Shown one piece after another: positions 1 through 64,000 of a stretch of DNA of 64,000 bases (within the stretch, counting starts at the first letter, position 1; each line of letters opens with the position of its first letter). The notes below the pieces were generated by a model. The model was given only the letters and a program-made list of their open reading frames with translations, was not told where the DNA came from and searched no databases. Made by a program: the position numbers and the translations under genes. Source of the stretch: a virus; IMG/VR virus record IMGVR_UViG_3300035670_010555, positions 64,001 through 128,000 of that record, one strand, 5' to 3'.

Positions 1-407
1 GGTATTAACCCACAATGGGACAAGCCGGCATCAATCCAATAGTAATAATCATATGATTTATCTTCATTCCACCACCAGTGGAATTTGGAGTATTGTATTT
101 CGATGCACCTATCAGACTTTTTAGATTCTTCAATATTTTTATATTGATTTATCAAATCCTTAAATTTAGTTTGAGAAATATCAAAAATCTGAAATTTTAA
201 TTTTTCGGGGGATATTTGATTTTCTTCATAAAAAAATTTTTGTAGTGACTCTATTTCTCGATTTGAGGTATAACACAAAAAATCGGCATCAGTCATTTTG
301 AGTAATGACAATAGACTAAACCTGTAGTGTCCTCCCCTATTAATTCTTCCACCATATTCGGTACCATAAAGGTCACTATATATTGAAGTTATAAATTTAA
401 CTTTCAT
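1..407 (-). CDS. Partial (runs off left edge) HtrL/WlaTC-like glycosyltransferase
   Basis: Not in ORF track. ATG at 407 overlaps the stop of 397..1143 and reads MKVKFITSIYSDLYGTEYGGR...QYSKFHW...YDYYYWIDAGLSH. The WIDAG motif is typical of HtrL/YibB-like proteins. Confidence 0.55.
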   Translation of the reverse strand, partial: MKVKFITSIYSDLYGTEYGGRINRGGHYRFSLLSLLKMTDADFLCYTSNREIESLQKFFYEENQISPEKLKFQIFDISQTKFKDLINQYKNIEESKKSDRCIEIQYSKFHWWWNEDKSYDYYYWIDAGLSHCGLI

Positions 408-1143
408 AGTAAAATTTGCGATGTTCGTTTTTATCTTTTATTTCCTGTACTTGAAACTGGTCCATAAACTCGTGGGGTATTTTTATTGGGGTCCATCGAT
501 TCCAATTATAAGTTTGCATATACCAATTGTTATATACTCCTTCAGAAATATTTGAATAATTTGTTTTCTGAGGTGCAATTGGTAGTATGGGACAATAACT
601 CTGATACTTGTCAACTATAAATTTGTAGGTATAGTCATCTAAAGCAAAAAAGTATTCTCCACTATTTGTAAACGCGGTCAATGCTATGTCAAATATTTTG
701 TCGTAAATTGATTCGTCGTAAATTACCATGTTTGCACCATAAATCCCTCTAGCTTCAGGAGGAGCTTCAGGTGTGTTTGTCATGTCAAATAGGATATCAT
801 AATCCTTACTCACATTGATTGGTCTATTTTGTGTTGGGGACAAATTGAACATGGCAAACTCCAAGTTCGGACATGATTCTTCGATTTTAGTTAACAAATC
901 TTTTGCATAAGGCATAAATCCGCAATCATCCTCAATCATCATTACTCTTGGGTATTTCTTTTCCTTAGCAATTTTAATAATCTCAAAAGTGGATTTGGTA
1001 ATGCCCATATATGAGTTTGTGTCTATTGCCGAAAACCTTTCAAAGTCCCACCCAATATATTCCATTTCCTTGGTTATAGATTCCATCCTATCTGGTCTCC
1101 TATCCAAGTTTATTACAAACTTTGGTATTTCTGAAAAGTTCAT
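397..1143 (-). CDS. Glycosyltransferase family 25-like protein
   Basis: FVINLDRRPDR, ERFSAID and MIEDD motifs characteristic of GT25. Confidence 0.8.
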   Translation of the reverse strand: MNFSEIPKFVINLDRRPDRMESITKEMEYIGWDFERFSAIDTNSYMGITKSTFEIIKIAKEKKYPRVMMIEDDCGFMPYAKDLLTKIEESCPNLEFAMFNLSPTQNRPINVSKDYDILFDMTNTPEAPPEARGIYGANMVIYDESIYDKIFDIALTAFTNSGEYFFALDDYTYKFIVDKYQSYCPILPIAPQKTNYSNISEGVYNNWYMQTYNWNRWTPIKIPHEFMDQFQVQEIKDKNEHRKFYYES

Positions 1144-2405
1144 TAACTAACGTGATTGTGGTTTAGTTGCCCTGTTAATCTATCACACCAACCTTTGGAC
1201 ACCGAGTGAGGCCACACAACCCAATGTGTTGGTAATACTGTTGTTGGGAATTCTCTCCACACCTTACAATATTTGTCAGGGTCTCTAAAAAAACCGGCAA
1301 TTTCATTCTTGTCCGCATCTCTTCTATAAATGGTTTCATCGTTTGGACCGTGGAATGCGACCACCCAAAAATCGTAATCCTTTTCAGGAACGCTTGAATA
1401 CCCAATATCAATACAATGTTTATAAATGGTTGAAAAACTTTTTTTCCATTCTTCTTCATCTTCAATAACAGGACTTGGCGCGTATTTTTTATCCAAACAA
1501 TGTTGGTCAACCGCTCTTTTTTCAAATAATAAACCAGCGTATCTTTCGTAATCCCGTAATGTTCTCACAGTTCCGAATCCGTAAGGACCATCATGACCTT
1601 CTTGAGTTTCACCATCCATACCAAATAATTTTCTATTTGTTAGGTGAGATTTTTTATTTTTTTCACCCCACGTTTTATCGTCATCCCATTGTTTGGTTCT
1701 GCCTTTACGAGTGTATTCGTGATACACAACAGGAATGTGTGGGTGGAACAAATCGTAACCCCAAGTATATGCTCTCGCGGCAATTGAAATTTCTTCTCCG
1801 TGAAAATAGTATTCAGGATTGTGTTGTACTTCAGTTGAGAATTGTCCGAGTGTGAAACAGAAGTGAGCTGAATAGAATCTTGCGGTAACAGGTTTTGTCA
1901 TCTCTTTCCATCCTGGTATTGTTTCAGGTAAAAAGAATACCGCTCCTTCAGGAATAAATCTATCAAAAGCCATTCTCCAAGCGTCTTGTGCACGACCTGC
2001 AGGGTCATTTTCAGGATCGAATGAAGGAACATAACCTGTCAACAAAGGTTTCTTATATCCATCCTTTTGTAATCCTTTAATCATTTTGATTAATACATCA
2101 TCCCAATCTTTGATGAATCTCATATGAGAATCAATTTGAAGTGTGTATGTTTCACCATCATATAGTTGTTGAGTTAAATTTCTTGCCCAACAAACTCCTT
2201 TAGATTCTTGATATGGAATGTCCAATATTTTGAATCGTTTATCTTTTCTAAACTCATCTAAATTATCGAATCCATCTGATTCACTGTATTGTCTCGCAAT
2301 TCCGAAAACCAAGTTATTCGGTTTTTTTGCATTTGAAATCATGTCTTTTAATGTCGGAACCAACTGTGGATCTCTGTAGGAAGCAATTTGAATAAAAATT
2401 TTCAT
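1143..2405 (-). CDS. GT60-like polypeptide alpha-N-acetylglucosaminyltransferase (Skp1-hydroxyproline GlcNAc-T / PF11397-like)
   Basis: IFIQIASYRDP, GVCWAR, LQIDSHMRF..WD, FHGEEI...RAYT.GYD, HEY motifs. Confidence 0.85.
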   Translation of the reverse strand: MKIFIQIASYRDPQLVPTLKDMISNAKKPNNLVFGIARQYSESDGFDNLDEFRKDKRFKILDIPYQESKGVCWARNLTQQLYDGETYTLQIDSHMRFIKDWDDVLIKMIKGLQKDGYKKPLLTGYVPSFDPENDPAGRAQDAWRMAFDRFIPEGAVFFLPETIPGWKEMTKPVTARFYSAHFCFTLGQFSTEVQHNPEYYFHGEEISIAARAYTWGYDLFHPHIPVVYHEYTRKGRTKQWDDDKTWGEKNKKSHLTNRKLFGMDGETQEGHDGPYGFGTVRTLRDYERYAGLLFEKRAVDQHCLDKKYAPSPVIEDEEEWKKSFSTIYKHCIDIGYSSVPEKDYDFWVVAFHGPNDETIYRRDADKNEIAGFFRDPDKYCKVWREFPTTVLPTHWVVWPHSVSKGWCDRLTGQLNHNHVS

Positions 2406-2430
2406 TTGAAATATATTTTATCCTAAAAGT

Positions 2431-2461
2431 AAAAAACCCTCCGACAAAGTGGAGGGTTTTT
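2431..2461. terminator. Intrinsic terminator, potentially bidirectional
   Basis: AAAAAACCCTCC-gacaaagt-GGAGGGTTTTT. Confidence 0.8.
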
Positions 2462-2486
2462 GAATATATATTAATGTTTTTTATTT

Positions 2487-3320
2487 TTAAGATGAAGATG
2501 GTGTAGGTGTCATAGTAGGAGTTTCGGTTGGAGTACTTGTTGCTGTCTCACTTGGTGTGTTGGTTGGAGTTTCAGTTGGAGTCTCGGTAGGAGTTTCACT
2601 TGGAGTTCCTGAAGGTGTATTGGTAGGAGTCTCGGTAGGAGTTTCACTTGGAGTTCCTGAAGGTGTATTGGTAGGAGTTTCGGTTGGAGTCTCGGTAGGA
2701 GTTTCACTTGGAGTATTAGTAGGAGTTTCGGTTGGAGTCTCGGTAGGAGTTTCACTTGGAGTTCCTGAAGGTGTATTGGTAGGAGTTTCGGTAGGTGTAC
2801 TTGTTGGAGTTTCTGTAGGAGTATTAGTAGGAGTCTCGCTAGGAGTATTTGTTGGAGTTTCTGTAGGAGTACTTGTTGGAGTTTCGCTAGGAGTATTCGT
2901 TGGAGTTTCAGTTGGAGTTGGACTCGGTGTTTCTGTTGCGGTCACGCTCGGAGTTGGGGTCGATGTTTCAGTATTAGTTGGAGTCGGTGTAGGTGTTCCA
3001 GTTTCTGTTGCAGTCACGCTCGGAGTTGGAGTATTTGTAGGGGTTTCAGTTGGTGTCATTGTTGGAGATGGCGTCAGCGTTGGAGATGGTGTTGGTGTGT
3101 TAGTTGCAGAAATTGGAGGAAACGCACCTTCATCTACAAATGAAACTGCAGATTTGAATGCCGATGCAATTGTATAGGTCCCATCGATAACCCAAATATT
3201 TTTCGTTTGATTAGGTAATAATTCAACTTGATAATCCCAAAAAGAATCATCACATCTTCGATAACTAAAGTTTACTACAGTTGAACCTGTATTTGTAAGA
3301 ATGTATTTACTGCAAGCCAT
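2487..3320 (-). CDS. Mucin-like Pro/Thr-repeat protein with small Cys-containing N-terminal domain (putative virion surface protein)
   Basis: About 70 aa N-domain ([13 protein letters not shown]...YRRCDD) followed by about 200 aa of [12 protein letters not shown] repeats. Confidence 0.8.
2500..3105 (-). repeat. Degenerate 12-bp-based tandem repeats encoding (T-P-T/S-x)n
   Basis: Units such as GTAGGAGTTTCG / GTTGGAGTCTCG / CTTGGAGTTCCT, with higher-order near-identical blocks. Confidence 0.9.
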
Positions 3321-3346
3321 ATATTTTTATATTTTTTTTCGCTAAA

Positions 3347-3559
3347 TTATACTGGAGGAAAAACTCCGTCGTTAATCAAAGATATTGATGGCTTGAATAA
3401 TGGTGCCACAGTATACGTCCCGTCAGTTACCCAAATATTTTTTACTTGGTTTGGGGATAGCTGGATTTGATAGTCCCACATCGAATCGTCACATCTTCTA
3501 TAACTAAAATTTACTGATGTTGATCCTGTATTTGTAAGTGTATATTTACTACATGCCAT
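3347..3559 (-). CDS. Tail-less paralog of the 2487..3320 N-terminal domain
   Basis: [31 protein letters not shown] is nearly identical to the N-terminus of 2487..3320. Confidence 0.8.
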   Translation of the reverse strand: MACSKYTLTNTGSTSVNFSYRRCDDSMWDYQIQLSPNQVKNIWVTDGTYTVAPLFKPSISLINDGVFPPV

Positions 3560-3622
3560 CGTTTATCTCATTTAATTTATAAATACAGCAAACAGTAGTA
3601 TTTTCCATTTTTTTTCCAAAAA

Positions 3623-3931
3623 TTATGAAGGTGTCACTGTTGGTGTCAACGTATTGGTCGGGGTTATAGTTGGTGTTGGCGTTTCTGTTGACGATGGGGT
3701 ATTTGTTGGGGTTATAGTTGGTGTTGGCGTTGGTCCTGAAATGACAAGAGAATACGTTGTACCATATGTTGGAACATAACAATTGTAAGTACCCAAATAG
3801 TAATCTGATAGATATTCGAATGGAAATACTTGAGTACCTAAATCAATAGTACCTCCAGATTCTGGCAAATACGTTACATTGGTTGTTAGACCACTCAAAT
3901 TATTACTTAATATTCTTACTCCAATTACCAT
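3623..3931 (-). CDS. Small protein with C-terminal Pro/Thr repeat
   Basis: Beta-rich N-domain then GPTPTPTITPTNTP... Confidence 0.7.
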   Translation of the reverse strand: MVIGVRILSNNLSGLTTNVTYLPESGGTIDLGTQVFPFEYLSDYYLGTYNCYVPTYGTTYSLVISGPTPTPTITPTNTPSSTETPTPTITPTNTLTPTVTPS

Positions 3932-3942
3932 ATCTATATATA

Positions 3943-4509
3943 TTAACAGATACCTTTGTTTATTATCAAAGTTCCACTTAATTGTACGAAAATTGCTCCA
4001 TCAGAAATTGTGAATTTATTACCTGCTGGTGGTATGGTCAATGCCCTATTACCGTAAACATGGTCCCCAACTTCTAAAGTGTTGAACGGTTTTGTTGTAA
4101 AGACCTTAACATTCGCAGGATTTGCAATCATATTAACGGACTCACAAACGTTTTGATACCAACCTCCACCTCTTAGATTTCTTTCATATATAGGAGAAGG
4201 AGTCACGGACGGTGTTGGAGTTTCTGTTGGAGTAGGAGTTTGTGTCATTGGTGTTGGTGTAACACTTACCGTTGGAGTGACTGTTGGAGTTACTGTAGGT
4301 GTCGGAGTTGTGCTTGGGCATAATCCAGTATTTATAATATCCAAAGGGCCACTGTAACTTTCTTGAGCCAAATATTCGGCACAAACAAACTCTGTGGAAA
4401 GTGGTGATATTGAAGATACACTAATTATACCCGTACACCCTGTCCATATATAAAACCCATTTTGGGTACTATTATAGTTAGTTATTCGATATTGGTTACA
4501 AGTACTCAT
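3943..4509 (-). CDS. Pro/Thr-linker protein with Cys-containing N-domain
   Basis: MSTCNQYRITN...WTGC N-domain resembling that of 2487/3347, central (TP)n linker, C-terminal domain. Confidence 0.75.
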   Translation of the reverse strand: MSTCNQYRITNYNSTQNGFYIWTGCTGIISVSSISPLSTEFVCAEYLAQESYSGPLDIINTGLCPSTTPTPTVTPTVTPTVSVTPTPMTQTPTPTETPTPSVTPSPIYERNLRGGGWYQNVCESVNMIANPANVKVFTTKPFNTLEVGDHVYGNRALTIPPAGNKFTISDGAIFVQLSGTLIINKGIC

Positions 4510-4532
4510 ATTTTAACAGTCCATGTTTTGAT

Positions 4533-7079
4533 TTAGTTTGTTGGTGTAACTGTAGGAGTGATAGTTGGTGTTGGTGTCGGAATAACAGGTAAAATTAAAT
4601 CGACAGGACAAATACAACCAATTAAATTATAGGAAAAAACGTCAAACGCAACTACAATTTCTCCAGGTAATAAAACTGGAGATAAATCAAATTGGTGTTG
4701 ATGTTGTTCTACGTTTATAGTTTCTTCCCCATAGAAAACAGTTCCTAATGAACCGTAAGCCGCTCCCGAAATGATATAATCACAGTTAGCAATCGCTGGT
4801 GACGTAAAATCAGGAAGATTCCATAATACCAATTTGAATTTTGTGGACTCCGTCAGTTCTACCTGTAAATATTGTGTTGTGATAGGACACGTTGGTGTTT
4901 GTGTTGGTGTCCCAGTAGGTGTATTCGTCGGTGTTTCAGTCGGTGTAACTGTCGGAGTAACTGTTGAAGTTTCTGTAGTTGTCGGAGTCGGTGTTTCAGT
5001 CGGTGTAACTGTCGGAGTAACTGTTGAAGTTTCTGTAGTTGTCGGTGTCGGTGTTTCAGTCGGTGTAACTGTCGGAGTAACTGTTGAAGTTTCTGTAGTT
5101 GTCGGTGTCGGTGTTTCAGTCGGTGTAACTGTCGGAGTTTCTGTAGTTGTCGGTGTTGGTGTTACGGTTGGAGTAGGCGATGGTTCAATTAACTCATAAG
5201 TTAAATCATTGCTTGGAACAACAATAGTACAATTAGGACACTCAGGATTCAACAATGTATACTTGTCTTTCAAAATTCTAAAATTGTGTTTGACCTGCGA
5301 AGCGTTTAATGGTTCAACATACATTCTGAACGAGCTTATGTCACCAATCATACTACCACCGAAATATTCTTCTAACTTAATATGTGTGGTTAATCCTGAA
5401 TAAATTGTATTATCTAAATCATGAGTTGTTAAACATTCAGGGTCTTGCTGGTAAGTGATACCACTAATAGATTCAGGACACCCTCCTGAAAATGTCAAGT
5501 TATCTTTAAGACCTTGAGTTCCTCCACCTAACGAAATATTATATCCAACACCAATTTGTTTTTCTCTTTCAACATTCAACAATCTTGGGATAATTTCTTC
5601 AAAGTTTTCTGCAACCATGAACAATTTACCATTAACAAAAATTTTGAGAGTACCCAATCTGTATATTTGTTCCTCAGTCCAATTGTCGTTGAAAGTTACA
5701 ATTTCTGTTGTTGCAGGATCGTATGGTAATTCATGAGTTAGTGGAGGTTCAATCAAGCTAACACTATTGTTTGCTGGTGTTGCAGTATATATCGTGTCAA
5801 CAAGAAGTCCTAACCCACCCTTCTCATAAAGGTCACAAGTGTCGAGCCATTGATTTCTTTGGAATACGGCATCGATTTGAACCCAGTGTTCTACATTTAT
5901 ATACGGTGTATTTTTACACTCATCGAAAATACCTCTTGTTGAACACCATTCTGTAACTGAAGTTCCTGTTTGATATGTTAACCCTGTAAGACAAGTTCCA
6001 CTTGTTTCACAGCCACCAGTAATCCTATATGTTTTTATACAAACTCTCGGATTTCCTGTATCACCACTTAACCTTATTGATAATCCATTGGAAACGCCAT
6101 CATATAATGGATCTTTCTCAGGATATTGGGCATTTACCTCACATTCACAATTACATCCACATGAACAATTTTTTGATGTCCCCCCTGAAATCTGATAAAC
6201 TTGAAGACAAGTTGATGCGGTATTAGCAGAACTAGCACATCCACAAGTATGCATACAAGTTAAACCTGAAGTTACTCTTGTATATCCAGTATCTTGTTTT
6301 GGTTCTCCATCCGCATAATGGTAAAATTTGTTTTCAGCCCGAGAACCCATATAAAAGAATGTTCCTTTATTATCAGGGTATCGATTGTTAAGACCAACAC
6401 TTGTATCTCCCGTCCATCGGTATCTCAACATAAATTCTGCAGTCCAACCTAATGGTACTCTTTGTGGGAAAATCTGATAGTCGTATCCAGGTATTTTATA
6501 AAATCCTTGGAAAAATCCTCCATCTAATCTTGCAAAATATCCGACAGGACCTCCATCAGTCGCGTAATTCAAATCATAACTGTATGAATTATCGTTCCAT
6601 AATCTAGTTTGTGTTGTTGTAAACCCTGTAATAGGGTGGAGTTTCATTCTCCTATCGTATTTGTATCTACTATATTTGTCGGTGTTGTTTGTGTAAAGTC
6701 CTGTTGTTATTTGGATTGTCTCTCCTGACATTTTTTTAACCAAACCATTATCAATACCAGTTAAACCTACATCACACAAGTCGGTAACCTTTGGACAAAA
6801 GTTAGGATCTATGTCGTCAGGATTCCAATAATTTTCAGAAACAATTACATCATTATCAAAAGTACATACCCCTGATTGACATATCGTCGTACCTGTACTA
6901 TTGAAATCAAATTTGAATGGCATTCTATTTCCATCGTCCTCACCTATTAATAAAGGTGAAAAAATTACTTCTTGGTCATAGTCCTTCTCATCCGAAGCCA
7001 AACAGATATCGGTAATTTCATTGACAGGTTTAATCCCCCAACGTCTAAAATTGTACTGATTAATATTTTGATATGCCAT
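4533..7079 (-). CDS. Large LamG/ConA-like domain protein with Cys-rich insert and Pro/Thr repeats (putative virion fibre/adhesin)
   Basis: LKIFVNGKL and IGDISSFRMY..PLNASQVKHNF are LamG-like; CSCGCNCEC cluster; about 100 aa PT tract. Confidence 0.7.
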   Translation of the reverse strand: MAYQNINQYNFRRWGIKPVNEITDICLASDEKDYDQEVIFSPLLIGEDDGNRMPFKFDFNSTGTTICQSGVCTFDNDVIVSENYWNPDDIDPNFCPKVTDLCDVGLTGIDNGLVKKMSGETIQITTGLYTNNTDKYSRYKYDRRMKLHPITGFTTTQTRLWNDNSYSYDLNYATDGGPVGYFARLDGGFFQGFYKIPGYDYQIFPQRVPLGWTAEFMLRYRWTGDTSVGLNNRYPDNKGTFFYMGSRAENKFYHYADGEPKQDTGYTRVTSGLTCMHTCGCASSANTASTCLQVYQISGGTSKNCSCGCNCECEVNAQYPEKDPLYDGVSNGLSIRLSGDTGNPRVCIKTYRITGGCETSGTCLTGLTYQTGTSVTEWCSTRGIFDECKNTPYINVEHWVQIDAVFQRNQWLDTCDLYEKGGLGLLVDTIYTATPANNSVSLIEPPLTHELPYDPATTEIVTFNDNWTEEQIYRLGTLKIFVNGKLFMVAENFEEIIPRLLNVEREKQIGVGYNISLGGGTQGLKDNLTFSGGCPESISGITYQQDPECLTTHDLDNTIYSGLTTHIKLEEYFGGSMIGDISSFRMYVEPLNASQVKHNFRILKDKYTLLNPECPNCTIVVPSNDLTYELIEPSPTPTVTPTPTTTETPTVTPTETPTPTTTETSTVTPTVTPTETPTPTTTETSTVTPTVTPTETPTPTTTETSTVTPTVTPTETPTNTPTGTPTQTPTCPITTQYLQVELTESTKFKLVLWNLPDFTSPAIANCDYIISGAAYGSLGTVFYGEETINVEQHQHQFDLSPVLLPGEIVVAFDVFSYNLIGCICPVDLILPVIPTPTPTITPTVTPTN
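4927..5137 (-). repeat. 60-bp tandem repeat (about 3.5 copies) encoding TPTPTTTETSTVTPTVTPTE
   Basis: Sequence lines 4921-5160 repeat in register almost exactly. Confidence 0.9.
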
Positions 7080-7087
7080 AAACTAAT

Positions 7088-7116
7088 GATAAATACCTTA
7101 TGTCATAGTATTTATA
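7088..7116. promoter_or_regulatory. Back-to-back putative late promoters (TATTTAT) for divergent operons
   Basis: TATTTATC on the minus strand (7088-7095) before gene 7079; TATTTATA on the plus strand (7109-7116) before gene 7132. Confidence 0.6.
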
Positions 7117-7131
7117 GATAAAAACTGCGAT

Positions 7132-7953
7132 ATGATTCCTGTAGATACTGAATTTTTTTCATCACCCTATTATTTCTTAATGAGAGATAAAGGAAATAAA
7201 TATTCATTATATTTCTCAGTTGAGAATACTTTGACCGAAGCACGTAAAAAAGATGAGGTCGTTCACTTCTCTAAAGAAAAGGGTGAGAAGGTAAAAAAAC
7301 ACTTGAAAAAAATTGCAAAGGAAAAGAAGATAAAAGACACAAAAACTTTAAAGACCGATTTAGAGGAACTGGTAAACTCTGATGGTAATATGTCAAACTC
7401 TAAAATTCCGATTTTAGACCCAAGATTACACCCACGAAAAACTATGGACCAAACCGTAGCCGCGGCAAGTATTACTAACGACCCAATCTCACGTGGTTAT
7501 AGAACTTACTATGGTGAAAGTGAAGTAAAAGAAATCGATATGTCAGGTGCATTTGGTTACGAAGAAACTGAAGATATGGACGGCAAAGAAACCTACGAAT
7601 TTTTGGTTAAAGATATGGGTATGGAACCTGACGAGGCGAAGGAAAGAACAAAACAACAAGGAAAAGACCCATCGGGTAAAAAAGATAAAAAGTCAGAATA
7701 TTATGAAGACCCCAATTTTATAACAAGAGCAACTTTGTCGGAAATTCAAAAACAGAAAGCAATTAAGGTGGTTGAAGATATGTTGGCAAAAAAGAAAGAT
7801 TCTAATTCTGCTGACGTAGGAAAAAAAGATAAACCAAAGGATTTGGATAATTTATCACCAATATTGAAAAAAAATCTTAGCTCTTTAATGAAACAAGCAG
7901 AAAAACACGGGTTTTCAAAAAAAGATTTAATAAAAATAATTCAAGGTGAATAA
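7132..7953 (+). CDS. Hypothetical charged protein (possible internal head protein)
   Basis: Long K/E-rich ORF after TATTTATA. Confidence 0.6.
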   Translation: MIPVDTEFFSSPYYFLMRDKGNKYSLYFSVENTLTEARKKDEVVHFSKEKGEKVKKHLKKIAKEKKIKDTKTLKTDLEELVNSDGNMSNSKIPILDPRLHPRKTMDQTVAAASITNDPISRGYRTYYGESEVKEIDMSGAFGYEETEDMDGKETYEFLVKDMGMEPDEAKERTKQQGKDPSGKKDKKSEYYEDPNFITRATLSEIQKQKAIKVVEDMLAKKKDSNSADVGKKDKPKDLDNLSPILKKNLSSLMKQAEKHGFSKKDLIKIIQGE

Positions 7954-8422
7954 CGATTTATATAATTCAGCAAAAGGAGAAATTGAATTTCCATCAACTT
8001 TGAGGGACCATATGAAAAAATGTTTCCACATGGTTAAAGGTGCTGATGAGAATACAGAGGGGTTTAACCGTAACAAAGAATTACAGGATAAAAATTTTAT
8101 TGAATACAAACAACTAAAAAGAATAAAAAACTTTTTTGACAATTTTATAGGTAATCAAAAAGAACCTTCATTTATTTTAAATGGTGGTGTTGAGATGAAA
8201 AATTGGGTTAATAACGAGTTACGGAAGATGAGGGATTATACCAAAATGACCAAAACAAATAAAATGGACGCTGGAATGCAAAATCAGTTCATTAAACCTC
8301 ATGAGAAAAAAGACTTTACCAATGTTAGACCATCACAACAACATTCAGATACCTTCAACAAATATGACTCAGCGGTGACTGAAAGCCTTAAAAGAATAAA
8401 CGAAATAATGAAACAATTATAA
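7946..8422 (+). CDS. Hypothetical protein
   Basis: ORF in operon; C-terminal VTESLKRINEIMKQL helix. Confidence 0.6.
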   Translation: MNNDLYNSAKGEIEFPSTLRDHMKKCFHMVKGADENTEGFNRNKELQDKNFIEYKQLKRIKNFFDNFIGNQKEPSFILNGGVEMKNWVNNELRKMRDYTKMTKTNKMDAGMQNQFIKPHEKKDFTNVRPSQQHSDTFNKYDSAVTESLKRINEIMKQL

Positions 8423-8424
8423 TT

Positions 8425-8718
8425 ATGGGAAACGAACTCGCAATCGATTTATCTCAAGATATTCCAAATGCATTGACAGCAATTGGTGATGTAGAAAGAG
8501 CAAAACTGATACCTAAAAATGATTTTAACGCAGTTGGCAACGAATACTCTGTTGTTAACAGAGACGCAGTTGCTGATGGTGATTCTATGGGTAGAGGTAC
8601 AGGAGCATTTTTGGACGTTTATAATGTCAACGCAGGAACCATTACTGACGTTGTTGAACGAAAAAATGAAATAAAAATTAACAAATTTAATTCATCAAAG
8701 ACTTATCCTAACTTTTAA
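8425..8718 (+). CDS. Hypothetical protein
   Basis: Translationally coupled ORF. Confidence 0.6.
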   Translation: MGNELAIDLSQDIPNALTAIGDVERAKLIPKNDFNAVGNEYSVVNRDAVADGDSMGRGTGAFLDVYNVNAGTITDVVERKNEIKINKFNSSKTYPNF

Positions 8719-9098
8719 TGAAATTACAAGAGACGCTCAAAGGTTTAATTTGTGAAATCGCATCTGTTGATAGTGTTGTTAACGCTATTAAAAACAAACA
8801 GAAGGTGGTTATCTATTATGATGGTGATGAGCCGGGTGGTAGAGGATTAAGAGAAATTGAACCTGTGTGTTTAGGCACAAGTAAAGCGGGAAACAAAGTA
8901 TTACGAGCGTGGGATGAAGAAGGAGCGTCCCACACAGCCTACAAAGGAGAACAACCTTTACCAGGATGGAGACTTTTTAGATTAGATAAAATTCTGTCCT
9001 TAAAACCAACTGGAGAAAATTTTACAGAAATGAGGCCAAATTTCAATCCAAATGGTGACAAAAGTATGACTTCGATTATTATTATAGCAAAATTCTAA
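8718..9098 (+). CDS. Stand-alone WYL-domain-like protein
   Basis: VVIYY...REIEP..LG...LRAW...WRLFRLDKI pattern. Confidence 0.7.
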   Translation: MKLQETLKGLICEIASVDSVVNAIKNKQKVVIYYDGDEPGGRGLREIEPVCLGTSKAGNKVLRAWDEEGASHTAYKGEQPLPGWRLFRLDKILSLKPTGENFTEMRPNFNPNGDKSMTSIIIIAKF

Positions 9099-9100
9099 TT

Positions 9101-9724
9101 ATGGACCAATTAATGCAAAAACTTATGATATCTAAAGCCATTATGGATAAGACTGATGGTATCAAAAGAACTGATAGTAGAGAGATGAATTCTCCATCAA
9201 ATATGGTGGAAACATTTAATATGCCACAAGCAAAATACAATATACCTCAAGAATTCTTACAGGAACAACCACAGATACAACAAATGAATCAGCCTTATTT
9301 GTCATCATTACCTGTAGAAAATACAAAACCTGTTGGTGTCCCAACCATAGATGCAATTAAGAACTCAAGACTACCTGACGAGATTAAGAAACTAATGATG
9401 GAACACCCTATCTCACAACCACAACAATCAGTTGCAACTTTATCAAATGATTTAGTTGAAAGAGCGTCAAGATTGATGAAAGAAAACCCAAGTGGATATG
9501 TTCCAGAATCTGCAAAGCCGAAACAACAAACTCAGACATCACAACCAACAGGAAATATCGACTACAAAGTTTTACAAAAAATGATTAATGAAGCAGTTAA
9601 TAATGCGTTAAAAGAGAATGGATTGTTAATGGAATCATCAGAAAAAACTAACGAACTTTTTAGTTTCAAAGTTGGTAAACATATATTTGAAGGTAAGGTA
9701 ACCAAGATTAAAAAGTTATCCTAA
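9101..9724 (+). CDS. Hypothetical Gln/Pro-rich protein
   Basis: ORF in operon. Confidence 0.6.
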   Translation: MDQLMQKLMISKAIMDKTDGIKRTDSREMNSPSNMVETFNMPQAKYNIPQEFLQEQPQIQQMNQPYLSSLPVENTKPVGVPTIDAIKNSRLPDEIKKLMMEHPISQPQQSVATLSNDLVERASRLMKENPSGYVPESAKPKQQTQTSQPTGNIDYKVLQKMINEAVNNALKENGLLMESSEKTNELFSFKVGKHIFEGKVTKIKKLS

Positions 9725-9777
9725 CCACTTTTCTTATTTGACATAAAAACTTATACTTTCAGGTATATTCTAAATTT

Positions 9778-10998
9778 ATGTCAAAAATCAAAGTTTTAGT
9801 TGTTCCTTCTGACCGTTCAGGTGTTGGTAAATTCCGTTCGGTCGATCCACACATTTTTCTTCAAAATCAATATCCAGATGAGTTTCACGTAGACATTATT
9901 TATGAACCTCCATACGAGGATGTAAATTTTTGGACACAATACCAAATAGTAGCATATCACAGAAGTATTGGTCAAGATTTTGAAAAGGCAAATAGATTAA
10001 TTCAAATGTTAAACTCTTTAGGAGTTGTTACTGTTTGTGATATTGATGACTATTGGATGCCGGGTAAAGAACATCCAATTCACGATATTATTCGAGTTAA
10101 TAAAATTAATGAAAAGATTGTCGCTAATCTAAAAGTTTCTAAGTTTGTGACTACGACAACTGAAATATTTGCTGATGAAATTCGTAAGTACAATAAAAAC
10201 GTTATCGTTTTTCCAAATGCAATTAATCCTAATGAAGCTCAGTTCAAAGAAAAAACTGAAGAATCAGATAAGGTACGTGTTGGTTGGCTTGGTGGGTCTT
10301 CTCACTTACACGATATCCAACTTTTAGACTCAGGATTTTCCAAGATATTACCCCTCAAAGATAAGGTACAGTATGTATTGTGTGGATTCGACACTAGAGG
10401 AACTGTGACTGAAATCAACGCTCAAACAGGTGAACAAAATAAAAGAAATATTTTACCGGCAGAAACTGTATGGGCTCAATATGAAAAAATATTCACACAA
10501 AACTATAAGATAGTATCAGAAGGATATAAAAACCATCTTCTTAAATACAATCAAGAAGAATACCGTGGGGATAATGATGAATCATACCTTCGAGTTTGGA
10601 CAAAACCTGTAACAGGATATGCCAAAAACTATTCCAAGTTCGATGTATCTTTAGCTCCAATCAAAAACACAATGTTTAATAGAATGAAGTCTCAACTTAA
10701 AGTTATTGAAGCAGGGTTCTATAAAAAAGCAATTATAGCTTCTAATATTGGACCTTATACTATCGACCTAAAACATTGTATGGAAAATGGTAATTTTGTA
10801 GATGGAAATGCTATCTTGATTAATGAAGCTAGAAATCATGCCGATTGGGCAAAATTCATTGAAAAATTGGTGAAGAATCCAAATCTTGTCAAAGATATGG
10901 GTGAAAGGTTATATGAAACCGTTAAAGACAAGTATGACTTGAACAATGTAACTAATGATAGAAAACAATTTTATATCGATATCGCAAACAAATCATGA
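9778..10998 (+). CDS. GT-B (GT4-like) glycosyltransferase
   Basis: DIDDYW, RVGWLGGSSH, DVSLAP...FNRMKSQLKVIEAG, IIASNIGPY. Confidence 0.8.
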   Translation: MSKIKVLVVPSDRSGVGKFRSVDPHIFLQNQYPDEFHVDIIYEPPYEDVNFWTQYQIVAYHRSIGQDFEKANRLIQMLNSLGVVTVCDIDDYWMPGKEHPIHDIIRVNKINEKIVANLKVSKFVTTTTEIFADEIRKYNKNVIVFPNAINPNEAQFKEKTEESDKVRVGWLGGSSHLHDIQLLDSGFSKILPLKDKVQYVLCGFDTRGTVTEINAQTGEQNKRNILPAETVWAQYEKIFTQNYKIVSEGYKNHLLKYNQEEYRGDNDESYLRVWTKPVTGYAKNYSKFDVSLAPIKNTMFNRMKSQLKVIEAGFYKKAIIASNIGPYTIDLKHCMENGNFVDGNAILINEARNHADWAKFIEKLVKNPNLVKDMGERLYETVKDKYDLNNVTNDRKQFYIDIANKS

Positions 10999-11696
10999 TT
11001 AACATTCCAATCACCAAACTTTTATTTATAGACATAGAAACTGTAGGAGTTCATCCTGATTTTGAAACATTAGAATCTGTGAATCCCGAGTTGTCTTTTC
11101 AATTCAAAAATTATTTTGATTGGTTTCAAAAAAGATTTCCTGAAGATGCAGATAAAGGTCATTCTCAGATGTTTGTCAATCGTTCGGCATTAGTACCCGA
11201 ATTTGCCAAAATCGCATGTGTAAGTGTTGCATTTGTTCTTGAAAGTGGTGAAGTCAAAGTACAATCATTTAGTAACAAAAATGAGAAAGATTTGTTACAA
11301 GATGTTCAAAAACTTTTACGTAGAGTCGGAGAGTTAGGATTTTTTCTTTGTGGTCACAATGTTAAAGGATTTGACATTCCTATGCTTGCAAAAAGAATGA
11401 TTATGAACGGTCTTCTACCACCAAAAATATTACCAGGTCATGACACTAAGCCATGGGAAATTAAGGCATTAGACACAAAAGAACTTTGGCAATATGGTGG
11501 TTATGGGTCTATCGCATCTCTTGAATTGATGTGTGTTTGTATGGGGGTAGAATCTTCCAAAAATATGGAAGTTACTGGAAATAAAGTACACGAGGCGTAT
11601 TGGGTAAATGACGATATTAAAGGTATTGTAGAATACTGTGAAAAAGACGTGTTAGTATTAATTGATGTTATAAAAAAAATTACAAATTTAGTATAA
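10995..11696 (+). CDS. PolB-like 3'-5' exonuclease (DEDD)
   Basis: FIDIETV, GHNVKGFDIP, YCEKDV motifs. Confidence 0.85.
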   Translation: MINIPITKLLFIDIETVGVHPDFETLESVNPELSFQFKNYFDWFQKRFPEDADKGHSQMFVNRSALVPEFAKIACVSVAFVLESGEVKVQSFSNKNEKDLLQDVQKLLRRVGELGFFLCGHNVKGFDIPMLAKRMIMNGLLPPKILPGHDTKPWEIKALDTKELWQYGGYGSIASLELMCVCMGVESSKNMEVTGNKVHEAYWVNDDIKGIVEYCEKDVLVLIDVIKKITNLV

Positions 11697-12313
11697 TGGA
11701 AAACTCAAACATAAATCTGAACCAAGATATTTGGAAACAAATACAAGAAACATTTGACCAAATAAAACAAGATGCGGGTGTTGAACCTGAAGAAGATTAC
11801 ATGAAAGAATTGGAAAGTCTTTTGGGAATGTCTGTTGATGAATTGAATGAAAGTCACATGACCATGATGAAGACTAGATCATTAGGAGTTGAGTTAGTTC
11901 ATGAAGATGCAAAAGTCCCATCTTATGCTTACCCATCAGATTCAGGGTTTGATTTACGTTCAACTGTGGAAATAATCATACCACCATTTGGTAGAGCTTT
12001 AATACCTACAGGTATTAAATTGTCAATTCCTGAAGAGTATGAAATTCAAATTCGACCCAAGAGTGGACTGGCATTAAATCAAGGGCTTACCGTATTAAAT
12101 ACTCCTGGAACCGTTGACTCGGGATATGTGGGAGAGATTAAAGTTATTGTCTTTAATACTAATAACGCATCCGTTACAGTGTCCAAAGGAATTAAAATTG
12201 CTCAAGCGGTTTTATCTCCAGTAATGTGTGGAAAATATGTTTCCATAGAACTAATGGATAAAGTTGGGAATAAAGATAGAATGGATAATGGATTTGGAAG
12301 CACTGGACTATGA
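11696..12313 (+). CDS. dut: Trimeric dUTPase with acidic N-terminal extension
   Basis: SGFDL, RPKSGLA, GTVDSGYVGE, IAQ, GFGSTG motifs. Confidence 0.9.
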   Translation: MENSNINLNQDIWKQIQETFDQIKQDAGVEPEEDYMKELESLLGMSVDELNESHMTMMKTRSLGVELVHEDAKVPSYAYPSDSGFDLRSTVEIIIPPFGRALIPTGIKLSIPEEYEIQIRPKSGLALNQGLTVLNTPGTVDSGYVGEIKVIVFNTNNASVTVSKGIKIAQAVLSPVMCGKYVSIELMDKVGNKDRMDNGFGSTGL

Positions 12314-13935
12314 TAACTGTAGGATATTCGACTAGAGAATCTAAACCTGAATTTATAGAGTATCTTAGAAAAAGTTCGGGGTTCAAAAAACTCGAAGTCA
12401 TTGAAAAAGTAAATGACGGTAAAAAGTCTCTTGCTCAAGTTTATAATGAAATACTATCTGAGTCAAAAACCGACATAGTTCTTCTTTGTCACGATGACAT
12501 TTATTTTGACACCCCCGCTTGGTACAGTAAACTCCTTAAACATTTCGAAAAAACTGATTTCGGGATTATAGGAATGGCTGGGACAACATCGATGCCTGCA
12601 GGTGGAATGTGGTGGGAAAATAGGAAAAGAATGGTTGGTATTGTTAATCATGAAAAGGATGGAAAAAAATGGGAATCAAAGTATGCGGATGCTGTTGGTA
12701 ATACGGTTCATGAAACGGTTATTGTAGATGGTTTATTTATTGCCGTACATAAAAAAAGAATTAAGAGGTCATTCAATGAAGAGTTTAATGGGTTTCACTT
12801 CTATGACATTCCATTCTGTTTCGAAAATCATTTGGAAGGTGTGAAAGTTGGCGTTATCACTAATATTAGAATGACTCACAAGTCAATTGGAGAAACTAAT
12901 GAACAATGGGAAGAGAACCGTAAAATCTTTGCGGAAAAGTACAAATCTTATCTACCACTTAAATTACCTATCGACTCAAACAAAAGACTTAAAGTTTTAA
13001 TCAGTTGTTTGTTCTTTAGAACATTCACAGGTTCAGAATTATATGTTTATGAGTTGGCTAAAAACTTAATGAAACAAAACTGCGATGTGACAGTAGTATC
13101 ACAAATTGGAGGTCCACTAACTGACTTGGCGAAAAAACAAGGTATCAAATGTGTTCCATTTGAGCAAGCACCAGGTTTCAAATTAGGTGACGGTAAATGG
13201 GGAGTTCAAACTGAGAATGGGATACAAACATCCCAACCGAATGTCATGTATCGTATAGGTCAAGTTAATTTTGATATTATTCATATGCAACATAAACCTG
13301 TTGCAGAAAGAATGATTCAGTTTTATCCTGAAATAGATAAGATATATTCAATACACTCTGAAGTGATAGAATTGGAAGACCCAATCAAACATGAATCGAT
13401 TAAGAAATACATCGCTATCAGACCTGAAATAAAAGAACATATTGTTGATAAGTTTGAAATCGACGAAAATATGGTTGAAGTAATATATAATCCTGTAGAT
13501 AAAGAAAAATTCAAATCCAAATCAGTAAAGGAAGAGAACTATGTGTTATTTGTTGGAACAATAGATTATCTACGCAAAGAAACAATTATGGATTTAATTG
13601 ACTATACCGTAGATAATGGTAAAGAACTTTGGTTAGTCGGTGAAGACAAGTCAAACTATCTTCCACAAATATTAACCAATTCTCACGTTAAACATTTTCC
13701 TCCAACATGGAATGTTGAGTCATATGTTCAAAAATGTTCCGAAACTGCGGGTATTCAATTAGGCCGTACAACTATAGAAGGATGGATGTGCGGAAAACCA
13801 AGTTGGATTTACAAAGTTGATTCGGGAGGATTTATTCTTTCCAAAGAAAAGTTTAATCCTCCATCAGATATAGAAAAATATTATTCTGTAAATGTTGCAA
13901 CACAAATAATAGGAGAATATAAAAAAGTATTATAA
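12310..13935 (+). CDS. Bifunctional GT2-like + GT4-like glycosyltransferase
   Basis: N-half has CHDDI, VDGLF, FHFYD; C-half has TGSELY, IYNPVD, GRTTIEG. Confidence 0.8.
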   Translation: MITVGYSTRESKPEFIEYLRKSSGFKKLEVIEKVNDGKKSLAQVYNEILSESKTDIVLLCHDDIYFDTPAWYSKLLKHFEKTDFGIIGMAGTTSMPAGGMWWENRKRMVGIVNHEKDGKKWESKYADAVGNTVHETVIVDGLFIAVHKKRIKRSFNEEFNGFHFYDIPFCFENHLEGVKVGVITNIRMTHKSIGETNEQWEENRKIFAEKYKSYLPLKLPIDSNKRLKVLISCLFFRTFTGSELYVYELAKNLMKQNCDVTVVSQIGGPLTDLAKKQGIKCVPFEQAPGFKLGDGKWGVQTENGIQTSQPNVMYRIGQVNFDIIHMQHKPVAERMIQFYPEIDKIYSIHSEVIELEDPIKHESIKKYIAIRPEIKEHIVDKFEIDENMVEVIYNPVDKEKFKSKSVKEENYVLFVGTIDYLRKETIMDLIDYTVDNGKELWLVGEDKSNYLPQILTNSHVKHFPPTWNVESYVQKCSETAGIQLGRTTIEGWMCGKPSWIYKVDSGGFILSKEKFNPPSDIEKYYSVNVATQIIGEYKKVL

Positions 13936-15092
13936 TGAAAATAGGTATCATAGGAGCCGGAAGATTAGGTCTTTCATTTGCTCTTTTGTGTAAAAAGGCG
14001 GGATATGATGTAATTGTTTCAGATAAACGTGAAGACTATGTTTATAATTTGAATCAGAATATTTGTAAAACAAATGAACCATTGATTCAAAAAATGTTGT
14101 TTGAACTTAATAGTTTTAGCGCAACTACAAACAATGTTGAAATTATTGAAAATTCCGACATTATATTCACCTTTGTTTCAACTCCTTCCACTACTGAAGG
14201 GAATTATGATACTTCCGCAATCTTCGAAGTTGCAAACGATTTTTTTGAAGCATCCAAATTAGATATTTCAATCTTCAATAAAAAATTTGTTATTGGTAGT
14301 ACAACAAATCCTGGTGATGTTGAACAAATTCAAAATAAACTTTCTATGTTTAGCATTCAAGTATCTTATAACCCACAGACTGTTGAGGATGGGGAAATGA
14401 TTAAAGGAATTCAAGAATCAGATATAATTTTGATTGGGACCGAATATCAAGAGTTAGGAAATGAATTAGTTCAAATTTATAGTCAAATTCAAACTACTCC
14501 TGTCAATGCTCATATTATGTCTTCAAAAGCTGTTGAGATTACCAAACTCGGTATCAATAGTTTTATTACAAATAAAATGACTTTTGCAAATATGATGGGG
14601 GATATCTTAACAAAGTCAAATTTATTAAATGAAGTTGATTCTGTTTTGAATGCAATCGGAGGAGATAGTCGAATTGGAAAAAAACATATGAAATACGGGT
14701 TTGGATTCGGGGGGGAATATCTACCAAAAGACAATCGAACTTTAAGTCATTATGTTAATGAACTTGATTTGAAACAAAATCTACCTTTAACAGTTGACGA
14801 ATTTAATAATGAACATTCTAATTTTCTCAAAAACTTTTTCATTCAAAAAAATCCTGACAAAAGTATTCCATTTGTTATGAACTATCTAACACATAGAAAA
14901 GGAACGGATATTTTGGAAGAGTCACAACAATTAAAATTGTGTTTGGCTTTACTGGAAGAGGGATATTACTTAAATGTAATTGAGTCGGATTCTATCATAA
15001 AACAATTATTATATTTAGGAGAACAATTCGATGGAAAATTGAAATTTTATAAACAAGGGGCTTTTCCTGAAGGATATGTAATAAACTTATGA
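13935..15092 (+). CDS. UDP-glucose/GDP-mannose dehydrogenase family protein with degenerate active site
   Basis: GIIGAGRLG, FVSTP, GSTTNPG, DSRIG, GFGGEYLPKD (canonical GGxCxPKD). Confidence 0.8.
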   Translation: MKIGIIGAGRLGLSFALLCKKAGYDVIVSDKREDYVYNLNQNICKTNEPLIQKMLFELNSFSATTNNVEIIENSDIIFTFVSTPSTTEGNYDTSAIFEVANDFFEASKLDISIFNKKFVIGSTTNPGDVEQIQNKLSMFSIQVSYNPQTVEDGEMIKGIQESDIILIGTEYQELGNELVQIYSQIQTTPVNAHIMSSKAVEITKLGINSFITNKMTFANMMGDILTKSNLLNEVDSVLNAIGGDSRIGKKHMKYGFGFGGEYLPKDNRTLSHYVNELDLKQNLPLTVDEFNNEHSNFLKNFFIQKNPDKSIPFVMNYLTHRKGTDILEESQQLKLCLALLEEGYYLNVIESDSIIKQLLYLGEQFDGKLKFYKQGAFPEGYVINL

Positions 15093-15820
15093 TAATAAAT
15101 TTTGTTGTTTGCGTTTGGAATGCAGAAAAATATATTAAAAATTGTATTAGAACTTTGAAGTCTCAGCAAGATAAAGACTTCAAAGTTTTTATTATTGATG
15201 ACATGTCTACAGATAATACAGTAGAAATTACTAAATCACTTATTGAGGGTGATGAAAGATTTAATTTAATCATCAACACCGAAAAAAAATTTAAGCTAAA
15301 AAATTTAGATGAATTAATTCCAACATTTGATGATGACGATATTGTTATTGAATTAGATGGTGACGATTTTTTACTAAACACAGATGTCGTATCAGACATT
15401 AGGAGAATCTATTCAGATGGAAAAGTTTGGTTGACTAATGGTTCATTTATGTATTCAAGTGGTAATCAAGGATTCTCAACTAAATGCAATCCTGAAACTA
15501 TTCGAAAAGATGTTTTTACATTTTCCCACTTACGTACTTGGAAATCTTTTTTATGGAAATCAATTCCGAAAGACTATCTCAAAGATGATGATGGAGAATA
15601 TTTCAAATCCGCAGCAGATGTCGCATATACGTTTTCACTTTTAGAATTAGCGGGAGAAGAGAATTATAGATTTTTACCTAAACTATATTACGTTTATAAC
15701 GAACAATCGCCGTACAACGACCATAAACCAGGAAGTGCCACTGGTGGAGGACATCGAGAACAAGAAAGATGTTCAAACATAATACGTAATAAACCAAAAT
15801 TAAAAAAATTAATTAGATGA
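15089..15820 (+). CDS. GT2 glycosyltransferase
   Basis: NAEKYI..CI, IDDMSTD, LDGDD. Confidence 0.85.
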   Translation: MIINFVVCVWNAEKYIKNCIRTLKSQQDKDFKVFIIDDMSTDNTVEITKSLIEGDERFNLIINTEKKFKLKNLDELIPTFDDDDIVIELDGDDFLLNTDVVSDIRRIYSDGKVWLTNGSFMYSSGNQGFSTKCNPETIRKDVFTFSHLRTWKSFLWKSIPKDYLKDDDGEYFKSAADVAYTFSLLELAGEENYRFLPKLYYVYNEQSPYNDHKPGSATGGGHREQERCSNIIRNKPKLKKLIR

Positions 15821-16635
15821 GTAATTTAATTTCATGTAATTTGATGGGTGGATTGGGAAACCAACTTTTTCAAGCGGCGCACGCTGTCGCTCAAGGAATT
15901 ACACATAATCGGGACGTAGTTTTTGTTCCAAGGTCTTGGACTCCACTACAAGGAAGACAAACTGAAAACTACGTGAATAATATTTTTCGTAATCTTAAAT
16001 TTGTAGATAATATTGATGGGTTTGAAAGAATTGTGGAAGGACCTTGGGAATATAGTGAAGTTCCTGTTAAAGACGGTAATATTGTTTTTGACGGATATTT
16101 TCAAAGTTCGAAAAACTTCAGTCCCCATTTCGATAGAATTCGTAACATTTTTTCCCCCACGGATGAATTTATTTCAGAAATGTTGGAAAAATATCCCGAG
16201 CTAAAACAAGAAAATACAGTTTCACTTCACGTAAGAAAAGGAGATTTCTTAATGAATCCCGATATCCATCCGTCAATTGGCCTTTCATATGTGAAAAGAT
16301 GTTTTGAACTTTTAGGGGAAACAAATCACATATTTGTATTCAGTGACGATAAATCATGGGCGAAAGAAAACCTACAAATGGTTAACTCAACATTTGTGGA
16401 TGAGGAAGATTATAAAGAATTATGGTTAATGTCTTTGTGTAAAAATAACATTATCAGTAATTCATCATTTTCATGGTGGGGTAGTTTTTTGAATAAAAAT
16501 CCTGAAAAGAAAGTTTTTGCGCCTTCAATATGGTTCGGTCCTAGAGGTCCAAGAAATTTCGTGGATATATTCCAACCGGAGTGGACAGTAATAAATGTAG
16601 AATATAAAGACGGTAACTTAGAGTATGTGTCTTAA
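15817..16635 (+). CDS. GT11 alpha-1,2-fucosyltransferase-like protein
   Basis: GGLGNQLFQ, GYFQS, HVRKGD, FSDD, NSSFSWWG. Confidence 0.9.
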   Translation: MSNLISCNLMGGLGNQLFQAAHAVAQGITHNRDVVFVPRSWTPLQGRQTENYVNNIFRNLKFVDNIDGFERIVEGPWEYSEVPVKDGNIVFDGYFQSSKNFSPHFDRIRNIFSPTDEFISEMLEKYPELKQENTVSLHVRKGDFLMNPDIHPSIGLSYVKRCFELLGETNHIFVFSDDKSWAKENLQMVNSTFVDEEDYKELWLMSLCKNNIISNSSFSWWGSFLNKNPEKKVFAPSIWFGPRGPRNFVDIFQPEWTVINVEYKDGNLEYVS

Positions 16636-16650
16636 TCTTAGGAAAAAAGT

Positions 16651-17469
16651 ATGGTAAAAATTAACATGTTATCTAGAAACTTTGCACATGACAAAGGTTC
16701 TACCGCAAATAAAGCTCCACAAACAATCGAATGGTGTTTCAATAGTTACGACAATCCAATTTCAGTATATTTGGATAATGATTTATTCAAAGCAATACAA
16801 GACCACAAAAATGATGGTGGGTCTAAGAAAAAATTTCTTTGGATTATAGAATCTCGTAAATTTGATGGAGGTGCTATCGATAGTATTAAAAATAACTTGG
16901 ACGATGTATTAAATACATTTGAACAAATTTGGACTCATAACGATGAGTTATTATCCCTAAACCCAAAATTCAAATGGACACCAGCTTACGGGAGTTACAT
17001 TAAAGACTTCGGAATTCATCCTAAAACTAAGATGGCGTCAATGATTACTTCAGACAAAAGATGGACTCGTCAGCATGAAGTCCGTCATGATTTTGCAATG
17101 CAAAACAAAGATAAAATCGATGTATATGGTAGAGGTATTAATGAAATCCCGAATAAGGAAATTGGATTAAAGGATTATCGTTTCTCATTTGCAGTAGAAA
17201 ATGATACGTACGACACCTACTTCACTGAAAAAATACTTGATTGTTTTGCCACAGGCACTATACCTATTTACATGGGGACTAAAAAAGTTGTGGACTATTT
17301 TAATACCGATGGAATAATCTTTTTTGAGGGTACATTTGACATTTCACAACTTACAGAAGAACTTTATTTGTCAAAAATTGACGCAGTAAAAGATAACTTT
17401 GAAAGAGTACAAAAATATAGTGTTCTTGACGATTGGATTTTTGAAAATTATTTAACTCACTATGTCTAA
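16651..17469 (+). CDS. GT10 alpha-1,3-fucosyltransferase-like protein
   Basis: YRFSFAVEN...YFTEKI.DCF..GTIPIYMG. Confidence 0.8.
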   Translation: MVKINMLSRNFAHDKGSTANKAPQTIEWCFNSYDNPISVYLDNDLFKAIQDHKNDGGSKKKFLWIIESRKFDGGAIDSIKNNLDDVLNTFEQIWTHNDELLSLNPKFKWTPAYGSYIKDFGIHPKTKMASMITSDKRWTRQHEVRHDFAMQNKDKIDVYGRGINEIPNKEIGLKDYRFSFAVENDTYDTYFTEKILDCFATGTIPIYMGTKKVVDYFNTDGIIFFEGTFDISQLTEELYLSKIDAVKDNFERVQKYSVLDDWIFENYLTHYV

Positions 17470-18172
17470 AACTTGTCTTATAAATCAACCTGCAGGAATT
17501 GGAGATGTTCTTTTTCTTCAAAAGTTTGTTGATTTGAAATTATCTGAAGGATTTGAAGTTATATTCCCCGTTAATCCAAACTTAGTTTTTCTTAACGATT
17601 ATATCAGAAAACCGAAATTAAAATTTGTATCAACTGATAGTGAGTTTGTGTATAAAGGACACTTTCACAATAGTCAAATAATTAAAACACCTGATTTTGA
17701 ATTTTACCCATTTAATATTGCGGATAGATTTATTAACGGATCTTGTATGGAAGCTAAATATTCTTTTGCAGGTTTAGATTATCAAAATTGGCAAGACCAT
17801 TTGACGTGGGAAAGAAACACCGAAAAAGAGAATTATATATTCTATGAGGTTTGCAAATTAAAAGATGGTGATAAATATTCTGTTGTATCAAACACATGGG
17901 GGACATTACCACATTCATCCAAGAGAGACATTCAGACAAACCATAATTACCCAACAATATACGTACAATCAATAGATGGATACACTATATTTGATTGGGT
18001 AAAAGTGTTAGAAAATGCAACTGAAATTTATATGATTGACACATCATTCAATTATCTTATCGAGAAGTTAGATTTGAAAGCAGAAAACTTATATTTGTTT
18101 TCTAGATTTACTCCACCTAATTTTTCACATATTATTAATCTATTCAAAAAAAATTGGATTTTACAAAAATAA
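17462..18172 (+). CDS. Putative glycosyltransferase (GT-B-like)
   Basis: QPAGIGDV and IDTSF motifs; context. Confidence 0.5.
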   Translation: MSKTCLINQPAGIGDVLFLQKFVDLKLSEGFEVIFPVNPNLVFLNDYIRKPKLKFVSTDSEFVYKGHFHNSQIIKTPDFEFYPFNIADRFINGSCMEAKYSFAGLDYQNWQDHLTWERNTEKENYIFYEVCKLKDGDKYSVVSNTWGTLPHSSKRDIQTNHNYPTIYVQSIDGYTIFDWVKVLENATEIYMIDTSFNYLIEKLDLKAENLYLFSRFTPPNFSHIINLFKKNWILQK

Positions 18173-18173
18173 A

Positions 18174-19157
18174 ATGAAAAAAAAGTTTTTAATCACAGGA
18201 ATCACGGGTTTTGCAGGTCCTAATTTGGCAAAACTATTATTAAAGGAAGGGCATGAAGTACATGGTGTTATTCGTTGTCCCAACGGTAGACAAACAGATC
18301 TTTTGGACATTTTGACGATGGAAGAATTAGATTCCATAGTTTTTCACAATTTGGATTTAAGAATGTTCAGTAGTGTACAAAGATTGTTTTCGAATAACCA
18401 ATTCAATGGTGTGTTTCATTTGGCTGCACAGTCACATCCACCAACAAGTTTTTTAGACCCAATACTAACGTTCGAAGAAAACGTTTCGGCAAGTATGAAC
18501 ATAATTACATGTTTGGAAAAGACCGAAACCAAATTGATGTTTTGTTCAACATCTGAGGTGTATGGTGATACTTGCAAAGATAGAGGTATTTTGAAGGTTA
18601 CGGACCCACTCACTCCACACAATCCTTACGCAGCATCAAAAGCTGCAATAGATTTATATCTTCAAGAAAGATTTAAGAATGGCTTTGTCAAAGGATTTAT
18701 CACAAGAGCATTTTCACATACTGGTCCTAGAAGAGGGTTTAATTTTTCAATATCCTCAGATGCATATCAAATCGCTAAGATGGTTTTAGGGAAACAAGAA
18801 AAGGTCCTTAGAATCGGAAATCTCAATACTGAGAGAGTTGTTATAGACGTTAGAGATTGTGTAAACGCTTATTATAAGCTAATGATGACTGAAAAATCCA
18901 ATGGAAAAGTTTTTAATATTTGCGGAAAAGATGTTTGTAAAATGCAATATTTTACTGACAAACTAATTGAATCTTCAGGTATCCCGTATGATGAAATCGA
19001 ACAACGGATTGATGAAAAGTTATACCGACCTATTGACATTCAAGTCCAAATTGGTGATTCAACTGAAGTTACAGATATTACAGATTGGAAAATAGAATAT
19101 ACCATAGAACAAACTATGAGTGATTTATTAAATTATTGGATAAACAAATTAAAGTAA
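18174..19157 (+). CDS. GDP-mannose 4,6-dehydratase / GDP-6-deoxy-mannose reductase family SDR
   Basis: LITGITGFAG, HLAAQSH, STSEVYG, PYAASK, HTGPRRG. Confidence 0.85.
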   Translation: MKKKFLITGITGFAGPNLAKLLLKEGHEVHGVIRCPNGRQTDLLDILTMEELDSIVFHNLDLRMFSSVQRLFSNNQFNGVFHLAAQSHPPTSFLDPILTFEENVSASMNIITCLEKTETKLMFCSTSEVYGDTCKDRGILKVTDPLTPHNPYAASKAAIDLYLQERFKNGFVKGFITRAFSHTGPRRGFNFSISSDAYQIAKMVLGKQEKVLRIGNLNTERVVIDVRDCVNAYYKLMMTEKSNGKVFNICGKDVCKMQYFTDKLIESSGIPYDEIEQRIDEKLYRPIDIQVQIGDSTEVTDITDWKIEYTIEQTMSDLLNYWINKLK

Positions 19158-19158
19158 T

Positions 19159-19542
19159 ATGACACTCATTCCGGTTAGTACAGGTGAATTGATAGACAAA
19201 CTTTCAATACTTTACGTAAAAAAAAATAAAATAACTAACGAGGAAAAATTAGTACTTATAAATAAAGAATTTGAATTACTCTATAATTTATCCTCAGGTT
19301 ATTTGGATTCGAAAGATATCGAAACTTTATATCATCAATTATGTGATATAAATGAAAAACTTTGGAATGTTGAAGATGAATTAAGAATATTAGAAACTAA
19401 AAAATCTTTTAATGATGATTTTGTTGAACTTGCAAGAAAAGTATACTTTACCAACGATGAAAGATTTAGATTAAAAAATAAAATAAACCTTATCACGGAT
19501 TCTGAAATACGTGAAGTAAAAGAATATGTAAAATATCAATAA
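19159..19542 (+). CDS. DUF6165-like protein
   Basis: PVSTGELIDKLSIL...LWNVED...FVELARKVY..ND.R...K..IN. Confidence 0.75.
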   Translation: MTLIPVSTGELIDKLSILYVKKNKITNEEKLVLINKEFELLYNLSSGYLDSKDIETLYHQLCDINEKLWNVEDELRILETKKSFNDDFVELARKVYFTNDERFRLKNKINLITDSEIREVKEYVKYQ

Positions 19543-20198
19543 TGAGTTTATTTGGAGCATTTTGGGATAAAGACCCTAATCCTGTTGGTCAAAGTCAATT
19601 CGGTAATAATAAAGGTTTATTTTTTAATCTTAATTGGTATCCAAAAGGGGTATTACACATCGGAGCATGGGATGCTTGGGAAGCAAAACAATACTCACAT
19701 TATTGTGGACCAAATTCAATATTTTTAGAAGCTAATCCAAAATCATATCAAAGGTTCAAAAATGAAATTGAACAATTTGGTCAAAAGATTTTTAATCTTG
19801 CGGCTTGGAATGAGGATGATTTAGAAATGAGCCTTTATTGTCCCCGAAGTAGAGAGGACTCCAGTTCTCTGATTCCACAAGACGGTGATATACTGAAAAC
19901 AAAGACAATAACAATAAAGACATTGTTTGAACGAGAAAATCTAAACTTTTCTGATTATGACTTGTTAAATATTGATACAGAAGGAGCGGAACTCCAAGTT
20001 TTGGAAGGAATCGGTGATAATCTTAAAATGTTCGAATATATTATAATTGAAGTTACTGACTTGGGGTCTGATTTCGACATTAAAGTAAATGATGTTATTT
20101 TATCGAAAGGGTTTACTCACGTCCGAGATAGTGACCATCACAGGAGTTCGATGAATGGAAAAATGTTTTGTGATAAATTGTATAAACGAAATTCATGA
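19542..20198 (+). CDS. FkbM-family methyltransferase
   Basis: LHIGA, EANP, NIDTEGAELQVLEG. Confidence 0.85.
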   Translation: MSLFGAFWDKDPNPVGQSQFGNNKGLFFNLNWYPKGVLHIGAWDAWEAKQYSHYCGPNSIFLEANPKSYQRFKNEIEQFGQKIFNLAAWNEDDLEMSLYCPRSREDSSSLIPQDGDILKTKTITIKTLFERENLNFSDYDLLNIDTEGAELQVLEGIGDNLKMFEYIIIEVTDLGSDFDIKVNDVILSKGFTHVRDSDHHRSSMNGKMFCDKLYKRNS

Positions 20199-21025
20199 AA
20201 AGTTCAGTAATATTATCATCACGGAACGATAACTATGGGGGTAATCTTCACAAAAGAACAACCATGGCGTTAACCTCATTAATTGAAAACCATGATGAAG
20301 TGATTTTTGTTGATTGGAAAACTGTTAATGGTGATGGAGTTATTTCAAATATCAAACATAATATACCTCACACTAAAAAATTAAAATCCATTCAAGTTTC
20401 TAAAGATTTATTAAAATCAAAATATCCTAATATTGCAAATTATACAATAATTGAATCAATTGGGAGAAATATTGGGGTACGTAGGGCGCAAAATGAATAT
20501 ATAGTGTCAACAAATATAGATATTGTATCAACCCCTTTAGATTTTAATACTTTAGACGTTAATTCATTTTACACAGTATCTAGACGAGATGTTAATGAAT
20601 CCCTTCATCTTTCTTTTGAAAATTACCAATCTCTATATTCTCATTTGATTTCAAACAAAGATTCTTTTTCCCCAAAAGAAAAAATATCCAACGAAAATGA
20701 CCGTTGGTCCTTAATCATTTGCCCAGGTGATTATCAAATTGGACATAGAGATATTTGGTATAAAATGAAAGGGTTTGAGGAGTCCGTTTTGTTTGGATGT
20801 GGGATTGATACAAACGTGATGAAAAAAGCGTCGTGGTATTCAGAACTGAAAGTTTTAGAACATTACATATTTCATCTTAATCATGGAAAACATTCACAAA
20901 GAGATGATGATGAAACCATACCTCCAATGTCAGATCAAAATAGTATAATAAAAGATTTTATTGAAACAACTAATTCTGAAAATTGGGGGATGTTCAATGA
21001 AGATTTACCAATTGAAATAATATGA
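20195..21025 (+). CDS. GT2-like (GT-A) protein
   Basis: RNDNYGG, VDW, RNIGVRRA, TNIDI, GFEE, HLNH. Confidence 0.6.
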   Translation: MKSSVILSSRNDNYGGNLHKRTTMALTSLIENHDEVIFVDWKTVNGDGVISNIKHNIPHTKKLKSIQVSKDLLKSKYPNIANYTIIESIGRNIGVRRAQNEYIVSTNIDIVSTPLDFNTLDVNSFYTVSRRDVNESLHLSFENYQSLYSHLISNKDSFSPKEKISNENDRWSLIICPGDYQIGHRDIWYKMKGFEESVLFGCGIDTNVMKKASWYSELKVLEHYIFHLNHGKHSQRDDDETIPPMSDQNSIIKDFIETTNSENWGMFNEDLPIEII

Positions 21026-21660
21026 GTGTATCAAAGTCAATTTTAATTATCGGAGGGTCAGCGGGAGCAAAAATCGCCACAAATATATTTAAGATGACTC
21101 ACCCACATCACATACTATATTATGTTGAATGTTATGCCGATGAAATCCAAACAAACAGATTATATACCACTGTTGAAAAATCTTTAGACCATATCAATGT
21201 TCCGAATGTAGATTATTTCATTGCGACTGGAGATAATGAAAAAAGAAAAGAACATTACAAACTTATTAAAGGGTACACAAAGAAAGAGCCCCTGAACTGT
21301 ATTCATCCAATGGCGGTTGTTGAAACCAAAAGAATCGGTCATGGGAATTTAGTTTGCCCAAAGGCCGTTATCCATATTGATTCGGTAATAGGTAATTGTA
21401 CTATCATTAATACTTCATCAATTATTGAACACGATTGTTATGTGGGAGATTTTTCACAAATTTCTCCGAATACAACAGTTTGCGGATACGTTAAAATTGG
21501 AAATAATTGTTTCATAAGTGCAGGTAGTACAATAATTCCAAAAATTAGTATTGGTGATAATTCGGTGGTAGCCGCAGGATCGGTGGTAATAGATGATATT
21601 CCATCAGACGTAATGGTTGCAGGAGTGCCATCCAAAATCAAGAAACAACTCAAACAATGA
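21022..21660 (+). CDS. PglD/NeuD-type sugar N/O-acetyltransferase (left-handed beta helix)
   Basis: IHP.A, EHDC, hexapeptide repeats, AGVP. Confidence 0.85.
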   Translation: MSVSKSILIIGGSAGAKIATNIFKMTHPHHILYYVECYADEIQTNRLYTTVEKSLDHINVPNVDYFIATGDNEKRKEHYKLIKGYTKKEPLNCIHPMAVVETKRIGHGNLVCPKAVIHIDSVIGNCTIINTSSIIEHDCYVGDFSQISPNTTVCGYVKIGNNCFISAGSTIIPKISIGDNSVVAAGSVVIDDIPSDVMVAGVPSKIKKQLKQ

Positions 21661-22820
21661 AAAACTTTTTAATACCTATTTTCAGATTGAAATTTGATTT
21701 TTTTTCAAAACTAAAATTTTTGAAAGGGTCTTGGGATATACTATCATCAGATAGACCTTTAGGAGAATCAAAATATACAAAACAATTCGAAGACAGATTT
21801 GCTGAAATGAGTAAATCGAAATTTGCGCTTGCATGTTCAAATGGGACTACCGCAATAGAACTGGCTCTCAAATCGTTGGATGTTAAAGGTAAAAAAGTGT
21901 TAATTCCATCAAATACTTTTTTTGCAACAAGCGTTGCGGTTACAAATGCAGGTGCTTCGATTGAATTACTGGACATGGAACCAAAATCGTTTTCAATCGA
22001 TTACAAAGATTTAGAAAGAAAACTCAATCCTGAAATTGGAGCGGTGATTATCGTTCATATAGGAGGTATTATAAGTCACGATATTAAAAAAATTGTGAGT
22101 ATTTGTAAGAAACACAAAGTACCTTTAATTGAGGACGCCGCTCACGCCCACTTTTCATCTAATGGAAAATATCATGCAGGAACTATTGGTGATATCGGTA
22201 CTTTTTCATTTTTTCCCACAAAAGTTATGACTACCGGTGAAGGTGGTATGATAACTACAAACAACAAAAAATATTATGAAAAAATGAAATCATTAAAAAA
22301 TTTCGGAAGAGATATTAATGATGGTGGGATAATTATAAACCCTGAAGGTAATAATTTTAAGATAAATGAATTCACTTCACTTTTAGGTTGTATTGAATTA
22401 GATCGTGTATTGGATAGAATACAAAAAAGAACAACTCTACTTGAAAGATACAAACAAAAATTAAAAAACACAAAGTATCAAGTAATCGGTCAAGATGGAG
22501 AAGGAATTTGCGCGAACTATAAGGCTATTGTTACTACTCCAATCGAAGGAGATTGGCTAAAACAATATTGTAAAGAAAGAAAAATTACTCTTACAGGTGA
22601 AGTATATAAAATTCCGATTCATCATCAACCATTATATAAAAAACAATTTACCTCTGTAAATTTACCAAATACAGATTATTATTGTAAACATCACATTTGT
22701 CCACCATTATATCCTGAATTAACATTGGAAGAGGTTGATTATATTTGTGATGTTCTAAAACAAGCCCACATAGACTATGAAAAACAGAGTAGCAAAGTTA
22801 ACTCAAATTCGAAAAATTGA
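21657..22820 (+). CDS. DegT/DnrJ/EryC1/StrS sugar aminotransferase
   Basis: NGTTA, EDAAHA, SFFPTKVMTTGEGG. Confidence 0.9.
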   Translation: MKNFLIPIFRLKFDFFSKLKFLKGSWDILSSDRPLGESKYTKQFEDRFAEMSKSKFALACSNGTTAIELALKSLDVKGKKVLIPSNTFFATSVAVTNAGASIELLDMEPKSFSIDYKDLERKLNPEIGAVIIVHIGGIISHDIKKIVSICKKHKVPLIEDAAHAHFSSNGKYHAGTIGDIGTFSFFPTKVMTTGEGGMITTNNKKYYEKMKSLKNFGRDINDGGIIINPEGNNFKINEFTSLLGCIELDRVLDRIQKRTTLLERYKQKLKNTKYQVIGQDGEGICANYKAIVTTPIEGDWLKQYCKERKITLTGEVYKIPIHHQPLYKKQFTSVNLPNTDYYCKHHICPPLYPELTLEEVDYICDVLKQAHIDYEKQSSKVNSNSKN

Positions 22821-23805
22821 AATTTTTGAAGAAGAAATTCCAAAATTAAAAGAAGGTCAACTACTTGTTGCCATGAAATCCGTAGGAATTTGTGGGTCAG
22901 ACATGCATTATTTCAAAGAAGGAGGACTGGGCTCTTTCAAAAATCCATTACCGATGTATATGGGTCATGAACCGTCAGGTGTAGTTGTTGATTCAAACGG
23001 TTCAAGTAAGTTTAATGATGGAGACCGAGTTGCGGTGGAACCGGGAATGCCATGTGTCACTTCCTATTGGTCATTAAAAGGAAAACATAATTTATGTGAA
23101 AAAGGTACCTTTATGGGTGCTAACTCACAAGGTGCCTTTGCGGATTATGTAGTTGTGGAAGAATTACAACTAGTCAAAATTCCTGATTCAATGTCGTTCA
23201 ATTTGGCAAGTTTATTAGAACCACTTGGAGTATGTCTTCATACCGCAAACTTAATTAAACCAAAGTTCACAGAATCTGCAGCGATATTTGGAGCAGGTCC
23301 AATCGGATTGTGTATGTTTTCTATTTTGAAAAAAATGGGCCTTAAAGATATATACATGATTGACAAATTACCATACAGGGTGGATTTTGCAAAAAAGTTC
23401 GGGGCTAAAGAATCTTTTTTATTAGCCGAGGATTATAATAAAAAAATTAAAGAATTAACTCACGGGATGGGTACCACGTTAACCATTGATACTGGAGGGA
23501 CAACCGATTCTATCGATGGATGTATTAATGTTGCCTCGGTTAATGGACGAGTTGCTTTGATAGGAATTCCTGAGGCGGATTTTGTATCATACAATCCTCA
23601 TAGGATGAGAACGAAAGAGTTAACAATTAAAAATGTTCGTAGATCTAATCAAACATTAGATGATTGTGTGGTAAACTATACTGGAGATGAAGAAATCGAA
23701 AAAATAGTATCACATGAATTTACATTCGAAGATATTCAAAAAGCATTTGACACAGTCGCCGACTACAAAGATGAAATATTAAAGTGTATCATAACTAATA
23801 ACTAA
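22777..23805 (+). CDS. Zn-dependent alcohol/polyol dehydrogenase (sorbitol-dehydrogenase-like)
   Basis: GICGSDMH, GHE, GDRVAVEP, GAGPIG. Confidence 0.85.
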   Translation: MKNRVAKLTQIRKIEIFEEEIPKLKEGQLLVAMKSVGICGSDMHYFKEGGLGSFKNPLPMYMGHEPSGVVVDSNGSSKFNDGDRVAVEPGMPCVTSYWSLKGKHNLCEKGTFMGANSQGAFADYVVVEELQLVKIPDSMSFNLASLLEPLGVCLHTANLIKPKFTESAAIFGAGPIGLCMFSILKKMGLKDIYMIDKLPYRVDFAKKFGAKESFLLAEDYNKKIKELTHGMGTTLTIDTGGTTDSIDGCINVASVNGRVALIGIPEADFVSYNPHRMRTKELTIKNVRRSNQTLDDCVVNYTGDEEIEKIVSHEFTFEDIQKAFDTVADYKDEILKCIITNN

Positions 23806-23806
23806 A

Positions 23807-24415
23807 ATGAAATTGAACTTAGATTATTTTGGTGACCCGAGATGGAGAGAAATGTCGGATTCACATAAAAAAAATTTACCAATACCTAATCTTTTTTTAT
23901 CAATACTATATAAGTACCAAGATAAAATTCCAAACCTAAATGATATTAAATTTGCGATTGAGACCGGTACTCACAATGCAAGAACATCTATTTTTTTAGC
24001 TGAACATTTTGATGTGGTATTTACTGTCGAACTATACCCCGACAAAAACCCATATGATGGAATAGATTATAGAAATCATTATCAAGAAATTAATAAAAAA
24101 TTTCAAAATTTAACATTTCTTTTCGGGACTTCTGAAGATTCGATAAAATCAGTACTCAATGAACTACCCAATGAAAGATTTTTCATTTTATTAGACGCTC
24201 ATAACTTGTTGAATGGCCCTTTGAGAGAAGAATTAAAAGCAATAAAAATGAACAGTAATCGTAACGACCATGTTATGTTAATTGATGATTGTCGAGATTT
24301 GGGACAAGGAAATTTTCCAACTTTGATTGAATTCGAATCATTAATCCGAGATATCAACCCAAATTATAATATATTAAATACTGAGGAGGGTAATCACATT
24401 TACTTAATTTATTAA
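23807..24415 (+). CDS. Putative SAM-dependent methyltransferase
   Basis: IETGT, TVEL, LDAH, LIDD. Confidence 0.55.
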   Translation: MKLNLDYFGDPRWREMSDSHKKNLPIPNLFLSILYKYQDKIPNLNDIKFAIETGTHNARTSIFLAEHFDVVFTVELYPDKNPYDGIDYRNHYQEINKKFQNLTFLFGTSEDSIKSVLNELPNERFFILLDAHNLLNGPLREELKAIKMNSNRNDHVMLIDDCRDLGQGNFPTLIEFESLIRDINPNYNILNTEEGNHIYLIY

Positions 24416-24416
24416 A

Positions 24417-25352
24417 ATGAAAAAATTTATTATAACAACCACAATCAATAACCCGACTGAGGCGACACTTAAATTCTGTAAAATTGCAGATAAAAAAGAT
24501 TTTACCTTCGTAATTGTCGGAGATACTAAAACTCCTCACGAATTATATCAACAATTAGAATCCGATTTTCAAAATGTTTTATATCTAGACCCTGAATATC
24601 AAGCGGAATTATATCCTGAATTATCGGAAATAATTGGATGGAAAACCATCCAAAGACGTAACATCGGATTTGTATACGCTTACCAAAATGGAGCTGAAAT
24701 TGTTGCAACCGTTGATGATGATAATATCCCATATGATAGTTGGGGTGACAACATCTTATTGAATCAGGAAATTGAAGTTGATGAATTTGAAAACTTATCC
24801 TGTCCTTATTTTGATGCAATATCAACCACAGAACATAATGATTTATGGCACAGAGGATTTCCAATCGAATATCTTCAAGTGAAGAATGACATCGAATATA
24901 AAGGTAAAACTAAAATAACTCCGCTAGTTCAAGCAGAATTTTGGGATGGTGACCCTGATATTGACGCCATTTGTAGATTAAGTAAAAAACCAATAGTGAA
25001 ATTCAAACCTTTTGAACCATTCACAACAAAACAGTTAACACCATTCAACTCACAAAATACATTCTTACATAGAAGTGTTCTTAAGTATTACTCGGTGTTT
25101 CCTTACACAGGTAGAATGGATGATATTTGGGGGGCGTATGTAATGCAACATTACTTCCCTAATTCAGTAATTTTTACAAAGGCATCTGTTTATCAAGCAA
25201 GAAATCCACAAGACCTTGTTAAAAATTTGGAAAATGAAGTGATTGGGTATAGAGGTACTTTGAATCTAATAGACAATATAAAAGATTATAGGGATTTACT
25301 TCCTGAGAAAACTGTCGAATATTTTGACATATACCAAAAATATTTTTTATGA
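24417..25352 (+). CDS. STELLO/DUF288-like (GT75-related) glycosyltransferase
   Basis: TTINNPT, VGDTKTP, RRNIGFVYA, DDDN, DPDIDA, FNSQNT, RMDDIW. Confidence 0.75.
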   Translation: MKKFIITTTINNPTEATLKFCKIADKKDFTFVIVGDTKTPHELYQQLESDFQNVLYLDPEYQAELYPELSEIIGWKTIQRRNIGFVYAYQNGAEIVATVDDDNIPYDSWGDNILLNQEIEVDEFENLSCPYFDAISTTEHNDLWHRGFPIEYLQVKNDIEYKGKTKITPLVQAEFWDGDPDIDAICRLSKKPIVKFKPFEPFTTKQLTPFNSQNTFLHRSVLKYYSVFPYTGRMDDIWGAYVMQHYFPNSVIFTKASVYQARNPQDLVKNLENEVIGYRGTLNLIDNIKDYRDLLPEKTVEYFDIYQKYFL

Positions 25353-25975
25353 AACTAGTAATTGATATCGGAGCAAATGTAGGAAACACTGTAGAACAAT
25401 TTCTGTTAAGCTCGGAAAAAGTAATTTGTTTTGAACCCAACCCTGCATTAGTTAAACATTTAACTCATAGATTTTCTAATAGACCTGTTGTGGTTGATGG
25501 AAGAGGAGTATCTAATAACAAAGGAACACAAACTTTCAAAATTTCGAATGCCAATACTATTTCAACATTCTCTGAAGATTGGATACATAATTCGAGATTT
25601 ACCAATTCTTATAATTGGGATAGAACAGTTGAAGTTCAAACTGTAACATTGGATGACATAATTGATGAATATGGGATTCCCGATTACATTAAAATAGATA
25701 TTGAAGGATATGAATATGAAGTTTTAACTTCATTCTCAAAATTACTTCCTGATACCGTGTTTGCGTTTGAATGGGCGGAAGAACAAAAAGATAAAATTAG
25801 CTCAATCATAAACCATTTGATAAATTTAGGATATCATAAATTCAGTCATACTGAAGCGGATTCAATAAGATTAGATAAAGATATTGATTGGAAATCTTAT
25901 AATGAATTTAACTTACTTCAAGAATTAAACCCTGAAAAAAAAGAAAAGTGGGGTATGATTTACTTCAAAAAATAA
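25349..25975 (+). CDS. FkbM-family methyltransferase
   Basis: DIGANVG, FEPNP, TLD, KIDIEGYE. Confidence 0.9.
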   Translation: MKLVIDIGANVGNTVEQFLLSSEKVICFEPNPALVKHLTHRFSNRPVVVDGRGVSNNKGTQTFKISNANTISTFSEDWIHNSRFTNSYNWDRTVEVQTVTLDDIIDEYGIPDYIKIDIEGYEYEVLTSFSKLLPDTVFAFEWAEEQKDKISSIINHLINLGYHKFSHTEADSIRLDKDIDWKSYNEFNLLQELNPEKKEKWGMIYFKK

Positions 25976-25980
25976 AAAAA

Positions 25981-27075
25981 ATGAAAAAAATTGTAGTTTT
26001 AGGTGGAGGAGGGTTCATAGGTGGGCACCTTGCCAAAAGATTAAAAGAAGAAGGTAATCACGTTAGAATATGTGATATTAAAAAACATGAATATTTCTTT
26101 CAAGATGAAATTTGTCATGAATTCATTTTAGGTGATTTAACGGACCCTAAAGTCGTTGAATTAGTTATCGAAGAAGGTGTTGATGAAGTTTACCAACTTG
26201 CCGCGGATATGGGTGGTGCATTATACATCTTTACGGGTGAACATGATGCAGACGTTATGTACAACTCAGCAACAATCAATCTTAATGTCGCTCGTGAAGC
26301 CGTGAAGAAAAAAGTTGGAAAACTATTTTATTCATCATCGGCCTGTATGTATCCTGAACATAACCAATTAGACCCTGATAACCCTAACTGTGAAGAATCA
26401 TCGGCGTATCCTGCGAATCCTGATTCCGAATACGGATGGGAAAAATTATTTTCAGAAAGATTATATTTGGCATTTAGTAGAAACTATGGATTGAATGTTA
26501 GGGTTGGAAGATTTCATAATATTTTTGGACCACAAGGAACATGGACTGGTGGTAGAGAAAAATCACCAGCGGCTATGTGTAGAAAAGCTGCTGAAACAGA
26601 AGATGGTGGTGAGATAGAAGTTTGGGGTAATGGATTACAAACTCGTTCATTCTTATATGTAGATGAATGTGTTGAAGCGGTAATTAGATTGATGGAATCA
26701 GAATTCGAAGGACCTGTGAATATCGGTAGCGAGGAAATGGTTACGATTAATCAATTAGCTAAAATGGCTATTGATATTGCAGGAAAAGACATCACTATTA
26801 AAAATATTGAAGGGGAAGAATTTGTTCAAAAATATGGATTCAAATGTCCATTAGGAGTAAAAGGTAGAAATTCAGATAACAAATTATATAAAGAAAAAAT
26901 TGGATGGGAAGTTAGCCAACCTTTGTCAGTTGGATTACAAAAAACTTATCAATGGATTAAGACACAAGTTGATAAAAAAAAACTAGAAACTAAATGGATT
27001 TATGAAAGTCCAGATGGAGGGAAAACAATCTATAAAAGAGAACTTATGGATTCTGAAAGACATAAAGTTAAATAA
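25981..27075 (+). CDS. GDP-mannose 3',5'-epimerase-like SDR
   Basis: GGGGFIG, LAADMGG, SSACMYPE, YGWEKL, GGREKSPAAMCRK, GVKGRNSDN; ATG at 25981 preferred over the track start. Confidence 0.85.
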   Translation: MKKIVVLGGGGFIGGHLAKRLKEEGNHVRICDIKKHEYFFQDEICHEFILGDLTDPKVVELVIEEGVDEVYQLAADMGGALYIFTGEHDADVMYNSATINLNVAREAVKKKVGKLFYSSSACMYPEHNQLDPDNPNCEESSAYPANPDSEYGWEKLFSERLYLAFSRNYGLNVRVGRFHNIFGPQGTWTGGREKSPAAMCRKAAETEDGGEIEVWGNGLQTRSFLYVDECVEAVIRLMESEFEGPVNIGSEEMVTINQLAKMAIDIAGKDITIKNIEGEEFVQKYGFKCPLGVKGRNSDNKLYKEKIGWEVSQPLSVGLQKTYQWIKTQVDKKKLETKWIYESPDGGKTIYKRELMDSERHKVK

Positions 27076-27081
27076 TTAAAA

Positions 27082-27816
27082 ATGGGTAGATTAACAAAAC
27101 CAAAACCAACAGCGACTTTACCAAGTGAAGAAGCACCAATTAAAAATAAAAAACAGCAAATCTGTTCCATAATCAAACGAAAAACAAAAGAAAAGTTTTT
27201 ATCTGACAGTCAGAAAGAATATTATGAAAAATTAGTAAATAACCAAATTAGTATTTGTTCGGGGCCTGCGGGTGTGGGAAAAAGTTATATTGCTATGAAA
27301 TGTGCGGTTGATTTGTTATCAGACCCTAATACTCCTTATGAGAAAATCATAATTGTTAGACCCGCAGTTGAAGCTGAAGAAAAATTAGGTAGTTTACCAG
27401 GTGGTGTCGAAGAAAAACTTGACCCATATATTTTTCCATCCTATTATCTATTAAATAAGATAATAGGTAAAGATACTAGAGAAAAATTAAAGGAAATTGA
27501 AGCCATAGAAGTATTTGCATTGGCATATATGAGGGGTATGAATATTGATAATTCTATTTTGATTTTTGAAGAGGCACAAAACTCAACTCCAAGTCAGATG
27601 AAATTATTGTTAACTAGAATTGGATTTAACTCCAAGTTTTTCATATCGGGTGATTTGGATCAATTTGATAGACATAAAGACAAGACTCAAACTGGTTTGT
27701 GGGATGTTTTGAAAAAATTCCAAAACATGAACGATATCGGAGTTTTTGAATTCAAGTCTACAGACATCGTAAGAAACCCATTAATATCAAAAATATTAGA
27801 AAAATACGAAGAATGA
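27082..27816 (+). CDS. phoH: PhoH-family ATPase
   Basis: GPAGVGKS, RPAVE, LGSLPG, YMRG, EAQN, LTRIG, GD..Q, IVRNP. Confidence 0.9.
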   Translation: MGRLTKPKPTATLPSEEAPIKNKKQQICSIIKRKTKEKFLSDSQKEYYEKLVNNQISICSGPAGVGKSYIAMKCAVDLLSDPNTPYEKIIIVRPAVEAEEKLGSLPGGVEEKLDPYIFPSYYLLNKIIGKDTREKLKEIEAIEVFALAYMRGMNIDNSILIFEEAQNSTPSQMKLLLTRIGFNSKFFISGDLDQFDRHKDKTQTGLWDVLKKFQNMNDIGVFEFKSTDIVRNPLISKILEKYEE

Positions 27817-28412
27817 GAATCGGCATTGAATTAAATGGGGTCTTGAGGGATACATTAAAAAAAATACAACAAGAATATGAAAAGTGGTATTTGAACAATC
27901 CATTCAAAGAAGAAAATGAAGAAGATAGTTTTGAGTATGAAGTTTTGTCTGATTTAATATCTTTAGATATTAGGAAACATTTGAAATTCAAAGATGAAGA
28001 CGAGTTGTATGATTTTTTATATAAAGAGCACACAATGGAAATTTTTGGTCACGCTGGTTCAGTAGAGCCTTCAGGACTATTGGACTTGAACGAATTTTAT
28101 TTGGATATGAGAGATTCTCATGATATCATTATTGTTTCGGATGAAATAGGAAAATCAAAACCATCCTCATTATTTTTCATTTCTAAGTTTGGATGTTTAG
28201 TCGAATCGATTAGATTTTATAGTGAAAGTACAATTAATTCATTGTGGGATTCCGTAGACATTTTACTTACCGCAAATCCTAAACTATTATTAGACCATCC
28301 ACAAAACAAAATGGTAATTAAATTCAACACAACGTATAATACTGATGTCGAATCTAATTTTCATATTTCAAGTCTTAAGGAGTTAAAAACAAAAATACAA
28401 GAAATATTATGA
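27813..28412 (+). CDS. 5'(3')-nucleotidase/HAD-like protein, degenerate motif I
   Basis: MRIGIELNGVLRD resembles xIxIDxDGVxxD. Confidence 0.55.
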   Translation: MRIGIELNGVLRDTLKKIQQEYEKWYLNNPFKEENEEDSFEYEVLSDLISLDIRKHLKFKDEDELYDFLYKEHTMEIFGHAGSVEPSGLLDLNEFYLDMRDSHDIIIVSDEIGKSKPSSLFFISKFGCLVESIRFYSESTINSLWDSVDILLTANPKLLLDHPQNKMVIKFNTTYNTDVESNFHISSLKELKTKIQEIL

Positions 28413-28693
28413 TACAGGTATTAGGTGAGAATTATTTTATCGACTTAGATGAAATTGAAAATTATCTCGATATGAGTCAAGCTGACAACGGTGAAGATTC
28501 AGAGTCAGGAATGACAGAAACAAAAATTAATATTATCAAATTCGAAATGGTTAAAATGTTATTAGACACTGTTTTGAATGAACAAGAAATTGTTGACGAA
28601 AAACTTGGAATGAAATCTAACGCACAAGTTAGTATACCTTTTAGGTTAGCATTCAATAGTTTATTAAATAAAAAACTTATCAATCATTATTAA
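28409..28693 (+). CDS. Hypothetical protein
   Basis: Coupled ORF. Confidence 0.6.
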   Translation: MIQVLGENYFIDLDEIENYLDMSQADNGEDSESGMTETKINIIKFEMVKMLLDTVLNEQEIVDEKLGMKSNAQVSIPFRLAFNSLLNKKLINHY

Positions 28694-28694
28694 T

Positions 28695-29747
28695 ATGGAA
28701 AACCAACTTCAAGAAAAAGTAAAACAGTCCATTAAGATATTAAGAGACAAACAAGCTAGAATATATTTTTTAGTTCAGGATACTAAAGGTAACGCAAAGG
28801 CTTCGGTAAGACTCATATATCAAATGGCGAAAGCATTAAAAGATAATGGATTTAATCCAATAATACTTCACGAAAAAGTCGATTATGCAGGAGTTGTTGC
28901 ATGGTTAGATGAAGAATATATGTCAATTCCTCACCGTGCGATTGAAGGACAAAATTTAGAAATTTCTCCAGAGGACTTTTTGGTCATCCCTGAAATTTTT
29001 GGATATGTGATGGAACAAGTAAAACAACTTCCTTGTGCTAAAATTGTGTTAACACAACAATATGCTCACATGTTAGAAACCTTACAGCCAGGTCAAACTT
29101 GGAACCAATTTGGGTTTTTGAAGTGTATTACAACATCAAGTAAACAAATGGAATATATCGAAAGAGTAATGAGACAAATTTCTTTCGATATTATTGATCC
29201 TTTAATTAGTGAAGAATTTACACCTAAATCAAGTCCCGCGATGCCTATCATTGGTGTTCATGCGAAAGAACAAAGTGATGCAATCAATTTGATTAAAACT
29301 TTCTACTTGAAATTCCCTCAGTATCGATGGTTTACGTTTAGAGATTTACGAGGATTGTCTGAAAAAGAGTTTGCAAATTCTTTGAGAGATTGTTTTTTGA
29401 GTGTATGGATTGACGACCATAGTGCGTTTGGTACTTTCCCATTAGAATCTATGAAATCAAATATTCCCGTAATTGGTAAAGTTCCAAACCTTTCACCTGA
29501 TTGGATGAGTGAAGAAAATGGTATTTGGGTTACTGACCAAACTTTATTACCTGATTTAGTTGCAGACTACGCCCAAAATTGGTTAGAAGATAATATTGAC
29601 CCACAAATTTTCGAAAAAATGAAAGAGACCGTTGAAAGATATTCGGATAAACAAAAGTTTGAATCGACCGTAGTTTCCTTATTTGAAGGATATTTGACTA
29701 CAAGAGCAGATTCATTCGAAAATCAAATTTCCAAAACAGAAGAATAA
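28695..29747 (+). CDS. GT-B (GT4-like) glycosyltransferase
   Basis: DFLVIPE, FGTFPLESM...PVIG. Confidence 0.7.
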   Translation: MENQLQEKVKQSIKILRDKQARIYFLVQDTKGNAKASVRLIYQMAKALKDNGFNPIILHEKVDYAGVVAWLDEEYMSIPHRAIEGQNLEISPEDFLVIPEIFGYVMEQVKQLPCAKIVLTQQYAHMLETLQPGQTWNQFGFLKCITTSSKQMEYIERVMRQISFDIIDPLISEEFTPKSSPAMPIIGVHAKEQSDAINLIKTFYLKFPQYRWFTFRDLRGLSEKEFANSLRDCFLSVWIDDHSAFGTFPLESMKSNIPVIGKVPNLSPDWMSEENGIWVTDQTLLPDLVADYAQNWLEDNIDPQIFEKMKETVERYSDKQKFESTVVSLFEGYLTTRADSFENQISKTEE

Positions 29748-29748
29748 T

Positions 29749-30555
29749 ATGAATAATACACTATCACTATCAGTAATACTACCTATAAAATCATCTAAAG
29801 CAAAAGATTTTGATGAGTATTTTGAAAAAGCAATTTTATCTCTTAAAAATCAACAAGTAGGATTTGAAGAATTAGTAATTGTGCACTCACAAGAACAATC
29901 TCTAATTGACTTCTTGAATTCATATGATTTTGGAGATTTAAATGTCACAAAATTGTTGTGGGACCAAGAACCTAATTATGCAAATCAGGTAAATTTCGGT
30001 ATCAAGAACTCTAAAGGAACTTGGATATCTCTCTTCGAATTTGACGATGAGTATTCATCTATATGGTTCAAAAATGTTAAAAAGTATGTAGAATCATTTC
30101 CTGACGTTCAAATGTTTTTACCTGTTGTGGTGGAAACAGATGAAAAGGGTTTATTTGCAGGTTTCACAAACGAAGCAACATTTGCAGCTAATTTCTCACA
30201 AGAAATGGGTATATTAACAAATGATACTTTACAAGAATATCAAAACTTTCAAACCGCAGGTTCCGTAATCAAAAAATCAGTTATCGAAGATTTTGGTGGT
30301 TTCAAACCATCAATCAAACTAACTTTTATATATGAATTTTTATTGAGATTGACCTATAACTCCGTTACAGTCATGACAATTCCAAGACTAGGTTATAAAC
30401 ATGTAAATCTTCGTGAAGGTTCTATTTTTTGGAATTACAAATTTGGAGATAGTAAAATGGTTGAAGATGAGGTGAAGTTTTGGATTCAAGCGGCTAAAAG
30501 AGAGTATTTTTTCACGGACGACAGATCCATAAAATATCAATCTGAAAATGCTTAA
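29749..30555 (+). CDS. GT2-like glycosyltransferase
   Basis: SVILP, NFGI, EFDD, GGF. Confidence 0.7.
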   Translation: MNNTLSLSVILPIKSSKAKDFDEYFEKAILSLKNQQVGFEELVIVHSQEQSLIDFLNSYDFGDLNVTKLLWDQEPNYANQVNFGIKNSKGTWISLFEFDDEYSSIWFKNVKKYVESFPDVQMFLPVVVETDEKGLFAGFTNEATFAANFSQEMGILTNDTLQEYQNFQTAGSVIKKSVIEDFGGFKPSIKLTFIYEFLLRLTYNSVTVMTIPRLGYKHVNLREGSIFWNYKFGDSKMVEDEVKFWIQAAKREYFFTDDRSIKYQSENA

Positions 30556-31301
30556 TGCAAACTTCAATCTCTGCTACAACAGAGGATATTTTATCAAAAA
30601 AAAGAGGTAGAAAGGCTGTTAAAGAAAATTATTTTGATGTAAGAGAAGAGGAGGCGGTTAGAAAATTTCTGATTGCCGAATCGTCCTACGAAAAAAATAA
30701 AATCTATAATCAGTTTTTAAGGCATCCTTTAGATAAAATGATTTCCTCAATTATTCGACGATATAAATTATATCGTAAAGATATGGATTTTGAGGAAATT
30801 CATACAGATACACATTCCTTCCTTATGACGAAAGTCGATAAGTTTAAGCCCGATAAAAATAAAAAGGCGTATTCTTATTTTGGAACTATATGTAAAAATT
30901 ACTTAATGGGCCAAATCATAAAAGACCAAAAAGAAACTAATCGAAAAATATCATACGAGGATATTTCATCAAGTTTAGAGGAAAGACCTGATTTGACTTA
31001 TAGAATTGACGATGATGTAGTTGAAACCGATTATGTGATTAATCAATATTTAGATGAGTTAAAAAATTACATTGAGTTAGAACAACTAAATGACAATGAA
31101 AAAAAATTAGGTTATGCACTAATTGATTTGTTTGATAATTACGAAACAATTTTTTCAGGGGCGGACAATAATAAATTCAATAAGAATGTAATATTATTAT
31201 CACTGAGAGAGATGACTAATTTAAGTACTAAAGAAATACGTAGTTCAATCAAAAGATTCAAAAAATTATATATCGTAATTCAATCAAGAATCAAAAACTA
31301 A
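30555..31301 (+). CDS. gp55: T4 gp55-like late-transcription sigma factor
   Basis: NYF, KFKPDKNKKAYSYFGTICKNYL resembles the gp55/sigma region 2 F.P.K...F.YF..I..N motif. Confidence 0.7.
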   Translation: MQTSISATTEDILSKKRGRKAVKENYFDVREEEAVRKFLIAESSYEKNKIYNQFLRHPLDKMISSIIRRYKLYRKDMDFEEIHTDTHSFLMTKVDKFKPDKNKKAYSYFGTICKNYLMGQIIKDQKETNRKISYEDISSSLEERPDLTYRIDDDVVETDYVINQYLDELKNYIELEQLNDNEKKLGYALIDLFDNYETIFSGADNNKFNKNVILLSLREMTNLSTKEIRSSIKRFKKLYIVIQSRIKN

Positions 31302-31309
31302 TAAAAAAG

Positions 31310-31317
31310 TATTTATA
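31310..31317 (+). promoter_or_regulatory. Putative late promoter TATTTATA
   Basis: Immediately upstream of gene 31321. Confidence 0.55.
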
Positions 31318-31320
31318 GAT

Positions 31321-31689
31321 ATGCCGAGACCTCAAAGAAAAGAAATCAATTTTACCAAAGATTCTATATTATCACTCATGCAAGAAATCTATAATGAACT
31401 TGTAGAACAAAGACAAACTGCGATTAGGATACAGAATAAGATGTTAGCAATGTTAAAGGATCCATCTGATATGACTACTATTGGTCCTGTGATTGAAAAA
31501 CAACAAAAAATCGTAAATGATTGTGTTGAAAAAAAACTTAATTTATCGAAATTACAATCAAGTATTTGGGAAAAATCTAATAACAACAAGGAGGAATCAT
31601 TTTCTCTCGCAGATTTGGACGATGATTTAATACAGAATCTCATTGAAAAAGATGTTTCCAAAGATGAGGAATCATATAAAATGAGATAA
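31321..31689 (+). CDS. Hypothetical coiled-coil protein
   Basis: ORF heading a putative late operon. Confidence 0.6.
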   Translation: MPRPQRKEINFTKDSILSLMQEIYNELVEQRQTAIRIQNKMLAMLKDPSDMTTIGPVIEKQQKIVNDCVEKKLNLSKLQSSIWEKSNNNKEESFSLADLDDDLIQNLIEKDVSKDEESYKMR

Positions 31690-31692
31690 AAT

Positions 31693-33771
31693 ATGCCATT
31701 AGATATAAATTCAGCTCAGCAAACAATTCAAAGTAAAATTGATGCATACAAAACTTACAGGGAGGTTTCACAATCCGAAAAGAGTTTATTGGGTAAAGCG
31801 GGAAATTCAGCATCAGAAGCAACATCGCAAATATCCAGTGCATTAGATAAGGTAAGTGAATTTCAAAAAAGATTTCAAAGAGATCCTCCGAATTCGATGG
31901 ATCAGTTGTTGGGATTCTTGGGGCAAACTCAAGGGAACGGTAGTTCTACTCTAAGATATTTAAGAAGTAAAATATTACAGGCTGCGGCACAAATTGAGCC
32001 AAAAATGGAGGATATCCTCAAAAGGGAAACGATAAATGCCCTTGGGTGTTCTGTCGAACAAACATACAATGGTGTGAGCGCGGAAAGTTTATCGTTTCAA
32101 CCATTACCTCTAAGACCTCAACAAGAAGGTATATACATACCTGTAAGTTCATTAGATTTTTTTTCGAATCTCAAACAATCTCCCGAAACTAATTTTGGTA
32201 GAGTTTATTACGAGAAAGAAGAACCATCTGCAGATTCAACATTTCGTCCTTATGGTGGGCCGATACCATTTCCAATGAATCGGCAATTGTTTGGATTAAT
32301 GACTTCTGACAACAAAGATAGGTCGTATAGTCAAATTAATGGTAAGAATTATTTAGGAAAATCAGGACAAAATCTATTCGACATACAATACACTCAAATG
32401 AATAGTTTTGGTGTAACGGGGGATTACTATCGAGTTTTTTTAATTGACCGTGAGGATAATCAAGGAAACATTACAAACAACGTTGGAGAATTTATTTCTG
32501 ATTATTATAGTACTATAAAAATAGTTGATTCTGTAGATATTGGCGCCCAAATTGTAAATTTAATTTCTGGTGCCATGAACATCGACGCACAAGTTGGGTT
32601 TGGTGAATTAAACAATCAAAGTAGATTTAGTTTAATTGCTTCTAGAATCCTTGGATTATGTTTTGATGAAAGAAGAGAAATCGATGTCAGCGGTGTCTCT
32701 AAAGTTGGTGAATTAGATGGTGTTGACGAATCTTTTTTCGAACTTAACGAGATTGATTTACGAAATATTGAAATTGAAATTTCGAATGTTCAAAATGGCA
32801 TCATAGAATTTGAAGATTGTGATAATATTCAATTACCTGTTAATTCTGAAACATTAGTGTCACAATTAATTGAGTTCCGAAATAATTTAAGTGGAGAAAC
32901 TGTTGAAGAACAAGCGGAAAATATTGGGGAAATTATCGATGCAATATCAGAGAATCCTGCATGGTCTTTAACCGCTCCTTCGAATTTGAACGTAAAACTT
33001 TCTATTGATAAAAGTGTAATTAAAAAAATACCATTGGCAGTTGCTGCGGCCGTATTGACACCAAAAAATCTATTACCACTTTATACTTTATTATCTATAG
33101 TTCAATCAGGATCAACATACACCTATAATCAGGCAGTAACTGAAATTAATGAGACCGGTGAATCGATTAATTCTCAAGGAAACGCTGGATCGAGTATTGG
33201 GTCACAAGGGAGTAATATTGTAACTAGTGGTGAAGACTTCTTAAAAAAATATAAAACGTTTGCAATTCAGGTTATTTCTCAAATTAATGCGGAGTTCCTT
33301 CAAGTTCTTTACGAAATATTAAAAAAAGATATTGTTAATTTAGTTTCTATTATAATTTCTGATGTTCAAAGATCGGCAATATTGAAACAATATGCAATAA
33401 TAATTAGATTAGCTCAAATTGCTTTGGTTGTGTCTCAATTAATAAACGATTATCGAAAATGTAAAAGTCTTTTAGATAACATCTTACTTTTACTAAATCT
33501 AATTGGTCAAACAGTTCCAATACAAATACCACTACCATTATTATCTTTGGCGGCATTATTACCAGGAACTTCACCTGAAAGAGCGTCAATTAATGTTATC
33601 GAAGGTCTACAAAAAGTAGGAATACCAACAGGAACTTTACCCGATGGTTCACCAAACTTAATGGCACTATATGATTTAATCAGTAAAAAAGGAAGTGATA
33701 AAGAAGAAGCGGAAAACGGAAAAATTTTAGTCGCAACCGCAACAGGCCCTGGATACGGAAAAAAATTATAA
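31693..33771 (+). CDS. Putative virion structural protein (baseplate region)
   Basis: 692 aa ORF in late operon next to the spike-like gene; no motif recognised. Confidence 0.5.
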   Translation: MPLDINSAQQTIQSKIDAYKTYREVSQSEKSLLGKAGNSASEATSQISSALDKVSEFQKRFQRDPPNSMDQLLGFLGQTQGNGSSTLRYLRSKILQAAAQIEPKMEDILKRETINALGCSVEQTYNGVSAESLSFQPLPLRPQQEGIYIPVSSLDFFSNLKQSPETNFGRVYYEKEEPSADSTFRPYGGPIPFPMNRQLFGLMTSDNKDRSYSQINGKNYLGKSGQNLFDIQYTQMNSFGVTGDYYRVFLIDREDNQGNITNNVGEFISDYYSTIKIVDSVDIGAQIVNLISGAMNIDAQVGFGELNNQSRFSLIASRILGLCFDERREIDVSGVSKVGELDGVDESFFELNEIDLRNIEIEISNVQNGIIEFEDCDNIQLPVNSETLVSQLIEFRNNLSGETVEEQAENIGEIIDAISENPAWSLTAPSNLNVKLSIDKSVIKKIPLAVAAAVLTPKNLLPLYTLLSIVQSGSTYTYNQAVTEINETGESINSQGNAGSSIGSQGSNIVTSGEDFLKKYKTFAIQVISQINAEFLQVLYEILKKDIVNLVSIIISDVQRSAILKQYAIIIRLAQIALVVSQLINDYRKCKSLLDNILLLLNLIGQTVPIQIPLPLLSLAALLPGTSPERASINVIEGLQKVGIPTGTLPDGSPNLMALYDLISKKGSDKEEAENGKILVATATGPGYGKKL

Positions 33772-33773
33772 CT

Positions 33774-33986
33774 ATGAAAGACGAAAAATTTAAGGAAATA
33801 TTAGATAGTCAATTATTACTCAAAGACTTACCAAATACAAAGTTGGTGGAATATATGGATTTATTATCATCGGATTTCGAATCAACAAAAGAATCTATAA
33901 TAAAAAGTACTTTATACTTAGATAAAGTTGAAGAATTATACGACAGAGTATTAAAGGTTTATCAAGAAAGAAATAATGGAAAATAA
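33774..33986 (+). CDS. Hypothetical protein
   Basis: Coupled ORF. Confidence 0.55.
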   Translation: MKDEKFKEILDSQLLLKDLPNTKLVEYMDLLSSDFESTKESIIKSTLYLDKVEELYDRVLKVYQERNNGK

Positions 33987-35511
33987 CTCAATATTTTTTC
34001 AGTGTAGGGTATTGAATACTGAAGACCCAATGATGTTGGGTAGAATCCGAGGTGTTAGACTTATCGACAATTATGACGATATCTTGAAAAGTATCAGTGA
34101 TCCTCCATGGAATGAGGAAAAAGATATATGGACATCAAGAGACCCATTTGTATTCAACGCGCTACTTCCCTATTTTGTATACTCTGTACCTAAAGTAGAC
34201 GAATTAGTACAGGTTATTTACGTAAACAAAGATTTCCAATATCAAAATCAGTACTACGTTCAGAATACCTTCTCGACCCCAACAGCAACATTCAAAGAAT
34301 TTTATTTTGGTGGAAATAAATTTACTGGCACGGGTATGCAAATCAAAAACCCAAAACCACTTAAAAATCAAGATGGTACTTTTACCGACCAATCTATACA
34401 TAAAGGAGTTTTTCCACAACCAGGGGATAATGCTCTCTTAGGTAGAGGAAGTGCGGATGTAATCATCAAACAAGATGAAGTTTTAATCAGAGCGGGTAAA
34501 TTCAAAGGGGAACAATTACAACCTAACGTAATACCTGTTGCAAACCAACAAAGAGGGTTTTTACAACTTTCTAAATTTCAAAGTACATTACAGAATTTAG
34601 AACCAAAAACGTATTTTGAATTACAAGAAAATGTTTTACTTACAAAATACTTAATCGAATGGACTTTAACCAACCCTGAAAATGCTCAAGATAGATTTAC
34701 AGGGGCGGTATATTTGTACCAACTAAAACCTGACGTTTCGATAAATTCCAAAAATATAACTGTTGATAGTGAAATTTCGGAAAACCTAAAAAAGTTAGTG
34801 GCAACCGAATCGTTTGTAATGTTGTCTAAAACACAAACTATTAAATTTATAAATGATTTTATAAATACATGTAATGAAACAAATGTGACTAAAAGTGGTA
34901 TTCAATTGTTTAGTGATAACAACGCTTCAAACAAATTTCCGATTTACTATCGGCCTAATTCATTAATGTATTCAAAATTAAATCCCTCCACTCCTTTGGG
35001 GTCATCGGCCACACCAATAGAAGTTAGTAACATCAGTGACATTTATAAGGGGATAAAATTAAATCCATCACTAAAAGGTGGATATGGATTAATTTATGCA
35101 AAAGGGAAGGTCGGAAATCCAAGAACACCAGTAAAAAAAGTAGTTAAACAACAAAAATACATCAATCAGGAATCTTCTTATGGGGCTTTAGGTAGTGATG
35201 TGCTATTTTTAGTTTCACACAATTCACAAGTACCTGGAAAAGGGAAAATCAATTTTGATGATACTTTATATGGGATTACTCCTGAGAAATTTGCTAATGA
35301 ATTTCTTCCAAAAACTTCAAGTATGGTTAGAGGTGAGGAACTTTTGGAATTGATTAACTTGATTGTAAAATTCTTGGTAACTCATACTCACGCATACCCA
35401 GGTCTACCACCAGTACCGGTAACTCAAGACGGTACAAACGTCCAATCTATCCTGACCGAACTCAATAATGCGGTTAACAAAATTCTAAGTAAAAATATTC
35501 GACTTAATTGA
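33976..35511 (+). CDS. Putative baseplate hub/central spike (gp5/gpV-like)
   Basis: N-terminal OB-fold-like V..TEDP..LGRIR...VPKVDE.V.V; C-terminal VRGE.L...HTH. Confidence 0.6.
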   Translation: MENNSIFFQCRVLNTEDPMMLGRIRGVRLIDNYDDILKSISDPPWNEEKDIWTSRDPFVFNALLPYFVYSVPKVDELVQVIYVNKDFQYQNQYYVQNTFSTPTATFKEFYFGGNKFTGTGMQIKNPKPLKNQDGTFTDQSIHKGVFPQPGDNALLGRGSADVIIKQDEVLIRAGKFKGEQLQPNVIPVANQQRGFLQLSKFQSTLQNLEPKTYFELQENVLLTKYLIEWTLTNPENAQDRFTGAVYLYQLKPDVSINSKNITVDSEISENLKKLVATESFVMLSKTQTIKFINDFINTCNETNVTKSGIQLFSDNNASNKFPIYYRPNSLMYSKLNPSTPLGSSATPIEVSNISDIYKGIKLNPSLKGGYGLIYAKGKVGNPRTPVKKVVKQQKYINQESSYGALGSDVLFLVSHNSQVPGKGKINFDDTLYGITPEKFANEFLPKTSSMVRGEELLELINLIVKFLVTHTHAYPGLPPVPVTQDGTNVQSILTELNNAVNKILSKNIRLN

Positions 35512-35519
35512 TATTTATA
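35512..35519 (+). promoter_or_regulatory. Putative late promoter TATTTATA
   Basis: Upstream of gene 35533. Confidence 0.55.
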
Positions 35520-35532
35520 AGATAAAAGATAA

Positions 35533-37035
35533 ATGTCGATCTTAAGGTCTTATATAAATAAAAACAATACCATCATTTCAAACTCATATGTTAATACGGG
35601 AAGAAACCCTGTAATTGAGTTGAATTTTGGTGCTTCGGATTTAATTGTCCCAAACTTTGGTTTCACAAGATTTATCTTCGATTTAGATTTATCTTTATTA
35701 GAAGAAAACATAAGTTCAGGTGTCATATCTACAGGATGTACTTCCGCAATGACACACACTCTTAAAATGACTAACACATCTTCATTTGATAATGAATTAT
35801 TAAATTCATTTATGTCAAATGAAAGACGAAGAGCAACTTCATTTGACCTAATATTATGGAGAATTCCTAATTTTTCAGGAACCACAGGCGAACCTCAATA
35901 TTGGGATGAAGGCGTTGGTTATGACTACAATGACTTCAACATTGCACAAAATAGTGCAAATGGTGGAATTTCCCCTTTAACGTACGTTGACAGTCGAGCA
36001 TATTCCACACGACCATCTAACTGGTATCAGACGACAACTCTCTCTGGATGGTCTCAAAATGGTATCTACAACAATAAGAATGAGGGGTCTGTAAACTATT
36101 CAGGTTTGACCATCGTGGCAAGACAACATTTCGAACTCGGAAACGAGGATTTGAACATGGATATGACCGCTGAGATTAATGGTATATTGAATGGTTCTAT
36201 AACTGGTGTTACAGGTTGGGGTATTTCATATCTTCCTCAAATCGAAAATATCACAGGTCTTACGGAAAGTTACAGTGTAGCATTTTTCTCAAGACATACT
36301 CAAACCTTCTACCAACCTTATCTTTTAACAAATTACAATGATTTTGTAGAGGACGATAGAAATCTATTCCTCAAGAACCAAGAAAATAAGTTATTCTTGT
36401 ACGTTTATGAGAATGGAGACTTTGCAAATCTTGATTCTGGCCCATTCGTTAGAATCGAAGATAGAAATGGTACCGCAGTAACAGGTATGGGGGCATTAAC
36501 CACCTGTCTTAAAACTAAAGGGATATACGAAGTTACAGTACCTAATGGGTTTGCCAACTATCCAACACCATGTATTTTTTATGATGTATGGTCTGGTCTT
36601 ACAATTAACGGTCAATCCGTTCCAAATGTGACAAATCAATTCACATTACAACCATATACATCAGGTATTCAAATCGGGTCTGTTTCTAAAGACCCTGAAA
36701 TATACGGATTTGATTTCTATGGTATTCTACAAAATGAAAAAATTCTTAGTACAGATATTCGTAAAGTTGGTGTTACAATAAAGAAGGCCTACACAGGTCA
36801 ACAACTTCTATTAGACGTTTCAGGATTCTACAGAGTTTATGTAATGGAGGGAACCACAGAAGTCCAAGTACAAGATTGGACTCCGTTGAATCGTACTCCA
36901 AATGAATACTATTTCATATTTGATATGAGAGACAAGATACCGAATCAATATTTTGTTGATATTCAAGTGAATACTTCGGGAGAAAAAGATACTTATAAAA
37001 GACAATTAACATTTTCAATCGTAAATACAAAATGA
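35533..37035 (+). CDS. Putative virion structural protein
   Basis: Beta-rich 500 aa ORF (NTG.NP..EL, WDEG.G, FFSRHT.T...PYL). Confidence 0.55.
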   Translation: MSILRSYINKNNTIISNSYVNTGRNPVIELNFGASDLIVPNFGFTRFIFDLDLSLLEENISSGVISTGCTSAMTHTLKMTNTSSFDNELLNSFMSNERRRATSFDLILWRIPNFSGTTGEPQYWDEGVGYDYNDFNIAQNSANGGISPLTYVDSRAYSTRPSNWYQTTTLSGWSQNGIYNNKNEGSVNYSGLTIVARQHFELGNEDLNMDMTAEINGILNGSITGVTGWGISYLPQIENITGLTESYSVAFFSRHTQTFYQPYLLTNYNDFVEDDRNLFLKNQENKLFLYVYENGDFANLDSGPFVRIEDRNGTAVTGMGALTTCLKTKGIYEVTVPNGFANYPTPCIFYDVWSGLTINGQSVPNVTNQFTLQPYTSGIQIGSVSKDPEIYGFDFYGILQNEKILSTDIRKVGVTIKKAYTGQQLLLDVSGFYRVYVMEGTTEVQVQDWTPLNRTPNEYYFIFDMRDKIPNQYFVDIQVNTSGEKDTYKRQLTFSIVNTK

Positions 37036-37502
37036 GTAAAGTAGTTAAGCTAACAGAAACCGATTTGACCCATTTGGTCAACAGAGTATTAAAAGAACAA
37101 GATGAAGAACAGGCAAATTACATGTTTTTTAGCAATTTGAAACAGATTGCTAGACAATGTAAAATGTTACTCGAAATGGACCCTGAAATGATTGACCAAA
37201 TTTTACTTGATGGTCATGATTGGGCTGATGACCACGTCACAGAAGCTAAAGTAAACATGGACCAAGTTTTTGATTTCATTATGAATGAAAAAAGAAAAAT
37301 GGATCAATACGTAGACTATGAAGAAATGAATGAGGGTAGAAAGAAAACAGGTACTAAACTTTGTGCGAGAGGTAAATCGGCAGCAAAGTCAAAATTTAAG
37401 GTCTATCCTTCAGCATATGCCAACGGTTACGCGGTTCAAGTGTGTAAAGGAAAAATGCCAGGTTTAGATGGGAAGAAACATTGCTCGGGGGCATATTGTT
37501 AA
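37032..37502 (+). CDS. Hypothetical protein with basic Cys-containing C-domain (KFKVYPSAYANG)
   Basis: N-terminal KLTETDLTHLVNRVLKE helix; C-terminal motif seen in phage hypothetical proteins. Confidence 0.65.
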   Translation: MSKVVKLTETDLTHLVNRVLKEQDEEQANYMFFSNLKQIARQCKMLLEMDPEMIDQILLDGHDWADDHVTEAKVNMDQVFDFIMNEKRKMDQYVDYEEMNEGRKKTGTKLCARGKSAAKSKFKVYPSAYANGYAVQVCKGKMPGLDGKKHCSGAYC

Positions 37503-37511
37503 AAAATAAAT

Positions 37512-37538
37512 AGGGAATCTTAAGGTTCCCTTTTTTTT
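37512..37538 (+). terminator. Intrinsic terminator
   Basis: AGGGAATC-ttaa-GGTTCCCT followed by a T run. Confidence 0.8.
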
Positions 37539-37553
37539 ACTTAACAATTTTCA

Positions 37554-37561
37554 TATCTTTG
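37554..37561 (+). promoter_or_regulatory. Bacteroidota-type -7 promoter element TAnnTTTG
   Basis: TATCTTTG between terminator and ATG 37589. Confidence 0.5.
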
Positions 37562-37588
37562 AATAGTTATTATATCTCACAAAAAGAC

Positions 37589-37984
37589 ATGAAAAGATTT
37601 TTCAGAAAATTATGGTTAAGATTTTTTATAAGAATGAATCGAACAATTCAACCGAAAGTCAATTTTGATGATAATGAGAAAACCGGATCATCAATTTGTC
37701 GAAAATTAATAAATCATGAGAATTCTAAATTTTTGATTGCACCTCTATCTCAAAAAAGATATATAAAGAATGAAACTTTAGAAATGTTTGTGATAATTCA
37801 AGAAGATAGAATAAACATCACCAATCACATTTACAATTATGATATTACAATTTCATTACAAATGGGAGAAAAACTTGGAAGGTTGTTCGATAATAAAGTG
37901 GAAGAGGCAAGAATGAAATTCGAAAAGGAAATACATAGCCAAGTACAACACTCACTGAAAAAAATCTTAGAAAAACTTATTTAA
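37589..37984 (+). CDS. Hypothetical protein
   Basis: ATG at 37589 preferred to TTG 37559, which overlaps the promoter element. Confidence 0.6.
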   Translation: MKRFFRKLWLRFFIRMNRTIQPKVNFDDNEKTGSSICRKLINHENSKFLIAPLSQKRYIKNETLEMFVIIQEDRINITNHIYNYDITISLQMGEKLGRLFDNKVEEARMKFEKEIHSQVQHSLKKILEKLI

Positions 37985-38672
37985 TACTTTCTTTCAAAAT
38001 TTTAGTAATTAAATCCCTTAATGTTTCATTTTGGGATTTTTTTGGTTTATAACTTGTCATAGTTGGAGAATTTCCTGTACCTGCCTTTGGGTTCGCCTTT
38101 TCGGCTTTTCTTTTTTGTGAACATGCTGCTTTTTTCTGAGCATCTGTCATTTTGGAAGCAACACCCGCAGCTCTACATTTTGGATATCCTTTACTATCCG
38201 CTTCAGGTCTGCCACATGGAGGATGTCCTCCTCCTTCCTTTTTTCTACAAATGTTAACCCACGGACCTTTAGGTTGCTTGGACCCTTTTGGTTTTTTCTT
38301 TGTACCGAACCATACTGCTAAGTCTTCTTTTACCAACTTTTCTTTCAACGGTTCTCCACTCATAGTTGGATTTATTGCCGACCCATCCTCATCATTTTGA
38401 CCTTTATAAGTTTTTTTCTTTTGCATGTTAATTTTACTCATTAATTTGGTCCTTTTTTCAATTTTTTCCCTTTCTTCGGGTGATTCAGTAAAATCTCCAT
38501 CCGCCTCTTGATAGGCAAGTTGTGCATTAGTATATTTGTATACTGGATCTGTGAAAGGACCAACTTGGTTATCTTTCCAAATTTGTGGTCCGAGTACAAC
38601 TGGTCCTGAATAAGCACCGGTCAAACCTGCACCACTTACCTCTTTTATTATTTTTCTTATAATATCTTTCAC
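37977..38672 (-). CDS. Hypothetical basic Cys-containing protein
   Basis: EDLAVWFG...WVNIC...CGR...YPKCR; N- and C-terminal IIRKIIKE / LITKILKE helices. Confidence 0.65.
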   Translation of the reverse strand: MKDIIRKIIKEVSGAGLTGAYSGPVVLGPQIWKDNQVGPFTDPVYKYTNAQLAYQEADGDFTESPEEREKIEKRTKLMSKINMQKKKTYKGQNDEDGSAINPTMSGEPLKEKLVKEDLAVWFGTKKKPKGSKQPKGPWVNICRKKEGGGHPPCGRPEADSKGYPKCRAAGVASKMTDAQKKAACSQKRKAEKANPKAGTGNSPTMTSYKPKKSQNETLRDLITKILKESIK

Positions 38673-38701
38673 ATTAATAAATATACAATTAACTCGAAAT
38701 T

Positions 38702-38926
38702 ATGGAACAAAAACAACCTTTGGGTCTACTATTTGGAAGTGTTGGGTACTACAGCCCTAACGATATAAACTCTATCTGCGACGACATGAATTTAGAACAA
38801 GCCTATTTCATGATTATCAAGGCATTAGAATATTCTCACAATTCTAGTTTGTTTACACTACAGGAGTCAGAAATAGTTTCTAAATCACTTCGAATAATGA
38901 ATATTCATTTTACTGAAGAAAAATAA
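38702..38926 (+). CDS. Hypothetical protein
   Basis: Short ORF coupled to 38926. Confidence 0.55.
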   Translation: MEQKQPLGLLFGSVGYYSPNDINSICDDMNLEQAYFMIIKALEYSHNSSLFTLQESEIVSKSLRIMNIHFTEEK

Positions 38927-39447
38927 TGAAAAAAATAATTTTCATTTTGTTTTTATTTTTATTGACGGGTTTCAAAAACCCAAATAATAATGATGGACCC
39001 ATCATTATTCATTTCGAACAAATCCTGAATGAATATAGGATTTCAAATGGATTAAATCCGGTCAAAATTGACCCCTCCATGAAAGAATTTACTGATTTAC
39101 GCAGTAAAAATTTATTAACGTATTTTAGTCACAATGGTTTCACTGAAAACATACATTCGTATATTTCTGGTTTTACATATGGAGGGGAAAATATTGCGAA
39201 AATATTTATTCCAGAAAAAAATGATTCGAAAAATTGGTTCTCAAACATGAAAGAAATCCAAGAAATTTTTAACAAGATGTTCTCAGGGACCACAACAAAT
39301 TACGACATTGCAAAATATTGTTTTTTGGTGTGGAAACGTTCTGAATCACACAATGAACAACTTCTCGATGAAAAAGTAAAAAGATTTTACCTTTCTTATC
39401 AAAAAACTGAAAATCATTATTATTTCTGTTTTATTGCGTTGAACTAA
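38926..39447 (+). CDS. Secreted CAP (SCP/PR-1) domain protein
   Basis: Signal peptide MKKIIFILFLFLLTG; NEYR...GL, FSH, GENIA, W..S.SH...LL. Confidence 0.75.
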   Translation: MKKIIFILFLFLLTGFKNPNNNDGPIIIHFEQILNEYRISNGLNPVKIDPSMKEFTDLRSKNLLTYFSHNGFTENIHSYISGFTYGGENIAKIFIPEKNDSKNWFSNMKEIQEIFNKMFSGTTTNYDIAKYCFLVWKRSESHNEQLLDEKVKRFYLSYQKTENHYYFCFIALN

Positions 39448-39452
39448 TATAG

Positions 39453-40664
39453 TTAATAAACTTTCTTTACCTCTTTTGCATACCATTCCATCGGGTAATT
39501 ACTCCACACTTCTTTTTGTTTTTCAATCGATGTATTTTGTATTTGTTCACCACTACTCTGTAGTTGTTCCAAATCAATCAAATTCCAATCTACATTTTCA
39601 GGTTTGTTTGCAATAAATTTCCAATCTTGGGGGAACCCTTTTTTGATATACCAATAAATAAATAACCATGCAGATTGAAATTCTTTGCTGTCACTTGCAA
39701 ATGGAATCTCGAGGGTATATGAGTCAGAAACATATGCTTTCCATTCACTCCATTTTGGATTTACCATTACACCATTTCGGAACTTCGCTACATAATTCAA
39801 AACTATTACGGGAACCTCTTGTCCACCATTAGGAATTATATTCATCGTAAAAGGTTGAAGATTTAATTTTTCTATAGGAGTTTGAACTTGAAAGTATCTA
39901 TTCATAGTTAATAATGCCCCAGGTAAAGACTCGGCTTCAGACTGACTCATCCCAAGGACAGCGGCTGGTGCATAACTATAGTTATAAAATAATGCCGCAT
40001 TATATTGAGATTTTGCCGAACCCTTTGTTCTCGCGGTTACTACTTTTGAAAACTCAGGGGTAAAAACAGTTTTTCTTTTTATAATGTTTTCTCCTGTCGC
40101 GTCTATTTCAATTTCAACAAACTGGTGTTTAGTATATTTTGGATCTTTGGCGAGTGCCGAAATTTGTGATGAAGTTAATCCTGGACTAGGGTTCCAAGGT
40201 GTGGTTGTGTCGATTTGTGGTTCGGTATCAACAAATTCTGGTATCGTAGTTATTATACCTTTCGAAATAAGACCATTCAACCAATTCGTCATAAAAGTTC
40301 GGATGGTTTCATACCTCATTTTACTCAAATCACCAGGATTTAATTTTTTCTTTGGTTCAACCTCTCTATTGTAATTTGGGACTTGTGACTCACTCGATTT
40401 CAGTTTGATAATAATTTTTTTATCATCATATTTTTTTAGAAATTCTTCGATTTCCGATAAATCGATGAGATTTGCAAGATTTACTGATGATGCACTGTGT
40501 AATCCAGATGGAAATTCTACTCTGTCCGTCAAACTTTTTGAACCTGTTTCAATCTCTCCAGTATTTTGTTCTGACATCAAGTAAAGATTCTTTGTTGCCG
40601 ATTCATGAAGAGATAAAATTCTATTTCTTTCGTCGTTTGATATTTCCCAAGTTTGCTTAATCAT
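39453..40664 (-). CDS. Hypothetical protein (possible internal head protein)
   Basis: Start at MIKQTW (40664) preferred because the track start lies within the MCP terminator. Confidence 0.6.
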   Translation of the reverse strand: MIKQTWEISNDERNRILSLHESATKNLYLMSEQNTGEIETGSKSLTDRVEFPSGLHSASSVNLANLIDLSEIEEFLKKYDDKKIIIKLKSSESQVPNYNREVEPKKKLNPGDLSKMRYETIRTFMTNWLNGLISKGIITTIPEFVDTEPQIDTTTPWNPSPGLTSSQISALAKDPKYTKHQFVEIEIDATGENIIKRKTVFTPEFSKVVTARTKGSAKSQYNAALFYNYSYAPAAVLGMSQSEAESLPGALLTMNRYFQVQTPIEKLNLQPFTMNIIPNGGQEVPVIVLNYVAKFRNGVMVNPKWSEWKAYVSDSYTLEIPFASDSKEFQSAWLFIYWYIKKGFPQDWKFIANKPENVDWNLIDLEQLQSSGEQIQNTSIEKQKEVWSNYPMEWYAKEVKKVY

Positions 40665-40693
40665 AGTACACAATTTATTATAAATATCCGGAT

Positions 40694-40725
40694 AAAAAAA
40701 AAGGGACAATTTCTTGTCCCTTTTT
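40694..40725 (-). terminator. Intrinsic terminator after major capsid gene
   Basis: A9-GGGACAA-tttc-TTGTCCC-T5. Confidence 0.85.
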
Positions 40726-40743
40726 ACCATATCGAAATTTCGA

Positions 40744-42534
40744 TTATCTCAATTCTCTCAAGTCGAATGTTCTAACTCCATCAACTGTGATTCTACCGTA
40801 GAATCTGTTATTAACCATTTTCTTAGCGTATCTAGTCATGATACCTTTGATTGGTGTAAAGTTGAATGGATTGTACATTGTAGGAGTTAATTGTAGAGGT
40901 ACATACGGTGCGTAGATGTAACCAGTGTCCAATAGAGAAGTTCCTTTGTGCCCCATCAATACTTGGTTTGGTGGGAAGTAAGGGTCTCTATACACTTGAT
41001 AACGACCTGCTAATGTACCAACTCTTTCAATACCCATGTTGTACTGATCCTGCTCAGGAGCTGCGTTTGATACGTGGAAGTATTCCAAGTCATCAAAGAT
41101 AGCACTGATTTCAGAAGAAACAACGATCCAGTTAGCTCCACCTCTTAATGTAGATTTGTGGATTTGTGCTGAAATTTGGTTGATTGCTGTGATAAGAGTT
41201 TGGTTCCAGTCTTTCTGAGTATAAGGAACTGCGTTAGATCCTAATCTCTTCCATCCATTGTAATCCCATCTTAAGTTCCAAGCCGCTCCTTTTCTAAGGT
41301 CTCTCAAGATTTCTCTATCGATTTCAGCAGCAACTTGCTCAGACAACAATGCAGTTAATTCAGCTTCAGCGTCGATGTTGTGGAATGCCGCAACGTCCTG
41401 CGCCATTTCTGGAGACCACTGTGCTCTTAATTTTCTTTCAGTTACAGAAACTGTTACTGACATAAGGTCGAATGAAACTTCACCAATCTTATCTTCGAAT
41501 TCCAAGTTCTTATAGATTCTATAAGTTGCTGTGAATGCGTTGTCAGCCGCTGCACTAGATTCGAAAGTAGAACCTGTGTAACCATCTAATGAACCACCAC
41601 AAGTGATACATACTGGTACTTGAAGGTCAACTTCCAAATAGATTTTACCTTCAGCGTCACATAGGTTGTCATACTGACCACCATCTGTCTTACTGTTAGG
41701 GAATACCAACGTAGCGTTGTTGTTACCATACTGAACGATACCTTTACCATATCTCTGAGTTACAACTCTGAACAAGTAAGGGTTAGAAGTGTTTGCAGAA
41801 GTGTAAGCGTTTCCAGCAACACCATATACAGTCAAATCAGATAAGAATGCTTCATTATCCATTGGTTGACCATCAGGACCGATTAACTTACCTGCTCCAT
41901 CAGAAGCGAAACCTGACATAACTACCAATACTTTTCTGTAGTTATCCAAAGTGTAAGCTGAAGGTACCAAGTTGTCTGCTAACCATGCTACAGTTCCAAC
42001 TTCAGCGGTGATTGCTGAATATTGTCCTTTAGAATAGTCGAACAATCCAGGAGGATCCAAAGCTGGTTCGTTACCTTCATAGAATCTGTCGTAAAGATCC
42101 TTAGTATTATTGTAGTCATAACCACTGTTCGGAGTTTGACCAGCCGCAGCGTTTGGAGAACCATAAGGTGCGTAGTGCTCAGAAGTACCTGGTTGGTAAG
42201 ACTGAATGTTAGGTACGAAGTAGAACAATTTACCGATAGGTAAGTTCATAGCTTGTACTGAAACGATATCGTTTGCTAATAATTTAGAGAATACTCTTCT
42301 AACGATAGGGAAAACAACTGTTTCAAATGCACCTGTATCAGATGTAGATGATGCTTCGTTAATTAAGTGAGAAGCTTGGTTTTCATAAAGTTGAGCTACG
42401 TTTTCTCTCATGTGACCCTTAAGACCCTCAAGGAATCCTAATTTGTCCCATTTGTTGATTGTGTCTTCTTTGATAACTTTAAGGTGCTTAAGACCGATGT
42501 TACCTACAAGACCTGATTCTAATAATGCTCCCAT
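40744..42534 (-). CDS. gp23: Major capsid protein, T4 gp23-like
   Basis: VRRVF, VQAM..P.G, RKLRAQWS.E.AQD..AFH.IDAEAEL, EIDREI, YAPYVPL, P..GIMTRY. Confidence 0.95.
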   Translation of the reverse strand: MGALLESGLVGNIGLKHLKVIKEDTINKWDKLGFLEGLKGHMRENVAQLYENQASHLINEASSTSDTGAFETVVFPIVRRVFSKLLANDIVSVQAMNLPIGKLFYFVPNIQSYQPGTSEHYAPYGSPNAAAGQTPNSGYDYNNTKDLYDRFYEGNEPALDPPGLFDYSKGQYSAITAEVGTVAWLADNLVPSAYTLDNYRKVLVVMSGFASDGAGKLIGPDGQPMDNEAFLSDLTVYGVAGNAYTSANTSNPYLFRVVTQRYGKGIVQYGNNNATLVFPNSKTDGGQYDNLCDAEGKIYLEVDLQVPVCITCGGSLDGYTGSTFESSAAADNAFTATYRIYKNLEFEDKIGEVSFDLMSVTVSVTERKLRAQWSPEMAQDVAAFHNIDAEAELTALLSEQVAAEIDREILRDLRKGAAWNLRWDYNGWKRLGSNAVPYTQKDWNQTLITAINQISAQIHKSTLRGGANWIVVSSEISAIFDDLEYFHVSNAAPEQDQYNMGIERVGTLAGRYQVYRDPYFPPNQVLMGHKGTSLLDTGYIYAPYVPLQLTPTMYNPFNFTPIKGIMTRYAKKMVNNRFYGRITVDGVRTFDLRELR

Positions 42535-42574
42535 TTTTAGTATTTTGTTTTGTTTTGTTTATTTGTTTATTTAA

Positions 42575-44278
42575 TTACCCAATTTTACTCATCAAATCTT
42601 TCATTCTTAAGAACTGAGGATTCTCATAAGTTTTTGACTCAATTAGGGTAGTTGATGACCCAGTAGAAACACTCTTGTTTAATTTAGTTTCTACCGACTC
42701 ATTGATTGGTGTACTTTCAGTTTTAGACAATTCATCCTTAATTGACTTATAAAGGTTTTTAGATTCTTTCAAAGTATCTACATTATCGAATCTTCTAAGA
42801 ATGTTAATTTTTTCTTTTTTAGTAGTCGAATGTTCAGTGAATAATCTTGTAGCATATGCCAAGTTTGAATTGAAGATAGCAACTTCATTAAGTTTCTCTC
42901 TAAAAACATTTAACGCTTTTCTGTATTCTTCATTTTTCTCTCTCAACGTTGCAACTTCTGATTCTGCGGATTCAACTTTTACTCCGTTATTACCATAAAC
43001 ATAATTTCTGTTATTAGTAATACCTTTTCTAAGTCCTCTTCCTTCTTTTGAACCCATTCCATAAGTTCTAGCAGCTTCTTTTGTTTCTCTTTTTTCGAAA
43101 CCTGCGTCATCTCTACGAGCCTTAGTAGTTTTAAGATCTTTTGAAGCAATTTTACCATGCTTCATTGCCAATCTTTCATCCTCTTTGTCCTTGTATCCTT
43201 GACCTTCTTTTGTTTCTCTTTTTTCGAAACCTGCATCATCCCTACGAGCCTTAGTAGTTTTAAGATCCTTTGAAGCGATTTTACCATGCTTCATCGCTAA
43301 TCTTTCATCTTCTCTATCGTCGTATCCTTGACCTTCTTTTGTTTCTGCCTTAACAACTTTGGATTTTTGTTCCATATTTTCACCTTTCTTGTATTCGAAT
43401 TTCGGTTTACCAGTACCTACTGATTTTGGTCCTTCTTTCTTATTTTCATCGAATCCACCTTTAGCTTTATCTTTGTAAGTGAATTTAGGTCCAGACCCAA
43501 TTCCAACACCTTTAGGTTTTACTGTCGATTTTGACTCTCTAACAGCTCTTCTATGGTTGTAAGATTCGTCCAAATCTTCTTCTTCCATCATGTCGTCATC
43601 TTCTTCTTCCATCATGTCGTCATCTTCTTCTTCCATCATGTCTTCGTCTTCTTCCATCATCTCGTCATCTCCTTCGTACATTTCTTCTTCTTCGAATTCA
43701 ATTTCGTACATAACTTCTTCTTCTTGGTCCATGTCAAAATCTTCAACATCTCCGTCTTTTGAGAAAATAGCATTGATTACATCTTCTGTATCAACATCCA
43801 TTTCATCGATTTCATCTACATGCATAGTTTCATCTAATTCTTCCTCTTCCTCGGACTCACCAAGCTTAACTAAATATTCTGAGTCAGTGTCAGTATCGCT
43901 TAAGTGAATATCTTCACCGTCTTTTTTAACGATGATACCATCTTCTTCACCCATAGCCTTGAACACCTTAAGAATTTCTTCGTCTGAAGCGTCAGTCAAA
44001 TCTATTGGACTCTCTTCTGAATCCATATCCATGTCCATATCAAATTCCATGTCCATTTCCATATCATCATCATTATCAACAGGCATATCGGTATCGATAT
44101 CTGTATCTAATTCAATCTCATCTTCCATATCTTGCTCTGACAGAGATTCTTTTACTAATTGGTTGATTTCTTCCTTCATAGTTGAAGCAAGTATTCCTTT
44201 TGCATTCTGGGCGATTGCTTCTTCAACATTTCTCATTTGAATTAACGCCTCTTGTACTAAGTTTTTATTTTCTTGCAT
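42575..44278 (-). CDS. Prohead scaffold/core protein (acidic, repeat-containing)
   Basis: Position between protease and MCP; extremely D/E/M-rich; C-terminal coiled coil. Confidence 0.75.
   Translation of the reverse strand: MQENKNLVQEALIQMRNVEEAIAQNAKGILASTMKEEINQLVKESLSEQDMEDEIELDTDIDTDMPVDNDDDMEMDMEFDMDMDMDSEESPIDLTDASDEEILKVFKAMGEEDGIIVKKDGEDIHLSDTDTDSEYLVKLGESEEEEELDETMHVDEIDEMDVDTEDVINAIFSKDGDVEDFDMDQEEEVMYEIEFEEEEMYEGDDEMMEEDEDMMEEEDDDMMEEEDDDMMEEEDLDESYNHRRAVRESKSTVKPKGVGIGSGPKFTYKDKAKGGFDENKKEGPKSVGTGKPKFEYKKGENMEQKSKVVKAETKEGQGYDDREDERLAMKHGKIASKDLKTTKARRDDAGFEKRETKEGQGYKDKEDERLAMKHGKIASKDLKTTKARRDDAGFEKRETKEAARTYGMGSKEGRGLRKGITNNRNYVYGNNGVKVESAESEVATLREKNEEYRKALNVFREKLNEVAIFNSNLAYATRLFTEHSTTKKEKINILRRFDNVDTLKESKNLYKSIKDELSKTESTPINESVETKLNKSVSTGSSTTLIESKTYENPQFLRMKDLMSKIG
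43075..43345 (-). repeat. 129-bp (43 aa) tandem duplication in scaffold
   Basis: ETKEGQGY...DDAGFEKR twice, then ETKE; unit starts at 43075, 43204, 43333. Confidence 0.9.
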
Positions 44279-44302
44279 AGAAAAAAATTGTTTAATTTAA
44301 CA

Positions 44303-44310
44303 TATAAATA
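44303..44310 (-). promoter_or_regulatory. Putative late promoter TATTTATA for scaffold-MCP
   Basis: TATAAATA on + strand, about 25 nt upstream of the scaffold start. Confidence 0.55.
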
Positions 44311-44352
44311 GTGCCAAAACTAAAAAAATTCATTTAACGATATCTCTAAAAT

Positions 44353-44377
44353 AAAAAAAGTGGTCATTTGACCACTT
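44353..44377 (-). terminator. Intrinsic terminator
   Basis: A-run AAGTGGTCA-tt-TGACCACTT. Confidence 0.75.
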
Positions 44378-44401
44378 CATTTGTTTCAGTTTGATTATTG
44401 A

Positions 44402-44611
44402 TTACTCAATTACTTCGTCGATTTTACTTTCAGATACTGCAGTGATTCTCCAATCATGAGTGAATCCTTCGTATTTTTTAGTCACTTTAGCTTCCACATC
44501 TGTGACAGAGTAACCTTTAACAAGTTTCTCTTCTCTAACTTTTTTAATCTTACCCGTGTTTTCATCAGGGAAATCATACTGAATTTTTGCTACAAAATAT
44601 TTTTCGTCCAT
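44402..44611 (-). CDS. DUF4494-like protein
   Basis: YFVAKIQY...GKIKKVREE.LV...SVTDVEA...ITAVSESKI.EV. Confidence 0.7.
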   Translation of the reverse strand: MDEKYFVAKIQYDFPDENTGKIKKVREEKLVKGYSVTDVEAKVTKKYEGFTHDWRITAVSESKIDEVIE

Positions 44612-44615
44612 AATT

Positions 44616-45332
44616 TTATTTTCCTAAAAAATCGTCTAATTTTCTCATTAAGTCAACTGACTTTCCAACGTAGTCGTTATTTTGTTTAGATTTTATTTCT
44701 TCCTCTAAATTTTCTTCATACTTACTTCTTTCGTCAGGGTTAGAAAATAAATAAGCTCCGGGTGTTGAAGGAGATGACACCAAATCAAAACATATTAATT
44801 CAAAATCATCTTGTACTTCATTTCTTTCCCCAACTTTTTTTAATGAACCAACTCCACGAGAAGAGATACCTAATGTTACTCCTTGTCTCATTAAGTTCGC
44901 CGCTTGGTCTCCTTTGGTTGAAACGATTCCTCTTTCGTGAAACCCTGGAGATGTCAATAATTTGAGTTTTCCCATTAGTATATTTTTATCCCACCATATG
45001 TCTGTGATGATGTGGGATACTCTATCTAAGTCTATTAACGATGACTCAGGGTGGTTTAATTCTGATGTGGATAACCCTTTAGAAATTGCTTGCTTATATC
45101 TTTCAGATTCCCTTTTCAAAATCCTTTCAGGATACGTTCTACCATTTCTATTTGGTGTGTCGTATTTTTGAAGAACCGCATAAAATTCAAATGGATTTCT
45201 ATAATCTAAATTGGCGGCTTCTTTCAGAACATCAATATTATGAGTGTCTTTGGGAGAAACCCAACCTGCATCCATTTCAATCAATATACCATGACCAAGC
45301 TCGCTCGCTTCTAAAATTCTTAAATTTTTCAT
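44616..45332 (-). CDS. gp21: Prohead core protease, T4 gp21-like
   Basis: NRNGRTYP, ELNHP, SHII, GISSRGVGS, FDLVSSPS.PGA. Confidence 0.92.
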   Translation of the reverse strand: MKNLRILEASELGHGILIEMDAGWVSPKDTHNIDVLKEAANLDYRNPFEFYAVLQKYDTPNRNGRTYPERILKRESERYKQAISKGLSTSELNHPESSLIDLDRVSHIITDIWWDKNILMGKLKLLTSPGFHERGIVSTKGDQAANLMRQGVTLGISSRGVGSLKKVGERNEVQDDFELICFDLVSSPSTPGAYLFSNPDERSKYEENLEEEIKSKQNNDYVGKSVDLMRKLDDFLGK

Positions 45333-45377
45333 CTAATCTTTTAAGATAAATATACGGATTTGGATTGTTTGTTATTT

Positions 45378-45809
45378 TTAGTCTTTTTTAGAAATAGAAA
45401 AATCGAAGTATTTGTTTTGAATCACGTTATTTTTATAGATGGATTTTACTATAGTTTTTATGGATTCTTTGAGTTCATCACACTTGAAATCCATATCACG
45501 TTGAGTATATAGATTGATTTCTAAATTAAAAAATGACTTTTTACCTTTTGATATCCCACTTGTTCGAAGGTCCAAATCTACAATATTTTTTTCTTGGAAA
45601 ATTTTACAATCTATCGATTCATAAACGGAATTTTTTATTTCTCGTCCCAAACCTGATACAACTCGGTTCCAATTATTTAACTCTTCTTTTGGTGTAACCC
45701 ATGATTGAATGTTTATGTAAACTGATTTTAAGTTTTTAGAATCTACTGTCCCATACTGTGATTTTATGGGATTGAACAGGTTAAGTTTAACACTTTTTCC
45801 TTTTTTCAT
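45378..45809 (-). CDS. Hypothetical protein
   Basis: ORF divergent from rpsU. Confidence 0.6.
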   Translation of the reverse strand: MKKGKSVKLNLFNPIKSQYGTVDSKNLKSVYINIQSWVTPKEELNNWNRVVSGLGREIKNSVYESIDCKIFQEKNIVDLDLRTSGISKGKKSFFNLEINLYTQRDMDFKCDELKESIKTIVKSIYKNNVIQNKYFDFSISKKD

Positions 45810-45878
45810 TAATAATGATATTATGTACGTTTATTAATGAAATTATATACATAATATGTATGATTGTCAAAATTTTTT

Positions 45879-45886
45879 TATATTTG
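45879..45886 (+). promoter_or_regulatory. Bacteroidota-type -7 element upstream of rpsU
   Basis: TATATTTG 16 nt before ATG. Confidence 0.5.
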
Positions 45887-45902
45887 TGGATATTTCTAAT
45901 AT

Positions 45903-46094
45903 ATGATAATAATAAAAATAAATCAGGGTAATCCCCTTGAGAAGGCACTCAAGACCCTAAAGTCAAAAGTAATTAAAACAAAACAAAATCAAATTTTATT
46001 TGATAGGAAACAATATACAAAAAAATCTGTACTTAGAAGAGCACAGATTTTGAAGGCAAAACATATTCAAAGTCTTAAAGACAAATCAAATTGA
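45903..46094 (+). CDS. rpsU: Ribosomal protein bS21 (Bacteroidota-type)
   Basis: MIII.I..G..LEKALK..K.K..KT....L..R..Y.K.SV.RRAQI.KA..IQ. Confidence 0.85.
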   Translation: MIIIKINQGNPLEKALKTLKSKVIKTKQNQILFDRKQYTKKSVLRRAQILKAKHIQSLKDKSN

Positions 46095-46784
46095 TTCTTC
46101 CAAATTTTTTAATTTCAAAAAGTTTAATTGGTCGAATTTTTCAGATTTAATTTTGTCAATCGTTTCTGAAATTTTTGTTTTCATATCCTGTGAGTCTTCA
46201 TTGTTTTGAAGATTAGTTAGTTTGGATATTGTACTTTCTCTTAATGTCTCAAATTTTGTCTCCAAAGTTTTGGTATCTTCAGAAACTATTTGGAAAAATT
46301 CTTTTTTAGAATTTTCATCCAAACCAAGAATATAGTTATTAATGGTTTGATTTGCGACCGCAACCATAGAACTAATTGGAATATTTATATTTTCCTTGAT
46401 TGATTCTTTTTTTGATGTAATAACCTTTAGAATATTTTTCTTCGCATTAACCCTTTCAAGTAAATCCACCCCTTGTGTGTAAACTAAAGTGTCAATATCG
46501 GAATAATTATTTTCAGTTTTTTCGGAAAGTGTGATTGGAAGTTTAATACTTGGTAAAACTTTGTTTAATAGACTAATCCCTTCTTCAATAAAATATTTTG
46601 CGTCCTGTTCACTTAACCCTTGTGGTGAACTCAGTTGATCATATATCGCGTATGCTTTAGACATAGCTTTATTACTCAAAACGTTGTGTTTGAATTCTCG
46701 CAAAGTCTTCTTGAATTCCATTTCATTTTTGTAGGATTCCAAGAGATTTTTTTCAATTAGGGATTTTACTGTTCCGAAGGTCAT
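46086..46784 (-). CDS. Hypothetical head-assembly protein
   Basis: Helical ORF between portal and protease. Confidence 0.55.
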   Translation of the reverse strand: MTFGTVKSLIEKNLLESYKNEMEFKKTLREFKHNVLSNKAMSKAYAIYDQLSSPQGLSEQDAKYFIEEGISLLNKVLPSIKLPITLSEKTENNYSDIDTLVYTQGVDLLERVNAKKNILKVITSKKESIKENINIPISSMVAVANQTINNYILGLDENSKKEFFQIVSEDTKTLETKFETLRESTISKLTNLQNNEDSQDMKTKISETIDKIKSEKFDQLNFLKLKNLEESI

Positions 46785-46805
46785 TGTGTCTTTTTCAAAT
46801 AAATA

Positions 46806-48656
46806 TTATGAATTTAATAACTTATCTAAGTGTTTTGAAATTTCTCCTAAAGAATCTTGTGCTTGTCCCAAATTTATTACCTGAGATCCTTCAATTAAAT
46901 TATTTTCCACTAATATGTTAAGGTCTTTTTTCTTTGATTCTGGTGTTACTTCAGTTGGTGGGGATTCTTCTGTTCCGCCTGCCGGTGGTAATTCTGGCTC
47001 TCCTCCAGGAATTTCTCCTCCACCACCGAATGATGGTGGTGGGCCCAATTCTTCTCCACCATCCGTAGTTGTCGCGGCTCCAGCCGTCGGAGTCGATCCT
47101 GTTTGACTACCATACAATTTGTCGATATTATCGAACAAACCTGTTTTGGTTATCACAGTTGGAGTTGCTTTAAGTTCTTCACCAACAGCTCTTTCAATTC
47201 TTTGTTGTTGTAAGTCTAAACGAACTTCGTCATCAGACCATCCAAATATGTGTTTCTTAGCCCATGTAGATGAGGTCGCCTGAATTCCATTTCCTGGATC
47301 TGAAACTAAATCTTTATACAATAATACTTTTTCTTTCCAAACGTCAATCTTTAACAAATCTGCTTGAGTTGATGGGTTTGTTAATCCGAGTGTAAAATTG
47401 GATAATTCATCTTCAAATCCTAATAAAAATAAATGTACGATAGCAATCTTATTCAGTTCCGCCAACATACTTTTTTGAATTCTATTTATTGTACGAGCAA
47501 ATCTAATATCTTGTAACGCCAAGTTTTTACCATCACCTACCACTTCTTCAAAACCCAAGAATGCCTTTGGTACTCGTAATGCAGTTAATAACTTTTTTTG
47601 AATATATTCAATATCGGCAATTTCAGACAAGTTAGTTGCTCCAGGTAGTGTGGTAATTGGATCTGGAGCTGCGGGGTCACGAACAGGAATAAAATAATCT
47701 TGGTCAACAGCCATTTGGTTGAATCTCATATCAACATTACCTGTCTTACTATCCACTACTTGTTCTCTTTTGAACTTGTTTGCAACTCGTTGTACATATG
47801 CTTCAACATCGTCATCATTCATGTTTCCAACAAACACTTTGAACATTCTTCTTTCGGGAGCTCTTGACGTACGGTAAATCAACATCGCATCTTCGGAAAG
47901 TAAAAGTTGTTTCCAAATACGTCTAGCTTTTTCCAACATAGATGTTCCGTATGGTAGTTTTCTGTCATCACCTAATAATCTGAAGTGAGCAATTTCCCAT
48001 GACTGAAATTCCATATTTTTATTCTTCCAAGTGAAGTGTAATGCTTTTCTGTCTTTATCAACTTCATTTTTAACATCAACAGATATTTTACCACTAGCAC
48101 CAACTTCATGTCGTTCAATTTCTATGGTCGGTAATTGTTGGCATCCAACAATTCCTTTCTCAGGGTCTAATTTAAGATACACAAAATTGTCACCATATTT
48201 ACAGGTGTTCCGTGTCCACATTGGAAGGTTGGTATTAACATCTAAAGCATTGTTGAACAAATCCGCTAATACCCCTTTTATTCTTTTTGATTCAGAATAA
48301 ATTTGTAGAATAAATCCATCTTCATTTGTTGTTGTGGATTCTTCGGCATAAATGTCTAACGCGGCTGAAATCTCAGGAGTATATTCCATCGACTCATAAT
48401 CGTATTGTGCGGACAACCTTGTTGGTTCATAGTAAATTGCCTGTGAATAAAGGTTGTTTTCTACCTTTGACCATTGATTGGTAAGGTAATATGTTTGTTG
48501 TGCTTGGAGTTTTTCTTTTTCGTATTCTTCTCTACTTTTGGTTCGCAGAAGTTCCTTTTTATCAAACTTGAATGTCGGATAGTCTTGATTGAGAAGTGAA
48601 TTAGGTCCAAATGTTTGTGACAATCGTTGCCAAACTGTCATATTTTGTTCTGCCAT
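46806..48656 (-). CDS. gp20: Portal protein, T4 gp20-like
   Basis: PEISAALDIYAEE, PYGTSMLE.AR..W.QL.L.EDAM.IYR..RAPERR.F...VGN, DYFIPVR, TLPG, L.VP. Confidence 0.93.
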   Translation of the reverse strand: MAEQNMTVWQRLSQTFGPNSLLNQDYPTFKFDKKELLRTKSREEYEKEKLQAQQTYYLTNQWSKVENNLYSQAIYYEPTRLSAQYDYESMEYTPEISAALDIYAEESTTTNEDGFILQIYSESKRIKGVLADLFNNALDVNTNLPMWTRNTCKYGDNFVYLKLDPEKGIVGCQQLPTIEIERHEVGASGKISVDVKNEVDKDRKALHFTWKNKNMEFQSWEIAHFRLLGDDRKLPYGTSMLEKARRIWKQLLLSEDAMLIYRTSRAPERRMFKVFVGNMNDDDVEAYVQRVANKFKREQVVDSKTGNVDMRFNQMAVDQDYFIPVRDPAAPDPITTLPGATNLSEIADIEYIQKKLLTALRVPKAFLGFEEVVGDGKNLALQDIRFARTINRIQKSMLAELNKIAIVHLFLLGFEDELSNFTLGLTNPSTQADLLKIDVWKEKVLLYKDLVSDPGNGIQATSSTWAKKHIFGWSDDEVRLDLQQQRIERAVGEELKATPTVITKTGLFDNIDKLYGSQTGSTPTAGAATTTDGGEELGPPPSFGGGGEIPGGEPELPPAGGTEESPPTEVTPESKKKDLNILVENNLIEGSQVINLGQAQDSLGEISKHLDKLLNS

Positions 48657-48692
48657 ACGTAATTTTACTATTTACCCTGATAATATAAATAG

Positions 48693-50453
48693 TTATTTAG
48701 CACCAAATAACCAACCATATTTTTGATAATCCGCTTTGCTGGCCCCATTATTATTTAGGTTTGGGTCTCTGCCCATTTGAGGCACCATTGGATTAAAAAA
48801 TTCTGAAGTATTTTTATTCTCATTTACAACTGATGCCCATGAATTCAACATTGCCTTAGTATGGTTAACAACTTTTGTTAATGATTGAAATGATTTTTCC
48901 GCAATATAAATTGCCATTGATAATCCCATAATACAGTCATCATGTTGGCCCTTTTGGTGGTCTGGTCTTCCATTTATGTAGACGAAAGTATTCATCTCGT
49001 TATATGTTCTATGAGAATATATTTTGAATCCATGTCTAACACCTTCTTCAAATGCCGCAATAATCTGAACTCGTTTTGTATTAAAGTTAATTCCAGGAAT
49101 TTTGTCATTAATTTTCGGATCCCATTTCCACTTATTAGATGTATCAACCCCGTCAACATAAAGTCCCGCTTGGTATTGTAATTCTTGCATTTTTCTTGCA
49201 GTTGAAACTCCCATACCACCAGTGATATCAATTACACAAAATGCGTTATACATCGTTCCCCACTTGTAAGCAATTTCCGCCAACACATCGGGTGGAACCT
49301 TTCCAACATATTCTAAAACTTGTTCTCTTTCATCAAAATCTATAATTTGTATTGATGAAAAATCTTCAGAGTCCCCACGAGAAACGTCAACACCCATTAC
49401 ATACTTGTGACCATTTACAGGTTCCTTGAAAATCCATAAAGCATTCCCCATAAGTTTTGCTTGTGGGTCTCTTAATTGATTTTTTGCAATATTTTGCATT
49501 AATTCAGAATCGAATACGTTATCACCCGATCCTAAGAAATTACATTCCAATTCTTGAGCAACTTTACGTCTATCGTATTTAAGTTTTTTTACCATTCCCT
49601 CAAACCATGATGAACAAGGTTTGTAACCCTTTTCAATATAATCCGTGACTATACCGTGGTCTCTTTCGTAGGGGCTATCTGTGCTTAAATCAATAATTGT
49701 ATCTATTGGATAATCTTCTCTGTTAAGTAAGTAATGAACCAAATCATTTGTTTTAACCATATACAAATCTCTTGTATATCTCGGGTCTCTATACCAAAAC
49801 ATTTCAGAGATTTTGAAATCATTCATCCCTCTCAATGATTGGTCATAAATTTCATAATAGATCGGGTCATATCCATTTGGGGTTGAAACCACAATAACTT
49901 TACCTCCTGTAGAGAGGGAAGCCATACAAGCTGACCAAAAATCTCCGTCGGCCTCGATGAAGGCAGCTTCGTCAAAAATAAGAATGGTAGGGGTATATCC
50001 TCTCAAGGCATCTTTTGAGGTTGCAACAGATTTTACTTCACATCCGTTGTTGAGCTTGAAATGTCTTTGAGAATTTTTTTCAGCAGAGAATGCTATTCCG
50101 ACCCAAGCGGGCCATTGTTCAATAAACCCTCTAATCTTGTTTGCCATTTCAACAGAGGTATCCAACTTGTTGGCAATGATTAGAATTTTCTCAGGTTTTT
50201 CTTTTCTCGCAAAGGCTAATTTTTTTGAAGACCAAGCGGCGGTTACGGTTGATACACCTGCCTGTCGGTACTTAAGCGCAATATTTTCGTTGTATTTTTC
50301 GTAATCTTCAAGTAGAGAAACTTGGTCAGGAAAAAGTTCTAATGGGACATATTTTGATACCGTATTATCGTATGTCTGTAAATAAGTACGAAGTGCATAA
50401 GGGGTATTTCTCATGCACTTCGTATATTCTATTATTAATTGTTCTTTGTTCAC
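48693..50453 (-). CDS. gp17: Terminase large subunit, T4 gp17-like
   Basis: RQAG, RG...LIFDEAAFI, STPNG, QELEC.FLGSG, GVDVSRG..EDFS, HDD. Confidence 0.93.
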   Translation of the reverse strand: MNKEQLIIEYTKCMRNTPYALRTYLQTYDNTVSKYVPLELFPDQVSLLEDYEKYNENIALKYRQAGVSTVTAAWSSKKLAFARKEKPEKILIIANKLDTSVEMANKIRGFIEQWPAWVGIAFSAEKNSQRHFKLNNGCEVKSVATSKDALRGYTPTILIFDEAAFIEADGDFWSACMASLSTGGKVIVVSTPNGYDPIYYEIYDQSLRGMNDFKISEMFWYRDPRYTRDLYMVKTNDLVHYLLNREDYPIDTIIDLSTDSPYERDHGIVTDYIEKGYKPCSSWFEGMVKKLKYDRRKVAQELECNFLGSGDNVFDSELMQNIAKNQLRDPQAKLMGNALWIFKEPVNGHKYVMGVDVSRGDSEDFSSIQIIDFDEREQVLEYVGKVPPDVLAEIAYKWGTMYNAFCVIDITGGMGVSTARKMQELQYQAGLYVDGVDTSNKWKWDPKINDKIPGINFNTKRVQIIAAFEEGVRHGFKIYSHRTYNEMNTFVYINGRPDHQKGQHDDCIMGLSMAIYIAEKSFQSLTKVVNHTKAMLNSWASVVNENKNTSEFFNPMVPQMGRDPNLNNNGASKADYQKYGWLFGAK

Positions 50454-50474
50454 ACAGTTAAATCATATTCTGAT

Positions 50475-51752
50475 TTATGGTCTTGGAATTCCCAAATCTC
50501 TATAAAGTTGGTCATAATCATCATCGTCATCACCTTCAGAACCTTCTTCTCCTTTGAAATCATCATACTCACTCTTTGACTGTTGAGCTTGTTTCATGAT
50601 TTCTTTGAATTTTGCAGTTGCCTTTCTTACTTTCGATTCATCTTCCGAAATTGCATTACCAATGATATCTAAAAATTCTTTAGCTTCTGTCTTGTAAAGA
50701 ATTGAATAAAACCAAGGTACCAATCCTTTGTTTTCATCATCGAACATCTCGTCAGGTAACGCAAACCTTATTTTTTCTACAATTTCAGGCCCAATTCTAA
50801 GTTGCATCGGTTCGTTTGATAAAACGTCCGTCACACCTCTAACTTGTTGAGACATTTCAGGGTCTTCAGGTAATCCGTGTCTTGCGATAGATTCCTCTAA
50901 CCCTTTGATTATTTCGTGACACAAAATTGGGAATATTAAACCTTCCGCAACAATTTTTGTATCAGGTTCATCTTCACCTTCTCCACCCTCTTCTTCGTCT
51001 TCATCTTTATTTTCTAACTTAACTTTTCCAGCAACACCTCTACCTGTTTGAGACATCATTTCAATCATTTGTTCCATAGAAAAATACATGAAATCATTGA
51101 TTGACATAATTTTCAAATAAGCAGGGTATAATTGTGGGTCAATTTCATCCAACCTTTCTTTAATTTCAGGTTTTTGAAAAATATAATGTCCCTTTTTTGC
51201 CGCCCCTTGAACAAGAGCGTTAATCATGTTTCTTTTATGAATTTCCAATTCCATTACTTCTTCATCGGTCAAATCTTCAACATCAAACGATGGGATTTCA
51301 GGGGATTCTTCATCTTCCTTTTTCTTTGGTTTAGTAGCCTGCATTCTGAAATCCGAAATATTAATAGGTGATCTATTCAATAATGCCTCAATCGTAAACC
51401 AATCAGCAGGAACTTGTGTTTCTTCTAAACATGCGTCGATTGCGAGTTGTTCTAATTCTTCTCTATGCCGGCCTTCGATTCTTGTTATTCCTGGAACTAT
51501 ACTCATCATTTCTTGAAAAAGCATTCCTTGAACCTGTTGAGAACTAATATCTTGCACACCAGTCACTTGCTTCAACTTATCTGCAACTTTTCCGAATCTC
51601 GAACTTACCAATCTTTGAACATCCGCTGCCCCCTTTTTCATTGCAGGATTAGTTGCATACAAACTTTCAGGACTTCCCAATTTTCTTTCTAATCTTGGGT
51701 CCATTCTTTCGGGTCTATCCCCGTAATTTATTTGTTCTTTAATCTTCGCCAT
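50475..51752 (-). CDS. Hypothetical protein (probable virion component)
   Basis: 425 aa acidic ORF in head cluster. Confidence 0.6.
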   Translation of the reverse strand: MAKIKEQINYGDRPERMDPRLERKLGSPESLYATNPAMKKGAADVQRLVSSRFGKVADKLKQVTGVQDISSQQVQGMLFQEMMSIVPGITRIEGRHREELEQLAIDACLEETQVPADWFTIEALLNRSPINISDFRMQATKPKKKEDEESPEIPSFDVEDLTDEEVMELEIHKRNMINALVQGAAKKGHYIFQKPEIKERLDEIDPQLYPAYLKIMSINDFMYFSMEQMIEMMSQTGRGVAGKVKLENKDEDEEEGGEGEDEPDTKIVAEGLIFPILCHEIIKGLEESIARHGLPEDPEMSQQVRGVTDVLSNEPMQLRIGPEIVEKIRFALPDEMFDDENKGLVPWFYSILYKTEAKEFLDIIGNAISEDESKVRKATAKFKEIMKQAQQSKSEYDDFKGEEGSEGDDDDDYDQLYRDLGIPRP

Positions 51753-51753
51753 T

Positions 51754-52641
51754 TTATTTATTCAATAAATTTAAGATAACATCAATCACTTCTTGTTTTG
51801 CGTCTTCGGGAGAAATTCTTCCCGCTTTTGGGTCAATTTGTTCTCCCGGTCTTGGATTTTTTCCTGGATGTGCAGGTCTTGTCCGAGGTTTGGTATCAGG
51901 TTTAGTAATTGGTTTAGTCGGTGCAGTTGTTGGTTCTGCGGCTTTAGGGTCTATTTGTTCTCCTGGTCTTGGATTTTTTCCTGGATGTGCAGGTCTTGTC
52001 CGAGGTTTGGTATCTGGTTTAGTTGTAGGTTTTACAGGCGCCGTCAGAGGCGAATTTGCTTCTGAAAGATATTTCAATAAGTCACCTTTGGTAATTCTCG
52101 GAGGTAAGTTTCTTTCCACGATTTTTGTAATTTCTGATTCTATAAACAAAGATACAGGATTTTTTCCTTCTTCCAACTGTTTTTTTACAGATTTTACACA
52201 TCTTTCAAACTTTCTTGTTTTCTTCGGTCCAAGTTGTGCGTGGCAAATTGCCCAAGGATTTTTTTCTTGTTCCTCACTCATTCCCATCATTTTTCTATTA
52301 TCGTCCGAATCATCGTCCATTCCATCAGGAGCCATATCGTTTGCGTCGTGTGGAGCGTCTTGTCCTGTCAAACTTTGTAAAGCATCAGCCCCCAAAGCGT
52401 TTTTATCATCCACGTCATCAGTCTCGGTTTCTTTCATTTCACCGTCCTTTTCATAAACCTCAAAAGGTTTTTTCTGACTTTTTAGAGTATTGATAGTCCC
52501 CGCATCATCTTTAGACACCATTGTGACTTCATTAACAAGTTTGGAGTGTAAGATACTGATTTGAGATTCTGTTAGTTTACCAACAGTTTTCGCAGATAAT
52601 CCTTTTTCAATTAATTCGAGGGCTTTTTTATTAATTTTCAT
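51754..52641 (-). CDS. Hypothetical protein with 39-aa Pro/Lys-rich duplication
   Basis: TKPDTKPRTRPAHPGKNPRPGEQIDPKA twice; NPWAIC...KFERCV motif. Confidence 0.65.
   Translation of the reverse strand: MKINKKALELIEKGLSAKTVGKLTESQISILHSKLVNEVTMVSKDDAGTINTLKSQKKPFEVYEKDGEMKETETDDVDDKNALGADALQSLTGQDAPHDANDMAPDGMDDDSDDNRKMMGMSEEQEKNPWAICHAQLGPKKTRKFERCVKSVKKQLEEGKNPVSLFIESEITKIVERNLPPRITKGDLLKYLSEANSPLTAPVKPTTKPDTKPRTRPAHPGKNPRPGEQIDPKAAEPTTAPTKPITKPDTKPRTRPAHPGKNPRPGEQIDPKAGRISPEDAKQEVIDVILNLLNK
51824..52042 (-). repeat. 117-bp tandem duplication
   Basis: Near-identical units starting at 51824 and 51941. Confidence 0.85.
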
Positions 52642-53026
52642 AAACTACTTTTTTTTCGAATTCTAATATCAAATCTCTTTCGTAGAGTTTGTCTTTTATT
52701 TGTTGTTCGGTCATTCCAAATCTGAAAACCATTCTTTTATGATTTTCATGTTCTTCGATTTCCCAGGCTAATGCAACCACATCGTCGATTGCATCTTCCA
52801 TACAAAAAAAATCGGAGTTCTGAATCAATTCCAATTTTACATCAGTATTTCTCAGAACTCCTACCTTTTTAATATGATGTAATTCTGGAGGCCCAGGATA
52901 ACCATTAGATGGTCTACTTTCCCAAGAATCTCCCCAAACATCAAGACTATCAGAGAAAATGAATTCGTAAAGATTGTCTCCCTTATAATTGGGACCTAAA
53001 CCATTTACGTATATCAAATAACTCAT
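52631..53026 (-). CDS. Hypothetical protein
   Basis: Coupled ORF. Confidence 0.6.
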   Translation of the reverse strand: MSYLIYVNGLGPNYKGDNLYEFIFSDSLDVWGDSWESRPSNGYPGPPELHHIKKVGVLRNTDVKLELIQNSDFFCMEDAIDDVVALAWEIEEHENHKRMVFRFGMTEQQIKDKLYERDLILEFEKKVVYEN

Positions 53027-54228
53027 ACTAATAATCCTTCAGGTGATATTTTTACTTGTTTTCCTTTATTTTCAAATACTAAGTTTTTCTTATTTGTTAC
53101 TCCAACAATTTTTGCTGAAGAATTTTCTTCTAAGAATTTTTTAGCAGATAATTCTTGTTCAATAGTTTCACTTAATTTTACAACTTCTTTCATTTGTTTT
53201 CTAACTTCAGAAGTTGATGTACTTTTTTCCTTACTTTCAAGAATTTCTTTTTTCGTAATTTCAAAATATTTAGAAATTACTTTTTCAATTTTGGATTCTC
53301 CAAAAATACTATCGATGATGGCACCATTTCCATATCCGCCTTCTTCCATTTCATATCCCTCAACAGGAACGTCCATATCAGCTTGAATGTCTTCAACTTC
53401 ACTATCATCAGTCATATCTAATCCATCCATGTCATCACCACCCAAATCTTCAGATTCTTCATCAAATTTAGACAGTATATCTTCTCTATCCTCTTCAGAT
53501 AATGACTTAAGGTCTAATGAAGATAATACCATGTTAATAACATACTTTATATCCTCAGAAGTCATTGGTTCACGACTATCTAAAGTTCTAATTTTTTGAG
53601 TCAGTTTTCCAGTTAACTTTTGAATTGTTTTGAAAGATACCTGTTCTTCTTCTCCAGGAGTTTCAACATCCATAGATATGTCAGTATCGACTTCTCCTTC
53701 AGGACCCATGTCTTCCATACCCATATCGATATTCAACTCATCTTCTCCCGCTGGCATTTCATCACTTGGAGATGCTGGCAAAGATGGTGCAGGAACTGCT
53801 GGTGGTGTTGCAGGTACATCAGATGCTGGCATTGGTTCTGCTGCTGGTTTAGGAGTTTTTAACGTGAATCTTTTTTGTTCTCCGTATAAAGAAACTTCCT
53901 CTTCGTTTTCATTGATTCTGTTCAACTCTCCAGCGACTAAATTTAATCTTTTGAATGCCTGAGAATATGAAGAATAGTATTTTCTATTTTTCATTGGCTC
54001 AATATAATCAGTCTCAGATTCTGAAATGGTTTTCTTGATGATATAACCCTGTCTTTCTTTAACTATCTCATATTGGTTACCATCCGCTAAAGAAATAGAG
54101 TATTCACTTCTCGCGGTCTCATTAATATTAGATGGAATTACTTCGTTAAAACGAGCAATTTCCATAATTCTTTTTATTTTATCTTGTCCAGTTAATTTTT
54201 CACTGCCAAGTGGTTTCAAATCTCCCAT
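53023..54228 (-). CDS. Hypothetical acidic protein (possible internal head protein)
   Basis: D/E/M-rich low-complexity segments resembling the scaffold. Confidence 0.6.
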   Translation of the reverse strand: MGDLKPLGSEKLTGQDKIKRIMEIARFNEVIPSNINETARSEYSISLADGNQYEIVKERQGYIIKKTISESETDYIEPMKNRKYYSSYSQAFKRLNLVAGELNRINENEEEVSLYGEQKRFTLKTPKPAAEPMPASDVPATPPAVPAPSLPASPSDEMPAGEDELNIDMGMEDMGPEGEVDTDISMDVETPGEEEQVSFKTIQKLTGKLTQKIRTLDSREPMTSEDIKYVINMVLSSLDLKSLSEEDREDILSKFDEESEDLGGDDMDGLDMTDDSEVEDIQADMDVPVEGYEMEEGGYGNGAIIDSIFGESKIEKVISKYFEITKKEILESKEKSTSTSEVRKQMKEVVKLSETIEQELSAKKFLEENSSAKIVGVTNKKNLVFENKGKQVKISPEGLLV

Positions 54229-54257
54229 ATTACGATTTATTTATATTTTTTGTTTTT

Positions 54258-55505
54258 TTAATTATTTAATCCTTGAAATCCTCCTAAAGATATTGCATTT
54301 AATTGAACTATTGTTACATTCCCATTTTCATCTGTCATTTCTTGGTATGGAACAGTTGAACCAGCTGGAGCGGTTCCTCCACTAAATGACCCTAACATAT
54401 CAATAGTATATTGGTATTGTTGATTAACCTCAATAGTATAATCAGGTGTCACACTCGGAGTAGGTGTTGCGGTTGGAGTTGATGCCGGAGTCCCCGTTGG
54501 TGTCGGAGTTGACCCTGCAGTGCCTGTTGGTGATGCGGTAATACTCGGTGTTGGTGAATTAGTTGCAGTATTTGTTGGAGTTGACGTTTGAGTTGTAGTC
54601 ACACTTGGTGTTGGAGTGGTGGTTGAAGTTGTTGTATTAGTAGGTGTTTGAGTTTGTGTCGCAGTATTAGTAGGTGTTTGAGTTGTGGTTGGTGTTGGTG
54701 TTACTTCCGCAGTTCCTGTTTGAGTTGGTGTCGGTGTTTGTGTAGATGTTGTAGTCGGAGTTGGAGTATTAGAGGCGGTAGGCGTTGGAGTAATGTCTCC
54801 AAGACACTCAACACAAGTATTCCATGGTCCGTTGAAAATAGTAACAGTTGCTGCTAATGGAGTTTCAATTCCGTTAACAACAGTATAACATTGATGACTA
54901 CCATCCGGTAATGATAAGTCATATATTTTATCATTTATTAAACTACCTATAAACTTGGCATAAAACGCATCTCCTCCTGAACATGGTGTTATAATATAAT
55001 ATGTAAACGGTAGTGGAGATTTCGTTGGTGTAACCGTATTAGTCGGTGTAACTGTAGGTGTGGATGTGTTTGTTGCCGTTACAGTCGCAGTTGGGGTATT
55101 AGTTGCGGTATTCGTCGGAGTTGCAGTATTTGTTGGTGTCACAGTTGGAGTTGCGGTATTCGTTGCGGTTTGAGTATTTGTTGGTGTATGAGTATTAGTC
55201 GGAGTCGCGGTATTTGTTGGAGTTATAGTATTTGTTGGAGTTTGTGTTGGTGTTGCGGTATTAGATGCGGTAGGAGTTGGAGTAACATCTCCAAGACACT
55301 CAATACAATTATCCCATGGCCCATTAAATATTGTTGCAGTCGCGGCTAAAGGAGTGTCAAAACCAGGTCCAATAGAATAACATCCGTTAGAACCTCCTCC
55401 GATGATAAGGTCGTAGATTTTACCTACAATGAGATTTTCTTCCGACTTTATGTATAAAGTATTAGAAGAATTACAAGAAGACGCAATATAATAATTAAAA
55501 GCCAT
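54258..55505 (-). CDS. Mucin-like protein: two copies of a Cys-rich domain, each followed by a Pro/Thr tract
   Basis: YYI..C...KIYDL...CY...PLAAT.TIFNGPW..C.ECLGD.TPTPT occurs twice. Confidence 0.8.
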   Translation of the reverse strand: MAFNYYIASSCNSSNTLYIKSEENLIVGKIYDLIIGGGSNGCYSIGPGFDTPLAATATIFNGPWDNCIECLGDVTPTPTASNTATPTQTPTNTITPTNTATPTNTHTPTNTQTATNTATPTVTPTNTATPTNTATNTPTATVTATNTSTPTVTPTNTVTPTKSPLPFTYYIITPCSGGDAFYAKFIGSLINDKIYDLSLPDGSHQCYTVVNGIETPLAATVTIFNGPWNTCVECLGDITPTPTASNTPTPTTTSTQTPTPTQTGTAEVTPTPTTTQTPTNTATQTQTPTNTTTSTTTPTPSVTTTQTSTPTNTATNSPTPSITASPTGTAGSTPTPTGTPASTPTATPTPSVTPDYTIEVNQQYQYTIDMLGSFSGGTAPAGSTVPYQEMTDENGNVTIVQLNAISLGGFQGLNN

Positions 55506-55558
55506 TTAATTTTTTCTTTATAAATATATGGTTATTCACATTTATTAAGGTGTAAGTA

Positions 55559-56302
55559 TCAGTCTTCCAATTTTCTCTCAATAGAAAGTTCTTTATCGAG
55601 AGCTTTATTTGACATATCAAACAATCTTTCAATGTGACCTGATCTTCTTAAAAACTTAAAAACCAAGTTTTCATATGAAAGTTCACCCTCTTTTTCCAAC
55701 CCTGATTTTCTATAATTTTTCAATTTTTCTTTAATCGAATCTATCAACTTAATATCATCTTCCGAACTTTCAGATTCAATTACTTTATCAATTTTTTCAG
55801 TCCAATTTTTGATTTTCTTTTCCAAAACTGATTTATCAATTTCATTTTCTAACTGTTTAGGTTTTGTTACCCACTCATCATTCATCACTGAATAAACACC
55901 TGTTGCGAAATGTGGCTCTTCATTATCTTGTGCATATAATTCAACATCATATCCAAATATTTTAATGTCGTGTTTGTCGTTGAATACTTGTTTCTTTAGA
56001 TTATATAATTCTTTATACAATGTTGCTTCGTCTTCGAATTGTTGTAAATCTACTAAAATGTGCAAATCAAAATCAGAATATTCTGACCAATTAAAATTTG
56101 CCAACGAACCAGTCAAAACGATATCTTCAACAAAAACCTCTTCACCAAGATAATCGATGAATTTTTCAGCAATCTTCAATAAAGCGTTTTTCACCTTAGG
56201 AACCATTGTTGCTTTCTGTGGGTTCTCAGGATTCTCCCAAATTTTTGGATTGAGAGTTTCTTGTACTGAAAAACTATTAAGGATTTTTTGAAAATTATTC
56301 AT
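55559..56302 (-). CDS. Pol-beta superfamily nucleotidyltransferase
   Basis: LTGSLANFNWSEYSDFDLHI (GS...DxD) plus VELY. Confidence 0.75.
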   Translation of the reverse strand: MNNFQKILNSFSVQETLNPKIWENPENPQKATMVPKVKNALLKIAEKFIDYLGEEVFVEDIVLTGSLANFNWSEYSDFDLHILVDLQQFEDEATLYKELYNLKKQVFNDKHDIKIFGYDVELYAQDNEEPHFATGVYSVMNDEWVTKPKQLENEIDKSVLEKKIKNWTEKIDKVIESESSEDDIKLIDSIKEKLKNYRKSGLEKEGELSYENLVFKFLRRSGHIERLFDMSNKALDKELSIERKLED

Positions 56303-56313
56303 CTAGATAAATA

Positions 56314-56556
56314 CTATAATTTCTTATACTTGAATGTCTTTGATATGTCCGTAGTAAAAAATTTTCCTTGCGACTCCGACATTCTGAATTTTGTATACAC
56401 TTGGTGAGGGACATCATCATACTCATATTTGAACCCGTTATTAAATTCTACTACAAGTTTTTTCGTTTCCGTGTCGTATTCTGTTTTTTTAATGTTGGAA
56501 GATTTTATTTCATTAATAATCTTCGTCCCCTGAATCTCTTCTTTCAGTATTGCCAT
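56314..56556 (-). CDS. KTSC domain protein
   Basis: SSNI....YD.....L.VEF.NG..Y.Y..VP..VY......S.GKFF. Confidence 0.9.
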   Translation of the reverse strand: MAILKEEIQGTKIINEIKSSNIKKTEYDTETKKLVVEFNNGFKYEYDDVPHQVYTKFRMSESQGKFFTTDISKTFKYKKL

Positions 56557-56845
56557 CTTTAAGTGGGGTTAATTCGTTTATTTTTAATAGTTGCGGCATA
56601 ATAAAATCCGCGATTTCGTCTCTAGTCGCATCAAAACCATAATTCTGAATAAATCTAACCACTTCGTTAAATTCATTATTAAACTTTTCTTGTAGACTCA
56701 TCATCTTAAAAGTGTATGTTGGGGGATTGTCTAGTTCTGATTCACTAAATCCCATCTCCTGTAAATGTTGTCTCAATCTTAAATAAATGTCCAAGAGATC
56801 TCTTAAATGAGAAGAATGAGTTAGATATTTTTCAAAAGGTTTCAT
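56513..56845 (-). CDS. Hypothetical protein
   Basis: Start at MKPFEK (56845) preferred because the upstream part of the track ORF overlaps a terminator. Confidence 0.55.
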   Translation of the reverse strand: MKPFEKYLTHSSHLRDLLDIYLRLRQHLQEMGFSESELDNPPTYTFKMMSLQEKFNNEFNEVVRFIQNYGFDATRDEIADFIMPQLLKINELTPLKDGNTERRDSGDEDY

Positions 56846-56893
56846 AAATATAAATATTATAAAAATTTTTTGTATATAAAGTACCGCAAAAAT

Positions 56894-56922
56894 AAAAAAC
56901 CCCCACATTTGTGTGAGGGTTT
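56894..56922 (-). terminator. Intrinsic terminator
   Basis: AAAAAACCCCCACA-ttt-GTGTGAGGGTTT hairpin with A-run. Confidence 0.65.
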
Positions 56923-56926
56923 ATGA

Positions 56927-57298
56927 TTACTTCAACTTCTTGAGTTGGTCTCGGATTTCAATCGATTTTTCAAAATTTTGTTCTTCGATTGATTTTTTAA
57001 GTTCCTCTTCAAGTTTGTCGATTTCCTTTTGGTTAGATTCCAATTTCTTGATTTGGTCTCTTAGTTCAACCGCCCTTTCAAAATCTTCATTTTCGATTGC
57101 AATTTCAAGTTGTTGTTTCAAATTTTTTGAAGTTGGGTTTGTTTTAGTGTTGTCGTAGTAATACGTAGTTATTTTCATTGTCCCATCTTCTGAAACTTTA
57201 GTTTGAGTTTTCCACTCACCGTTATTTGGGGTTAATTGTGTGAACATTTCATCGAATGCTCTAAAGATGTCATTATAAGATCTTCTGTTACCAAACAT
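56927..57298 (-). CDS. Small protein with two tandem UVR (UvrB/UvrC) motifs
   Basis: AIENEDFERAVELRDQI and SIEEQNFEKSIEIRDQL. Confidence 0.85.
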   Translation of the reverse strand: MFGNRRSYNDIFRAFDEMFTQLTPNNGEWKTQTKVSEDGTMKITTYYYDNTKTNPTSKNLKQQLEIAIENEDFERAVELRDQIKKLESNQKEIDKLEEELKKSIEEQNFEKSIEIRDQLKKLK

Positions 57299-57329
57299 AA
57301 TTTTAATTTTTTGTTTTAAGTTTATTTGT

Positions 57330-57421
57330 TATCTTTGTATTCAAGATTGGTGCCGACCATAATAATATGACAATCTGTCAGAAAAACAAAGTTTTTTTAC
57401 TTTTTTTATGACAACTTGTCT
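57330..57421. promoter_or_regulatory. Divergent control region: TAnnTTTG (+), sigma54-like GGCAC-N5-TTGA (-), two TGACA-N3-TGTC inverted repeats
   Basis: TATCTTTG 57330-57337; reverse complement of 57341-57356 is TCGGCACCAATCTTGA; TGACAatcTGTCA 57368-57380; TGACAactTGTCT 57409-57421. Confidence 0.5.
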
Positions 57422-57475
57422 TTTTATTTGGAAAAGAATAAATTTTGATATTACTTTGTAAAAACTAAAAAACGT

Positions 57476-59488
57476 ATGAACGACTTAATGGACGACGAAG
57501 ACAAAATGATGAGTAAAAAACAGAAGTCAGGAGATACCTCGACACCTGTGCTAGACAATTTCAGTAGAGACTTGAATAAACTTGCAGAGGCGGGTAAATT
57601 GGACCCTGTCATCGGAAGAGACCGAGAGATTCTACGAATCGCTCAAATTCTTTCCCGAAGAAAGAAAAATAACCCAATTATTCTTGGTGAACCTGGTTGT
57701 GGTAAGACCGCAATCGTTGAAGGTTTGGCAATGAAAATTGTTAATGGTGATTGTCCTCGTAATCTCTTGGATAAGAGATTGGTTAACCTTGACCTAACTT
57801 CAGTTGTTGCCGGTACAAAGTATCGTGGACAATTTGAAGAAAGAATGAAGGTTATCATTGAAGAACTTCAAGCTAATCCTAACATCATCGTATTCATTGA
57901 TGAGATTCATACGTTGGTTGGTTCAGGTAATTCCTCAGGTTCGATGGATGGTTCCAACATTTTCAAACCAGCATTGGCACGTGGTGAACTACAAGTAATC
58001 GGTGCAACCACTTTGGATGAATTCAGAAAGAACATCGAAAAAGATGGGGCATTGGAACGTAGATTCCAAAAAGTCATTGTTGACCCATCTACAGTGACTG
58101 AGACAATCCAAATTTTGAAAAATGTTCGGGACAAATACGAAACATATCACAAAGTGACTTATTCCGATGAAGTCATTGAAACTTGTGTTAAGTTGGCGGA
58201 TAGATATATCACCGACCGTGAATTCCCTGACAAAGCATTCGACATCTTGGATGAAGTTGGAGCTAGAATGCAAACCGAACTTAAGGTTCCCGAAGCAATC
58301 GAAGAGTTGAAGCGTAAGGCTGCAGAGCTGAAACAACAGAAGTTGGATGTAGTTAAAAAACAGAATTACGAACAAGCGGCACAACTCAGAGACAAGGAAA
58401 AAAAGTTGTTGGACAAATTGGAACAAGAAAAACAAAAGTTCGAGGAACAAATGTCCAAAGACAAACAAAAGGTCGGAATGGATGATGTTTATGATGTTGT
58501 TTCAAACATGACTAAAATCCCTGTTAACAAAATGTCTACAGATGATACCAAAGCGTTGTTGAACTTAGATAAACACATTGTTGGAACTGTCATTGGTCAG
58601 GATGCTGCGGTCATCAAGGTTGCAAAATCTATCAAGAGAAACCGACTTGGTATCAAAGATCCAAATCGTCCGATTGGTTCATTCGTTTTCTTGGGTTCAA
58701 CTGGTGTTGGTAAAACTCACCTTGCAAAACAACTTGCAAAAGAAATGTTTGGAAGTGAGGACGCACTAATCCGTGTGGATATGTCTGAGTACCAAGAGAA
58801 ACACACCGTATCCAAATTAGTTGGAGCTCCTCCAGGCTATGTTGGATATGAAGAAGGTGGGTTGTTGACTGAGAAAGTTAAGAACAAACCTTACTCTGTT
58901 ATCTTGTTCGATGAGGTTGAGAAAGCTCACAAGGACGTATTCACGGTGTTACTACAAATCTTGGACGATGGTCACGTTACAGATAGTTTGGGTAGAAAGA
59001 TTAATTTCAAAAACACTTTGATTATCTTAACATCAAATCTTGGAGTTAAAAAACTACAGGACTTCGGGACTGGTATTGGATTCTCAAATAATACCTATAG
59101 TAACGAAGAAGCGAAGAAAGATATCTTGATGAAAGAAATGAAAAATTTCTTTTCTCCTGAGTTTATTAATCGTATCGATGACACCATCGTTTTCAATTCT
59201 CTATCTCAAGAGGATATCAAGAAAATCACTGACATCGAACTTAAGAAGTTGATGAATCGTCTTGACGAAATGAAGTATAAGATTACTTATGATGAATCAC
59301 TTTTGAATTACCTATCAAAAATCGGATATGATGAGGTATACGGTGCAAGACCACTCAAGAGAGCGATTCAGGATAAAGTTGAAGACTTATTATCTGAAGA
59401 AGTTCTGACCGACAAAATTATCGTAGGAAAAACCTACGTGATTAAAGTCGAAGATGAAGTAGTCAAAGTAGTCAAGAAAGGTCGGTAA
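57476..59488 (+). CDS. clpC: ClpC-type AAA+ unfoldase lacking the N-terminal Clp-repeat domain
   Basis: [23 protein letters not shown]-type M-domain, [20 protein letters not shown] ClpP-binding loop, GARPL. Confidence 0.9.
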
Positions 59489-59491
59489 ATT

Positions 59492-59518
59492 AAAAAGGGG
59501 AGAAATCCCCTTTTTTTT
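59492..59518 (+). terminator. Intrinsic terminator
   Basis: AAAAAGGGGA-gaaa-TCCCCTTTTTTTT. Confidence 0.85.
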
Positions 59519-59530
59519 ATATTTATAATC

Positions 59531-60139
59531 ATGAGTAATTTCTCCCGACTGTTAGACAAATTCAAAAATTCATTTCCAGAAGATTTACAATCAAAAGTTG
59601 ATGTAATTGAAAATTACGTGGCAAACTACATCCAAGAAAATAACATCAATGTAAAATTTTTGAATTCTTGTAATGCGGGATTCAAAGGAGTTAGAACAAG
59701 AGACCAAATTATTATTTGTTCTCCTTTTGGTATGGAAACCATAGGGGATTTTTTATATACCATATTTCACGAAATTAGGCATGAACAGCAGATTAGAGAT
59801 TTGAAAATGTTAAATCCTTTAACGGATTTTGATTTAGAGGATTTCGAGGCTCTTTACGAACAATACTGGAATATGGAGTTGGATGCCGACAAATTCGCAA
59901 AAGAAATGGTGGCAAAACTGGTAATCAAATTGGGGATTCCAATCGACATTGCGAAAAAATTATTTTCGTTATCACTATACGTTCAGCAATATCCAACCAT
60001 GTCAAACATGGTTCGTGGAGGGATTCAACAAATTATTAACGACATTAAGAGAATAAAAAAATCGGGTGGAGAATATACTGACATTCAAGACCACCCGGTA
60101 GTACAAAGACACATAGATAAGTTAGAAGATTTTATTTAA
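59531..60139 (+). CDS. Putative HExxH zinc metallopeptidase
   Basis: IFHEIRHEQQ...MELDADKFA. Confidence 0.65.
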   Translation: MSNFSRLLDKFKNSFPEDLQSKVDVIENYVANYIQENNINVKFLNSCNAGFKGVRTRDQIIICSPFGMETIGDFLYTIFHEIRHEQQIRDLKMLNPLTDFDLEDFEALYEQYWNMELDADKFAKEMVAKLVIKLGIPIDIAKKLFSLSLYVQQYPTMSNMVRGGIQQIINDIKRIKKSGGEYTDIQDHPVVQRHIDKLEDFI

Positions 60140-60973
60140 TCAAAACGGATGAAACTGTCCTCTTGGTACTGACTTTTTGAAATGTAATTTATAACCCAAC
60201 TCTTCAATCATTTTTCTTCCCATTTCTATACCGTTGAATACGTCCTCGATGATTACATATTCTTCAGGACTATGATAATCATAATAACCAATAGAAAAAT
60301 TAATACAAGAAAAATCGAATTTACTTCTCAAAGCATAAACGTCAGTATATGGGTGAACCATATATCGCATTTGTTCGGTAATCATTCCTTCAGTCAAAAC
60401 TTTATCAATTTTTTCGAAGAACTCGGTACCTCTGTCGAATAACACTTGCCCAAAACATGTCTCAGTAATCATCCAATTTTCCGGAGCATCGAACTGAATA
60501 CCATATCCAACATTTTCAAAAAATTTGGAATCGGCCGCTTTTGAACCATGGCATCCAGTTTCTTCTGAAACAAAGAATGCTGCTTTAAGGTATGGTAATT
60601 CTTTTAGTAAAGTTAAACAAGCAAACACTCCACACTTATCGTCTCCTCCAATACCTGTCGGCATCTCGTTATCATTGAATGCCTTTAACGCTGGTTTCAA
60701 TTCCCCTTGAGCGTTTTTTAACATCATTTCTTTAACGTTGATTGTATCAATATGGTGAACTGTATCGGTATGCGATATTACACAAGGAAAATAAAAATCT
60801 TCGGGAAGTTCAGTTGTTTCTTTTTTGGTTGCGTAGATATTCATTTTGTCATCAACATAATGTTCTATATTGTTTTCGGTTAACCAATTAACCAAAAATT
60901 CAACCATACGATGTTCTTGGTAAGTTTTTGTGGGTACGCTCAAAACTTCTTTGAGTAACGTTATATCTTTCAT
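60140..60973 (-). CDS. M28/M20/M42-clan metallopeptidase
   Basis: SHTDTV, GGDDKCG, SEETG, FD, YH...E. Confidence 0.8.
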   Translation of the reverse strand: MKDITLLKEVLSVPTKTYQEHRMVEFLVNWLTENNIEHYVDDKMNIYATKKETTELPEDFYFPCVISHTDTVHHIDTINVKEMMLKNAQGELKPALKAFNDNEMPTGIGGDDKCGVFACLTLLKELPYLKAAFFVSEETGCHGSKAADSKFFENVGYGIQFDAPENWMITETCFGQVLFDRGTEFFEKIDKVLTEGMITEQMRYMVHPYTDVYALRSKFDFSCINFSIGYYDYHSPEEYVIIEDVFNGIEMGRKMIEELGYKLHFKKSVPRGQFHPF

Positions 60974-60993
60974 TTTACAAAGATATAAATAAA

Positions 60994-62037
60994 TTAGATT
61001 TCATCCAAACTAAATAATGAAGGTTGGTATAATAAATTGTAAAAATTTTGTTCACTCATTAATATACTTTTTTGCTTCAATCCCTTTGATAATGTTACCA
61101 CCACTTTCATCTCAGGAAACTTAAATCCTTCAATTTTGAACCTTGTTTCTTTTTTGGGGTCTTTTGGTAAAAAGTAGTATTCTTCTTGTCTGAATTTTTT
61201 CAAAATTCTAGAAGTCATGTCAGTGAAATCTTTGAAGCTAACTCCTTCCTCTTCTCCATCTTCCTGAATCGTATCCAAAATTTCAGTAAAAATTGTGTTT
61301 GCGGTTCTATTGAAACTTGCAGAATCAAAATCATCAGGGTCTTGGTATGCATAATAATCTTCTTGCCAACCACCTGGTGCTTGCTTTCTACCAAAAATTC
61401 TTTCTAATAATTCTTTCGAAGAAATGTGAAGGTCACCCTCGTTAATATATAATGCTATCAAGTCCGCCACCGTAATTCTAAATCCATCTGTATAAGCGTC
61501 GATACCCAACTCATCGAAATACTCATCCATCTCTTTATTCATCGCGGTCGAAAGAGATCTTTGGAACGCGTGATTTTTTTCGTAGACATAATCTTCGATG
61601 ACATACTTTATTTTTTTTCCAAAATTATCCATCAATACTCGGGATAACTCTTTTCTGTATTCGTCATCTGAAAAGTCGACTTTCATGGGAAGTATTGCTC
61701 TAGAAATTTCAGATAATATTTGTTTATTTTCGTCATCTAAAGTATAGTAAAAACTATACCCTTCCATAAAATCTTCTGTGGAGGAATAATGGTCTATAAA
61801 TTCATAATCGTTATACGGGGAATTAATCACTTGATAAAACCAAACATCATCTTCCGATAATCCCAACGCCTCTAAAAATTCTTGTTGATTTTTGAACTCA
61901 ACACTTATAACACTTTGACCTGGCGTATTTCGGTCCTCTCTCATGTACGAGAATAAATCATCCGAAGATAATAATTCATCTTTAGTTATTTTTCTTTTAG
62001 CATAATTCCTTAATGATCTGAAAGTTTCGTAATTCAT
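60994..62037 (-). CDS. Hypothetical acidic protein
   Basis: Start at MNYETF (62037) preferred; TATTTATT upstream. Confidence 0.6.
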   Translation of the reverse strand: MNYETFRSLRNYAKRKITKDELLSSDDLFSYMREDRNTPGQSVISVEFKNQQEFLEALGLSEDDVWFYQVINSPYNDYEFIDHYSSTEDFMEGYSFYYTLDDENKQILSEISRAILPMKVDFSDDEYRKELSRVLMDNFGKKIKYVIEDYVYEKNHAFQRSLSTAMNKEMDEYFDELGIDAYTDGFRITVADLIALYINEGDLHISSKELLERIFGRKQAPGGWQEDYYAYQDPDDFDSASFNRTANTIFTEILDTIQEDGEEEGVSFKDFTDMTSRILKKFRQEEYYFLPKDPKKETRFKIEGFKFPEMKVVVTLSKGLKQKSILMSEQNFYNLLYQPSLFSLDEI

Positions 62038-62060
62038 ACTACAAATAAATATCAATTCTG

Positions 62061-62091
62061 TTGGATTTGGAAATATTTATACATACATTTG
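62061..62091 (+). promoter_or_regulatory. tmRNA promoter(s): TTG-N20-TACATTTG plus embedded TATTTATA
   Basis: TTG 62061-63, TATTTATA 62074-81, TACATTTG 62084-91. Confidence 0.6.
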
Positions 62092-62100
62092 TAAAACAAT

Positions 62101-62514
62101 GGGGTAGACAGGTATCGATTGGCATTGTTGGGGATAAGTGGCACGTAGTCAGAATTCATCTATGACTTAAATCTATGGTGAAGAAAGTAAACGGCAATAC
62201 TCTTGCTAAGATGTCTGCTCTAGGTTTAACTAGAGAAGCGTCTGTTGTAACTGCTTAATTAGTTGATACAACGTCAGGTCGAATGGGCATATAACCTAGG
62301 AACAGAAGCCCTCTAAGGTGTGATACCACCCGAAGCGTATCGAAGGTCACGTTCAGAGGACTACCTTAGTATAAGTGAACTCGACACAGTTGTTGGTAAC
62401 GATGTCAAAATAGGAACCAAATATTTCGGAAGGTATAACAAACCTTGACCTAAACGTGTAGTCATTTATTGTCAAGGTGAGCAAGACCGGAGTTCGACTC
62501 TCCGCTACTCCACC
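62101..62514 (+). ncRNA. ssrA: tmRNA (phage-encoded)
   Basis: 5' GGGGTAG pairs with CTACTCC-A (G3:U alanine identity pair); T-arm CGGAG-TTCGACT-CTCCG; tag ORF 62193-62258 GNTLAKMSALGLTREASVVTA*. Confidence 0.9.
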
Positions 62515-62520
62515 TTCAAC

Positions 62521-62549
62521 AAAAAAGGGAGTCAATAACTCCCTTTTTT
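62521..62549 (+). terminator. Intrinsic terminator after tmRNA
   Basis: AAAAAAGGGAGT-caata-ACTCCCTTTTTT. Confidence 0.85.
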
Positions 62550-62628
62550 ATTTTCGAACTTGACAATTAACATAAACTTAATATTTTTAATTAAAATTTT
62601 TAATACTTATCAGTAACTTCATAATATT

Positions 62629-62717
62629 ATGAAAAAAAATTATTATAACCTTACCACAAATAATTTTCCACAAGAAAAATAAGTTCCCGCGTATTGATTT
62701 ACTCGGGATTTTTTTTT
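62629..62717 (+). promoter_or_regulatory. Possible leader peptide plus terminator (attenuator) before the TonB-dependent receptor
   Basis: ORF 62629-62682 MKKNYYNLTTNNFPQEK*; hairpin TCCCGCGTA/TACTCGGGA then T9. Confidence 0.4.
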
Positions 62718-62757
62718 ATAAATAAACAATCAAATAAATAACAAAAAAACAAAAACA

Positions 62758-64000
62758 ATGAAAAAAAATCTATTACAAGGGGTTTTATCATTCTTGGTTT
62801 TACTGATGTCGTTTGGACTGACGTATTCTCAAGGGGTAACAACATCAAACATTTCAGGTAAAGTTGCAACCGATACGGGTGAGACATTACCAGGGGCGTT
62901 AGTACTAGCTACTCACACTCCATCGGGAACAAAATATTCTACAGTCACTAATAATGAAGGAAGATATTTAATTCCAAACACAAGGATTGGTGGTCCTTAC
63001 ACAATCACTGTATCATTCATAGGATATAGTACATCATCTACTGATGGAGTATTTTTATCTTTGGGTGTTACTTCAAATATCAATATCCAACTTAAGTCAG
63101 AAGATATTGGTATTGCGGAAGTACTTGTAATGGGAGATAAAAATCCAGTATTTAGCTCCGATAGAACTGGTGCGTCTTCTGCAATTACAAATCAAAACTT
63201 AACTAGATTACCAACCATTTCAAGAAGTATCAATGATTTTACAAGGTTATCACCACAAGCATCAGGTAACTCTTTTGCAGGACAGGATGGTAGATTGAAT
63301 AATATTACTGTTGATGGTTCTTATTTTAACAACTCATTCGGTTTGGGTTCAGGTTCTAATCCAGGTGGTAGAACAGGTGTATCTCCAATCTCTTTGGATG
63401 CTATTGACCAAATCTCAATTAACGTAGCACCTTATGATGTAAGACAAGGTAACTTCGTTGGTGCTGGTGTAAACACAGTAACTCGTTCGGGTACTAACGA
63501 ACTATCTGGTTCGGTTTATGGGTTTAGTAGAAACAACAATTTAGTTGGAACTGAAGCAGGTGAAAAGAAATTTAATCCTGGGCAATTTGATTACAAACAA
63601 TTCGGTTTCCGTTTAGGTGGACCAATCATTAAGGATAAATTATTCTTCTTTGGTTCATTTGAAGATGAAAAAACTACTCAACCAGGAACTACTTTTAGAG
63701 CAAACAAAGGTGGAGAACCTGCGTCTGGTAATGTTACAAGAGTATTGGCTTCTGATTTAGACCAATTGAGTTCATTCTTAAAAACCAAATATGGATATGA
63801 GACAGGACCTTATCAGGGATACGATAACACTACCGCAGCTACCAAGTTTTTGGGTAAGATTGACTGGAACATTAGTGATAAAAACAAATTTAGTTTAAGA
63901 TATACACATTTGGACTCTAATACCGATGTTCTTGCATCTGGTTCATCTTCATTAGGTTTTGGTGGAAGAAACTTTAACCTTAACGCACTTAACTTCCAAA
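62758..64000 (+). CDS. Partial Oar-like TonB-dependent receptor with carboxypeptidase-regulatory-like N-domain (runs off right edge)
   Basis: Not in ORF track. MKKNLLQGVLSFLVLLMSFGLTYSQGVTTS signal peptide, LPGA...GGPY...SFIGY, plug NNITVDGSYFNNSFGL...PISLDAI...APYDVRQGNF.GAGVN.VTRSGTN. Confidence 0.88.
   Translation, partial: MKKNLLQGVLSFLVLLMSFGLTYSQGVTTSNISGKVATDTGETLPGALVLATHTPSGTKYSTVTNNEGRYLIPNTRIGGPYTITVSFIGYSTSSTDGVFLSLGVTSNINIQLKSEDIGIAEVLVMGDKNPVFSSDRTGASSAITNQNLTRLPTISRSINDFTRLSPQASGNSFAGQDGRLNNITVDGSYFNNSFGLGSGSNPGGRTGVSPISLDAIDQISINVAPYDVRQGNFVGAGVNTVTRSGTNELSGSVYGFSRNNNLVGTEAGEKKFNPGQFDYKQFGFRLGGPIIKDKLFFFGSFEDEKTTQPGTTFRANKGGEPASGNVTRVLASDLDQLSSFLKTKYGYETGPYQGYDNTTAATKFLGKIDWNISDKNKFSLRYTHLDSNTDVLASGSSSLGFGGRNFNLNALNFQ

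Follow-up and report, generated by a model that had tools for sequence, protein, structure and literature searches.

The phage whose DNA is analyzed here probably coats its own appendages with sugars, because a block of genes for proteins with Thr/Pro (PT) tracts adjoins the gene for an enzyme that resembles the initiators of mucin O-glycans. In prokaryotes and viruses the enzyme family corresponds to the mucin O-glycan initiators of protists and animals, and here it lies beside mucin-like Thr/Pro repeats. Virus-encoded enzymes are known to glycosylate the virions of giant algal and amoebal viruses and, as has been recognized since 2023, those of mycobacteriophages, but in phages this is thought to be rare. 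To our knowledge, a phage that coats its own appendages with sugars by means of the GT60 family has not yet been described.

The window, the whole stretch that was analyzed, is one strand of 64,000 nucleotides (positions 64,001 to 128,000 of IMGVR_UViG_3300035670_010555) from an uncultured freshwater phage of ~320 kb. The closest homologues fall in Saprospiraceae MAG bins, which gives weak hints of a Bacteroidota host. On the minus strand, four PT-tract ORFs and a tail-less paralogue are followed by a hairpin and then by the transferase genes, which encode a PF11397/GT60 protein, a GT25-like protein and two HtrL-like proteins. The features of the island are:

4533..7079, minus strand, 848-aa PT protein (ORF, PT-span analysis)
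3943..4509, minus strand, 188-aa PT protein (ORF, PT-span analysis)
3623..3931, minus strand, 102-aa PT protein (ORF, PT-span analysis)
3347..3559, minus strand, 70-aa tail-less paralogue (ORF)
2487..3320, minus strand, 277-aa PT protein (ORF, PT-span analysis)
2432..2461, minus strand, intrinsic-terminator-like hairpin between PT genes and transferase genes (fold analysis)
1143..2405, minus strand, 420-aa GT60-like (PF11397) glycosyltransferase (profile search, AF2 model, fold comparison)
397..1143, minus strand, 248-aa GT25-like transferase (PF01755, phrog_2835)
1..407 (ORF 3-407), minus strand, HtrL-like paralogue, first 135 aa of a 293-aa ORF (BLASTP)
L003:15857-17533, minus strand, 558-aa HtrL_YibB protein just outside the window (PF09612)

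The sequence-only reading had described four PT-tract ORFs and the tail-less paralogue at 2487-7079, all of which are present there on the minus strand, and a hairpin at 2431-2461 suggesting separate transcription of enzymes and substrates, which we recovered at 2432-2461 with an 11-bp stem, a T-tail and a fold z-score of -3.5.

We analyzed the 1143..2405 product by profile and structure searches, which placed it in PF11397, as had been suspected, with a fold closest to the GT27 polypeptide GalNAc-transferases. The match to PF11397 (CAZy GT60) is significant and full-length (E 3.9e-68, 230.9 bits, cut-off 21; profile positions 2-44 and 95-351 of 352), and phrog_24687 is matched at E 3.5e-164. 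The AF2 model (pLDDT 95) shows a GT-A catalytic domain from residue 1 to ~325, followed by an α/β domain of ~90 residues at the C-terminus. The DSH motif at residues 92-94 supplies the DxH signature, and D92, H94 and H229 are invariant in 43 homologues. In the structure search the top 29 PDB entries were all polypeptide GalNAc-transferases (Z 18.8-22.1, rmsd ~3.4 Å across ~272 residues), while generic GT-A enzymes ranked lower (Z 17 or lower). The family is very abundant, with >7,000 close homologues and 4,528 clusters at 50% identity.

Comparison with GT27 (animal, Toxoplasma) shows that the phage catalytic domain, to which the likeness is confined, has its best structural match there (Z ~22) and carries the same DxH motif. 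Membership of GT27 was rejected, since Pfam returns PF11397 alone (neither Glycos_transf_2 nor a ricin B lectin domain appears at E <=0.1) and sequence identity is only 10-14%. A PDB sequence search gave no match at E <=1. The protist GT60 α-GlcNAc-transferases (T. cruzi TcOGNT-2, Dictyostelium Gnt2/Gnt1) share PF11397 and the DxH metal motif, and the Thr-rich, Pro-flanked tracts encoded beside the phage enzyme resemble acceptors of this kind. In contrast to the protist enzymes, the phage enzyme is 420 aa long with the extra C-terminal domain and lacks a Golgi membrane anchor. Neither a signal peptide nor a TM segment was found in the phage protein; Dictyostelium Gnt1 is a soluble cytoplasmic enzyme too. 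Characterized GT60 enzymes put α-GlcNAc on Thr of Thr-rich mucin peptides and require Mn2+ (PMC3769586). We propose that the 1143-2405 product would be an initiating polypeptide O-HexNAc transferase.

Thr makes up 41.6% of the pooled PT tracts, Pro 22.1% and Ser only 8%, where the proteome as a whole has 7.5/4.2/7.7%, and 76% of the Thr residues in the tracts touch a Pro. Tandem DNA repeats encode the tracts, with a 60-nt unit in 3.5 copies (99% identity) in the 848-aa gene and a 108-nt unit in 3.4 copies in the 277-aa gene. The 848-aa protein comprises a 625-aa N-terminal part, made up of a Cys-rich region and a possible ConA/LamG-like part, then a PT tract (626-760), a C-terminal β domain of ~110 aa and a short PT tail. 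Its Atlas neighbors are viral without exception, some with Laminin_G_3 (a lead only), and its orthologues in relatives occupy the same position at 662-1504 aa. In the 188-aa protein a PT tract (59-111) separates a small Cys-bearing N-terminal domain from a C-terminal one, and a 77% identical orthologue is found in the complete relative G003. The 102-aa protein, a 57-aa N-terminal domain with a PT tail, appears to be a shortened version of the 420-607-aa orthologues of relatives. In the 277-aa protein a 64-aa N-terminal domain precedes a 213-aa Thr/Pro tail that runs up to the stop codon; its orthologues have 334-672 aa, 141-229 of them PT residues. The 70-aa protein is a paralogue of that N-terminal domain without the PT tail, and the viral proteins that resemble it (61-71 aa) form clusters of 212 and 73 members, thus the tail-less form is recurrent. 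One further PT gene lies within the head/packaging module, among portal, terminase and major head genes:

54258..55505, minus strand, 415-aa PT protein (ORF, PT-span analysis)

Its small N-terminal domain and 193-residue PT tract repeat the layout of the island PT proteins, which makes it a likely additional substrate. None of the PT proteins has homologues among cultured phages, so we place them in the virion from layout and context only.

The remaining transferase genes of the island were searched by profile. The GT25-like ORF matches PF01755 (E 2.7e-7, 31.1 bits, cut-off 24) over a short alignment, residues 7-47 against profile positions 3-43 of 199, and the phrog_2835 glucosyltransferase (E 4.5e-6). 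It is found in 68/80 close and 12/70 distant loci, and is a candidate extending enzyme. The 558-aa protein matches PF09612 (E 4e-22, 79.5 bits, cut-off 24.1, profile positions 2-256 of 267); it scores far under the NCBIfam equivalog cut-offs and was therefore rejected as a YibB orthologue. The 293-aa ORF, which extends upstream of window base 1, has no Pfam match, and its only link to the 558-aa neighbor is BLASTP at E 8e-6. The HtrL-like transferase announced for the window is, at 3-407, a distant paralogue of the true HtrL_YibB protein outside it. The GT60 gene and the gene for the 558-aa protein are retained together in 79/80 close and 56/70 distant loci, a pairing that distinguishes the phage enzyme from the protist GT60 enzymes.

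Next to the island, and divergent from it, is a 17-kb operon:

9778..27075, plus strand, nucleotide-sugar and glycosyltransferase operon

Among its products are a GT4-like protein, a GT2_5+GT4 fusion and GT2, GT11 and GT10 enzymes, together with a UDP-Glc/GDP-Man dehydrogenase, GDP-mannose 4,6-dehydratase, DegT aminotransferase, epimerase/reductase, two FkbM methyltransferases, a hexapeptide acyltransferase and a Zn-ADH; an exonuclease and a dUTPase are interleaved. The operon contains no membrane proteins and no lipid-carrier, flippase or polymerase genes.

Transferases of these kinds could instead remodel host envelope glycans (LPS, capsule, EPS), for superinfection exclusion or so that progeny do not re-adsorb to lysed cells. 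The HtrL/YibB name comes from an E. coli protein of unknown function, whose gene sits in the LPS-core cluster. The GT25, GT10 and GT11 families are characteristic of LOS/LPS synthesis, and a jumbo-phage survey interprets polymorphic GT clusters as envelope remodeling (PMC7824862). However, genes for a lipid-carrier-dependent route (Wzx/Wzy or OTase) were not found: the contig and complete relatives lack a phosphoglycosyl transferase, flippase, polymerase and ligase, and Bac_transf (PF02397) was absent in 3/3 genomes, while its control matched in 9/14. No protein of the contig has >=3 TM segments; in the complete 326-kb relative a single protein does, with 4. The initiating enzyme itself has no membrane anchor, and its closest structural relatives are peptide glycosyltransferases. 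We consider envelope remodeling distinctly unlikely.

Sugar hypermodification of the bases in phage DNA, known from T-even phages and from others that glycosylate 5-hydroxymethyl-pyrimidines, finds some support in gene position, since the island's GT genes abut the DNA polymerase gene and the cluster adjoins the exonuclease and dUTPase genes. The GT25-like ORF also weakly matches phrog_842, a β-glucosyl-HMC α-glucosyltransferase (E 2e-4). Against this, we found no route to a hydroxymethyl base. The sole thymidylate-synthase-family gene is a ThyA equivalog (326.8 bits vs 325; 321 vs 108), so a dCMP/dUMP hydroxymethylase was not found; one ThyA copy is all that the complete relative carries, and a search for Tet_JBP, run without a positive control, gave no match. 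In addition, the 17-kb fucose-type/amino-sugar operon far exceeds the needs of known DNA glycosylation, which leaves DNA modification highly improbable.

We compared GT60 loci for the presence of PT tracts. A PT ORF lies directly upstream on the same strand in 53/53 close relatives with enough flank, which are non-independent observations, and downstream in 2/77. At distant loci it is upstream in 31/59 and within 8 kb on either side in 37/59, leaving 22/59 with none within 8 kb; a clade of GC-30% loci has none within 10 kb, and one of its members, G002 (181-kb contig, 54% complete), is GT60-positive with no PT tract. Whole-genome counts of the PT pattern against its reversed control were 283/5 in XacN1, 157/11 in RAS14, 72/1 in Xoo-sp13, 53/3 in G003, 101/2 in G004, 41/0 in G001 and 0/0 in G002. 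Other GT60-positive large phage records are rich in PT tracts in 6/7 cases, from two unrelated capsid lineages, and nine of ten PF11397-negative large phages had 0 matches, the tenth 2 vs 5 control matches (Fisher p = 6e-4, lineages not independent). The scan is strand-blind, and the signal in G017 was rejected as an antisense (GV)n repeat. Bacterial genomes also cluster the two: of the genes up to 3 positions from a GT60 homologue, 11/328 are strict PT-tract ORFs, compared with 1/350 farther out (odds ratio 12, p = 0.002, at least 9 taxa). In Burkholderiales the gene beside GT60 encodes a T6SS VgrG spike whose C-terminus forms a (TP)n tail. The linkage of GT60 and PT genes exceeds chance. The expected co-occurrence holds among relatives, in bacteria and in a jumbo-phage lineage that is not related, and fails at the 22 distant loci, in G002 and in most contigs chosen by PT pattern. 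Even so, PF11397 occurred in 10/44 viral contigs selected solely by (TP)6, against 4/50,697 phage records with a homologue, a difference that favors the link.

The 34/44 contigs without PF11397, which include 5/6 complete genomes, indicate that PT tracts do not need the GT60 enzyme. They favor an account in which the island glycosylates other phage proteins (capsid, tail, others) and the PT tracts act simply as extended spacers, encoded in hypervariable fibre genes that happen to share an accessory-gene hot spot with the transferases. PT proteins are encoded at three sites in the complete relative, only one of them adjoining GT60, nearby PT genes are missing in some GT60 phages, and a terminator divides the PT genes from the transferases. 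The mycobacteriophage precedent (Freeman et al. 2023, as cited in PMC12619734) likewise has phage GTs at work in the host cytoplasm, where they O-glycosylate structural proteins of the phage itself, there at the C-termini of the capsid and tail-tube subunits; here the candidates are long tandem PT tracts on accessory proteins, with a GT60-like initiator and a far larger sugar-synthesis operon. Nevertheless, the Thr-over-Ser bias and TP spacing suit the acceptors of characterized GT60 relatives, the co-occurrence spans two phage lineages and several bacterial phyla, and no other Ser/Thr-rich acceptor was seen in the major head protein. We regard glycosylation of other targets as rather unlikely, although a stronger contender than envelope remodeling.

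A cultured parallel is the Xanthomonas jumbo phage XacN1, whose GT60 homologue, ORF334, is 47% identical. The ORFs after it (286-aa, 246-aa, 546-aa) parallel the 293-aa, GT25-like and HtrL genes by size and order only. XacN1 likewise has many PT-tract proteins, with sense-strand tracts in ORF180, ORF190, ORF325 and ORF384, but these are giant proteins scattered over the genome; the phage also differs in its RaK2-like capsid lineage and its high GC, and its cluster includes a carbamoyltransferase. At least 2 glycoproteins of XacN1 virions are PAS-positive, for which the authors pointed to ORF334 (PMC5852040).

Phage-encoded O-glycosylation of the PT tracts is the explanation we favor, with moderate confidence. 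Enzyme family and fold, PT co-occurrence and the terminator agree with the mucin-type reading first made from the sequence; its linkage is not universal. The roles suggested in that reading, a shield against proteases or desiccation, adhesion, or bait for Bacteroidota receptors, would be candidate functions. We infer the acceptor, donor sugar, step order and virion location as follows. The island would be a cytoplasmic, mucin-type protein O-glycosylation system, in which the soluble GT60-like enzyme moves the first HexNAc from a host UDP-sugar to Thr residues of the PT tracts, acting on phage proteins during their synthesis in the infected cell. Next, stepwise extension and modification of the protein-bound glycan would fall to the GT25-like and HtrL-like enzymes, probably joined by the GT2/GT4/GT10/GT11 enzymes of the neighboring operon, using phage-made nucleotide sugars from 6-deoxyhexose/fucose-type, amino-sugar and uronic-acid pathways. 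Accessory fibre or decoration proteins would end up with stiff stalks or tails clad in glycan, held by small N-terminal domains. The proposed logic, dense O-HexNAc on Thr/Pro repeats followed by extension, parallels that of GT27. Chlorovirus and Mimivirus also combine a large nucleotide-sugar gene set (GDP-mannose dehydratase, aminotransferase, acetyltransferase) with many soluble GTs, and coat capsids or fibrils independently of the ER/Golgi and of lipid carriers. Unlike the tailed phage studied here, both are giant viruses of eukaryotes, and their GT families differ, as do their acceptors (N-linked in PBCV-1 Vp54).

A broader proposal, which we offer tentatively and think improbable in full, is that GT60-like and HtrL-like genes form a widespread, so far undescribed prokaryotic cytoplasmic mucin-type system for the Thr/Pro tails of proteins assembled in the cytoplasm and later exposed (phage fibres and decorations, T6SS VgrG spikes). 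Here, with GT25, GT11, GT10 and the GDP-fucose pathway, it might yield fucosylated LacNAc-like (Lewis/H-like) glycans, and the prokaryote and phage gene pool might be the source from which the eukaryotic GT60/GT27 initiators evolved.

If phages of this kind do glycosylate their PT tracts, the enzymes would offer a lead on the origin of GT27/GT60 and a soluble bacterial-type catalyst for O-GlcNAc/GalNAc mucin mimetics, and the same chemistry may decorate T6SS spikes. XacN1 provides a cultured system in which the idea is directly testable. Glycan-coated, mucin-like appendages would then be common in abundant freshwater jumbo phages, with a bearing on adsorption, stability, grazing and immune recognition.

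The 420-residue protein encoded at 1143–2405 (minus strand) belongs to the PF11397 family, judged by a near end-to-end profile match (E 3.9e-68), and also matches the phage family phrog_24687 (E 3.5e-164). A single-sequence AF2 prediction (pLDDT 35) was discarded for a model built from a 43-sequence alignment, which had a pLDDT of 95 and a pTM of 0.90. Structure searches with this model (Foldseek, VIA-align) ranked polypeptide GalNAc-transferases first (29 entries, Z 18.8–22.1), superimposing with an RMSD of ~3.4 Å over ~272 residues, and ordinary GT-A enzymes started at Z 17. Profile and structure thus uphold the GT60-like assignment of the sequence-only reading. D92 and H94, which form a DSH motif corresponding to the DxH of GT27 and GT60, and H229 are invariant in the 43-sequence alignment. 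Residues 325–413 form an extra α/β domain that is absent from the Burkholderiales homologues, and neither a signal peptide nor a transmembrane (TM) segment was found in the protein. A phmmer search of the PDB sequences returned none at E of 1 or better. GT27 membership was ruled out because the protein lacks a ricin domain and shows no match at sequence level. Characterised GT60-family members depend on Mn2+ and transfer α-GlcNAc onto the Thr residues in Thr-rich mucin peptides (PMC3769586). Among environmental relatives, four giant proteins (P0122, P0123, P0125 and P0132; 1300–2460 residues) carry two to four tandem GT60-like domains, and two loci, L087 and L088, have two tandem GT60 genes.

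The ORFs, hairpin and transferase genes that had been listed around this enzyme from the sequence were all located, on the minus strand:

4533–7079, minus strand, 848-residue ORF, first in transcription order
3943–4509, minus strand, 188-residue ORF
3623–3931, minus strand, 102-residue ORF
3347–3559, minus strand, 70-residue tail-less paralogue
2487–3320, minus strand, 277-residue ORF
2432–2461, minus strand, terminator-like hairpin between the 277-residue ORF and the GT60-like gene
1143–2405, minus strand, GT60-like gene
397–1143, minus strand, GT25-like gene
from 407 and past the window edge, minus strand, 293-residue ORF

The label HtrL-like, given earlier to the 293-residue ORF, is fair, since its similarity to the HtrL domain marks it as a remote paralogue (E 8e-6). 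Beyond it, outside the window, lie a 558-residue HtrL_YibB protein, two small ORFs and a family-B DNA polymerase. The Thr/Pro-rich repeat stretches (PT tracts) of the contig comprise 700 residues in all, with 41.6% Thr, 22.1% Pro and 8% Ser, Thr and Ser being about equal in the background, and 76% of the Thr adjoin a Pro. They are encoded by young tandem repeats, of which the antisense "VGVSVGV" ORFs are artefacts. Two further PT proteins are found elsewhere:

54258–55505, PT protein in the head module
167,240–168,319 of the contig, PT protein

In the complete relative, three sites together encode seven PT proteins; in six of these proteins a small Cys-bearing N-terminal domain of 60–95 residues is followed by the PT tract. 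At 3320–3960, orthologues of the 102-residue PT ORF have 420–607 residues and those of the tail-less ORF 334–672; because the orthologues are longer, both ORFs seem to have arisen by recombination or truncation inside the PT repeats, and the cassette appears to have been reshuffled via its repeats. The 630-residue N-terminal part of the 848-residue protein had no tblastn match in 50,697 phage records. The PT proteins matched nothing in Pfam, NCBIfam or PHROGs except phrog_15511, aligned to the PT tract only, while Atlas searches gave unnamed viral clusters only, plus a Laminin_G_3 lead.

The parent contig is 169,854 bp long and 56% complete (CheckV, IMG/VR), and the window spans its bases 64,001–128,000. 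Its near-identical complete relatives measure 321–326 kb, and one of them, G003, has a median protein identity of 93% to the contig; the window is therefore a piece of an uncultured jumbo phage. The window has T4-type genes for the major head protein, portal and terminase. By capsid, the nearest cultured relatives are Microcystis phage Mel-JY01 and Flavobacterium phage immuto; two uncultured huge phages also belong to this nearest set. Positions 1–7200 had no megablast match in the phage collection. A Bacteroidota host is weakly hinted at by the bacterial assemblies, in which the closest GT60 homologues (68–70% identical) come from low-GC contigs assigned to Saprospiraceae MAGs. The 596-residue major head protein (40744–42534, minus strand) matches the T4 gp23-type profile at residues 270–573 only and so has an N-terminal extension of ~270 residues. 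A 670-residue protein at 57476–59488 (plus strand) matches the phage ATP-dependent protease family phrog_4871 over nearly its full length (E 4.7e-243).

We compared viral loci carrying a GT60-like gene. Same-strand PT ORFs lie directly upstream in 53 of 53 close loci whose upstream flank reaches 3 kb or more (enzyme 83–96% identical), genomes whose kinship is too near for independent evidence, and a PT ORF lies downstream in only 2 of 77. The close-relative cassette is hypervariable in gene number, content and PT length (43–1218 residues per locus), and the downstream transferase set is also exchanged in some of these genomes. In distant loci (enzyme 41–55% identical to a marine homologue) same-strand upstream PT ORFs were found in 31 of 59, and a PT ORF within 8 kb on either side in 37 of 59. 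The proposed linkage of enzyme and PT genes thus holds throughout the close loci and in about half of the distant ones, and fails in a clade of large phages with 30% GC (L094–L109, L120, L147, L150 and the contig G002), where no PT ORF occurs within 10 kb of the GT60-like gene. Other transferases follow that gene here, including a 577-residue GT25-like fusion, and the 181-kb G002 contig contains no PT tract anywhere. These phages can serve as naturally occurring negatives when the substrate hypothesis is weighed.

Whole genomes were scanned with a (Thr-Pro)4 codon pattern, strand-blind as a DNA pattern, and a reversed-pattern control. Pattern and control counts in GT60-positive records were 283/5 in XacN1, a cultured Xanthomonas jumbo phage, 157/11 in RAS14, 72/1 in Xoo-sp13, 53/3 in G003, and 101/2, 41/0 and 0/0 in the large phage records G004, G001 and G002 (the last 54% complete). 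Ten PF11397-negative large phages, which take in the nearest capsid relatives of the window and the RaK2-like relatives of XacN1, had no pattern match in nine cases and 2 versus 5 control matches in the tenth. The XacN1 tracts are on the sense strand, in ORF180, ORF190, ORF325 and ORF384; ORF325 is a 3313-residue protein adjoining the baseplate wedge, 3 kb from the glycosyltransferase cluster. Since its capsid lineage differs, XacN1 is a second, independent association of GT60 with PT tracts. Among viral contigs selected for a (TP)6 pattern alone, PF11397 was found in 10 of 44, a count that includes at least one antisense contig because the pattern is strand-blind; a homologue occurs in 4 of 50,697 phage records. 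PF11397 is missing from 34 of the 44, including five of six complete genomes. The PT call in G017, one such antisense contig, was false, arising from a (GV)n repeat in a tail-fibre-like gene. This gene (L285:10332–12539, minus strand) encodes a 735-residue protein with long (Gly-Val)n repeats, whose C-terminal segment starts with Cys, ends with His-Asn and resembles an autoprocessing domain of Hint/intein type; directly downstream is a distant GT60-family gene. In the most serious rival explanation, proteins are glycosylated by the phage and the PT tracts serve as mere spacers. The co-occurrence data argue against plain spacers, and we regard this as doubtful.

A 17-kb operon at 9778–27075 (plus strand) combines nucleotide-sugar synthesis with about six soluble glycosyltransferases, interspersed with dUTPase and exonuclease genes, and its content differs even from that of the 93%-identical relative:

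9778–27075, plus strand, glycosyltransferases: GT4-like, GT2_5+GT4 fusion, GT2, GT11, GT10
9778–27075, plus strand, UDP-Glc/GDP-Man dehydrogenase, GDP-mannose 4,6-dehydratase, epimerase/reductase
9778–27075, plus strand, DegT aminotransferase, hexapeptide acyltransferase, Zn-ADH, two FkbM methyltransferases

Proteins of the contig have at most two TM segments; the complete relative encodes a single 4-TM protein, and a Bac_transf phosphoglycosyl transferase is absent. The phage therefore appears to make unusual nucleotide sugars. Its soluble transferases number about a dozen and a lipid-carrier route is lacking, so that the glycan would be built stepwise on a soluble acceptor. Remodelling of the host envelope by these transferases is unlikely, as every membrane component is missing. 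Nor are they likely to glycosylate phage DNA, since the one gene of the TS family is a ThyA equivalog, in single copy in the complete relative; a Tet_JBP search gave no match, and neither did its controls. The conserved core is the GT60-like gene paired with the 558-residue HtrL-like gene, which occur together in 79 of 80 close loci and in 56 of 70 distant ones; the pair was also found on a TARA Oceans metagenome contig, with methyl- and sulfotransferase genes. XacN1 has a 546-residue ORF at the matching position, a candidate counterpart.

At least two virion proteins of XacN1 are PAS-positive, and the authors of that study suggested ORF328 or ORF334 as glycosylating them (PMC5852040); ORF334 is the homologue of the GT60-like enzyme. 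We infer with moderate confidence that the phage O-glycosylates its PT tracts, the best-supported reading of these data. A paper on a "moraphage" concerns a different lineage and mentions glycosyltransferases in general terms only (PMC12619734). Our literature search on GT60 in phages, PT-rich O-glycosylated phage proteins and glycosylated VgrG yielded no account of this system, which is not proof of novelty.

Finally, we examined 64 loci from bacterial genomes and MAGs, in which the GT60 gene was located by BLAST before genes were split by distance. Of the 328 genes lying no more than three genes from the GT60 homologue, 11 were strict PT-tract ORFs, compared with 1 of 350 beyond (odds ratio 12, p = 0.002, with the cut chosen post hoc), with at least nine taxa contributing; an earlier split into immediate neighbours and all others had not reached significance (p = 0.18). 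The enzyme is encoded within a T6SS cluster (TssE, TssF, TssA, TagF, TssM) in Ralstonia, Paraherbaspirillum, Achromobacter and Paraburkholderia:

L377:7950–13131, Ralstonia sp. 25C chromosome, Burkholderiales T6SS–GT60 locus (PF11397, E 3.6e-78)
L340, L360, L361, L368, L380, L384, L387, L394, other Burkholderiales T6SS–GT60 loci

Three genes from the GT60-like gene, Burkholderiales encode a VgrG spike whose C-terminus is extended by a long tail of (TP)n or (EEPPPS)n. PT tracts near bacterial GT60 homologues also occur in a LamG-type protein, a crAss-muzzle-domain protein and sedolisin-type proteases. The tailed VgrG is possibly a glycosylated T6SS spike, of a type that our literature search did not find described. 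VgrG and phage proteins alike are put together in the cytoplasm before they reach the outside of the cell, which fits a soluble cytoplasmic transferase.

The pairing of a GT60-like enzyme with PT repeats is widespread across environmental jumbo phages, and the system probably has a bacterial T6SS counterpart. Within virus-encoded virion glycosylation, the new element is in our estimation probably the pairing of a GT60/ppGalNAcT-like initiator with mucin-like Thr/Pro repeats.

Follow-up and report, generated by a model that had tools for sequence, protein, structure and literature searches.

Positions 62101 to 62514 (+ strand) of the window hold what appears, from its conserved anatomy, to be a functional phage-borne tmRNA gene of the one-piece type. 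The reading that we favor, at a probability of roughly 60%, is that the gene provides a working tmRNA to a clade of ~300-kb T4-like jumbo phages of Bacteroidota and that its long tag acts as a supplementary degron, not as part of a sealed circuit. The window is the whole stretch of DNA that was analyzed, 64,000 nucleotides corresponding to bases 64001-128000 of a 169,854-base IMG/VR virus record (IMGVR_UViG_3300035670_010555). The record is estimated to be 56% complete, which puts the whole phage at ~300 kb. It is a 170-kb piece of a ~300-kb T4-like jumbo phage, uncultured, of Bacteroidota, and it holds 17 tRNA genes, all in one array.

For years, phage tmRNAs have been catalogued with proposed functions only, and the central question is why a virus brings its own trans-translation. 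The clade described here offers an unusually clean handle on it: 78 natural tag variants share an invariant core, the 9-residue tag of the hosts is very different, and a candidate reader, a ClpC without its regulatory head, is always encoded within a few kb, and ClpP and peptidases accompany it.

Results

The tmRNA gene is conserved in a clade of jumbo phages

Two sets of related loci were collected. For the first set, 80 viral loci were fetched with the ClpC protein encoded upstream of the tmRNA as bait. A search with nhmmer and the window tmRNA revealed a homologue in 61 of these 80 loci, on the ClpC strand and 2-7 kb downstream of that gene. Nearly all of the loci without a match stop within about 3 kb of ClpC, and the one that offers more room (L072) stops just beyond the homologue of orf347, the divergent neighbor of the tmRNA gene. 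The second set, independent of ClpC, consisted of 80 more viral loci retrieved by a degenerate helix-2/T-arm pattern. This pattern succeeded where two other searches had failed: blastn in distant mode with the tmRNA gave no match among GenBank phages, and an exact 26-nt pattern of the 3' end gave no match in viral contigs. The tmRNA was found in identical gene order in more than 100 viral contigs, among them complete genomes of 309-321 kb, two of which carry direct terminal repeats, indicating that the gene is phage-borne and not a host ssrA at the edge of a prophage.

The tRNA-like domain is intact and supported by covariation

The gene matched Rfam model RF00023 over the full length of the model (62101-62515, + strand, model positions 1-374) with 73.1 bits and an E value of 1.6e-26, the gathering score being 47 bits; the tmRNAs of the relatives scored 92-129 bits. 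ARAGORN at its default threshold reported no tmRNA in the window or in the fetched locus. When the threshold was lowered to 95% or 80%, it returned a tmRNA at 62101-62514 with the tag frame 62193-62258 and the tag GNTLAKMSALGLTREASVVTA*. The tmRNA was therefore recovered with the coordinates and length given in an earlier note made from the DNA letters.

The tRNA-like domain consists of a 7-bp acceptor stem, a TTCGANT-type T loop and a discriminator A, with no anticodon arm. In the acceptor stem (GGGGTAG/CTACTCC), G62103 lies opposite T62509, forming the G3:U70 pair of alanine identity. The T-arm (CGGAG-TTCGACT-CTCCG), the 3' acceptor strand CTACTCC, which pairs with 62101-62107, and the discriminator A62512 occupy positions 62488-62512 (+ strand). 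The 3' end reads ACCT, so the gene encodes CCA only as far as CC and the final A has to be added. The 7-bp stem, G3:U70 and the discriminator A were present in 87/87 parsed relatives, in 17 different stem variants with compensatory changes, in agreement with the intact domain described in the earlier note.

An RNAalifold consensus of 32 diverse members contained 40 pairs, 31 of them with compensatory double changes. These changes were found mainly in the T-arm and in the long helix 2, which joins the 5' and 3' parts of the tmRNA and in which most pairs have them. A helix 5 hairpin around the stop codon (62244-62272, + strand; GTTGTA ... TACAAC) was read from the sequence. PK1 aligns to RF00023 with some non-standard pairs and the PK2-PK4 region aligns poorly, with large insertions; pseudoknots are not modeled by RNAalifold. 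The mechanism of rescue would follow from this conserved anatomy.

The tag belongs to a family of long peptides with a conserved core

The tag reading frame extends from 62193 to 62258 (+ strand), with the resume codon GGC at 62193-62195, 21 codons in all and the stop codon TAA at 62256-62258. It encodes the 21-residue peptide GNTLAKMSALGLTREASVVTA, which ends in V-T-A. GGC 62193, at nt 93 of the tmRNA, is the predicted resume codon by consensus and conservation, and ARAGORN and the Rfam alignment concur on it. The same tag family was encoded in all 130 of the 130 phage homologues whose tag region lay on the fetched DNA, indicating that the frame is not due to chance. The resume codon and tag length proposed earlier were thus confirmed. 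A different resume frame with a canonical tag, which had been named as the alternative, was not found: stop codons close the remaining two frames after 9 and 4 codons without yielding a canonical tag.

The family comprises 78 distinct peptides of 20-22 residues with the consensus G-N-[VT]-[LFI]-x-[KN]-[ML]-x-x-[LVI]-G-L-[ITVL]-[RAK]-x-[ED]-x-V-x-[VTAG]-A. Most variants start with GN (58), and the others with GE, GD, GK or DN/DA. The last residue is Ala in 75/78 variants, Ile in two and Ser in one. C-termini include TVA, VAA, AVA, VVA, VGA and VTA, with x-A-A ends in only 15/78 variants (VAA in 11, YAA in 4). The residues most conserved, more so than the C-terminal three, are internal (K6, G11 and L12). 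Two parts of the tag thus appear to be conserved, the C-terminus (hydrophobic-x-Ala) and a core within the peptide (K/N-M/L-x-x-L/V/I-G-L). Both in length and at its end, the window tag differs from a canonical ClpX-type degron (about 8-14 residues with an [LVMF]-A-A end).

Support for the frame came from codon-position entropy, Leu codon switching and the position of the stop codon in helix 5. In the first set, the summed column entropy at codon positions 1, 2 and 3 was 20.2, 14.0 and 27.4, and the invariant Leu12 was written with both CTN and TTR codons, pointing to selection on the peptide. Nei-Gojobori pN/pS values for the three frames were 0.645, 0.641 and 0.878 and did not single out the tag frame (0.645 versus 0.641 for the +1 frame) in these short and saturated sequences. 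The resume codon always starts with G (GGN or GAY) and lies at nt 90-96 in 86/87 parsed members, and the stop codon of the long frame lies within a hairpin, the usual helix-5 position, in 87/87 members. That the 21-residue tag is real and specific to this clade is well supported by these patterns of conservation.

The phage tag differs from the tags of Bacteroidota

The helix-2/T-arm pattern was also found in at least 120 stretches of prokaryote genomes, 80 of which were examined as loci. These cellular loci were mostly from Bacteroidota, with some from Verrucomicrobiota, Acidobacteriota and others. The commonest tag among them was GENNYALAA (15 loci), accompanied by GNNYAFAA, GENNYAMAA, ADSNELALAA and similar peptides, and a minority of the loci had longer or odd tags as predicted by ARAGORN. 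The cellular tags mostly begin with Gly, as the earlier note had stated for Bacteroidota and as was found here among cellular tmRNAs that share the helix-2/T-arm signature; their constant part is the C-terminus, LAA, MAA or FAA. No tag among the 80 cellular loci resembled the phage tag, and nhmmer with the phage tmRNA matched none of the 80 cellular tmRNAs.

The phage tmRNA and the one-piece tmRNA of Bacteroidota (RF00023) share the acceptor stem, the T-arm and the long helix 2, with the helix-2 signature CTAAACGTGTAG common to the phage tmRNA and many Bacteroidota tmRNAs. They also share a G-starting resume codon near nt 90, a stop codon in helix 5, and a tag that starts with Gly followed by Asn, Glu or Asp. 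However, the phage tag has 20-22 residues and the Bacteroidota type 8-10 (9 in GENNYALAA), and only the phage tag combines an invariant K/N..GL core within the peptide with a V-x-A type end; the C-terminus of host tags is LAA, MAA or FAA. The phage tmRNA is borne by a virus, and it has diverged so far in sequence that nhmmer gives no link to the cellular copies. Long non-canonical tags are also known from Mycoplasma and Chlamydia, so tags of at least 20 residues exist in cellular lineages, and the long Mycoplasma tag is read by Lon and not by ClpXP. These tags are cellular rather than viral, and their sequences are unrelated to that of the phage tag.

The tmRNA gene has its own expression signals and neighbors proteolysis genes

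Promoter-like elements of the Bacteroidota type lie at 62058-62091 (+ strand), with TTTG at 62058-62061 and TAcaTTTG at 62084-62091, the latter ending 9 nt short of the mature 5' end. TAnnTTTG, which we take to be the -7 promoter element of Bacteroides, occurred within 60 nt upstream of the tmRNA in 73/87 relatives, compared with 4% of random 60-nt windows. Its presence suggests that the host belongs to Bacteroidota and that unmodified host polymerase transcribes the gene. An intrinsic terminator at 62527-62549 (+ strand), GGGAGT-CAATA-ACTCCC followed by six T, can be read directly from the sequence and was not listed by the consensus terminator scan.

Upstream, the gene order ClpC, peptidase, orf347, tmRNA is kept across the relatives. 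The tmRNA and ClpC are separate transcription units with genes of opposite orientation in between; the scan placed a terminator directly behind ClpC at 59492-59515 (+ strand). The peptidase between them is an M42/M20-like exopeptidase of 277 aa (60140-60973, - strand; phrog_4191 'peptidase', E 1.5e-32), with weak Pfam M42/M20 and NCBIfam PepT-like matches, and it was found in 76/81 loci. It is preceded by orf202 (59531-60139, + strand), a 202-aa protein with a HEIRH (HExxH) motif invariant in the alignment and found in 24/81 loci, closer relatives only. In Foldseek, the orf202 model (AlphaFold2 pLDDT 79) resembled IrrE, CapP, selecase and SprT-type metalloproteases only weakly (E > 0.1 in every case), and its invariant motif suggests that it is probably a small zinc peptidase. 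The conserved 347-aa protein orf347 (60994-62037, - strand), found in 56/81 loci, had no match in Pfam, PHROG or NCBIfam; its model (pLDDT 90) gave no fold match (Foldseek E > 0.03, VIA-align Z ≤ 4.8) and no atlas match. Downstream of the tmRNA, a CarboxypepD_reg plus beta-barrel outer-membrane receptor gene identified by Pfam starts at 62758 (+ strand), and it is phage-borne in five relatives too.

Divergent from ClpC, a 123-aa tandem-UVR protein is encoded at 56927-57298 (- strand; Pfam PF02151, two stretches, E 1.3e-15) and was found by tblastn in 40/81 related loci. The M-domain of ClpC is formed by UVR motifs of this type, which makes this protein a reasonable candidate M-domain partner that might release M-domain repression. 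No SspB-, ClpS- or MecA-like adaptor was matched among the neighbors examined.

The neighboring ClpC lacks its N-domain

The gene at 57476-59488 (+ strand) encodes a ClpC-type double-ring AAA+ unfoldase of 670 aa, identified by Pfam (AAA_2, AAA_lid_9, ClpB_D2-small, AAA and UVR), by PHROG (phrog_4871, matched from profile position 157) and by alignment to S. aureus ClpC residues 151-794 (E 2.4e-220). It has two AAA+ modules with both Walker A/B pairs, a short UVR-type M-domain, the pore loops KYRG and GYVG, and an IGF loop at the position of the ClpP-docking tripeptide, matching the [LIV]-G-F loop of ClpC proteins. Its Walker, pore-loop and docking features are kept in 78-80 of 80 relatives, including an IGF/VGF loop for ClpP in 79/80. 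The pore loops are the same as those of cellular ClpC, so no change in specificity is visible. At the position of F436, which makes the M-domain contact, the phage protein has Tyr, and Tyr or Phe was found there in 80/80 relatives; because this aromatic is kept, the phage ClpC may need an activator.

The N-terminal Clp_N repeat domain, which holds the adaptor and phospho-arginine site, is absent. The start is equivalent to S. aureus ClpC residue ~151, and the frame opens at 57476 after an intergenic region, leaving no room for an N-domain; the open frames of the relatives encode 668-720 aa. The N-domain-less ClpC that the earlier note had placed ~2.6 kb from the tmRNA is therefore present as described, on the upstream side.

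A phage ClpP is encoded outside the window, 17 kb downstream of the tmRNA (record positions 143701-144228; PF00574, 187 bits), and SmpB was not found in this 56%-complete record. Among the complete relatives, a 309-kb genome (G002) carries both ClpP and SmpB. Of two 321-kb genomes, one (G001) has ClpP with SmpB not found, and the other (G003) has SmpB with ClpP not found.

ClpC was encoded upstream of the tmRNA wherever a record extended far enough. In the ClpC-independent set, ClpC was present in 43/50 records, every one of them paired with a tmRNA. Seven records were without ClpC. Four of these have the family tag; in each, the contig stops no more than 2.9 kb beyond the tmRNA in the direction of ClpC, which makes them uninformative about ClpC. 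The remaining three represent other phages, whose tmRNAs also differ. Every informative record has both the tmRNA and ClpC, and all come from a single clade that keeps its gene order, so any correlation between tag and ClpC would be confounded by shared descent, which alone may explain the co-occurrence. Among other phage tmRNAs, one encoded a 33-residue tag ending in EVVA, in a 66%-complete record, and another a 25-residue tag ending in FALAA, in records 79% and 46% complete; none of these records yielded a Clp ATPase. A 360-kb phage with a ClpC frame long enough for an N-domain has yet another tag, of 24 residues.

Discussion

A proposed supplementary degron and its alternatives

In the reading that we favor, the tmRNA would be transcribed as its own unit from the host-type TAnnTTTG element to the intrinsic terminator, both of which are seen in the sequence. 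The 5' end of the precursor would be trimmed by RNase P, and the terminal A supplied by the CCA-adding enzyme. Host alanyl-tRNA synthetase would charge the tmRNA through G3:U70, and SmpB, here that of the host (some complete relatives encode an SmpB themselves), would carry it to stalled ribosomes. Translation would then resume at GGC 62193, adding Ala and the 21 residues, and stop at the UAA in the helix 5 loop. The likely benefit is more ribosome-rescue capacity during infection, when many non-stop messages may arise from host message decay or from nuclease-type defenses, and the tagged fragments could be recycled. Tagged products are most likely to end up in AAA+ proteases that thread non-polar C-terminal tails, which would include the phage N-domain-less ClpC, a candidate reader, working with ClpP of the phage or the host, and probably proteases of the host as well. 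The conserved internal core suggests one more reader, for example an adaptor.

The earlier note had gone further and proposed that tagged products are rerouted away from host ClpXP, a claim that our results leave unsupported. In such a private circuit, host ClpXP would be blind to the long tag, and phage ClpC and ClpP, perhaps helped by the adjacent tandem-UVR protein, would read it specifically, so that the phage would govern the fate of rescued products apart from host quality control. The consistent pairing of ClpC with the tmRNA (43/43 ClpC-bearing records of the ClpC-independent set), their conserved gene order, and the ClpP loop in nearly all relatives together with a phage ClpP agree with this proposal, as does a tag that is most conserved internally where host tags are conserved at the C-terminus. 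An orthogonal tmRNA/ClpC circuit is also plausible by analogy with an N-domain-less ClpC that can degrade SsrA substrates through its pore (PMC12583610). However, the co-occurrence comes from one syntenic clade and the two genes form separate transcription units, the ClpC pore loops are identical to cellular ones, one complete 321-kb relative is without ClpP, and other long phage tags occur where no Clp ATPase was found (records 46-79% complete). A hydrophobic-x-Ala end is moreover a general character of ssrA degrons, and with VAA in 11/78 variants host proteases are not obviously excluded. We consider this circuit plausible but unlikely. A further possibility is that the tag is a two-part degron private to the phage. 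Its invariant K-M/L-x-x-L-G-L core would be bound by a factor of the phage, for example the M-domain of the N-domain-less ClpC or the tandem-UVR protein, and this factor would feed the substrate to phage ClpC-ClpP and the peptidases, insulated from host ClpXP. The virus would then run a rescue-and-recycling pathway for tagged host fragments. We regard this reading, too, as unlikely.

Rescue itself might be the function, with the tag not mainly a degron and the core serving the binding of a phage factor, the sequestering or marking of host fragments, or translational constraints of the message-like domain. What is essential about tmRNA in several bacteria is the release of ribosomes, not the tagging. 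The conservation of internal residues over the last three fits this view, as do the few variants that end in Ile or Ser. Pairing in helix 5 constrains the last codons, so part of the C-terminal pattern could be driven by the RNA. On the other side, the predominance of a final Ala after Val or Thr-rich hydrophobic residues is a hallmark of degrons, genes for proteolysis (ClpC, two peptidases and ClpP) surround or accompany the tmRNA, and the Leu codon switching argues for selection on the peptide and not on RNA alone. A tag without a main role in degradation therefore seems improbable. Far less probable still is that the gene has no phage function and represents a host ssrA at a prophage or assembly boundary, a decaying copy or an SmpB decoy. 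tmRNA genes are common integration sites, a Bacteroidota-style receptor gene lies directly downstream and the gene was rejected at the default ARAGORN score. But the same receptor gene is phage-borne in relatives, nhmmer gave no link to cellular tmRNAs (0/80) and every functional element is conserved with compensatory changes. The host ssrA at a prophage boundary was rejected on the synteny in complete phage genomes.

Relation to known phage tmRNAs and to engineered ClpC

tmRNAs have been reported in the mycobacteriophage Bxz1 group and Bacillus phage G (PMC4131195), and in huge phages together with SmpB (PMC7162821). A survey found them in 2.3% of 18,146 phage genomes and speculated on recycling of host proteins; the tmRNA of Melnitz-type phages is two-piece (PMC9004378). 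As here, the published phage tmRNAs are carried by large phages and SmpB is sometimes phage-encoded; their proposed roles are sustaining the hijacked translation apparatus or recycling host proteins. These three reports list genes or discuss origin, and in the searchable literature we found no description of a conserved clade-specific tag family or of its fixed N-domain-less ClpC neighborhood. The closest parallel is Bacillus megaphage G, a giant phage that likewise has its own tmRNA (tag AKLNITNNELQVA) and its own Clp protease, ClpP plus ClpX (PMC12484599). The G tag ends in Val-Ala and is otherwise unrelated to the window tag in sequence and length, and the unfoldase of G is ClpX, the classical SsrA reader, whereas an N-domain-less ClpC is found here.

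According to work on an engineered S. aureus ClpC that lacks the N-domain, it is the pore of Hsp100 proteins, rather than their N-domain, that reads the SsrA degron, and the truncated protein needs no adaptor to bind ClpP (Jenne et al. 2025, PMC12583610). When the M-domain contacts were also broken, this protein degraded GFP-SsrA equally to MecA-activated ClpC, and with the M-domain aromatic intact it was proteolytically inactive (PMC12583610). Like the engineered form, the phage ClpC starts at about residue 151 and keeps the M-domain, the contact aromatic, and the pore and ClpP loops. The engineered protein is active only with the M-domain contact residue also mutated, whereas the phage protein keeps a Tyr there. 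By analogy, the phage ClpC may be held in ring dimers until it is released, perhaps by the tandem-UVR protein.

The long-tag family also bears on how phage tmRNAs are counted. With default settings, ARAGORN recovered 13 of the 63 related tmRNA stretches of the first set and assigned a wrong tag to five of those 13, indicating that phage tmRNA surveys undercount this family.

Detection of the phage tmRNA family by ARAGORN

The 63 family tmRNA stretches from loci L004-L083, related viral loci of the first set fetched with ClpC, were analyzed with ARAGORN at its default threshold, and only 13 of them were called. The tag was wrong in 5 of these 13 calls, four beginning at an internal Ala codon (e.g. 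AEEATVVA) and one being read from a different region. Surveys using default ARAGORN will therefore undercount this phage tmRNA family and mis-tag its members.

Leader sequence and long tags in unrelated phage tmRNAs

A near-identical leader, GTTCTTTGAAAATAT, abuts the mature 5' G of the tmRNA and is common to many relatives (e.g. loci L008, L045, L110 and L148). It is distinct from the promoter-like TAnnTTTG element, which lies farther upstream, and could act in RNA processing or as an additional promoter element.

The helix-2/T-arm pattern also found unrelated phage tmRNAs with long tags in four other viral contigs (L099, L126, L130 and L143). The unrelated tmRNA of a 360-kb phage encodes the tag GNIENNKNFFANSVMSVAGEVAVA; a 33-residue tag with an AEVVA end and another long tag, ALAGTSRSLTGTKTRSLTGTFALAA, were also observed within this group. 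Phage tmRNAs may thus tend to encode long tags in general.

Genes surrounding ClpC and the tmRNA

The segment 55559-56556 (-) of the window encodes two proteins, one of 247 aa with a nucleotidyltransferase fold (PF01909, phrog_36119) and one of 80 aa with a KTSC domain, and both are kept upstream of ClpC in 75-77 of the 81 related loci. Because the terminal A is not encoded by the window tmRNA, a possible role in adding nucleotides to 3' ends would merit attention here. Directly 3' of the ClpC terminator, a 202-aa protein (59531-60139, +) carries a HEIRH motif which, together with many other residues, is invariant in 19 relatives. This protein is a probable small zinc peptidase without family assignment.

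The conserved 347-aa protein adjoining the tmRNA (60994-62037, -) gave a confident AlphaFold2 model (pLDDT 90, pTM 0.77), for which a PDB match was not found by Foldseek (E > 0.03) or VIA-align (Z ≤ 4.8), and as modeled it may represent a new fold. The immediate downstream neighbour of the tmRNA is a TonB-dependent-receptor-like outer-membrane gene with CarboxypepD_reg and beta-barrel domains (62758-64000, continuing beyond the window end). Homologues with 46-75% identity hold the equivalent position in five related phage contigs, and the gene is therefore phage-borne rather than part of a host flank.

Downstream of the window, 6-16 kb past the tmRNA, seventeen tRNA genes form a single array (record positions 132966-142203, -).
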